NCBI GenBank assembly: GCA_036172245.1 | Contig: JAYWIR010000015.1 | Span: 4,278,001-4,318,369, forward strand | DNA length: 40,369 bases | DNA from: Raillietiella orientalis | Taxonomy: Eukaryota | Direction: 5' to 3' | Shown here: positions 1 through 40,369 of the stretch, one piece after another | Layout: the number at the start of each line of letters is the position of its first letter | Numbering within the stretch: the stretch's first letter is position 1 | Notes under the pieces: generated by a model | What the model was told of the DNA's origin: nothing | The model's input: only the letters and a program-made list of their open reading frames with translations | Databases searched by the model: none | Made by a program: the position numbers and the translations under genes

Positions 1-135
1 AATAATAATAATTGAAGCGGAGAGGGCTGCCTGTGCTTTGTTTTAGTTGAAAAGACGCTGTCGCTCATGAAAAGATTGTCTTTTCTCTTCTGGATCAATT
101 CGGTTGGAAGGGAAGTGACTACTTATAAGACTTAC

Positions 136-415
136 GTTCAACTGCTTCGTTGCTGAGAGGTCCTGACGAACAGAGAATGATCCTGGGAAACTCCTCGTTT
201 CCCTGCGTGATGGATGAAGCTCTCAAAAAGATTGGCAGCTGGAGAACATTGTGCATGATATATTGGTGTAGGTGGTAAGCACTTAAAAGCATCATTGTTG
301 TAATAATGAAACTCCAGAGAATTTTCTTATATCTTTTTTTGCTCTCCAGGATGTGGCGTATTCCATGGACCCTGGTAGTCCTGAGAAAAACGAGTATGAT
401 ATTCGAAACACGCAT
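136..415 (-). CDS. First coding exon of a DEG/ENaC (pickpocket/ASIC-like) sodium channel; the rest of the gene is not resolved in this window
   Basis: The translation has the pre-TM1 T-T-x-x-H-G motif (TTRVHGIRHI), a hydrophobic TM1 (ILWSFIITTMMLLSAY) and FPRIILC, which resembles the FPAVTxC motif of DEG/ENaC channels. The exon ends at a GTAAGT donor at 135. Confidence 0.75.
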
Positions 416-1681
416 GTGGCATTCAGCTGAGTAATAACGTTGGGAGAGTAGCCGTCAGAGATCCGTGGTCACGAACGAGTCTTCTCGCACTGCGTGATTT
501 GGTCTGGAAATTGTGGCACGGGCACTTCGGATTACAACTCTCTGCGAAGATGCAGAACGGGCGAGTCGATCCGAAAGATTCAAAGTCCACCACAGTCATG
601 CGCGTTCTGTCTCTCTCCTTCACGTCGGCTTCAGAGTTGAGGTGGCTCACAAAACCTGACCTCGAGAGCACTCGCTCCTGATGTACACCAGCTGGCAAGT
701 CACAGGTCAACACTGATCCCACTCGTGAAGCAAATTCGTTCATGTCAGTTTTCATTCCGTGCTTCTGGTGACATTCGAATGCAAGACTCGTTTTATCCTC
801 TTAATTCAGCATGCAGCCAAAGCTGAGGAAAGGCCGATCTGTAGCCGCAAATTGCTTCAAGGTTTCGGGGGATTTGTGAATTACACGATTCACAGTCCTC
901 CTCACAGGTGAGAGAAAACCGTCACCTTTCAAATCAAACATGAAAGCCATTTTGCACTTTCGAGAAGCATAAATCGCTTCCAGAATGCATTCACATCGAA
1001 ATCGATTATTCGAGTACACGTGGATTTGAAAGCATTTGAAAGAACCATGAAGAGAAACACTCTGCATCATCCATTGTAAATGGCTACAATGTCTGCAAGG
1101 CAACACATCAAAACAGAGGATGGCTATCAGAGCATGCCATAACCGTGTCCGACAAATTTAAATGTAAATGTAAGATTGCCACATTAAAGTGAACGCCGAA
1201 AGAAACTGAAACTTTTGGTTGCTTTGGGGGTTTTCTTAATGTATTCCCACAGCATTGGTCGAGTAACTAAAACAAACTGCCATTACAGAGTCCAATATTT
1301 TATTTGTTACCATTTTACACTTAGTTGATGTCTCGCATAATACATTACTTTGTTTTCCAGAACTAAAAATCTACACGTGCTGCAGTGGAGAAACTGAAAT
1401 CCGAATGCAGCATGTATAATTTAAGTAACGATGAACGTTGGAACAAAGATAATTTTGGTTAGCACCTAAGATGTGTCAGGTAAGAAAACAATCACCTTGA
1501 ACGGAATCACACAATCTGTGCATGATCTTTCATTATTTGCCTTCATTAAAAATTCAAATACAGCATCAGTCATTTTTTTTTGTCTTTTTTTTTTAACTAT
1601 GCTTATTTCCATCAGGAATGCGAATATGTTTTTAAAAAAACTAAGGCAGTTACACATCATTTACAGCACTGTACATCATTT

Positions 1682-6287
<4,606 letters not shown>

Positions 6288-6316
6288 CTTGCTTTGAAAG
6301 CTGGAATGCTTTTGAT

Positions 6317-6346
6317 GCGGCAAAATTTGTTTGAAGTGGCGGCAAC
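6317..6346 (-). promoter_or_regulatory. Two E2F-like sites immediately upstream of the MCM4 start codon
   Basis: TTTGCCGC (6324-6317) matches the E2F consensus TTTSSCGC, and GTTGCCGC (6346-6339) is a near match. MCM genes are established E2F targets. A 7/8 match to the DRE (CATCGATA) lies at 6792-6799. Confidence 0.4.
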
Positions 6347-9014
6347 TAACAGGGTGACCACATTTGGGAAAATGATCCCAGTGCTTGAATTTTCAAACGT
6401 AAAATGAAGTTCATTTTGATTGATCATTACGGAGCTAATTTAAAATAACAAATTTGAAGTTATCACTCGCTGGTATCCACATGTTAATTAGAGGAAAAAA
6501 CTTTTATTTAATTTTTAGATTACTTATTTTCCTAAATACACTACACTACCCATACATACACTTACTTATTTCCCTAAAATACTGTCTTTTGCGCAAATAT
6601 TGCTGTGCAGCACATTCTACATTAGAATTTTAAAAATTCTCCATTTTGAAAAGAGAAGCTTCTGTTTGCAAAATTTGAATTAATTAACTCTTGCAAGAAC
6701 CAAAGCGAATGTGCTAAGGATTTTATAAATGAGTTATTAAAATTTTTCATCCTATGTGATTCAAAGAACACACTCGACCGAAAATTTGATTCATCGATAA
6801 TAACTGACTATAACTTTTCTTATTTTCAATACAACAAGAAAATCTTCCTATGTTCAAAACTTTGTTTCGAAACTCCATCATTAAAGCAAAACCTTCATTG
6901 CTGTATTTAATTTTGATTGCTTATCTGTTTCAAGAATATTGTTCAGATTTCATTGAAGTGCTACTTCTAATTTAGCTTGAGTTTCATGGAACAATAAAAC
7001 GAGCACTCCAGAACATTCGTTCACCTTTTTGTAGTATTTTTAAACGATTAATGAGAACACTGTAGCCTTTCTCTTGAGATTATTCTTGCATCCGGTCCAG
7101 AAGAAACAAATAAATGATTTGTTCATATAATTCTTATAAAGTGTATTCTTGAAACTTAAGGTATCTAATTTAGATATTTTGAGATTTATTCACGGAAATC
7201 AAATCAAGTGCGTGCTGAAGTACAGTGTTGGCATGATTTTTCTATGACAAGAAAGAGAGCTTTGCTTTTGCATGTCAGTTTTATGTGCACTAATCCAAAA
7301 GCAAATCTAGAAAAACGGAAAGGAAAATATGAAGCATCAGTTAAATAAAGAAGAAATGACAAATAGATTTATACAATATTGACATATTGATATTTCGGAA
7401 AAAATTGAGCAAGAAATTGTACTTTTCATCTGATGAACTGGTTTCTCTGAAGAATAGCAGCTTCTCTTCTAGAACGAAGAAAAGAAATCTGCTTAGTCCC
7501 ATAACTACTTTCCAACTCTCTTGCGTTTTCGTAGATGATATTTTCTCATTCTCATAACTTCAAAACACCCAAGTCTCGATTATTAACATGGTTTCTGTCT
7601 TTTAGAAATTTATAATTTGTATCTCTTTATTAAGATAAAAATTCTGAAATAAAGGAATTGAAATAAATGAGAATGAAATGAAGCAGGATTTAATTTTTTT
7701 GGTGTTATATGTGCAGAGAGTTTTAGACTTCTAATAACAAAACCTAGTCACGAATGTTTTTGATTTTTTTTGCTCTGTATGTAGAAAACTGAAAGGGTTC
7801 TACAAATAACTGAAAATCAACTACTGAATCTATTGCATTCTTGCTCTTTCATTCATCTTCGTAGTCGAATCAGGATATGCCTCAAGGTTTTAAAATACCA
7901 GTCAAGAACTGTTATATATTTCATTAGCTATCTGTCACTTGGAATGAAACTTGATAAAAGCTTTCATAGATACGACCGAACACTGACCCTTATTTCTAAA
8001 TAAAAAAAAAAAGACTGATAAACTTGTCAGTCTATATGAATCGGGATGGAGTTATTAAACGGCGAAGAAAATTGCAATTTTACGATCAAGGGATAGATTG
8101 CTAATTCTCTATTTTTTGAAGTTCTGTTGGAATTTGTCGCATCTGTTGATTAGCTGCTAGTCTGTGAATAGATTCACATTTACAAAGTGCTCTTCTCTTG
8201 ACTCCTTACACCTTTGACGATTCACTGCTGGAAATGCACGGGAAACTTTCAAAGAGATCAGGAAGCCGAAACCTTTGTTTCGCTTTGCTGAAATCCGTAG
8301 CTGAGACGTTTCGTGTAGTACTTTCACGAACGGCCTTTTTCCTTTCTGGAGATTAGATTACCTTTGGTTTGCTATCATTAACTATCTCTTTTCAGATTGC
8401 TAGATCCTGTGTTGTTATGAGTCCATTTTTTTTCCCTCTTTTTTTTTTGGGGGGGGGAACCTGTAACTCTGGATTTTTAAAAAACCTGAACTTTTCCTTC
8501 TTTGTTCTGTTCCAGCAGTGGGGATGCCTCGAGTAAATAGTCTTGCTCCTGAGCATTTTCAGGGAAATTTCCTCCTCGGCCTGGAACAAAACCGTGCCCA
8601 TAAATATATTGCACATTGCATGGAAAAGGGGAAGCAGCAGAAAGAAAATACAACAGCAAAGCTATGCTGGGCGTTCGCCGTACGCGTATCACAAACTGTG
8701 CGGTCGTCTCGTGCGTGGTGATGTTCTGATTACAAAGTGTTGTAAACTTTGGGTCCTGGAGAGTTGCATGCCCGTTTACAAAGTGGTTGCTTATTCGAAA
8801 AGACAAGGAAGAGTGTTAGAAGTCCGCATAATGTATTATTCTATGAGCTATAAATGATTTTGTAAGTCGTTTTACAAAAAAGAAATGCTACCGAGTAAAC
8901 TAAACATTTAGTAAATTCAATGGCATACGAATTGTTGATGGGTGTTTGTTATTTTACTGTTTTGTCGGTACCTTTCTATCCTTGCTATTTAGCTTATTAG
9001 GAATTGAGGATCAG

Positions 9015-9081
9015 TTTTTCTTCTTTTTCTCTCTCTCTTCCCTCCCCCCCCTCCCCACCGAAAATCCTTTAGCTGGTAAGC
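9015..9081 (+). promoter_or_regulatory. Candidate non-coding first exon / promoter region of brahma
   Basis: A CT/C-rich tract is followed by a strong CTG|GTAAGC donor at 9076. A T-rich acceptor (TTTTAG, 11405) lies 32 nt before the brahma ATG. The link between them is inferred. Confidence 0.3.
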
Positions 9082-10605
9082 CAAGTCCGTAACTGTGAAG
9101 GAGTTCACAGAATGATCCAGGCGATGCGGCTTATTGTAAATAAGTTGTGTCGTTTTGTATCCTGAATGCTAATGTGGGTTATTCAAGTAGTTTAAGATGT
9201 TTCAGTGAACACGGAAACTAAATATCCGAAAATGCTGCATTTAATGCCCTAAACGGCGGATATGAAAAATTAAAATCATAAATGGAAACACTCAAAAGCG
9301 TCTGCAAAGTGCAAGTGAAACATTTAAACTTCATCTGAACTGAATTTTAAATCGAGACGACTCCTAGATAAATTTATAATTAGTTTATGCAATTTTTACA
9401 AGTTAGTTTGCAATTTTTCAAATTCCATTACAAAAGACCGGCAGAGTTTTGATGCAAGCCCGTCGGTTTTAATGTTTTTGTAATGATGAAGATATGTGCA
9501 AATCAGTTAGGCGAATCGGATAGAAAGTAAAATGCTTACGTGAAAAGTAGCTTTCGATAATGATCACCTTATAAAATTAACAAAAATGTGCTCAGAGAAC
9601 GATAAAAGGTAAAGTTTGGTTGTGTGCTTTCAAGCAAACTAAATATATCTGCTTAATCACCCAAACAGTAAAAATTAGAAAAATATTGAACAAAACTAGG
9701 ATTGAGGTTAGTAGTTGAGTTTGGATAAAAAGTTACTCCCATGTGGAAGTTATTCAGATTGCATGTACCCAACCCATTTTGCATTAAAACTCGAAAAATT
9801 TGGGATTTATTTCGATTTTAATCTTCAGGCTTCCGAAGCACGTTTAATTGGTTACTTGGTAGGCGATAATCTCAGCAAAATGAAGTTTGTGGCATTTAAA
9901 ATCAAGTCACATAAAATGATGTAGTTTCTCTGCTTTTAAAAAAAATTCTTATGTATTTTCCATGGAAATATAATTAAGCAGTTTGAGTAAACTTACTATT
10001 CTTGCAAATGTAATTGTTTGGTTTTACTTGTATTTATTCTTTGTTTTTGCTAAGCGCAAATGCTTCTAGTTTTTTTGAATCACTTTTAGTGCTAAATAAG
10101 TGATTGTTTATGGTGTGTTCATTAGATTTCATGTGTCTCATGTGGTTGTAACACCACACCGTGCCATGTTTTCTTACGTAAAGTATGCTTAATCCAGTGG
10201 GATGCTGAAATTCCTTATTTCTTGAATAATTCAGTTGCTAGTAGCACATAAATGGTATTGATTTTGAATAAGATACCAATTTCATTTCTGTAATCAGTGG
10301 AATTATGTGGTTTAAAATTCATTAGTCTTTCTTTAAAGAAAATGTTTATGTATACAGTGATATTTATATAATGCATCCATGTAGTCAACTTGTTATTGTT
10401 TTATTCAAGATGTTTTGGTAAAAAAAATAAAGAATTTGTGAATTTTTTCCCTCTCTCTCTTGAATTTGTCCTATTCCTTGTTCAAAGAATTCCCTAAAAG
10501 CATTCCCCATGTCTAAGCATGAATTGTCCAAACTAGAATAGCATATTTTGGTGTGCTAATAAACAGATGGAATAAATAGTAATTCGTACATAAGTGAAAA
10601 TATGT

Positions 10606-10630
10606 AAAAAAAAAAAAAAAAAAAAAAAAA
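10606..10630 (+). repeat. A25 homopolymer
   Basis: 25 consecutive A, preceded by AATAAA at 10558 and 10571. Confidence 0.8.
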
Positions 10631-11437
10631 CTATGGGCACAAAGAATTAATTGCATGCATGCTTATATCCAAATATGCATGGTCTTAGAGACGATGCTTG
10701 CCAATTATTTATGTTAATTATGATGTACTATATTAATGAAGTTAGATACTGCAGAAGATGAGGTTTGTAAGATTTTTCAATGAATATTAATATAGATAAA
10801 TACCTAATGCCATCCCCAAGTTAACCTCGAATTATCAAATATTCATTAGTGCGCATTATTTATATTTACTTTGTTTTTTCATCTACTTCATATGTGATTT
10901 GTTCAATAGTGTATGATTACTTAAAATGTTTTGTAATAGTATGGAGAATAACATGAATCTATAAAATTCATTAGATTAATATTCAAAATGAAAGAATATT
11001 ATGATGTCAAGATAACAGTTCGAAAAAAAAGTTATCTGTATATTGGTTTAGGGAATTAAGAAAATATTAAATATCAAGGTAATTAAAAAAGATTATGAAA
11101 GAAAGTCTAAAATGTGTCACTTTTTAGGCAGTTACATTGTATAAAAAAAAACTATAGTGAGCATTCAGCCATACTTAATGATAGGCCATAGCTGCACAAT
11201 AGAGCTGATTTGAGGATGTTGTGTCAGCAGTTCAACTGAGGGAGACATAATGTAGAATTGGTGATGGGGATCTTTGCAATAATGATATAGGAATTTTTTT
11301 ATGAATTAATGGTACTTTGTGCTGATTTATTATTTGAGATTATGTAGCCTTTTTTTGTTTTTTGAATGGAGAATAGCTATTTGTATAATTTTTATGTCAT
11401 TTTAGGATATTTTTCATAACTTGTATGAATTTGCATC

Positions 11438-14400
11438 ATGACATCACCTAGTCCAACTACTATGCAATCTTCAAACTTCTTAGGAGCAGCCCATCAGCCA
11501 TCTTCACCCATGTGTCCTCCAAATCAAATTCCATCTCCTATGCCTGGATCACAACAAAATTCACCACACCCAAATCAAACACCATCGCCTGCTATCCCAC
11601 TGCAACCGTCTTTAAATACCATCCAAGCCAATTCTCCATCTGTATCTCAGAACCCAGGGATTAATCATCTTTCCAATGTTACCTATCCATCATCATATTC
11701 TCATCAGCCTCAGTCTGTTCAGGTTACTTCAGTACCCAGTGGAAATTATATTAACCATAATCAGAGAGCCCATTTTCATGCTACAGTACCTCAACCCATT
11801 CATCCTGCACAAGTCAATAGCCCTACTATCATGGGACCACCAAATTCAATCCCCACTGCTGTCAGTCCAACTACTTGTCTTCCACCAACACCCATACGAC
11901 CTTCACATCAGGTATGTTACAAAGTTTTTTCATGAAATTGAACGTTGTCATTATAGAACTTCAATGAAGTTGTTAATACTCCTCCTTTGCCTGCTGCTGT
12001 TGCTGAACCAAATCAGAAACCAACTTTTAACCCCACTCAGCTGCATCAGTTACGAGCCCAAATCATGATATACAAATTATTAGCACGAAATCAACCTTTG
12101 CCTCCTTCTTTAGTGTTAGCTATGCAAGGGAAATGGAATGAAAACCTCCCCCAGCCATCATCTTTGAGAACATCTGGTTAGTTTCATTGAATGATTCTTA
12201 TGTCTCATGCCCTAGTATGTTTGTGTCATACTATATTGAGCACATTGACACCATAATTAATGGATTGTATTTTGTCCCTATCAGGTTGTATGCCTTCACC
12301 TGGATCAGGAGTTTCAGGAAGTGCACTTCCTGTCAACCAAGGACCATCAGGAGGGCCCCCTCGATATGTTTTACAAACACCATCTGTGCCATCAGGCCAT
12401 CAGTCAAACTTACCCCTGGTCCAGACCCAAAAACAAAATCGTATAACTCCTGTTGCTAAGCCTGTGGGTATTGACCCCATCATCATTCTGGAAGAAAGAG
12501 AAAACAGGTTCCAATACATTTTTGAAAAGTAAGGATGACTGCTTCTAGATTGGCAGCTCGCATAGGCCATAGAATTCAAGAACTTACTTCCCTTAATGCC
12601 AACCTTCCTGAGGATGTTAGATGCAAGGCACAAATTGAATTGAGAGCCTTGCGGTTACTCAATTTCCAGAGGCAACTAAAAGCTGAAGTGAGTTTGGTGT
12701 TTGATGTATTGTTTAGCTAAAGCTTAATACTGATTTCAACAATAATTCACTATCCTTCTGTCTTGATTTGCAGATCATTGCCTGCATGAGAAAGGACACT
12801 ACTTTGGAAACCGCTATCAATATCAAGGCCTATAAACGGTGCAAGCGTCAAGGTTTAAGGGAGGCAAGAAGCACTGAGAAATTGGAAAAGCAGCAAAAGT
12901 TAGAAGCAGAAAGAAAACGCCGTCAGAAGCACCAAGAATACCTCAATGCTGTACTACAGCTTGGCAAAGATCTGAAAGAATTTCACAGAAACAATCAAGC
13001 AAAACTTGCCAAAGTAAATAAAGCAATTCTCACATACCATGCTAATGCAGAGAGAGAGAAAAATAAGGAACAAGAAAGAATTGAGAAAGAACGTATGCGA
13101 AGGCTAATGGCTGAGGATGAGGAAGGCTACCGAAAACTGATTGATCAAAAGAAAGACAAGAGATTAGCATTCCTTCTGTCACAAACAGATGAATATATTG
13201 CCAACTTGACAGAAATGGTGAAACAGCATAAAACAGACCAACGCAAGAAAATGAAAGAACAACGCAAAAAAAGAAAGGTGAATCATTTTAACAAGAAAAC
13301 CTTTTTACAATTTTTCAGAATGTCAAGCGAGACACAGATGATGCTGAGGAGCGTCACGTGACAGTAGTAGAGACAAGCTCTGGCAAAACACTAACTGGAG
13401 AGGAGGCTCCCTTGGCTAGTCAGTTGGAAGCTTGGCTGGAAATGCACTTGGGATGGGAAGCTGCTCCTCGAGAAGACGATGGTGAAGACGATGGTGAGGA
13501 TAGTGAGGATGACATGGCTGAAACAGAAGAGGAGGAGGAGGAAGGTGAGCATAGAAGGATTCGGAAATTTATTTTTTGGTTATCAACATTGCAGCACTAG
13601 CAAATCCTTTCTCAGAAGGAAACACTGATAAAACGGATGAAGAAATGGCAAAGGATGTGATTCAAAAGGCAAAAGTTGAAGATGATGAATATAAATCAAC
13701 TTCTGGGGAGAAAAACTATTATGGGTAAGTTGAGGAATAAGTCCTTTCAGTTGCATAGTTGTCAATAGGATTGCTCATACCATCCGAGAAATAGTGACAG
13801 AACAAACAAGTCTCCTTGTAAATGGAAAACTAAAAGAATATCAGATCAAAGGTCTGGAATGGTTGGTTTCTTTGTACAACAACAATTTAAATGGCATTTT
13901 GGCTGATGAAATGGGTTTGGGCAAAACTATTCAAACTATAGCCCTCATCACGTATCTGATGGAAAAGAAAAAAGTCAATGGTCCTTTTCTTATCATTGTA
14001 CCACTGTCAACATTGTCCAATTGGATTTTGGAGTTTGAAAAGTGGGCTCCCAGTGTCATTGTAGTCCCCTACAAGGGGAGCCCCTCTGTAAGGCGTAATG
14101 TTCAAAATCAGATGAAAGGTGCCAAGTTCAATGTACTCTTGACTACCTATGAATATGTAATCAAAGACAAGGCAGTATTGTCTAAGCTGCGCTGGAAGTA
14201 CATGATAATTGATGAAGGTCATCGCATGAAGAATCATCACTGTAAATTGACACAGATTCTAAATACATTTTATTGTGCCCCTCATCGTGTGCTATTAACA
14301 GGCACTCCCCTTCAAAATAAGCTTCCTGAGTTATGGGCTCTACTCAATTTCTTGCTTCCTTCTATCTTCAAGTCCTGCAATACTTTTGAGCAATGGTTTA

Positions 14401-16658
14401 ATGCTCCTTTTGCCACAACAGGAGAAAAGGTGGAATTAAATGAAGAAGAAACAATTTTAATCATTAGGCGTTTACACAAAGTTTTGAGACCATTCTTGTT
14501 ACGTCGCCTTAAGAAGGAAGTAGAGTCCCAACTCCCTGATAAAGTGGAGTATATCATAAAGTGTGAAATGTCGGGATTGCAGCGGGTTTTGTATCGTCAT
14601 ATGCAAAACAAAGGTGTCTTATTGACTGATGGTTCTGAAAAAGGCAAACAAGGAAGGGGTGGCACCAAAGCCCTTATGAATACTATCATGCAACTTCGAA
14701 AACTATGCAATCATCCATTCATGTTTAGCCATATTGAGGAAGCTTATTGCAGTCATCTTGGCATCAGTACCAATGTAGTAACTGGACCGGATTTGTATCG
14801 AGCTTCCGGGAAATTTGAACTCCTAGACAGGATTTTGCCCAAACTTAAGAAAATGAATCACAGAGTACTGCTTTTTTGTCAGATGACTCAGTTAATGACT
14901 ATCATGGAAGACTACTTAAACTGGAGAGGTTTTCGCTACTTGCGTTTGGATGGCACCACTAAAGCTGAAGACCGGGGACAACTTCTTTCTATGTTTAACA
15001 ATCCCAGCTCAGATTACTTCCTTTTTCTTCTCAGCACCAGAGCTGGTGGTTTAGGTCTTAATTTGCAGGCTGCTGATACAGTAGTCATTTTTGATTCTGA
15101 TTGGAATCCTCATCAAGATTTACAAGCACAAGACCGTGCCCATCGAATTGGTCAACAGAATGAAGTGCGTGTTTTGCGTTTGATGACTGTCAATTCTGTA
15201 GAAGAGCGTATTTTGGCAGCAGCACGGTACAAGTTGAACATGGATGAGAAAGTTATCCAAGCTGGAATGTTTGATCAGAAGTCAACTGGCTTGGAACGAC
15301 GTCAGTTTCTGCAGAGCATTTTGCATCAGGATGAAGGAGAGGAAGAGGTGGATAGATTATTGTGAGAGTCATTTTTTATTTTACAGTTCTTTGTTTTTAG
15401 GAAGAAAATGAAGTTCCTGATGATGAAACTGTGAATCAGATGATTGCACGCACTGAAAGTGAGTTTGAGTTATTCCAGTGTATGGATGTGGAGCGACGCA
15501 GAGAGGAAGCTAAACTTGGACATAACAGAAAGCCTCGCTTGATGGAGGAAGAGGAACTTCCAGAGTGGTTGAGCAGAGATGATGAAGATGTAAGGTTTTT
15601 TTTTTAATATTTTTGTATTATAAAATGTTTGGATAGCTCAATTTTGAAGAGGAAGATGATAAGTACTATGGGAGAGGATCACGCCAAAGGAAAGACGTGG
15701 ATTACAGTGATAGTTTAACTGATAGAGAATGGCTTAAAGTCATTGGGGTAAGCAAGCTCATTTGGTCTTTCATGGATTGCATACCTAATAATTGACAGGC
15801 ATATGAAGATAGCAGTAGCCTTGTTGATGAAGGAGACAATGAAGATTTGCGAAGACGTGGAGGAAGAAAAAAAGGTAGCAAAAAGCATAGAAGAGATGAA
15901 GAAGAAATAGAAGAAGTTCCAAAAGAAAAAAGAAGAAGAGGTCGGCCATGTCTTCCTGAACGGCCTCCAACAGATGCAAGAATGGTTAGAAAAATGAAGA
16001 AACTTATTGATATTGTTGTGAAGTATACTGATAGGTGAGGAAATGAAGTAAGGCACCCATTGGTACTAATTAATCAATAGGGATGGACGAGTCTTAAGTG
16101 AACCCTTTATGAAGTTACCTCCACGTCGTGATCTACCTGATTACTACAGCATCATCAGGAAACCCATTGATGTAACAAAAATCAAAAATCGCATTAACAA
16201 CAATCGGGTGAGTTTTTTCAGAGGTGAATCATCTGAGCATTGCTTTGTAGTATCTCAACCTAGATGACTTGGAACATGACTTCATGTTGTTGTGTCATAA
16301 TGCTCAGCAATATAATGAGGAGAATTCGTTGATTTTTGAGGATTCAGTTGTACTGCAATCAGTTTTTACAAACGCACGTGAGAGATTGGAGCAGGAAAGT
16401 GCAAGTTTACCTGATAACCCAGAACGGGAAACTAGCAGAAACAAATGGTCTGCTAATGAAATGTCGCAAACACGATCTGATGATGATGATGATGCAGTTG
16501 ACTGTTCTGATGAAGAGGGAAGTGTGAAGCTCAAGATCAAAATAAAAAATGAAGATCGAATAAACAGAAAAATTCCTGAAAGTCGCAACAAAAGGAAAAG
16601 GATCATCAAGAAATATACCAGTGATAATGAAGATGAGGATATGGTTCCTATGCAGTAA
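11438..16658 (+). CDS. brm: Brahma / SMARCA2/4 SWI/SNF ATPase, 13 coding exons, about 1521 aa. Exons: 11438-11911, 11957-12176, 12285-12507, 12549-12687, 12774-13277, 13319-13544, 13595-13724, 13769-15347, 15401-15589, 15637-15747, 15799-16034, 16081-16207, 16251-16658
   Basis: QLQ domain ([20 protein letters not shown]), HSA domain, BRK domain ([28 protein letters not shown]), SNF2 ATPase ([23 protein letters not shown]), SnAC region, AT-hook-like KRRRGRP and a bromodomain ([15 protein letters not shown]). All 12 GT-AG introns are phase-consistent (4,566 nt). Confidence 0.97.
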
Positions 16659-16665
16659 ATGTTCC

Positions 16666-16698
16666 AATAAATTCTCAAATGATAATTTACATTTTATT
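16666..16698. terminator. Back-to-back polyadenylation signals of the convergent brahma and DOHH genes
   Basis: AATAAA on + at 16666-16671, starting 8 nt after the brahma TAA. AATAAA on - at 16698-16693, overlapping the DOHH stop (GAA TAA A). Confidence 0.55.
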
Positions 16699-17645
16699 CA
16701 GCTAAATGTAAACCAATTTCACAGCTTTCACGTATTAATCTACATGGATCATATAAATGCATCTTGAGGATTTTTTGGCACTCTGTGGTTCCTATGGAAC
16801 CCAGAGCTTCTGCGCATTCATGGCGTACCATGTCCATTTCTTTCTGATCAGCAAGTGCTTCTGCCAAAGGGAGGATGGAAAGAGGTCTTTGCAACTGACC
16901 TAGCACATATGCAACCTCATGACGAAATAGTGCACTAGTTTTATCCTTTAAACCTATAAAAACATTAGATGAAGTAAATAAAATTTAATACCTTCATGAA
17001 GAATGCTAACAGCATCATCAGTGCCCATGTTACGTAATGTGAACATTGCTCTGTAACGGGTGAATAAATTATTACAAGGATCCAAAAATTTATGTTTTAA
17101 TAATTCCAAATTGTATGCCTGTTCAGAAGGAAATGGGGGAGCTGGATCAACTGAACAATATGGGCTATTGTTCGCTTTTCCATTTGCAAGATTCCATTCT
17201 AGAAGATTAGTTGCCAGATAGCAAGTTTCTGCAACTTCATTATTGTCATCTTTAGCAAACTGCTTAAGTGTATCTAAAGCTTCAGATGCATTGAGTGCAC
17301 CTAATGCTTCACCTTACAAATGCATCATTAGTCTGGTCTAATATACTTGTACTTACCAGCTTCATGTCTTATAATTGGTTCCACTGAAGTATTTGTTAGA
17401 ATATTCAACAAATGAGGGATAGCACGTGTACATTGCATTTGACCAAGACAATATGCAAGCTCATGTTTCAATAATACTGAATCATCATCAAATGCCTCAA
17501 TTATGAAGTCAACAGCATCATCACTACATAGATTTTTCAGAACAAAAAGTGCACGAAACTTTTCAACTAATGGTTTATTGTTGCTACAGAGTAATCTCCC
17601 AATGTCATGCACATTTTGATTTTTATCAAAAACCTCAAATACCAT
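16694..17645 (-). CDS. DOHH: Deoxyhypusine hydroxylase, 3 exons (17645-17357, 17312-16992, 16953-16694), about 289 aa
   Basis: HEAT-repeat protein with all four His-Glu iron-binding motifs (LKHELAYCLGQM, IRHEAGEALGA, FRHEVAYVLGQL, VRHECAEALGSIG) and the SVDPAPP linker. Introns of 44 and 38 nt are phase-consistent. Confidence 0.95.
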
Positions 17646-20600
17646 TCTTTCTGAAGTTTTTTGAATATACTTGATCAACTACCTCATATTTGTGTTTCTA
17701 GAGTTTCTCAACTGAAATGTACAGGTTTCAAAAACAGAATTTGGCATAAAACACAGCAGTACTCTCACCATTCTTAACCCAGTTTTACAAATATTTTATG
17801 TTTTCTAAAATGAACCGAAAAGCACACTAGAAGTTTAAATCAGTGACATGCATAACGCCACATCGTAGGAGTATTCAGCATTCTGCGGAAGTTGTACCTA
17901 CGCTTTCGTCAACTCTCACATGAAAAATGACATCAAGGTAACAGCACGGTATTCTACTTCATATGCTTTCAAATTATATGTTTGTGTAGTCTTGAATAGT
18001 GTGGCACAACGGTATGAAAGCAGAATATATTAAGTAAGAAAAGTCATCAGTTTCAGAATTTCCCGACATCCAAAATTTTGACTTACGTCCAAATTATCAG
18101 CATTTATAAAATTTCTGCTGCTGCTTGCAGTTTCCATTCCGAATACTGAGGATCACCATATTACCCAACATTAACACCATGTTAACGTACTTTTTTACGG
18201 TTCCATTTAACATTAACTCCATGACTGGAAAAGCAATAGATCAATTTAAATATTTCTACTGATTTCAAAGACCTTAAGTAATGATTCTTGTGTTGAAGAT
18301 GTGCACGCATTAATTTGTTGTGTTTGATATGCGCTATAGACCGTTCACTTTATTAAAGAAAATGGTAAATATTTACTTTGCTTTTGTAATGAAAGTAGTT
18401 TATTGGAGGGCAAATTTAAAAACCAAAAAATCATTAAATTGAAATCGCATATTAAAGAAGAAAAAGGATTCCTGATAAATATTTATGAGAGATAAATAGT
18501 TACAAGAAAAAAATAAATATTTGTAAGGAAAATCAATAAGCCAAAATTGTATGTTGTAATGTTGGAATTTCTCCATAAATTTTTATGAAATTATATCATG
18601 ATTTATTGACAGTCGCAGTGAATGAACTAACATAAATCCAAATTTTACACTGGGAAGGACTATCTGAACGGAAGAAATGAGGAAATTGAGGTACTCTCAA
18701 AGGAAGAGTAACATATGAGTACCTACGAGGGACAAAAGAACCGAGACCAGATATCTAGAAATATTCATGGACCATTGTCGAAAAATAGAGTTGGGAGAAA
18801 GAAAACAGAGTAAGGAGTCGGTTCAAGTAATCTCCTGGTTAGCCATAACATAATGTTTTCAATTTGAACATATACTGCCGTGACCATATAAGGGCACCCT
18901 TTTATCATGTCATAAAACAAACACGGAACCAACAAAAATTATAGTTCTCATTCTGATGTTAATGTCCTTGTCAAACAAGCTATCATGATGCTGCGCAGGT
19001 AGTACATTGCGGTTAGAATGGTGGTGAAGGAATGAAACTTATTTGTGAAGAACCACCACAACAAGGCACTGGATCCTACAAATAGAAGAGGTTAGTGCTC
19101 TTACAATTGTCTCCGACTCGGTGGCTTACTGTTTTACTTAATTATTAGATGGAGAGTAGATTTTTCCTGTTCTCACTAGACACAAATCGGTGATATTCAT
19201 CATGTCGTGGTGTGTGCTATCGCTGTCATTATGCCAAAGTCCCTGAAGAACACTTGAGATTAGCCAGAATTCAGAAAGATATTTAGGATTCAGTAAGTAG
19301 AAGATATGGTTTTCCTTTTATCCTCTCACATTAGTAGAGTATTTTCTTTCTTTAGTTAAGAAATGTCACCAAAAATGGACAATGAAAGATTCTTGACAGA
19401 AAACGGACGAAAATTGCATAAAGTAAATCGAAAATGTCACTCAAAATCGTACAAAAAGAATTTCGGAAAAAAAAAAAAAAAATGCAAACAACGTGTACTT
19501 TTGCTTTTCAGAAAGCTGCAATCATCCCATGTTAGCTCTAAAAATATAACTGTTAAATCATACTTTTATAATTAACAGTCAGTGAAAATGACTGACACAG
19601 CGAATCTTTGAAGACGTTTAATAATCGCTTCCTTCCTGCATCTCATTCATAGTTGATTTCCCTAAAGTTCCTGGTGTTTTCTAGCACAACCCAATTATTG
19701 TGTTCGATAGCAGGAAGCACTGGAACATTTCGGAGTGGGCATCAGTAGAAAGATTTTTTTCCCCACTGTTCCTGTCTGCGTTACGCTTTGTGATCCGAGT
19801 ATGGAACTGACGAAATGCTTAAATGATCCACAACTTGCAACTCAGACCTGCAGATACGCAAACTGGGAGAATTCGACATCTACTCAACAAAGAAGGAAGT
19901 ATTCAAATGTTCTGAAGAATGACCACGAAGAAAGATATGGAGATGAAAGAAACAGAAGCTCTTCTAACATAAGGCGTCAGCTTATTCCTCTAGATGGAAA
20001 AAAAAAAAAAAAAAGCATATCGTCAAAGAGGAAAAATTCTGACCGGAGCTGTTGATGCACTGTCTCTTATGTATTTCCACGATTTCGCAAACTAATTTTC
20101 TAGTTTGATTGATGTGTCCTGTTCAAGAGCAGTTCTATATTTTTGAACATCAGTGTAGATTCCCTTGACTGACCTCGGGGAAGGCGGTTAAAGGCGAAGG
20201 CAGAGCTCGGACTGAGTCTCAGCTCGCCTCAGTCCTCAAATTTCAGTCCTCGCAGAAAGTTGCTCTGCTTTCAGGAGGTGGAACCGATCTCCCTGAAATG
20301 GAGGCGAGTTCCGAGGAAGACGCTATAGGTCCTGTTCGATTCATAGATAGTCTGATAGCTTCGATCGTATTGCCAGTTATGATCCCGCGAGCGCAGGTGG
20401 TTGTCGAGAAAGGCGTGATGTATATCGCCTTTCACTTCGTATTGTCCTGCCAGCAGTTGCAACGTGTGCGTGGCTGAGCGGAGCTCGTTGACCATCTTGT
20501 GCTGTCTGTCCTCCAGAGCAGTAGGGGACTGTGACTGTCGCCTGCTCTCTGGTAGGCTCCCCTCACGCCTCAAGTCGGCCTGCCATTTCCATTTTAGTGT

Positions 20601-23600
20601 GACAGAGAACCCGAGTTCTAGTGCTGCTCATATTGGGTTTTCTTGGAGTTCAAACGTTGTTGGGGATGAGGTCGATCGAGTCGGGCCACTTGAAAGTCGT
20701 TTCACTCCAAATCCCTCAAGGAACCAACCACACATTGCACACCACACGCGCACGTTTGATCAGAAAGAGTGCTTGCGGCGCCACACTGCCAGCATGATTT
20801 CCGGATTGTGGTCCCCTCGATCTCTGAGAATTCCAACGTAGACATTTTGTGGATTTCTTGGAGTATCCAGATGGAATGGAGCCATCATGCTTGCTATAGT
20901 TCGCCCCTGGACATCGTTGCGCAGCCCACTGACATTCCAACGGGTCATGTTTATCCCACAGCAAGAGGAGATCTTTTGCATTACTGCTGGGAATGGGCGT
21001 TGTGACTGCCGTTCCTTCCACAAGAAGGTTGAGCGACAGCAACACGTGCTTTCCCTTACTTTCCTCGCACTGTTTGAGATTGCAGGACTCTCTCAGCAGT
21101 GTCTGCTGTCTCAGACACTGCTCTCTATTGGGCGCCTCCTCCCACGGGAACACACATCGGGTTGTAGGCATCGCCCAGAAATAGTAGCTCAGGTTTCGCC
21201 ACCGGTTATTCTGGTTTTCGACGCCACTCATAGCCGGGAGACTCTCGACGCGTTTCCCACACACGCCGTCGGAGTGTATTAATTTTTGGCTCGCCAATGC
21301 GAACAGCTGAAGAGCTGCTTCCAACTCTTAGGGCATCTTGAGAAACGAAATGAGAAGGGAAAAAAAAAAGGAATTCGTTTCTTGATGCTTTCTTTTGTTA
21401 CTCTTCTTTAAACAGTAATTTTCGATACTTTTCGACATTTGAACAAACGCCTTTGTGGTTGAATAATATTATATTGCGACACACCTCTGGTGATCTTCTG
21501 CTCTTTTTTAAGAATCCTCCTATACGACTGACGGAATATGAGCCTTGTACGAGGTCTTGCCGTGTGTCTGTTTGGACAGATTATTAATGAAAGCTTTCCA
21601 TCTAAAACTCCAAGAATGATTGAAACAAAACAACTTCAATCTTCCTCTCCAAAGTCTTGGGTTGGTTACAGTTTTGGTGTACGTGTGAAGAAACCGTGTG
21701 ATGGATTCCAAGAGAATTGAATCTTGATAAGGAATCGCAACCTCTTGCCTAAGGAACCATCACGTGGAGAAACGACTAAGCTGCATAAATTTGCTCTCTG
21801 AGTAGTTGGAAAGATGTGGTTAGCACTTTTGTACCAACGCCCTTCCGTAACCATGGGATGCTGCCTCTCCCAACTTTACGAAAAAGTGAAATTCCTTTGC
21901 CAAGGAATGAGAAAGCCGCTCGCCAAATGGAATTTCGGACCGAGAGTTCGAGTATTTTGGGTTATTTCGATTGTCCCCATTTGAGGGGATTTGAGAGAAT
22001 GAAACAGACGTTTTAGAATTAGCATTTGTTCCCCAAAACATATACAACTACTACATATTCCAGCTATATCAAATGCATCGCAGATTTACTTTAACATGAA
22101 AAACTACGACGGCAATCATGTCTATAGATTTCTGATGGACCCTGAGAAGAGTTTGTATATACACTATTTAGGAAGCTTTCGCATTTCTGTGCTTTCATTT
22201 CTGTGGTTGTTAATTCAGTGATGCCGGGGTTTTTGCGAGGGAAAAAAAAATGGGAAATGCTGCATGTAGAAAGCAACCTTCCCCACAGGCGAAAAAGCCC
22301 TTCTGCATGATTCCTGGCTGCTTGAGCAGGGAATTCTTTGGGGTGACTTTGGGAATTCAAAAGCAACTGACTGCGTTCCTCACCCAGGCTTCATGAGGCT
22401 AGGAAGGACTTTGTATCCCTGCAACCATTTCGAAGCAGATATGGACCAGTGGCAGATGCAGTCTAATGATCGAGGTTGTTATACATTTCGAAATCGAAAA
22501 CAAAATGAACGATAGTGGGTATGATCACCTTTTAGCGAAAACTCTGATATTCCTGCTTTGTTGCAGGAAGAAAAGGATGACAGCTCGCTTCCTAGGTTAC
22601 CTGTTGCTCGACACCATCCGCCCGTCGCGAAGCTTTCCATCTTTTGTCTATGGAAGCAAACCTTTCATCGTGCAATACTTACATACTTCAATCCGTTTTT
22701 GATGTCAACAAATGTTGATGAATTCAATGAAGTCACGAGATTATTTAGAGTGACTTGGAAGAACAACTGATGGAAAACAGCATGTTCGATGGAGACGGAA
22801 ATTTTCGATGAAAATTCGCAAAGCTGACACCATGGACTTTACGGAAACGACACCCATTTCTTCGACATCATGTTGTCACACTGATTCGATACAACTCATA
22901 CACTAAAGCAAACAACTTTGAGCCTTTGGGATCGACAAAATGAGTTTCTACGTAATCTATCTGAAAGCGTGCAGACTGTTGATATTCTAGACCAGCCCCT
23001 GATGTCAACAAATATAGAAATGGAGGGCAACAGAAACACCAAAAGTCTCACAGCCATGTCTTGCGTATCGCAACACCTCCCCGTCCGTTGAGGCTGTTCT
23101 CATGGAATTGTACCCAATTTTGCCGGCAACCGCAGCAGCGTTGAAAGCTATGTCCGATGGTCCAGTTGAAATCAATTCACATCTATTCGTACGCAGCTGT
23201 TTGTCAGGAACGTGCCAACTCGTAAAACGGTATTCTCAACACGCACCACGGCAACGGGACACCAGCACTGAGGTTAGAGAAATGCTCTTCCGATCGTGGG
23301 GTTTGCTCGCACAATGGAAATTCCAAGGCTTGTCTTGAGCAGGTACGCTCAATACAGAGAGCTTTTGTTGCCTGTGTACTTCTTTCTACCTTTCGGGAGG
23401 AGGGGGATCATGTACCTTTATGTTTACCGAAACCTCCAGCAACTAAAAGACGAATTCAAGATCACATCTCTACATCCAGCAGAGGAGCTGAAGTACGACC
23501 TGTCTACCACCGGCACCATGGCAATCGAAGCGAGACCTACGCTTAGAGATTGCACGTAACTTATTTTCCATGTTTCATGTGCCTCACCACAGTGGAGCTC

Positions 23601-24707
23601 CGCACAGCCAGGGGGTGCAGCATATACGAATGCATATTCAAAGTAAAGCAATTTACCAGATAATAATAAACAAAAATTTCCCGATCTTTCCATATAGCAC
23701 GTGGCGATCTTGGACTTATCTTCGAGACTTCATATGACTAGTTTCGACGGCCAAGTTTCAACCAGGAAGACACGTGATCCTGCAAAGTTCTGGTTGCACG
23801 GCTTACCCATGTTTCACACACTCCAGAAACAGCACTCATAGTATGGCAGGAAGAAATCGTTTGGCAACACTGCACATCGCTGCTCGCAACTCGGGGAGGC
23901 CATAGCACATCTTCCTAGAGGACCTACTTACCGAGGAGACCTAAGGTGCTTAAGTCGGGGCTTGGAATGACTACCGGCGACAAACAGCGCCAAATTCGAT
24001 TCGCCGAACGACCACTTTGGTGCCTGGCAAACAGCGATGCCACAAGTAAATGAAGGGTGGCGCTTTCACTTTGGAAAGAGTGTACAGACAGCTCTCGATG
24101 TACGAACGTTTGCTATAACGCACGTCATCGATTTTATGATTTTTTCTTTATTTGCGCAAAGCCCGCAATAGCGAGCGACATAATTACAAGATTGCTTGCT
24201 GACACCCTGAAGTTACTCAATACCATAGGATGTGAACTGGAATGGCGTGTGGAAAAACATGTGTCCTCGACCCTTGTGAGCAGTTTCAGTGGATTCTAGG
24301 CACCAGTGGAATCTGCGACTTTGGAGTTTGCTGAAGTGGGCAATCGAATGGAACCCAACCTCGACTCGGCTCATACGCAAGGGAGCCGCTCGACTCGCAT
24401 TCTGAGAAGGAACGAACAATCGATAGCAAAAGAAGCGAATCGAAACGCAGAAGAAGTGGCAGAAGAATTTGATGCTGCACGTTCTTCCAGAACATCCACG
24501 ACGCACAAGATGGCTGCGGCTTTTCGGCTCACTTCTGAGCTGCGCTGGAAATGTTTGAAGAGCAGCACTCGAAGATGGAGAGAATGTCGAGAACGCGAAA
24601 AGAGGCGTTTTTTCACCGAAACGTGACGATGAGGTCTTTAACGAAGAACAAAAAAGAGAAGAAAGAAAGAAACGAACCCCGGGTTGCGAAGATAAGGCCT
24701 CCTTACG

Positions 24708-26234
24708 ATGAGCGCATCTAACGAAAAGCGGCCAGGCGTGAAGAAGCGGCGCATCCCAATTCTTGGGCTGTCCCCCTGGAGCAGGAGCACGGATGCAGTG
24801 GAGGAAAAGATGCGGGAGCGCATCTTTTCCGCACCAGTCTTTGAAGACGCAACTCCCCCGCAGACGATGCTTGCGCTCTGGTTGCAATGCAAGCTAACCC
24901 ATGCGCCATCGGAGCGGGAACACACGCACTCGTCCACGCACGAACGACAGTCCACAAGTTGTTCTGGTGGCACACTGAAAAGTTCACAGCAGCGAAGGAC
25001 TGCTTTGGGGGAACATGGCCAGGCGTGGCACCTTCTGCCGGACTCCAGTCGCCCATGGGACGAGTTGATCGTGCGATCGGCAGGGCGCCCTCACATCCCG
25101 CCGGTAGGCAACTGTCCACTAAAGCAGAAAGCGCTGCCGCAAGGGGCGTGGAGAGCCCACTTGTGCTGGTCCTGCAGCACTTCCTCCACTGGACACGATG
25201 GGGAAAGGTGCACGCGCAACCAAGTTCCAAAACGACCACTTGCCTCGCGACGGTACGGCCGCGTGTCCCGGTTCGTCGGGCGGCAGGGGAATCAAGAGTG
25301 GGCTGCCAGGGACGAGCACGAGCTGCCCGAAGGGAAGCTCAAGAAGCCTCTGGTGGTGGCGCGCTGGGCATGCGGCAGCAACGAAAGCAGCAACTGGGGA
25401 TGACCGAGAGCTTCAGGAAACCTCTTCATGAACTCGTACACCGAGTGGATTTGCAATACCCGTGCATGCCGTGCATCAACGAACGTTTCTTGGAACAGGT
25501 GCTTGGAGAATGCAAAATGAGGTGCCTTTCAAGTTGAGTGCTGAGTGTCCCTTCACGGATGCGTTTCGCGAAACTCCAAGCCGTGCACGCGCCACCATCC
25601 CGCTCACCAGCCTGCTTGCTGTTGTCGCACGCAACAAGCATAGCATGCGCCAACGAACCGTGTCTTTGAGGCAAGCGCGCGTTCCACGCACTGCTGCTGC
25701 GCTGAACAAAAAATCCCACGCCTCTTCCGTCCTTCCGCGATTCGCCCTACGGGCGTGTGCTGCGCTGATCCCGACGCTCGTACGGGATGTACGGGAAGGG
25801 CCGGTGCACAAGCGCGAGGATATTCCAGGGAACGGGACGCGCACGCCTTGGATGGTCACAACGTACAACCGACGAAAGACGGGACGAGAAAAGAGGAAAG
25901 CGACGAACGGGCCGAATTGTTCCCGAGAATGGGGAACAGCGAAGATCGAGCCAAAGTGCGAGAAACGCTCCCGTTTCCCTTCCTTCGCACTTTTCTGCGC
26001 ATGAGCGTGCACCGAACCAGGATGAAGTGGCACTCGCCAAAGGCATTGCTCGAGCGTCGGTTGTGTGACGTCAGCACGGCCACCTCTCACTTCGGCAACG
26101 ATTCCCGTTGCTTAGCAAAGGAGATTTTTCCTGACGGAAGACCTTGCTGTGTGCTGCTTGCGAATTCGGTTGTCGGATCGACTCGCGCATTTCGTGGAAG
26201 AGATCGCAACTCGGAGTATCGTACTGCTGCGTAA
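24708..26234 (+). CDS. Tentative orphan gene A in the repeat unit (exons about 24708-25521, 25581-25670, 26021-26234; frameshift near 25400 in copy 1); paralog at about 33298-34800
   Basis: A long + frame, then phase-2-consistent junctions: AG|GTGCCT...CCAAG, and a GC donor AG|GCAAGC...CCAG. Copy 2 reads in one frame across the position where copy 1 shifts. No recognisable domain. Confidence 0.3.
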
Positions 26235-26644
26235 TCCAGCGCTTATCTACTTGTGCGTCTACTTGTGAATTCGGAAGTTCGTAGCGGATAGCGAATCCAT
26301 CCCAACCGGAAGTAATTCGCATCCCTGCGAATCCGGAGCTTCGGATTCGGTTCCGAAACCAAACGGAAAGCGAGTCTTGTCGCTCGTGACCCCGGAAAAA
26401 AAAACATCTCGCCTATCCTGCCGCCGAGGTATCCAGGAAGGATTACCGTACTGCCAACTTAGAAAAGCCAGTGGCTGTAATTTAGCAGGAAAGGAAAGCA
26501 GATCCAGAAACAAAGCTGAGCACCGGTAAGATGAATGCAAGGTCCGTGAGAATGTGGGAAATCAATCCTGTGGTGCACGTGTGACGCAGGAAGTGATTCG
26601 TGGCTTGTGCACGACTTCCAGGTCGAGTCCCTCGCACTTGGGAA

Positions 26645-27788
26645 ATGTGCTCAGCCTGGATTGGCATGTCTTCCCTGCGTATCGGGAAGGAGGAGTCCGA
26701 ATCGCCGAAGCAAAAAGCTTCGTTTCGGACCGCAGACACTGAGAGTCTGTACGCGAAGGCATCCTCTGCGACCGGGTCTTCTCCGAGAATCCAGAAGCAA
26801 ACGGAAGAGGAGTGGCCACCGGAGAGCAGCAGTGAGCCTTCCCGCACGGAAGCCAAGCCGAAGAGATGGCTTTGGTTCAGCTGGAAGAAAGGCAAGGGCA
26901 AGAAGAACGGAGCGGAGGAAGCGGGGAGCGGACCAGCCGAGACAGTACCTGTTGCGAACGGCTCCCCGACTACCGAGAAAAGCTGCAAGAAGCTCGTGAA
27001 AGCAACCTCGTTCTTCAAAAGCAACCTCACTCCACAAGAGAAGGAGAGCAAGGAATGCAGAAAGAGGGGGGAAAAAGCCAGCGAGGAAGCACGGAAGCGA
27101 GACAAGAAACGGAAAGATGAACGGAAGAAGAAGAGAAACGAGGAGGAAAGACAGAAAGCGAAAGAGAAACGGGAGGAAGATCGGGAATGCAAGAAGAAAT
27201 GCGGCAACAAACGGAATCGGTTCGTGCTGAAGAAGGTAGAAGTTCGGGAGCAACAGGAGACGAAGGAACGCGTGCCTGCGAATCGCAAAAGGCAAATGGT
27301 TCCGGGTGACGACAAGGAGGCGGCCGAAACGATTGCTTCCAAGCAGGAGCATGGAAACGGCGAACGAACGAAGACCACGAACGAAAAGGCGAAGAAAGGA
27401 AAAACGCTAGCTTGCTTCCGGTTCTCCAAGCACAGGGGAAGGAGAACCGGAGAAGATGCGACCCTGGCAACGTCCTTGCCAGGGAACGAACCTACGAAAC
27501 GCGAAGTCTCGAGCAAACTGCGAGGCAAAGACGGAGGCGGCGACGTAGCCAGGGAGCAGGAAGAGCATTCCCTGCAGATGCTGCTCACGGAGCCGAAGCG
27601 GAACGAAGGAAACGACTGCCGCCATTCCCGAGTCTGGGGAGCCGATGGCGCCGAACTGCCCTCGGCAGCTGTGGATGGGTGCGCAGGCACACATAGCCTC
27701 GAACTGCGAAGAAGAAAGCAGACCTCTCCAGATGGGTGGCTGGTCAGCCGCAGCGTTCAGTGCGACTATGGAGATTATTGCCGAGAAG
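26645..27788 (+). CDS. Large Lys/Glu/Arg-rich low-complexity orphan exon (open frame 26600-28039), probably the N-terminal exon of the CAP-like gene
   Basis: The frame is open for more than 1.4 kb and encodes a charged, coiled-coil-like stretch (EEARKRDKKRKDERKKKRNEEERQKAKEKREE). About 850 nt are free of indels between the two copies. A phase-1 donor (GAAG|GTTGGT, 27789) matches the phase-1 acceptor of CAP exon A. Confidence 0.55.
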
Positions 27789-28440
27789 GTTGGTGGAACG
27801 GGTTCTGCATTCCAGCCACTGCACACGCGTCTGCTCCCGTTCGGTGCCCCGGGTGGAGTTTGCGGATGCGCGTCGCTCGTTCTGCACGTTCGCGCACGAA
27901 CGTACGCGTACGTGTGCGTGGCTCGTGTGGAGCTCGCAACGCGTTTGCATGCGTTTGGTCGAGAAACTTGCTTTTTGTTCGCTTGCGCGCGAAACAAGGA
28001 AGGACGGAAAAGAAGAAGAGCCGTTGCACGTGTTCTTGACCGGAAGCCGGTAGAAGGGGTGCGCATTTCGGAAAAGTGCAGGCTTGTCTGGAAAGAGCGC
28101 CGCTGCGTTGCCTTCGGGAATTTCACAGGCGCGCTTTGTTCTTCAAACTCTTTCCGGAACCAGGTGGCCATTTATCCGAGTGCAAGCTGCTGCGAGAGCA
28201 TTTTGTCGAGCCGAACGTTCCGCAAGCAAGGCAATTGCACTTGGGATGCGAAGAAAAGCAATGATAATTTCCCTTCGCATGAACGTTTCGTGTGCTTCTC
28301 TCATGGCAGCGTTGCGACGTGATGGCGGTGGCGGGAGCGGTGCGCTGACGGCTTGCGAGGCACGCGTGTTGCCACTCGCGTTGTCCGATCGGTTGAATGC
28401 ATGAAAAATGCTAATGAGACGCTTCTTGTTTTTCCCAAAG

Positions 28441-29601
28441 GGCAAATCGAGTCCGTGGTCCCGGCACTGGAATCCTTGATAACGCGATTGGAGATAGCAG
28501 CCACGGCGCTGGAAGCTGCGGCAACGGAGGCCGAACTTGGCGTGGAGCAGTCGGATGGCTTCGGTAATTGCGACTGTCCGCGTGCAATGGCTTGCTGCTT
28601 GCCCGCAAGTCCGATGTGCACGTCCGCGCTGCCTGGAATAGCCGAAATCGGCAGAGCGACGCGTGCAGCGAAGATGAGCTGCAGCGGCCATTCTCGCTTT
28701 CTGTCGACCTAACACGGCTTGGCTGATCAACTCACAACTCACGGGTCGCTAACAGCTCGCAATGGAGAAACAGCGTGCCTTCCATCGTCCAGAATGTCGA
28801 TACCTTGTTTGCCGCTGTTTCCAGAGATCAGCAATCCGTGGCTCGAAGATTACGCCCGAATTGGGAAGGGATCTTTGGCCGTCTACCGCAATCTGTCGGC
28901 CAAGATCTCGGAAGCGGTTCGCAAGCACTCGGACATGGTGCTGAAAGCATTCAAGTAAGCGTGTAAGGTGTTCATAAGCCCACGATGGAAGGTTCCCTCT
29001 CCTCGGTTTCCCAGTTGCTAACCATCTTCCTTTCCTGTTGCAGGATCCAGGGGCGTTTGATGCAACTAATATGCTGCTCGCAGGAACCCGACGACTCGAA
29101 AGTGCTCGACCTCCTTCAACCGCTTTCCGAGTGCATCGTGCAGATCGAGGCATTCGAGCAAAGTCAGCGCGACACCGAGACGCATGTTCACCTGTGTGTG
29201 ATCAGCCAGAGTGTGGCAGCCATCCTTTGGGTGACCATGGTAGGTGTACGGGCACGCATCCGCAAAGTTTCTTTCCTTTTCGTAGAGCCCCTATCCCGCA
29301 GATGCTGTTCAAGATATGATGTTTTTATGCCGACTCCCTGTGAAGCGCGTCCTCCAAGAATGGGAGGAAAAGTGAGTTTCCGGCTCGAAGAGAAGATCCG
29401 GAATCGTGCTTGCTCGTTTCTTTCAGCGATGATCATGTGTGTTGGGTGAAGTCGTGGATGGCCGTATTGTCCGTGTTGCACAGTTTGGCGAAGACCCATC
29501 ACACGACGTGGGTTCCCTGGCACGCAAAAGGTGCCAGCGTTGAGAAGCACACCCCACCTCCACCCTTGCCGACCTCTTCCCACTCTCCTACGTCCCGGTG
29601 A
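28441..29601 (+). CDS. Divergent cyclase-associated protein (CAP/Srv2) N-terminal-half gene, copy 1. Exons A-E: 28441-28563, 28825-28954, 29044-29239, 29286-29371, 29427-29601
   Basis: The spliced product (LESLITRLEIAATALE...SLAVYRNLSAKISEAVRKHSDMVLKAF...LDLLQPLSECIVQIEAF...HLCVISQSVAAILWVTMSPYP...KRVLQEW...HVCWVKSWMAVLSVLHSLAKTHHTTWVPW...PPPPLP*) follows the CAP RLE oligomerisation motif, helical folded domain and P1 polyproline. The four introns (261, 89, 46, 55 nt) are phase-consistent. An alternative in-frame ATG lies at 28401. Confidence 0.85.
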
Positions 29602-30643
29602 CCCGGAAGGCCTGCTTTGCTTGCACGGTCGAATGCAGGCAAAGCAGTCACAATAAATACGTGTCGAATTTCGAATGATCTTTCAGTTCTTGAATGGTCC
29701 ACGACTGCCAAGTCGCCCATTCCACATTACCGAAAGTTTGGCACCATGCGACGGCACCAACCAAGTTGTGCAGAATGCTCAGCCACTTTTCAGCGTGGTT
29801 TCCATTTTCCCTCGTTCCCTCGAATGCTCTGAATGAGGAAAACAAGCAGAAAAGAACCACCAAAAGATCAAAGTCGACTTCGAAACTGCGAGTTCGACTG
29901 CATCCACTCAATTTTGCCACACATTGGAATGGGACGCTCCTTTTTCGCTTCCAAATGCAACACGCACCCTGCGCGGTCCAGCGAGAGCCAACTCTCGTGA
30001 AACCACTGCTCTCCAAAGTAGCGAAGATGAAGTTTCAGCCACAGCGGATTCCACCCAAAGCTGACCAAGGCAGCAACAGTCAGAAGATTGGACGGACCCA
30101 TAGTGAGAATGCAAACCGGGCATGCCGTCCACCCATTTAGTACCAGCCGAACACATTTTCCACTTTTTTCTTACGAAAAGGGAACTCGTTCATGCCTTCG
30201 CACCGCGGTGGGAAGACTATGTCCACTGATAGTCAGACTTTTCGGATGACTCAAAATAGGAGATTGCGACTGATCTCGTGGTTTCTGCCTGAATGCCCTC
30301 TTCCCTGTGGCACGCAGCATCCAGCTGCCAACCGGATTCGCTTCAGTCCTCATGATGTCGGTCGACTCGTGCCGACATGCCATTGTGGAAAATGAACTAA
30401 CAGAGGTGGTGGAAGCAATGCCGCGAAGGATGTGCGCAGACTCGCCAGGTTCGCTGGTCCTTGGCAGAATTGCAGAAGGACAAGCAAGAACGGGGAGAAA
30501 ATGAAAAGCAAATAGGAAGAAATGGGGGGAAGACGCTTGGAAGGGATCGCTGCCTGTTCCTCTGCATCTTTCCTAAGGTGCCGGCGGGGTGTTGCTGAAC
30601 GCTTCCCAGCTGGGACCATCTTAATGCTTTTCGTGGGAAGCAA

Positions 30644-31800
30644 ATGGCCACGCGGAACGATGGCGCGTCCGTGTCTCCCAGGCGTCGCCGCAGGCCGCCA
30701 CGATCCGGCTCTAGCCGCAATGAGCTGCTAGGGACGCGGCTGGCGGTAGATGCATCACTTCCAAACGCTCCTGCAATTGTATCCCCGGGATCCCAAGGGT
30801 GGGCACAACAAAGTTTAACCAGCAGGAAGCCTGAGAGCCACAGAATCCGCATTCAGCTGCGGGCGGATCCGCGCTCTCCGTGCCGGCTCTAGTTGGGGCT
30901 CCCACACAACCCGGGTCCAGTGAAGTCGGAGGGGGTTCGAAGAGAAACAATCCCAGTGCAACAGCAGAATCGCCGAATACGTACCCAAAAAGGTAAGATG
31001 TAAGTGTTCTCAGGAGGACTGGGGACCATCGGTAGTCTCGCCGGGGAATAGCCAAGAGCTCGCGGCTGCGAAGACGTAGGGCACTTGGTACCCGCGAGCT
31101 CGCTGTAGATCAACCACCCAAGTCTTTCTTCCTGGAGTTGAACTCTCACGAGACCTTCCACCTTCTTGGCATGCTGCTGCCCAAGAAGCTCCCGCAGGCA
31201 TCATTGCCGCGTGGGAGGTTCAATCCAGGCTCAGCTCCCTTGCCACGATGCACGACTGTTTCCTGGAGGCAGAAGTTGTTACAGAAGCAGTACAGCAGCC
31301 GCCGCCGTGACTCCGGGCCCGTCTGCTTGCTGTTCGCCCGCGTGCCCAGTTTCCTGCAAGCAAACGCTACCGTTCGCGGGGCGATCCTGCTGGAGGTGCA
31401 GCTGTTCTTCCTGGTCGGTGAGACGTGATGCGAAGTGCGCAGTGGGCCACGTTGGACAGTATGCCGAGCATACCAAGAAAGTGGATGGGATTGTTTCGCG
31501 AGGATGGGCGTCGAAGGCAGAACGAACTCGAGTGCAAACGTTGGGAATGCTTTCGGTACACTTTCGATGAGACCGATCAGGTGTGAGAAAATCCGAACGT
31601 GGAGGAAAGCGTGTATTCCATCTTCTCCAGGTGTTGACCGTATGCGCCTTGCGCCGCGTCAGAAAAGACGCAGGAGAGCTGTCCTGCTCCGGCGCTGCAA
31701 GACGGCCCCGGATCGTCGGCAATCTGAGGAACAGGGTCGGGCAAACCGCCTTCGCTTTTTTCGCAGCGCCTCCCTTTTTTGCAACGGAGGAGGGTGCTGA
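30644..31800 (+). pseudogene. Tentative orphan gene C in the repeat unit (exons about 30644-30992 with an in-frame TAG at 30890, 31109-31417, 31631-31800)
   Basis: Strong donors AAG|GTAAGA (30993) and CG|GTGAGA (31418) and acceptors at 31108 and 31630 are all phase 1. The middle exon has G/C-ending codons, and its single difference from copy 2 is synonymous. The product is Arg-rich with no recognisable domain. Confidence 0.25.
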
Positions 31801-33907
31801 ATGCCGGCTGTGCCCTCGCCTGCCTCAGACTGCTTGGCAACGAATAACGTGGTGCAGAGCGGAGGCAGCAGCCACCTCGAGAGCTAGCTCGTTTCTCCGG
31901 GAACGCCTGCCGCGCACAATCTTCGCTTCGATCTTCCTCGGCCATCAGCGAACCTTTCTGCGCGCAAGCCTGCGCCGAACTGCGTGCGCAGTGGCGCGAC
32001 AACGCGCGTGTCTGCGACAAGAAAGGAACACTTGTTTCCGAATGGCAATCCCGGAGATGGAGGCCGGCAGGCTTTGCAGATGGAACGCGGAAGAGCTGGC
32101 CCGGTCATTGCGGAAGCCGGTCGGATAGCTGGCTTCTCGCGAAACGACACATCTGCACAACGTCGCTGCCGTTGGCCGTTTCATTTCCTCCCTCCGTTCA
32201 AGCAAGCCTTCGCTACGCGCACGTTCTCCGCACCGGAAATGCTGCCGCTTCACCCTTCCCAGCTGTCACCTCTGCAGCACTTCTTCATCGTGCATCCTTT
32301 CTTGTGGGTCACGCGCATACACCAGTTTCACCCATCCATCACAAGATGACGCATCTCTGCTGATCTTCGCAGAACCTCTATCGTGAAGCCCGTTTCGCTC
32401 GAGCCTCGTTTCCACCGAGGATGGGCAAGAAGGTAGGCAGCGAAAAAGCGCACGTGCGAAATGCGCCACCTCACTTGCCATGCATTTTCTCCTTCACGTC
32501 ACACGGATTTCCTGCTGCGTTTCACGCCGTCGTATGCACCGTCACAGCAAACGTTCGCATGCAAATGAAGCAACAGGAGAGAGTCCGCTTCGACCGACCT
32601 CGCTTGCCCCCGCACCGTTTCGCATGTCGAGCACACGCTCGAACGCTGTGACCAGCAAGCAAGCTGTTGCCATCAGGCAGTGGAACGCTGCCAGTGCGTG
32701 CCTGCCGCATCCAACGATTTGTCATTGGGTTCGTGCGGTGGTATCCGTCATCGGCGGCAAGCTGCCACGTTGAGCGCATCCCGCTTCGGCAAGCACGCTC
32801 TTGCTGCGCGTTCAGCCGTGTGCGGCGGCGCCGCGTTGCTCGCGATCTTTCCGGGAAGAAGGGAGGATGAAGGCAGGGAAAGAAGGACGTCGGACAGGTG
32901 GACTGCCAGTCTAACGTGGCGTCGCACGGCAAGTCCGGAACAGTCCACAAATACTGATGTAAGAAACACGCAAAAAGTGTGAGAACGAGACGATGACGGG
33001 GGTTTGCGCGTTCGGCCGTTCCCTCCAAGCGGAACCGGCGCTGCATAACGAACATCTCGCTGCTCGCTCATATCTTCTGCGAGTTCAGGCCGCCTGGCAG
33101 GCGTCGTCATGTTGACTTCAGCGGAAGAAGTGTCGTCTCGAAGAACCGCCCGAGACTCCAGCTGGTGGAGGGTTGCGAACATAAGGCCTCCTTACGATGA
33201 GCGCATCTAACGAAAAGCGGCCAGGCGTGAAGAAGCGGCGCACATGAGATCCCTCGGCTGTCCCCCTGAGCAGGGAGCACGGATGTAGTGATGAAAGATG
33301 CGGGAGCGCATCTTTCCGCTTCAGTCTTTGAAGACGCAACTCCCTGCAGACGATGCTTGCGCTCTGCTTGCAATTTTTAAGCAACTCCATGCGCCATCGG
33401 AGCGGGAACACACGCACCGTCCAACCACGCACGAACGACAGTCCACAAGTTGTTCTGGTGGCACACTGAAAAGTTCACAGCAGCGAAGGACTGCTTTGGG
33501 GGAACATGGCCAGGCGTGGCACCTTCTGCCGGACTCCAGTCGCCCATGGGACGAGTTGATCGTGCGATCGGCAGGGCGCCCTCACATCCCGCCGGTAGGC
33601 AACTGTCCACTAAAGCAGAAAGCGCTGCCGCAAGGGGCGTGGAGAGCCCACTTGTGCTGGTCCTGCAGCACTTCCTCCACTGGACACGATGGGGAATGGT
33701 GCACGTGCAACAAAGTTCCAAAACGACCACTTGCCTCGCGACGGTACCGGCGCGTGTCCCGGTTCGTCGGGCGGCAGGGGAATCAAGAGTGGGCTGCCAG
33801 GGACGAGCACGAGCTGCCCGAAGGGAAGCTCAAGAAGCCTCTTGTGGTGGCGCGCTGGGCATGCGGCAGCAACGAAAGCAGCAACTGGGATGTGACCCTG
33901 GAGAGCT

Positions 33908-33908
<1 letters not shown>

Positions 33909-33978
<70 letters not shown>

Positions 33979-33985
33979 TTTTTTT
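33909..33985. repeat. C70 followed by T7, present only in copy 2
   Basis: Copy 1 reads GAGAGCTTCAGGAAACCTC at the equivalent site (about 25406-25424). Confidence 0.85.
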
Positions 33986-35209
33986 GTAAACCTCTTCATG
34001 AACTCGTACACCGAGTGGATTTGCAATACTTGTGCATGCCGTGCATCAACGAACGTTTCTTGGAACAGGTGCTTGGAGAATGCAAAATGAGGTGCCTTTC
34101 AAGTTGAGTGCTGAGTGTCCCTTCACGGATGCGTTTCGCGAAACTCCAAGCCGTGCACGCGCCACCATCCCGCTCACCAGCCTGCTTGTTGTTGTCGCAC
34201 GCAACAAGCATAGCATGCGCCAACGAACCGTGTCTTTGAGGCAAGCGCGCGTTCCACGCACTGCTGCTGCGCTGAACAAAAAATCCCACGCCTCTTTTCC
34301 GTCCTTCCGCGATTCGCCCAACGGGCGTATGCTGCGCTGATCCCGACGCTCGTACGGGATGTACGGGATGGGCCGGTGCACAAGCGCGAGGATATTCCAG
34401 GGAACGGGACGCGCACGCCTTGGATGGTCACAACGTACAAACGACTAAAGACGGGACGAGAAAAGAGGAAAGCGACGAACGGGCCGAATTGTTCCCGAGA
34501 ATGGGGAACAGCGAAGATCGAGCCAAAGTGCGAGAAACGCTCCCGTTTCCCTTCCTTCGCACTTTTCTGCGCACAGTCCCTTCCAATGAGGTGAAGTGGC
34601 ACCTGCCAAAGGCATTGTCGAGTGTCATTGCATTGTGCTACGGGCTCCTTTCAATTTCGGTATCGATCTTCCCGTTGCTTAGCAGGCGGAGATTTTTCCT
34701 GACGGAAGAACTTGCTAAAGCGTTTGCGAATTCGGTTGTCGGATCGACTCGCGCATTTCGTGGACGAGATCGCAACTCGGAGTATCGTACTGCTGCGTAA
34801 TCCAGCGCTTATCTACTTGTGCGTCTACTTGTGAATTCGGAAGTTCGTAGCGGATAGCGAATCCATCCCAACCGGAAGTAATTCGCATCCCTGCGAATCC
34901 GGAACTTCGGATTCGGTTACGAAACCAAACGGAAAGCGAGTCTTGTCGCTCGTGACCCCGGAAAAAACACATCTCGCCTATCCTGCCGCCGAGGTATCCA
35001 GGAAGGATAACCGTACTGCCAACTTAGAAAAGCCAGTGGCTGTAAGGTAGCAGGAAAGGAAAGCAGATCTAGAAACAAAGCTGAGCACCGGTAAGATGAA
35101 TGCGAGGTCCGTGAGAATGTGGGAAATCAATCCTGTGGTGCACGTGTGACGCAGGAAGTGATTCGTGGCTTGTGCACGACTTCCAGGTCGAGTCCCTCGC
35201 AATTGGGAA

Positions 35210-35379
35210 ATGTGCTCAGCCTGGATTGGCATGTCTTCCCTGCGTATCGGGAAGGAGGAGTCCGAATCGCCGAAGCAAAAAGCTTCGTTTCGGACCGCAG
35301 ACACTGAGAGTCTGTACGCGAAGGCATCCTCTGCGACCGTGTCTTCTCCGAGAATCCAGACGCAAACGGAAAAAATTTT

Positions 35380-35423
<44 letters not shown>

Positions 35424-36397
35424 GGAGTGGGGTGTTCGAGAGCAGCAGTGAGCCTTCCTGCACGGAATGCCGGAAGAGATGGCTGTTCAGCTGGAAGAAA
35501 GGCAAGGGCAAGAAGAACGGAGCGGAGGAAGCGGGGAGCGGACCAGCCGAGACAGTACCTGTTGCGAACGGCTCCCCGACTACCGAGACAAGCTGCAAGA
35601 AGCTCGTGAAAGCAACCTCGTTCTTCAAAAGCAACCTCACTCCACAAGAGAAGGAGAGCAAGGAATGCAGAAAGAGGGGGAAAAAAGCCACCAAGGAAGC
35701 ACGGAAGCGAGACGAGAAACTGAAAGATGAACGGAAGAAGAAGAGAAACGAGGAGGACAGACAGAAAGCGAAAGAGAAACGGGAGGAAGATCGGGAATGC
35801 AAGAAGAAATCCGGCAACAAACGGAATCGGTTCGTGCCGAAGAAGGTAGAAGTTCAGGAGCAACAGGAGACGAAGGAACACGTGCCTGAGAATTGCAAAA
35901 GGCAAATGGTTCCGGGTGACGACAAGGAGGCGGCCGAAACGATTGCTTCCAAGCAGGAGCATGGAAACGGCGAACGAACGAAGACCACGAACGAAAAGGC
36001 GAAGAAAGGAAAAACGCTAGCTTGCTTCCGGTTCTCCAGGCACAGGGGAAGGAGAACCGGAGAAGATGCGACCCTGGCAACGTCCTTGCCAGGGAACGAA
36101 CCTACGAAACGCGAAGTCTCGAGCAAACTGCGAGGCAAAGACGGAGGCGGCGACGTAGCCAGGGAGCAGGAAGAGCATTCCCTGCAGATGCTGCTCACGG
36201 AGCCGAAGCGGAACGAAGGAAACGACTGCCGCCATTCCCGAGTCTGGGGAGCCGATGGCGCCGAACTGTCCTCGGCAGCTGTGGATGGGTGCGCAGGCAC
36301 ACATAGCCTCGAACTGCGAAGAAGAAAGCAGACCTCTCCCCAGATGTGTGGCTGGTCAGCCGCAGCGTTCAGTGCGACTATGGAGATTATTGGCAAG
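35210..36397 (+). CDS. Copy 2 of the Lys/Glu/Arg-rich exon, disrupted as assembled by the poly-T insertion and a +2 indel near 36340
   Basis: Colinear with 26645-27788, with 15 substitutions and no indels over 35491-36339. Confidence 0.45.
35376..35420. repeat. T5-C-T39 homopolymer, present only in copy 2
   Basis: Copy 1 reads ACGGAAGAGGAGTGG at the equivalent site (about 26801-26815). Confidence 0.85.
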
Positions 36398-37056
36398 GTT
36401 GGTGGAACGGGTTCTGCATTCCGGCCACTGCACACGCGTCTGCTCCCGTTCGGTGCCCCGGGTGGTGTTTGCGGATGCGCGTCGCTCGTTCTGCACGTTC
36501 CCGCACGAACGTACGCGTACGTGTGCGTGGCTCGTGTGGAGCTCGCAACGCGTTTGCATGCGTTTGGTCGAGAACTGCTTTTGTTCGCTTGCGCGCGAAA
36601 CAAGGAAGGAACGAAAAAGAAGAAGAGCCGTTTGCACGTGTTCTTGACCGAAAGCCGGTAGAAGGGGTGGCGCATTTCGGAAAAGCGCGCAGGTTTGTCT
36701 GGAAAGAGCGCCGCTGCGTTGCCTCTTCGGGAATTTCATAAGGCGCTACTCTTCAACTCTTTCCCGAACCAGGTGGCCATTTAGGGAGGAAATTCCATTG
36801 ATGCTGCTGCGAGAAAGATTTGTTCTCCTCGAGCCGAACGTTCCGCCAGCAAGGCAATTGCACTTGGGATGCGAAGAAAAGCAATGATAATTTCTCGCAT
36901 GAACGTTTCGTGTGCTTCTCTCAGCAGCGTTGCGACGTGATGGCGGTGGCGGGGAGCGGTGCGCGACATTGCGAGGCACGCGTGTTGCCACTCGCGTTGT
37001 CCGATCGGTTGAATGCATGAAAAATGCTAATGAGACGCTTCTTGTTTTTCCCAAAG

Positions 37057-38210
37057 GGCAAATCGAGTCCGTGGTCCCGGCACTGGAATCCTTGATAACG
37101 CGATTGGAGATAGCAGCCACGGCGCTGGAAGCTGCGGCAACGGAGACCGAACTTGGCGTGGAGCAGTCGGATGGCTTCGGTAATTGCGACTGTCCGCGTG
37201 CAATGGCTTGCTGCTTGCCCGCAAGTCCGATGTGCACGTCCGCGCTGCCTGGAAAGCCAGCCCGGTAGAGCGACGCGTGCCAAGATGAGCTGCAGCGGCC
37301 ATTCTCGCTTTCTGTCGACCTAACACGGCTTGGCTGATCAACTCACAACTCACGGGTCGCTAACAGCTCGCAATGGAGAAACAGCGTGCCTTCCATCGTC
37401 CAGAATGTCGATACCTTGTTTGCCGCTGTTTCCAGAGATCAGCAATCCGTGGCTCGAAGATTACGCCCGAATTGGGAAGGGATCTTTGGCCGTCTACCGC
37501 AATCTGTCGGCCAAGAACTCGGAAGCGGTTCGCAACACTCGGACATGGTGCTGAAAGCATTCAAGTAAGCGTGTAAAGGTTCATTCCTCGTTGGAGGAAG
37601 GTTCCTCCTCGGTTTTTCCCAGTTGCTAACCATCTTCTCTTCCCTGTTGCAGGATCCAGGGGCGTTTGATGCAACTAATATGCTGCTCGCAGGTCCGACG
37701 ACCTCGAAAGTGCTCGACCTCCTTCAACCGCTTTCCGAGTGCATCGTGCAGATCGAGGTATCTGAGCAAAGTCAGCGCGACACCGAGACGCATGTCTGCT
37801 CCAAAGTATCAGCCAGAGTGTGGCAGCCATCCTTTGTGACCATGGTAGGTGGTCGGGCACGCATCCGCAAACTTTCTTTCCTTTTCGTAGAGCCCCTATC
37901 CCGCGGATGCGGTTCAAGACATGATGTTTTTATGCCGACTCCCTGTGAAGCGCGTCCTCCAGGAATGGAAGCAAAAGTGAGTTTCCGGGTCGAAGGGAAG
38001 ATCGGGAAAAGATGGTGCTTGCTCGTTTCTTTCAGCGATGATCATGTGTGTTGGGTCAAGTCGTGGATGGCCGTATTGTCCGAGTTGCACAGTTTGGCGA
38101 AAACCCATCACACGACGTGGGTTCCATGGCACGCAAAAGGTGCCAGCGTTGAGGAGCACACCCCACCTCCACCCTTGCCGACCTCTTCCCACTCTCCTAC
38201 GCCCCGGTGA
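37057..38210 (+). pseudogene. CAP/Srv2 N-terminal-like gene, copy 2; frameshifted in exons B and C as assembled (pseudogene or consensus errors)
   Basis: Exons A (37057-37179), D (37891-37976) and E (38036-38210) are intact and the same length as in copy 1. Exon B has a 1-nt deletion (CGCAACACTCG) and exon C has several clustered indels. Confidence 0.6.
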
Positions 38211-38656
38211 CCCGGAAGGCCTGCTTTGCTTGCACGTTCGGATGCTGGCAAAGCAGTCACAATAAATACGTGTCGAATTCCGAATGATCTTTCAGTTCTT
38301 GAATGGTCCACGACTGCCAAGTCGCCCATTCCACATTACCGATAGAGTTTGGCACCATGCGACGGCACCAACCAAGTTGTGCAGAATGCTCAGCCACTTT
38401 TCAGCGTGGTTTCCATTTTCCCTCGTTCCCTCGAATGCTCTGAATGAGGAAAACAAGCAGAAAAGAACCACCAAAAGATCAAAGTCGACTTCGAAACTGC
38501 GAGTTCGACTGCATCCACTCAATTTTGCCACACATTGGAATGGGACGCTCCTTTTTCGCTTCCAAATGCAACACGCACCCTGCGCGGTCCAGCGAGAGCC
38601 AACTCTCGTGAAACCACTGCTCTCCAAAGTAGCGAAGATGAAGTTTCAGCCACAGC

Positions 38657-39296
38657 GGATTCCACCCAAAGCTGACCAAGGCAGCAACAGTCAGAAGATT
38701 GGACGGACCCATATTGAGAATGCAAACCGGGCATGCCGTCCACCCATTTAGTACCAGCCGAACACATTTTCCACTTTTTTCTTACGAAAAGGGAACTCGT
38801 TCATGCCTTCGCACAGCGGTGGGAAGACTATGTCCACTGATAGTCAGACTTTTCGGATGACTCAAAATAGGAGATTGCGACTGATCTCGTGGTTTCTGCC
38901 TGAATGCCCTCTTCCCTGTGGCACGCAGCATCCAGCTGCCAACCGGATTCGCTTCAGTCCTCATGATGTCGGTCGAGGATTCCACCCAAAGCTGACCAAG
39001 GCAGCAACAGTCAGAAGATTGGACGGACCCATATTGAGAATGCAAACCGGGCATGCCGTCCACCCATTTAGTACCAGCCGAACACATTTTCCACTTTTTT
39101 CTTACGAAAAGGGAACTCGTTCATGCCTTCGCACCGCGGTGGGAAGACTATGTCCACTGATAGTCAGACTTTTCGGATGACTCAAAATAGGAGATTGCGA
39201 CTGATCTCGTGGTTTCTGCCTGAATGCCCTCTTCCCTGTGGCACGCAGCATCCAGCTGCCAACCGGATTCGCTTCAGTCCTCATGATGTCGGTCGA
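38657..39296 (+). repeat. 320-bp direct tandem duplication inside copy 2 (38657-38976 and 38977-39296)
   Basis: GGATTCCACCCAAAGCTGACC...GATGTCGGTCGA occurs twice in tandem, with one mismatch seen (CACAGCGG vs CACCGCGG). It is single in copy 1. Confidence 0.9.
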
Positions 39297-40369
39297 CTCG
39301 TGCCGACATGCCATTGTGGAAAATGAACTAACAGAGGTGGTGGAAGCAATGCCGCGAAGGATGTGCGCAGACTCGCCAGGTTCGCTGGTCCTTGGCAGAA
39401 TTGCAGAAGGACAAGCAAGAACGGGGAGAAAATGAAAAAGCAAATAGGAAGAAATGGGGGGAAGACGCTTGGAAGGGATCGCTGCCTGTTCCTCTGCATG
39501 TTTCCTAAGGTGCCGGCGGGGTGTTGCTGAACGCTTCCCACCTGGGACCATCTTAATGCTTTTCGTGGGAAGCAAATGGCCACGCGGAACGAATGGCGCG
39601 TCCGTGTCTCCCAGGCGTCGCTGCAGGCCGCCACCATCCGGCTCTAGCCGCAATGAGCTGCCAGGGACGCGGCTGGCGGTAGATGCATCACTTCCAAACG
39701 CTCCTGCAATTGTCCCCGGTTTCCCAAGGGTGGCCACAAAGTTTAACCACCAGGAAGCCTGAGAGCCACAGAATCCACATTCAGCTGCGGGCGGATCCGC
39801 GCTCTCCGTGCCGGCTCTAGTTGGGGCTCCCACACAACCCGGGTCCAGTGAAGTCGGAGGGGCTTTGAAGAGAAACAACCCCAGTGCAACAGCAGAATCG
39901 CCGAATACGAAACCAAAAAGGTAAGATGTAAGTGTTCTCAGGAGGACTGGGGAGCATCGGTAGTCTCTTTGGGGAATAGCCAAGAGCTCGCGGCTGCGAA
40001 GACGTAGGGCACTTGGTACCTGCGAGCTCGCTGTAGATCAACCACCCAAGTCTTTCTTCCTGGAGTTGAACTCTCACGAGACCTTCCACCTTCTTGGCAT
40101 GCTGCTGCCCAAGAAGCTCCCTCAGGCATCATTGCCGCGTGGGAGGTTCAATCCAGGCTCAGCTCCCTTGCCACGATGCACGACTGTTTCCTGGAGGCAG
40201 AAGTTGTTACAGAAGCAGTACAGCAGCCGCCGCCGTGACTCCGGGCCCGTCTGCTTGCTGTTCGCCCGCGTGCCCAGTTTCCTGCAAGCAAACGCTACCG
40301 TTCGCGGGGCGATCCTGCTGGAGGTGCAGCTGTTCTTCCTGGTCGGTGAGACGTGATGCGAAGTGCGCA

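Follow-up and report, generated by a model that had tools for sequence, protein, structure and literature searches.

The two halves of CAP have separable activities, and it is mainly laboratory work that has, until now, taken them apart. Engineered fragments combining the oligomerisation coil with the helical folded domain (HFD), with or without the first polyproline, are taken from the full-length protein and bind the pointed ends of cofilin-actin. Among insects, tandemly amplified, truncated or chimeric genes that evolve rapidly are exemplified by Drosophila Sdic and Stellate. According to the review PMC7543520, most invertebrates have one highly conserved copy of CAP, which acts in actin turnover, and full-length paralog pairs exist in vertebrates (CAP1/CAP2) and C. 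elegans (CAS-1/CAS-2). Closest in architecture to the locus reported here are the insect CAP long isoforms, such as those of Anopheles gambiae (AGAP010175-PA; 790 aa), Cardiocondyla obscurior (928 aa), Neodiprion (738 aa) and Spodoptera litura (isoform X1; 758 aa); these were taken from database annotations. A literature search for a described capulet long isoform returned nothing relevant.

The locus lies in the window, i.e. the whole 40 369-nt stretch of Raillietiella orientalis DNA that was analysed. Like the vertebrate and C. elegans pairs, it is an additional locus derived from CAP in the genome of an animal but, whereas those paralogs are complete and conserved, it is partial and highly derived. 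It shares the HFD, and putatively the coil, with the engineered fragments, although here the truncation is genomic and, with F -> L and Y -> P in the residue pair that we map to the actin interface, the same activity is unlikely. Like Sdic and Stellate, it is a partially duplicated gene in tandem arrangement, in which amino-acid changes between the copies are in excess and some units have degenerated, although the parent gene is unrelated. Its charged low-complexity N-terminus, pre-coil junction, putative RLE coil, linker, HFD, polyproline and WH2 follow the same order as in the insect long isoforms; it differs from them in having no CARP half, a WH2 that is decayed behind a stop codon, an N-terminal region that is basic where theirs are acidic, and tandem repetition. 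Our preferred reading, held with moderate confidence, is that the locus is a long-maintained truncated N-CAP paralog that arose as a partial CAP duplicate; copy 1 would probably still be coding, and copy 2 appears to be degenerate.

Exon structure and homology to CAP

The spliced model of copy 1 consists of six phase-consistent exons totalling 1851 nt, or 617 codons (Table 1), in agreement with an earlier note on this DNA, which had proposed a protein of ~617 aa with a charged part of ~380 aa; the charged exon encodes 381 aa. Four introns with GT..AG termini separate the CAP-homologous blocks A–E, and a fifth, putative, intron precedes exon A; since introns are present, the locus does not have the structure expected of a processed (retro-) pseudogene. 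The exon count and phases given previously for A–E were borne out by our reading of the splice sites. Exon A is preceded by CTTCTTGTTTTTCCCAAAG, with GCTAAT at 28410–28415, and its proposed phase-1 acceptor is compatible with the donor at 27789: the codon split across 27788/28441 takes one base from the charged exon and two from exon A. At the exon D boundary, homology begins at 29286, where SPYPA aligns to SPTPA of canonical CAPs. The junction 29239|29286 was preferred to an alternative model of 613 codons, with the donor at 29244 and the acceptor at 29301, both on homology and because the 29301 acceptor is lost in copy 2 through a change that is synonymous under the chosen model. Also dropped was the reading of the CAP-like VQNVDTLF, in another frame, as an old frameshift of exon B, as it is to the frame of exon B that canonical CAPs align. 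The intron between exons C and D (intron 3) is short, and this was counted against a functional reading.

Table 1. Positions in the window of the tandem units, the exons of both copies and associated features
Feature	Position	Strand	Remarks
Tandem unit, copy 1	24681..33169		GC-rich, ~8.5 kb; left edge of array
Charged exon (putative first coding exon)	26645..27788	+	ATG 26645; donor AAG|GTTGGT, phase 1; within ORF 26597-28039
Intron 0 (putative)	27789..28440	+	652 nt; in-frame ATG at 28401
Exon A	28441..28563	+	Putative coiled-coil (oligomerisation) region; RLE, with ALE seven residues later
Exon B	28825..28954	+	HFD start; tblastn to CAPs up to 56% identity over 34 aa
Exon C	29044..29239	+	HFD helices; donor ATG|GTAGGT, phase 0
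Exon D	29286..29371	+	HFD; acceptor TTTTCGTAG; preceding intron 46 nt
Exon E	29427..29601	+	Last HFD helix; short polyproline PPPPLP; TGA 29599-29601
Vestigial WH2 and following residues	29602..~29750	+	Exon E frame, behind TGA; CAP alignments run through TGA
AATAAA, likely polyadenylation signal	29652..29657	+	51 nt past stop
Tandem unit, copy 2	33170..40369		Cut short by window end; internal 320-nt duplication
Copy 2 of gene	35210..38210	+	Coordinates by pairwise alignment; frame broken
Copy 2 charged exon	35210-36397	+	
Copy 2 exons A-E	37057-37179, 37436-37564, 37653-37844, 37891-37976, 38036-38210	+	

Homology to CAP is clearest in exon C. Scored on single ORF pieces rather than on the spliced whole domain, Pfam family CAP_N (PF21938) matched two of the five pieces: exon C with an E-value of 1.2e-9 (38.9 bits; cut-off 27) and exon E with one of 0.0053 (17.3 bits, under the cut-off). 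The exon C match supplies the profile check that the earlier note had proposed and confirms its assignment of an HFD; the same exon matched the CAP1 HFD chain 6rsw_C with an E-value of 1e-6. A representative search with exon C gave 11 matches, from which P0002 (an ankyrin-repeat protein) and P0009 (a low-complexity repeat) were set aside as spurious. In tblastn with 127 CAP proteins, exons B, C, D and E were matched collinearly, and the locus aligns to CAPs without gaps inside the HFD exons. For exon A, a home-made HMM of the insect pre-coil and coil placed this exon and its copy-2 twin first among 1151 ORFs, if weakly (E-values of 0.064 and 0.046); exon A identity to arthropod coils is 0–45%. 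The description of the locus as intron-bearing, CAP-derived and confined to the N-half up to the first polyproline is thus supported.

Sequence behind the stop codon

The terminal TGA is common to both copies, as had been reported. The accompanying claim that no WH2 coding sequence follows does not hold: directly behind the TGA, and in frame, lies a decayed WH2 with a Smith–Waterman score of 53, against a null mean of 25.4 and a null maximum of 37, such that none of 300 shuffles reached the observed score. It retains 6 of the 18 WH2 columns that are conserved, with TCRI in place of LKKV; no second polyproline stretch was found. What is present is a vestige and not a WH2 between two polyprolines. 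Behind the TGA the frame remains open for another 76 codons, a hint that the stop is recent.

The CARP half, in turn, is missing from the window, as the earlier note had it: Pfam CAP_C (PF08603) matched none of the 123 ORFs of at least 55 aa across 23226–34104, a search that leaves room for exons of <55 aa, and no tblastn match from the 127 CAP proteins was obtained anywhere in the window, which leaves room for exons beyond it. In the 15.7 kb from 24681 to 40369, AATAAA occurs on either strand only at 29652 and at its copy-2 twin, 38261.

Divergence of the HFD and the actin-binding surface

The HFD is 33–40% identical to those of 30 arthropod CAPs, which are 52–99% identical among themselves, and none of the canonical arthropod CAPs examined comes near the locus in divergence: in an HFD tree of 33 hand-picked named CAPs out of 120 listed (the 87 left out being unnamed or redundant), its end branch is 8.0 against a median of 0.13. 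The locus has no supported placement in this tree, which gives neither an origin nor a date. Changes affect 39 of the 79 HFD columns that are at least 93% conserved and include F167L and Y168P. In Kotila 2019 (PMC6876575), the yeast substitutions Phe162Ala/Tyr163Ala at the HFD interface are reported to disrupt CAP function. The invariant F–Y pair lost here would correspond to yeast F162/Y163, and the actin-binding surface of the HFD, this pair included, seems not to have been retained. As half of the conserved HFD positions are changed, the F–Y pair among them, the predicted protein most likely no longer drives cofilin-dependent pointed-end depolymerisation.

The interior of the domain has fared better. 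Hydrophobic character persists at 47 of the 53 conserved-hydrophobic HFD columns, and the invariant residues kept number 22 of 32 for hydrophobic positions versus 18 of 47 for polar ones.

The tandem units and the state of the reading frame

Direct-repeat families have spacings of 8489–8933, placing the units ~8.6 kb apart, and blastn of copy 1 against copy 2 gives identities of 94.7–98.0%, starting at 24681/33170; overall, the units are ~95% identical, with a patchy divergence that ranges from 100% identical stretches down to 89%. The GC3 of the locus is 0.65–0.68, versus 0.23–0.39 in neighbouring genes. Of the earlier description 'tandemly amplified', the tandem repeat stands, although only 1.85 units are in view and one of these is broken. 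The ten splice signals are all identical between the copies, as are the TGA and the AATAAA; the copies are not, however, equivalent, since copy 2 carries frame-breaking indels in exon B (a 1-nt deletion), exon C (six indels, net −4) and the charged exon (a 50-nt T-rich insertion and eight other indels). Copy 2 is accordingly best regarded as a putative degenerate duplicate. As copy 1 reads through and copy 2 is broken, the gene is either an odd young one or a dying one.

We suggest that the locus began as an intron-bearing duplicate of the 5' portion of an arthropod (capulet-type) CAP gene, which would have comprised a long N-terminal exon, a coiled-coil exon, four HFD exons, the first polyproline and WH2, with the CARP half absent. 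This duplicate, which is repeated in tandem in a GC-rich array (two or more units of ~8.6 kb), would have evolved extremely fast, with the TGA now ending the frame just ahead of the decayed WH2 and the only AATAAA of the unit placed after the stop; the lineage would nevertheless have been kept as a coding gene through most of its history. The predicted copy 1 product would comprise ~249 aa if started at the ATG at 28401, or 617 aa if the charged exon is included; its N-terminus would be basic and disordered and be followed by a coil and an HFD resembling a six-helix bundle. The retained fold and coil could serve elsewhere, for example by joining CAP oligomers as a modifier or by binding a new partner. 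More tentatively, and with a probability that we consider low, the product could be an expressed, tandemly amplified, rapidly diversifying, natural HFD-only CAP derivative with a basic disordered N-terminus, a coil and a re-surfaced bundle, which modifies CAP oligomers or binds a new partner. On that reading, differences in the charged exon that all change the amino acid while the frame is preserved would be a pattern typical of genes in germline or other genetic conflict. If the preferred reading is true, the locus would provide a natural N-half-only paralog with its fold retained and its actin surface rewritten, and a ready-made test of scaffold roles of the coil and HFD apart from pointed-end depolymerisation.

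The strongest competing explanation is that both units are dead, forming an array of unprocessed CAP pseudogene fragments in which the copy 1 frame is open through recent inactivation or through recent copying from a diverged functional paralog. We judge this to be somewhat unlikely. Of the two units one, at least, is dead, and copy 1 may itself have been inactivated not long ago: in addition to the copy 2 indels in exons B and C, the two copies share a TGA ahead of a WH2 that is still recognisable, the conserved HFD columns and F–Y pair described above have been lost, the substitution density of exons C–E (3.4–7.0%) is as high as that of the introns, and a word-based search of longer database proteins found none containing exon C (weak evidence). 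Against this, copy 1 has no stop across 236 CAP codons, whereas in a neutral, substitution-only simulation from a canonical start to 38% identity 999 of 1000 runs acquired stops and a single one remained stop-free, a result that presupposes a canonical parent, as a diverged functional parent elsewhere would make the copies recent pseudogenes. The preferential retention of the hydrophobic core and the position of the only AATAAA of the unit, just past the stop, likewise speak against dead units. Were the locus dead, it would be an ordinary partial duplicate, of value mainly as an annotation caution: charged N-terminal extensions are a normal part of the long isoforms of insect CAPs, and behind a stop that looks natural there can be the relic of a WH2.

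Comparison of the two copies bears on the same question. The charged core (the central 855 nt) differs by 1 indel event and 15 substitutions, and exons D and E together by 0 indel events and 12 substitutions, against 32 indel events and 39 substitutions in the introns and flank (intron 0 having 20 and 19, respectively); relative to the introns and flank, the indel deficit is significant for both the charged core (Fisher P = 0.0037) and exons D and E (P = 0.0026), which argues against dead units. So does the pN/pS of the CAP exons, 0.43 (13 nonsynonymous and 9 synonymous changes; one-sided P = 0.047), a value that rests on 22 changes. Gene conversion could distort both the indel and the pN/pS contrasts. 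A period-3 signal is found in the charged exon (z = 8.2; 0 of 500 shuffles; 11.9 in a neighbouring real exon) and in exon C (z = 5.1), with z = −0.4 in intron 0 and ~0 in other DNA of the unit. The 15 substitutions in the charged core are all nonsynonymous, which fits positive selection but also a frame without purifying selection. Judged by the simulation, the hydrophobic core, the indel depletion and pN/pS, all of them indirect signs, the copy 1 frame does not appear to have evolved neutrally. Several signs (the stop-free copy 1, the core, the indels, the period-3 signal and the AATAAA) favour the preferred reading of a paralog maintained as coding.

Origin of the charged N-terminal exon

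The product of the charged exon is basic and rich in Lys, Glu and Arg (K+R 23%, E+D 17%, pI 9.6). It matched no Pfam family, a word-based search of proteins of 206–657 aa returned no homologue, a protein atlas look-up gave no usable match, and no similarity to canonical N-terminal extensions was found, including by tblastn with the 127 CAP proteins.

Among the CAPs returned by our search, 18 proteins start with MF[SK]..C, and 17 of the 127 have a conserved block, GRDELALRRHRFF (EPPxTPxGRDELALRRHRFF..EHRVRFDPLGP), upstream of the coil. The five long forms that were measured have charged, low-complexity N-terminal extensions of 202–446 aa ahead of this block, and isoform differences would put the canonical splice junction immediately ahead of the coil. 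For insects, therefore, it is incorrect to assume that canonical CAP starts with the RLE coil. The locus has an acceptor at 28440, directly before the coil, and, 652 nt further upstream and in compatible phase, a charged exon that is open over 381 codons; it thus appears to follow the long-isoform layout of a junction before the coil and a long charged region upstream. As a charged exon joined to a coil exon is the ordinary layout of insect long isoforms, the architecture is not evidence of a new chimera.

The proposal, made previously, that the charged exon is a newly recruited orphan, forming a true chimera with N-CAP, nevertheless draws on the lack of similarity to canonical extensions or to anything else searched, on a net charge opposite to theirs (pI 9.6 versus 4.1–5.1 in the five extensions measured), and on the missing N-terminal signatures, the MF[SK]..C start (MF..CC in the long isoforms) being absent from the charged exon and the GRDELALRRHRFF block from the exon model. 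We consider it unlikely. Insect CAP genes already have a charged low-complexity region of 200–450 aa directly before the coil exon, such that position and architecture are what inheritance would give, and these extensions are barely alignable even between insect orders. Moreover, intron 0, which separates the charged exon from exon A, contains a weak possible vestige of the block, at 27918–27971 in copy 1 and 36527–36578 in copy 2; it is on the right strand and ranks first by score among the 246 tiles of the window, but of 200 shuffles for each copy 3 reached its score in copy 2 and 32 in copy 1. Two other resemblances to the long-isoform N-terminus were taken as chance: an FSCC match to the start motif on the minus strand at 6750–6920 (E ~0.1), with no preceding Met and no nearby CAP exons, and EPPETPAG at 33134–33166 (E 0.37).

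The in-frame ATG at 28401 offers a second possible 5' end of the coding sequence. It is accordingly conceivable, if rather improbable, that the two parts are never joined, the CAP part starting at this ATG (~249 aa) and the charged ORF being a gene of its own, an untranslated leader or a relic. The ATG is in frame 13 codons ahead of the putative exon A acceptor, a phase match of a single donor–acceptor pair is expected by chance in one case out of three, and arithmetic from the indels and coordinates indicates that the same junction would be out of frame in copy 2. Set against these points, the ATG falls inside the branch point and polypyrimidine tract of a good acceptor that coincides with the canonical pre-coil junction, its −3 base is a T, and the charged ORF has both a coding signature and an indel deficit.

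Finally, it is very improbable that the tandem duplication is an assembly artefact, arising for example from two haplotypes or mis-polished long reads, with the copy 2 indels as consensus errors: indels are unusually frequent relative to substitutions (57 gap openings against 82 mismatches in 3.6 kb) and many are of 1–2 nt, but they include a 50-nt and a 10-nt insertion, the 320-nt internal duplication and a ~75-nt run of proline codons that is present in a single copy, a divergence of ~5% is high for alleles and, unlike sequencing errors, the indels avoid the coding parts.

CAP homology and exon structure

The locus reads as a partial, intron-bearing and tandemly duplicated derivative of the actin regulator CAP (Srv2/capulet). 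The ORF piece covering exon C matches Pfam CAP_N (PF21938) with an E-value of 1.2e-9 (38.9 bits; cut-off 27), which bears out the assignment to CAP and its helical folded domain (HFD) made in the earlier note; the exon E piece matches the same profile under the cut-off (E 0.0053), and the other three of the five ORF pieces have no Pfam match. Exon C also matches the HFD of mouse and human CAP1 in the PDB (E 1e-6), and all but two of its 11 matches in an exhaustive HMMER search (E ≤0.001) are CAPs, with 21–42% identity; the two exceptions were set aside as spurious after inspection of their sequences. A word-based search of longer database proteins with exon C gave no match. The profile search matched 678 CAPs, 120 of them listed, and 127 CAP proteins used as tblastn queries align collinearly with exons B, C, D and E on the plus strand of both repeat units, with no convincing match in the window outside these exons. 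In several database proteins (P0003, P0006, P0008 and P0010), between two and four complete HFDs follow one another in a single polypeptide, an architecture unlike that of both canonical CAP and the window gene.

The exons of the first unit (copy 1, 24681–33169) sum to 1851 nt, or 617 codons, so that the phase-consistent model and the product of ~617 aa proposed earlier are upheld. For the exon C/D junction, 29243|29302 in the first model was dropped in favour of 29239|29286, because the CAP alignments (tblastn) start at 29286, pairing SPYPA with canonical SPTPA, and because the AG at 29301 is destroyed in the second unit by a change that is synonymous under the 29286 model.

Features of the window and exon model of copy 1
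Feature	Position	Strand	Remarks
MCM-type helicase-like gene	1816–4046	-	ORF translation judged by eye
Brahma-type SNF2 ATPase-like gene	11429–16658	+	ORF translation judged by eye
HEAT-repeat gene, deoxyhypusine-hydroxylase-like	16694–17678	-	ORF translation judged by eye
Charged exon	26645 (ATG)–27788	+	donor AAG|GTTGGT; leaves one base of split codon
Exon A	28441–28563	+	preceded by GCTAAT...CTTCTTGTTTTTCCCAAAG; supplies two bases of split codon; donor TCG|GTAATT
Exon B	28825–28954	+	donor CAA|GTAAGC
Exon C	29044–29239	+	donor ATG|GTAGGT
Exon D	29286–29371	+	donor AAA|GTGAGT
Exon E	29427–29601	+	terminates at TGA

The tandem array

The units form a direct tandem repeat with a period of ~8.6 kb, which spans 24681 to the window end, where the second unit (copy 2, from 33170) is incomplete. 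They are 94.7–98.0% identical (blastn), and this identity is a mosaic ranging from 100% to 89%: 286–300-nt stretches of 99–100% identity (28353–28638; 29735–30345) adjoin one of 89% (29231–29424), which suggests gene conversion between units. The left 19 kb of the window is AT-rich (GC 31–41%), whereas GC jumps to 53–60% from ~24 kb rightward, a sharp compositional break (1–19000 versus 24000–40369); likewise, GC3 is 0.65–0.68 in the CAP-like gene and 0.23–0.39 in the three flanking genes. GC-biased conversion can speed protein change without adaptation, and such conversion within the array is a possible source of the high GC3 and the GC break.

The tandem amplification claimed in the earlier note holds insofar as two units are in view, but copy 2 is broken by indels. 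Relative to copy 1, its exon B carries a 1-nt deletion and its exon C six indels (net -4); its charged exon, the Lys/Glu/Arg-rich putative first exon, has a 50-nt T-rich insertion, rich in A/T homopolymers, at 35371–35420, six more indels near the 5' end, and changes of +2 and -3 near the 3' end. The protein cannot be encoded by copy 2, and this unit is dead. In copy 2 only, a 320-nt stretch is doubled head to tail (38657–39276); the family D1 repeat occurs three times, at 30046, 38657 and 38977. A CCN/GGN codon run of ~75–90 nt (~33895–33990), reading as poly-Pro or poly-Gly, is present in copy 2 and absent from copy 1.

Loss of the C-terminal half

The terminal TGA is common to both units, as previously described. 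It reads as a premature stop within a formerly longer exon because an in-frame relic of WH2, part of the C-terminal half of CAP, lies behind it; since this relic sits 3' of the stop, the truncation is judged genuine yet secondary. Many CAP alignments continue through the TGA in unchanged frame, to ~29750, and the post-TGA sequence RPALLARSNAGKAVTINTCRISND pairs with the canonical RSALFAQINQGExITKxLKKVTxD. When 12 of 85 distinct WH2 segments were scored against the translated post-stop sequence, a score of 53 was obtained, compared with 300 dinucleotide shuffles that averaged 25.4 and peaked at 37, and the signal is confined to the exon E frame. The vestige keeps six of 18 conserved columns, with LKKV replaced by TCRI. 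The earlier statement that no WH2 lies downstream is thus contradicted, whereas that for CARP stands: CAP_C matches none of 123 ORFs (≥55 aa, 23226–34104), and tblastn with the 127 CAP proteins gives no CARP match within the window. The frame past the TGA is open for 76 more codons, suggesting a stop of no great age. Of the 40 AATAAA motifs in the window, the 15.7-kb GC-rich array contains just two, counting both strands: one at 29652 and its counterpart at 38261, 51 nt past the TGA.

Origin of the charged exon

A chimeric origin had been proposed on the grounds that canonical CAP begins at the RLE coil. This does not hold for insects: the CAPs among the matches listed include short ones of ~420 aa whose sequence begins with the HFD, others of ~530 aa that have the coil, and long ones of 600–930 aa. 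At least 18 CAPs among the matches listed start with MF[SK]..C, and 17 of the 127 have a strongly conserved block, EPPxTPxGRDELALRRHRFF..EHRVRFDPLGP, directly 5' of the coil. In five long CAPs measured, the region before this block comprises 202–446 aa and is charged, Ser/Thr/Asn-rich and of low complexity. Comparison of insect isoforms places an exon junction immediately before the coil, the position of the window acceptor at 28440. Because insect long CAPs have both the charged extension and this junction, a long charged exon joined to the coil exon reads as the normal arrangement in the parent gene, and the architecture no longer argues for a chimera. Together with the flanking genes, this match to insect CAPs is the ground on which the source was taken to be an arthropod, probably an insect.

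The charged exon has no significant similarity to canonical CAP extensions or database proteins (word-based search of proteins of 206–657 aa; tblastn with 127 CAPs), an MF..CC start was sought in it and is absent, and its pI is 9.6 (basic), as against 4.1–5.1 (acidic) in the five canonical extensions measured. The sense strand of intron 0, the putative intron that separates the charged exon from exon A, holds a sequence, VARVELATRLHAF, that may be a remnant of the conserved block; its score is the highest of 246 window tiles and is reached by three of 200 shuffles for copy 2 and 32 of 200 for copy 1. Inheritance of the charged exon from a canonical CAP extension is tentatively favoured.

Maintenance or decay of copy 1

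The window HFD is 33–40% identical (median 36%) to those of 30 arthropod CAPs, which share 52–99% (median 69%) among themselves; it keeps 40 of 79 columns that are ≥93% conserved, and its end branch in the HFD tree is 8.0 changes per column, compared with a median of 0.13. The putative gene nonetheless has the marks of a long-kept open frame. Counted in favour of a maintained gene is, first, the CAP part of copy 1, with no stops in 236 codons: in a neutral simulation that presumes a canonical parent, in which a back-translated canonical sequence drifted to 38% identity by substitutions only, the mean was 6.7 stops and one of 1000 runs remained open. Secondly, 47 of 53 conserved-hydrophobic HFD columns are still hydrophobic, and invariant residues are kept at 22 of 32 hydrophobic versus 18 of 47 polar positions, the pattern expected if the helical bundle were maintained while its surface changed. 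The two copies agree at each of the ten splice signals, at the stop and in the AATAAA, and the position of the array's only two AATAAA motifs just past the stop is counted in favour as well. Period-3 signal in the charged exon is z = 8.2 (0/500 shuffles), compared with 11.9 for the brahma exon, 5.1 for exon C, -0.4 for intron 0 and ~0.3 for three other unit stretches. Indel events per substitutions between units are 1/15 in the charged core (the central 855 nt of the charged exon, 26873–27727 against 35483–36337) and 0/12 in exons D and E, versus 32/39 in introns and the post-stop stretch (Fisher P 0.0037 and 0.0026, respectively). Finally, the CAP exons differ by 13 nonsynonymous and nine synonymous changes (pN/pS 0.43; one-sided P 0.047).

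Counted against are the broken copy 2, the substitution density of exons C–E (3.4–7.0%, not below that of introns), the 76 open codons, the lack of a database protein containing exon C in the word-based search, the canonical parent assumed in the simulation, the high GC3 and the patchy inter-unit identity, on account of which gene conversion may confound the indel and pN/pS contrasts. Moreover, all 15 substitutions in the charged core are nonsynonymous (none synonymous versus ~22% expected; at most one indel event), which can mean either diversifying selection or absence of purifying selection.

Predicted product

If expressed, the copy 1 product would comprise the coil, the helical bundle and a short polyproline stretch, whether or not a basic disordered N-terminus of 381 aa precedes them. 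Canonical activity of CAP's N-terminal half depends on the HFD–actin interface: mutations of surface residues at both HFD–actin interfaces lower pointed-end depolymerisation, and in vivo, CAP function is disrupted by the yeast interface substitutions Phe162Ala/Tyr163Ala (Kotila et al. 2019, PMC6876575). In the arthropod HFD a single adjacent F-Y pair is invariant; the window has Leu-Pro in its place (F167L, Y168P), and we infer that the F-Y pair is equivalent to yeast Phe162/Tyr163. Given its replacement, and granted this equivalence, the product is expected to have no depolymerising activity of the canonical kind. Through the coil that it keeps, it could join CAP oligomers, as was suggested earlier; alternatively, the altered HFD surface could bind another partner.

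What the first reader, a model, noticed from the sequence alone, without database searches (positions are those of the whole stretch)
26881..29601. Opposite substitution patterns in the two halves of the duplicated gene
Hand alignment of 26881-27729 with 35491-36339 gives 15 substitutions and no indels, and all 15 change the amino acid (K>T, E>K, S>T, E>K, K>E, R>L, E>D, C>S, L>P, R>Q, R>H, A>E, R>C, K>R, P>S). CAP exons D and E (261 nt) show 7 synonymous and 5 non-synonymous changes. The synonymous excess supports the CAP reading frame and suggests the copies are real paralogs rather than read noise. The all-replacement pattern suggests diversifying selection on the charged region, as seen in reproductive or conflict-driven genes. 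The counts are small.
Basis: partly seen in the sequence, partly recalled or inferred. Interest (0 to 1): 0.7.

Follow-up and report, generated by a model that had tools for sequence, protein, structure and literature searches.

The report
All-replacement changes in duplicated CAP gene
Two tandem copies of a shortened actin-regulator (CAP-like) gene in an arthropod genome differ by 15 changes in their highly charged first exon, and every one alters an amino acid; this is real and unusual, but there are too few changes to prove adaptive evolution.

Summary
26881-27729 and 35491-36339 differ at 15 sites with no indel. All 15 are non-synonymous in the only open + frame. CAP exons D+E show 7 synonymous and 5 non-synonymous changes, Fisher p=0.0009.

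In copy 1 the charged ORF splices in frame through GT-AG sites into five CAP exons, giving 538 aa with a CAP_N domain and no C-terminal half.

A pairwise codon test rejects omega=1 for the charged exon (p=0.0024) and gives omega=0.24 for D+E. Neutral nulls matched for mutation type, CpG, context or the local non-coding spectrum give P(15/15)=0.003-0.018, or 0.018-0.027 for 13 independent events.

Several facts weaken the selection reading:
- 8 of 15 changes touch CpG.
- 13 of 15 lie within about 300 nt.
- 9 of 15 fall in a predicted K/E/R-rich helix whose net charge stays +13.
- Copy 2 carries frame-breaking lesions in exons B and C and at the exon junction.
- The D/E block is an older haplotype, also seen in an independent run.
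- No homologue or RNA evidence was found.

Verdict: the contrast is real. Weak, composition-only constraint is the slightly favoured reading. Diversifying selection is plausible but unproven.

The parts
24681..33169 (+). Tandem repeat unit, copy 1 (period about 8.5-8.9 kb)
   Evidence: Self-blastn: 24681-25402, 25418-26806, 26822-30365 and 30046-31441 match 33170-33892, 33988-35371, 35438-38976 and 38977-40369 at 94.7-98.0% identity.
33170..40369 (+). Tandem repeat unit, copy 2, cut off by the end of the window
   Evidence: No third copy was found in the window by tblastn with the copy-1 protein.
26881..27788 (+). Charged first large exon of copy 1. Acceptor ttcag|CTGGAA, donor GAGAAG|gttggt, ends in phase 1. 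It lies inside a 480-codon open frame, 26597-28036.
   Evidence: The other two + frames have 5 stops each over the same span. Base composition differs by codon position (chi2=24.4, p=0.0004).
27032..27268 (+). Codes for residues 51-129, a predicted long K/E/R-rich helix with 70% charged residues. It holds 9 of the 15 replacements.
   Evidence: AlphaFold2 single-sequence model: helix H51-129, block pLDDT 83-97 over residues 51-110, rest below 60. 9 of 15 in the helix, P=0.0095; net charge +13 in both copies.
26979..27284 (+). Cluster holding 13 of the 15 substitutions
   Evidence: 13 of 15 lie in the first 404 of 849 nt, binomial P=0.002.
28441..28563 (+). CAP exon A (N-terminal helix segment), starts in phase 1, in frame with the charged exon
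   Evidence: One difference between copies (A>T, non-synonymous), no indel.
28825..28954 (+). CAP exon B
   Evidence: Copy 2 has I>N and a 1-nt deletion.
29044..29239 (+). CAP exon C, core of the helical folded domain
   Evidence: Pfam CAP_N PF21938, E=1.2e-9, 38.8 bits against a cutoff of 27. PDB CAP1 HFD chains, E=1e-6.
29286..29371 (+). CAP exon D: 4 synonymous, 2 non-synonymous differences
29427..29601 (+). CAP exon E with a PPPPLP tail and a TGA stop at 29599-29601: 3 synonymous, 3 non-synonymous differences
   Evidence: Weak CAP_N hit, 17.5 bits, E=0.0044.
35423..36661 (+). Copy-2 charged ORF (412 codons, open). A +CC near 36338 and a -GAG near 36394 put the shared donor out of frame with exon A.
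   Evidence: At the canonical donor copy 2 is in phase 0 where copy 1 is in phase 1.
37517..37840 (+). Copy-2 exons B and C with frame-breaking lesions: -1 in B; -2, +1, -1, -2 and a 10-nt replaced block with a stop in C

Best explanation
The locus is a tandem duplication of a lineage-specific, shortened CAP gene.

Copy 1 gene model. A large first exon encodes a lysine/glutamate/arginine-rich segment. Its residues 51-129 are predicted to form a ~79-residue charged helix, and the flanks are predicted to be disordered. Five short exons follow and encode the N-terminal half of cyclase-associated protein (N-terminal helix plus helical folded domain). The protein ends just after a short proline run, with no WH2/CARP half.

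Why the two parts differ. They differ in constraint and in history. Exons D-E sit in an old block that diverged by point substitution. That block has been shuffled by recombination or gene conversion and is under purifying selection on the folded domain. The charged exon is constrained only to stay open and charged, so most K/E/R-type replacements are tolerated. Its changes are driven largely by CpG mutation and local clustering, and copy 2 is decaying. On this reading the complete absence of silent changes is a roughly 1-in-50 to 1-in-300 fluctuation on top of omega near 1, not proof of adaptive diversification.

Shown: the counts, the gene model's frame consistency, the CAP_N identity, the lesions in copy 2 and the mosaic history.
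Inferred: translation of the charged exon, composition-only constraint, and the actin-related function.
For: Gene and frame:
- The charged frame is the only open + frame.
- It splices in frame through GT-AG sites into the CAP exons, giving 538 aa plus a stop.
- CAP_N hit and CAP1 HFD hit.
- No CAP_C among 38 + strand ORFs of 35 aa or more downstream.

Frame constraint:
- 0 indels in 849 nt.
- 8.4 are expected at the non-coding rate (P=0.0002).
- 4.1 are expected given 15 substitutions (P=0.017).

Near-neutral amount of change:
- 15 observed, against 7.4-30.7 expected at the locus's non-coding rates.

Mutation-driven features:
- 8 of 15 changes are at CpG sites, which make up 16.7% of sites (P=0.0013).
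- Two pairs lie within 5 nt of each other.
- In non-coding DNA only 45 of 187 substitutions are isolated, so clustered events are common here.

Composition-only constraint:
- 9 of 15 changes are in the predicted charged helix.
- 5 of those 9 change charge, yet the helix's net charge is +13 in both copies.

Copy 2 decay:
- +CC and -GAG before the donor.
- A frameshift in exon B.
- Four indels and a stop in exon C.
- A poly-T insertion with a stop upstream.

Different histories:
- The run-X1 contig has copy-2 letters at 11 of 12 D/E sites and the AAAG intron insertion.
- No listed difference from copy 1 falls in exons A-C, and its only indel is AAAG.
- D+E omega=0.24.
Against: - omega=1 is rejected nominally (LRT p=0.0024).
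- All neutral nulls give P(15/15)=0.003-0.027. Luck on top of neutrality is therefore not a comfortable explanation.
- Adding the 59 nt up to the donor gives 17 of 17 replacements.
- If copy 2 were a freely decaying pseudogene, its charged ORF should also have collected indels. It has none, although exons B and C have five.
- dN in the first 404 nt is about 13/310, or 4%. That exceeds the isolated-substitution divergence of neighbouring non-coding DNA (0.7-1.6%).
- There is no RNA, protein or homologue evidence that the exon is translated at all.
Confidence: 0.42

Rival explanations
1. There is true diversifying (positive) selection on the charged helix between paralogues or alleles. Replacement differences are favoured or protected, while gene conversion between the tandem copies keeps erasing neutral (silent) differences. 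The result is dN well above dS.
For: - 0 synonymous against 15 (17 up to the donor) non-synonymous changes.
- GY94 LRT p=0.0024; context-matched nulls 0.003-0.027.
- Replacements concentrate in one structural element (9 of 15 in the helix, P=0.0095).
- The ORF stays indel-free in both copies although neighbouring DNA is indel-rich.
- The mosaic pattern shows that conversion or recombination acts at this locus.
- Site 29545 in exon E has three states, K/E/Q, across copy 1, copy 2 and X1.
Against: - The sample is very small and there is no polarity.
- More than half of the changes are at CpG sites.
- Total change lies within the neutral range.
- Copy 2 seems non-functional downstream.
- The helix's net charge is unchanged, which suggests drift within a compositional constraint.
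- No expression or homology data are available.
Confidence: 0.33
2. Most of the 15 sites are not translated. The real CAP-like protein would start further downstream, for example at the in-frame ATG at 27296, or at 27732 in another frame using the donor 4 nt further on. The purine-rich stretch would be a 5' leader or upstream ORF that stays open because it is poor in T, and the replacement-only pattern would be chance.
For: - 13 of the 15 differences lie upstream of the ATG at 27296.
- T makes up only 83 of 849 bases, which lowers stop frequency.
- The antisense frame is also open for 424 codons in copy 1.
- No homologue among 1.84 billion representatives, none, and ESM recognition is low.
- Copy 2 is in frame with exon A only through a different donor.
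- The upstream ATGs of copy 1 are separated from the ORF in copy 2 by a poly-T insertion with a stop.
Against: - The other two + frames have 5 stops each where this frame has none over 480 codons.
- Base composition follows codon position (p=0.0004).
- The frame joins the CAP exons in phase at the stronger donor in copy 1.
- No indels, unlike the flanking non-coding DNA.
- Neutral non-coding DNA would give 15/15 'replacements' only 0.3-3% of the time.
Confidence: 0.15
3. The differences, the duplication itself, or both are assembly artefacts: mis-polished repeat copies, or two haplotypes laid in tandem.
For: - Copy 2 contains a 70-nt C run and a 45-nt T run that copy 1 lacks, and many small indels.
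- Run X1 shows a single sequence path over the stretch, not two.
- Repeats are hard to polish.
Against: - Conserved neighbouring genes are intact, for example a 543-aa SNF2 ORF covering the full Pfam profile.
- The charged exon has no indels, which are the usual long-read error type.
- 11 of 12 D/E copy-2 letters, the AAAG insertion and the 27201 G>C change are seen in an independent run.
- Errors would not favour synonymous sites in D/E.
Confidence: 0.07

Closest known systems
Cyclase-associated protein (CAP1/CAP2, Srv2, insect capulet)
   Same: Exon C matches Pfam CAP_N (E=1.2e-9) and the mouse and human CAP1 helical folded domain in the PDB (E=1e-6). An N-terminal helical segment precedes the domain and a proline run follows it. 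[quoted passage not shown]
   Different: The gene stops right after PPPPLP. No WH2 or CARP/CAP_C half was found downstream. It carries an N-terminal charged extension of about 300 residues with no homologue. The CAP part is very divergent: a word-based search found no near relative.
Charged single alpha-helices (ER/K or SAH domains)
   Same: 79 residues with 70% K/E/R/D, predicted as one long helix at pLDDT above 90 for about 45 residues. SAH domains are described as made mainly of charged residues and acting as rigid connectors (PMC5812594; listing and start of abstract only).
   Different: This is only a single-sequence prediction. The segment has net charge +13, contains Cys, Gly, Asn and a Phe-Val-Leu patch, and no SAH predictor or experiment was applied.
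Apparent positive selection caused by multinucleotide or context-dependent mutation
   Same: Two pairs of changes lie 2 and 5 nt apart, 8 of 15 are at CpG sites, and clustered differences dominate the non-coding DNA of the locus. Multinucleotide events are reported to be mostly non-synonymous and to cause false positives (bioRxiv 10.1101/165969; listing and start of abstract only).
   Different: After collapsing the pairs (13 events) and matching context, the neutral probability is still only 0.018-0.027.
Young tandem duplicates with gene-conversion mosaics and one decaying copy
   Same: Divergence varies from 0.2% to over 4% in blocks along the unit. A recombinant haplotype is seen in another data set. 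One copy has frameshifts.
   Different: The decaying copy keeps a 412-codon open, indel-free charged ORF.

Membership tests
CAP/Srv2 family | Helical folded domain (Pfam CAP_N PF21938) | tested here: met
   Exon C scores 38.8 bits against a cutoff of 27, E=1.2e-9. Exon E scores 17.5 bits, below the cutoff. PDB CAP1 HFD, E=1e-6.
CAP/Srv2 family | N-terminal oligomerisation helix before the HFD | tested here: inconclusive
   Exon A (41 aa) gave no Pfam hit. Its resemblance to the CAP N-terminal helix is recalled, not computed.
CAP/Srv2 family | Proline-rich region after the HFD | tested here: met
   PPPPLP is read directly in exon E, followed 11 codons later by the stop. It is much shorter than in the canonical CAPs I recall.
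CAP/Srv2 family | C-terminal WH2 plus CARP/beta-helix half (CAP_C) | tested here: not met
   In-frame TGA at 29599-29601. 0 of 38 + strand ORFs of 35 aa or more in 29560-33200 hit CAP_C. 0 of 36 ORFs of 110 aa or more in 19-33 kb hit it. Exons shorter than 35 aa would be missed.
Charged single alpha-helix (SAH, ER/K) | Long helix dominated by E, K and R | tested here: met
   K21, E18, R13, D3 of 79 residues. AlphaFold2 predicts helix 51-129. This is a prediction only.
Charged single alpha-helix (SAH, ER/K) | Monomeric and stable in solution, not a coiled coil | not testable with these tools
   Needs circular dichroism or analytical ultracentrifugation on the expressed segment.
Genes under diversifying selection | dN/dS significantly above 1 | tested here: inconclusive
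   Pairwise GY94 LRT p=0.0024. Context-aware nulls give 0.003-0.027. There are only 15 changes, two sequences and no polarity.
Genes under diversifying selection | Both compared copies are functional coding genes | tested here: not met
   Copy 2 has frame-breaking lesions at the exon 1 junction and in exons B and C, if the assembly is right.
Genes under diversifying selection | Signal repeats across further paralogues, species or populations | not testable with these tools
   No genome is held, there is no third copy in the window, no homologue was found, and most of the third sequence's charged-exon differences (only 1 shown) were not displayed.

The most novel reading that the evidence does not exclude
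An arthropod lineage has invented a tandemly amplified 'N-CAP only' actin regulator fused to an orphan, strongly basic ER/K-type helix. That helix is under diversifying selection between array members. Gene conversion erases silent differences and selection keeps charge-balanced replacements, as expected for a protein in a reproductive or host-parasite conflict.
Probability: 0.28. Interest if true: 0.5.

Novelty: new variant of a known kind. Interest (0 to 1): 0.3.

Why it matters
If the charged exon is translated and truly under diversifying selection, this would be a natural experiment. The N-terminal, cofilin-cooperating half of CAP would be separated from its actin-monomer-recycling half, fused to a new charged helix and amplified in tandem. 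That would be useful for asking what N-CAP does on its own and how orphan low-complexity exons become functional. If instead the pattern is drift in a composition-constrained segment, it is an ordinary young duplicate. It would then be a reminder that a 15-site dN/dS contrast, half of it at CpG sites, cannot carry a selection claim.

Tried and rejected
- Own genome: not held. No further paralogues could be collected.
- Earlier scan notes: none by place or by sequence.
- Homologues of the charged ORF: none with the word-based search at 155-494 aa, none with phmmer against 1.84 billion representatives at E up to 0.001, and no usable ESM Atlas hit.
- Homologues of CAP exon C among longer proteins: none. 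This is a weak test for a 65-aa query.
- RNA evidence: no RNA holder was listed, so expression and splicing are untested.
- Runs X2 and X3: nothing was laid.
- Run X1: only 40 of 61 differences were displayed. For the charged exon only 27201 G>C is visible, so X1 could not be used to polarise the 15 changes.
- Antisense ORF 26482-27756 (424 aa): rejected as the coding frame. It gains a stop in copy 2, 13 of its codons differ, and it is the S/F/L-rich complement of a purine-rich sense strand. It has no Pfam hit.
- Other + frames: rejected, with 3-5 stops each.
- Other genes in the repeat unit: 0 Pfam families in 36 ORFs of 110 aa or more.
- Literature: one search for CAP paralogues in insects or testis listed nothing on CAP (listing only). 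I make no claim that such genes are not in print.
- One search failed on term syntax and was re-sent correctly.
Full report
**Context**

The window is eukaryotic.
- Its AT-rich first half carries intact exons of an MCM gene (1816-4046, minus strand), a brahma-type SNF2 ATPase (about 11.4-16.7 kb, plus strand) and a HEAT-repeat gene (16694-17678, minus strand).
- The 543-aa SNF2 ORF is at most about 90% identical to proteins of many insects and of an ostracod, with no closer relative listed. The organism is therefore an arthropod from a poorly sampled lineage.
- From about 20 kb onwards GC content rises from 28-46% to 42-62%.

**The duplication**

Self-blastn shows a tandem repeat with a period of about 8.5-8.9 kb. 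The stretch 24681-31441 matches 33170-40369 at 94.7-98.0% identity, with many small gaps. Copy 2 runs off the end of the window. A tblastn with the copy-1 protein finds no third copy in the window.

**The observation**

- 26881-27729 and 35491-36339 align without gaps and differ at 15 sites.
- Only one + frame is open in both copies.
- The other + frames have 3-5 stops each.
- Exons D and E carry 12 changes, 7 silent and 5 replacement, with no indel.
- Fisher's exact test gives p=0.0009.

**Gene model**

In copy 1 the charged ORF joins five CAP exons through canonical splice sites and in phase. The ORF is open for 480 codons, 26597-28036, where the other two frames have five stops each. The exons are:
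- charged exon, 26881-27788
- exon A, 28441-28563
- exon B, 28825-28954
- exon C, 29044-29239
- exon D, 29286-29371
- exon E, 29427-29601

Together they give 538 codons and a TGA stop.

Identity of the CAP part:
- Exon C matches Pfam CAP_N above the cutoff (E=1.2e-9) and exon E matches it weakly.
- PDB chains of the CAP1 helical folded domain match at E=1e-6.
- The protein ends 11 residues after PPPPLP.
- None of 38 downstream + strand ORFs of 35 aa or more hits a CAP C-terminal domain.

This is therefore an 'N-CAP only' gene with an N-terminal extension of about 300 residues.

The extension:
- It has no detectable relative.
- A single-sequence AlphaFold2 model predicts one long helix at residues 51-129. 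Block pLDDT is 83-97 for residues 51-110, and the rest is low-confidence.
- The helix is 70% K/E/R/D.

Whether the extension is translated is inferred, not shown. In favour:
- It is the only open frame.
- Base composition differs by codon position (p=0.0004).
- The splice phase fits.
- There are no indels.

Against:
- There is no RNA run and no homologue.
- The sequence is poor in T and its antisense frame is also open.
- An in-frame ATG at 27296 lies downstream of 13 of the 15 differences.

**Copy 2**

Relative to copy 1, copy 2 has the following lesions:
- a 50-nt insertion, mostly T, with an in-frame stop just upstream of the exon;
- a +CC and a -GAG in the last 62 nt of the charged exon, so the shared donor is in phase 0 instead of phase 1;
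- a 1-nt deletion in exon B;
- four indels plus a 10-nt replaced block with a stop in exon C.

If the assembly is right, the CAP part of copy 2 is a pseudogene. Even so, its charged ORF is open for 412 codons and free of indels.

**How unusual is 15 of 15?**

Neutral probabilities:
- 0.018 with uniform mutation, 0.005 type-matched, 0.003 type and CpG matched, 0.018 trinucleotide-matched.
- 0.010-0.016 with the spectrum of the locus's own non-coding differences, and 0.018-0.027 if the two close pairs are single events.

A pairwise GY94 likelihood-ratio test rejects omega=1 (LRT 9.2, p=0.0024). For D+E it gives omega=0.24, p=0.02. The signal is real at about the 1% level.

**What tempers it**

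1. 8 of 15 changes touch CpG sites, which make up 16.7% of sites (P=0.0013). The R>Q, R>H and R>C changes are CpG transitions.
2. 13 of 15 lie in the first 404 nt (P=0.002), and 9 of 15 lie in the predicted helix (P=0.0095).
3. Five of the nine helix changes alter charge, yet the net charge is +13 in both copies. This looks like drift within a compositional constraint.
4. The total amount of change (15) lies between the 7.4 and 30.7 expected from non-coding rates.
5. Clustered differences dominate the non-coding DNA: only 45 of 187 substitutions are isolated. Multinucleotide events, which inflate dN/dS (10.1101/165969; abstract start only), are therefore plausible here.
6. There is no outgroup.

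**What strengthens it**

- The charged exon has no indel. The non-coding rate predicts 8.4 (P=0.0002), the non-coding indel-to-substitution ratio predicts 4.1 (P=0.017), and the low-divergence non-coding blocks predict about 2.4 (7 indels in 2454 nt). The frame therefore seems protected in both copies.
- Extending to the donor gives 17 of 17 replacements.

**Independent data**

One DNA run of the same coded organism (X1) holds the stretch at 95-99% identity as a single path of contigs.
- Its 2.6-kb contig has the copy-2 letter at 11 of the 12 D/E sites, a third letter at 29545, and the copy-2 AAAG intron insertion.
- No listed difference from copy 1 falls in exons A-C, and the contig's only indel is AAAG.
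- So the D/E haplotype is real and old (7 silent changes in 261 nt), and it occurs attached to intact exons B-C.
- The locus is a recombination or conversion mosaic, and the two 'halves' do not share one history.
- In the charged exon X1 shows 27201 G>C, as in copy 2. Its other 12 differences in 27089-27930 and 4 in 26804-27046 were not displayed.

**Verdict**

The contrast is genuine. The folded CAP domain is under purifying selection. The charged exon evolves by replacement only. I rate the readings as follows:
- weak, composition-only constraint plus mutation bias and some luck: 0.42
- true diversifying selection: 0.33
- the stretch is largely untranslated: 0.15
- assembly artefact: 0.07

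The gene architecture (N-CAP without the C-terminal half, fused to an orphan charged helix and tandemly duplicated) is the more novel element, but it needs transcript evidence.

Noticed in passing
33909-33978 and 35376-35420: Copy 2 holds a 70-nt run of C and a 45-nt run of T that copy 1 lacks. The T run sits just upstream of the charged exon and brings an in-frame stop. They may be real expansions or assembly artefacts.
   Followed up: partly
38657-39296: A 320-bp segment is duplicated head to tail at 99.7% identity in copy 2 only.
   Followed up: no
26482-27756 (minus strand): A 424-codon antisense ORF lies opposite the charged exon in copy 1. It is S/F/L-rich, broken by a stop in copy 2 and has no Pfam hit. 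It is probably a by-product of the purine-rich sense strand.
   Followed up: yes
about 19000-21000: Base composition switches sharply, from 28-46% GC over the conserved MCM, brm and HEAT-repeat genes to 42-62% GC over the region holding the CAP-like duplication.
   Followed up: no
29545: This site has three states: A in copy 1 (Lys), G in copy 2 (Glu) and C in the run-X1 contig (Gln).
   Followed up: no
27570-27575: The run-X1 contig has one base left out and one put in five bases apart inside the charged ORF. Length and frame are kept.
   Followed up: no
13734-15365: The brahma-type SNF2 exon is no more than about 90% identical to any listed protein, and roughly equally close to many insect orders and an ostracod. 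The source lineage seems poorly represented in public protein sets.
   Followed up: partly
27732-27792: A second frame reading MGGWSAAAFSATMEII... is kept open in both copies, with an in-frame 3-nt deletion in copy 2. Through a weaker donor 4 nt downstream it would also join exon A in phase. This offers an alternative short N-CAP start.
   Followed up: partly
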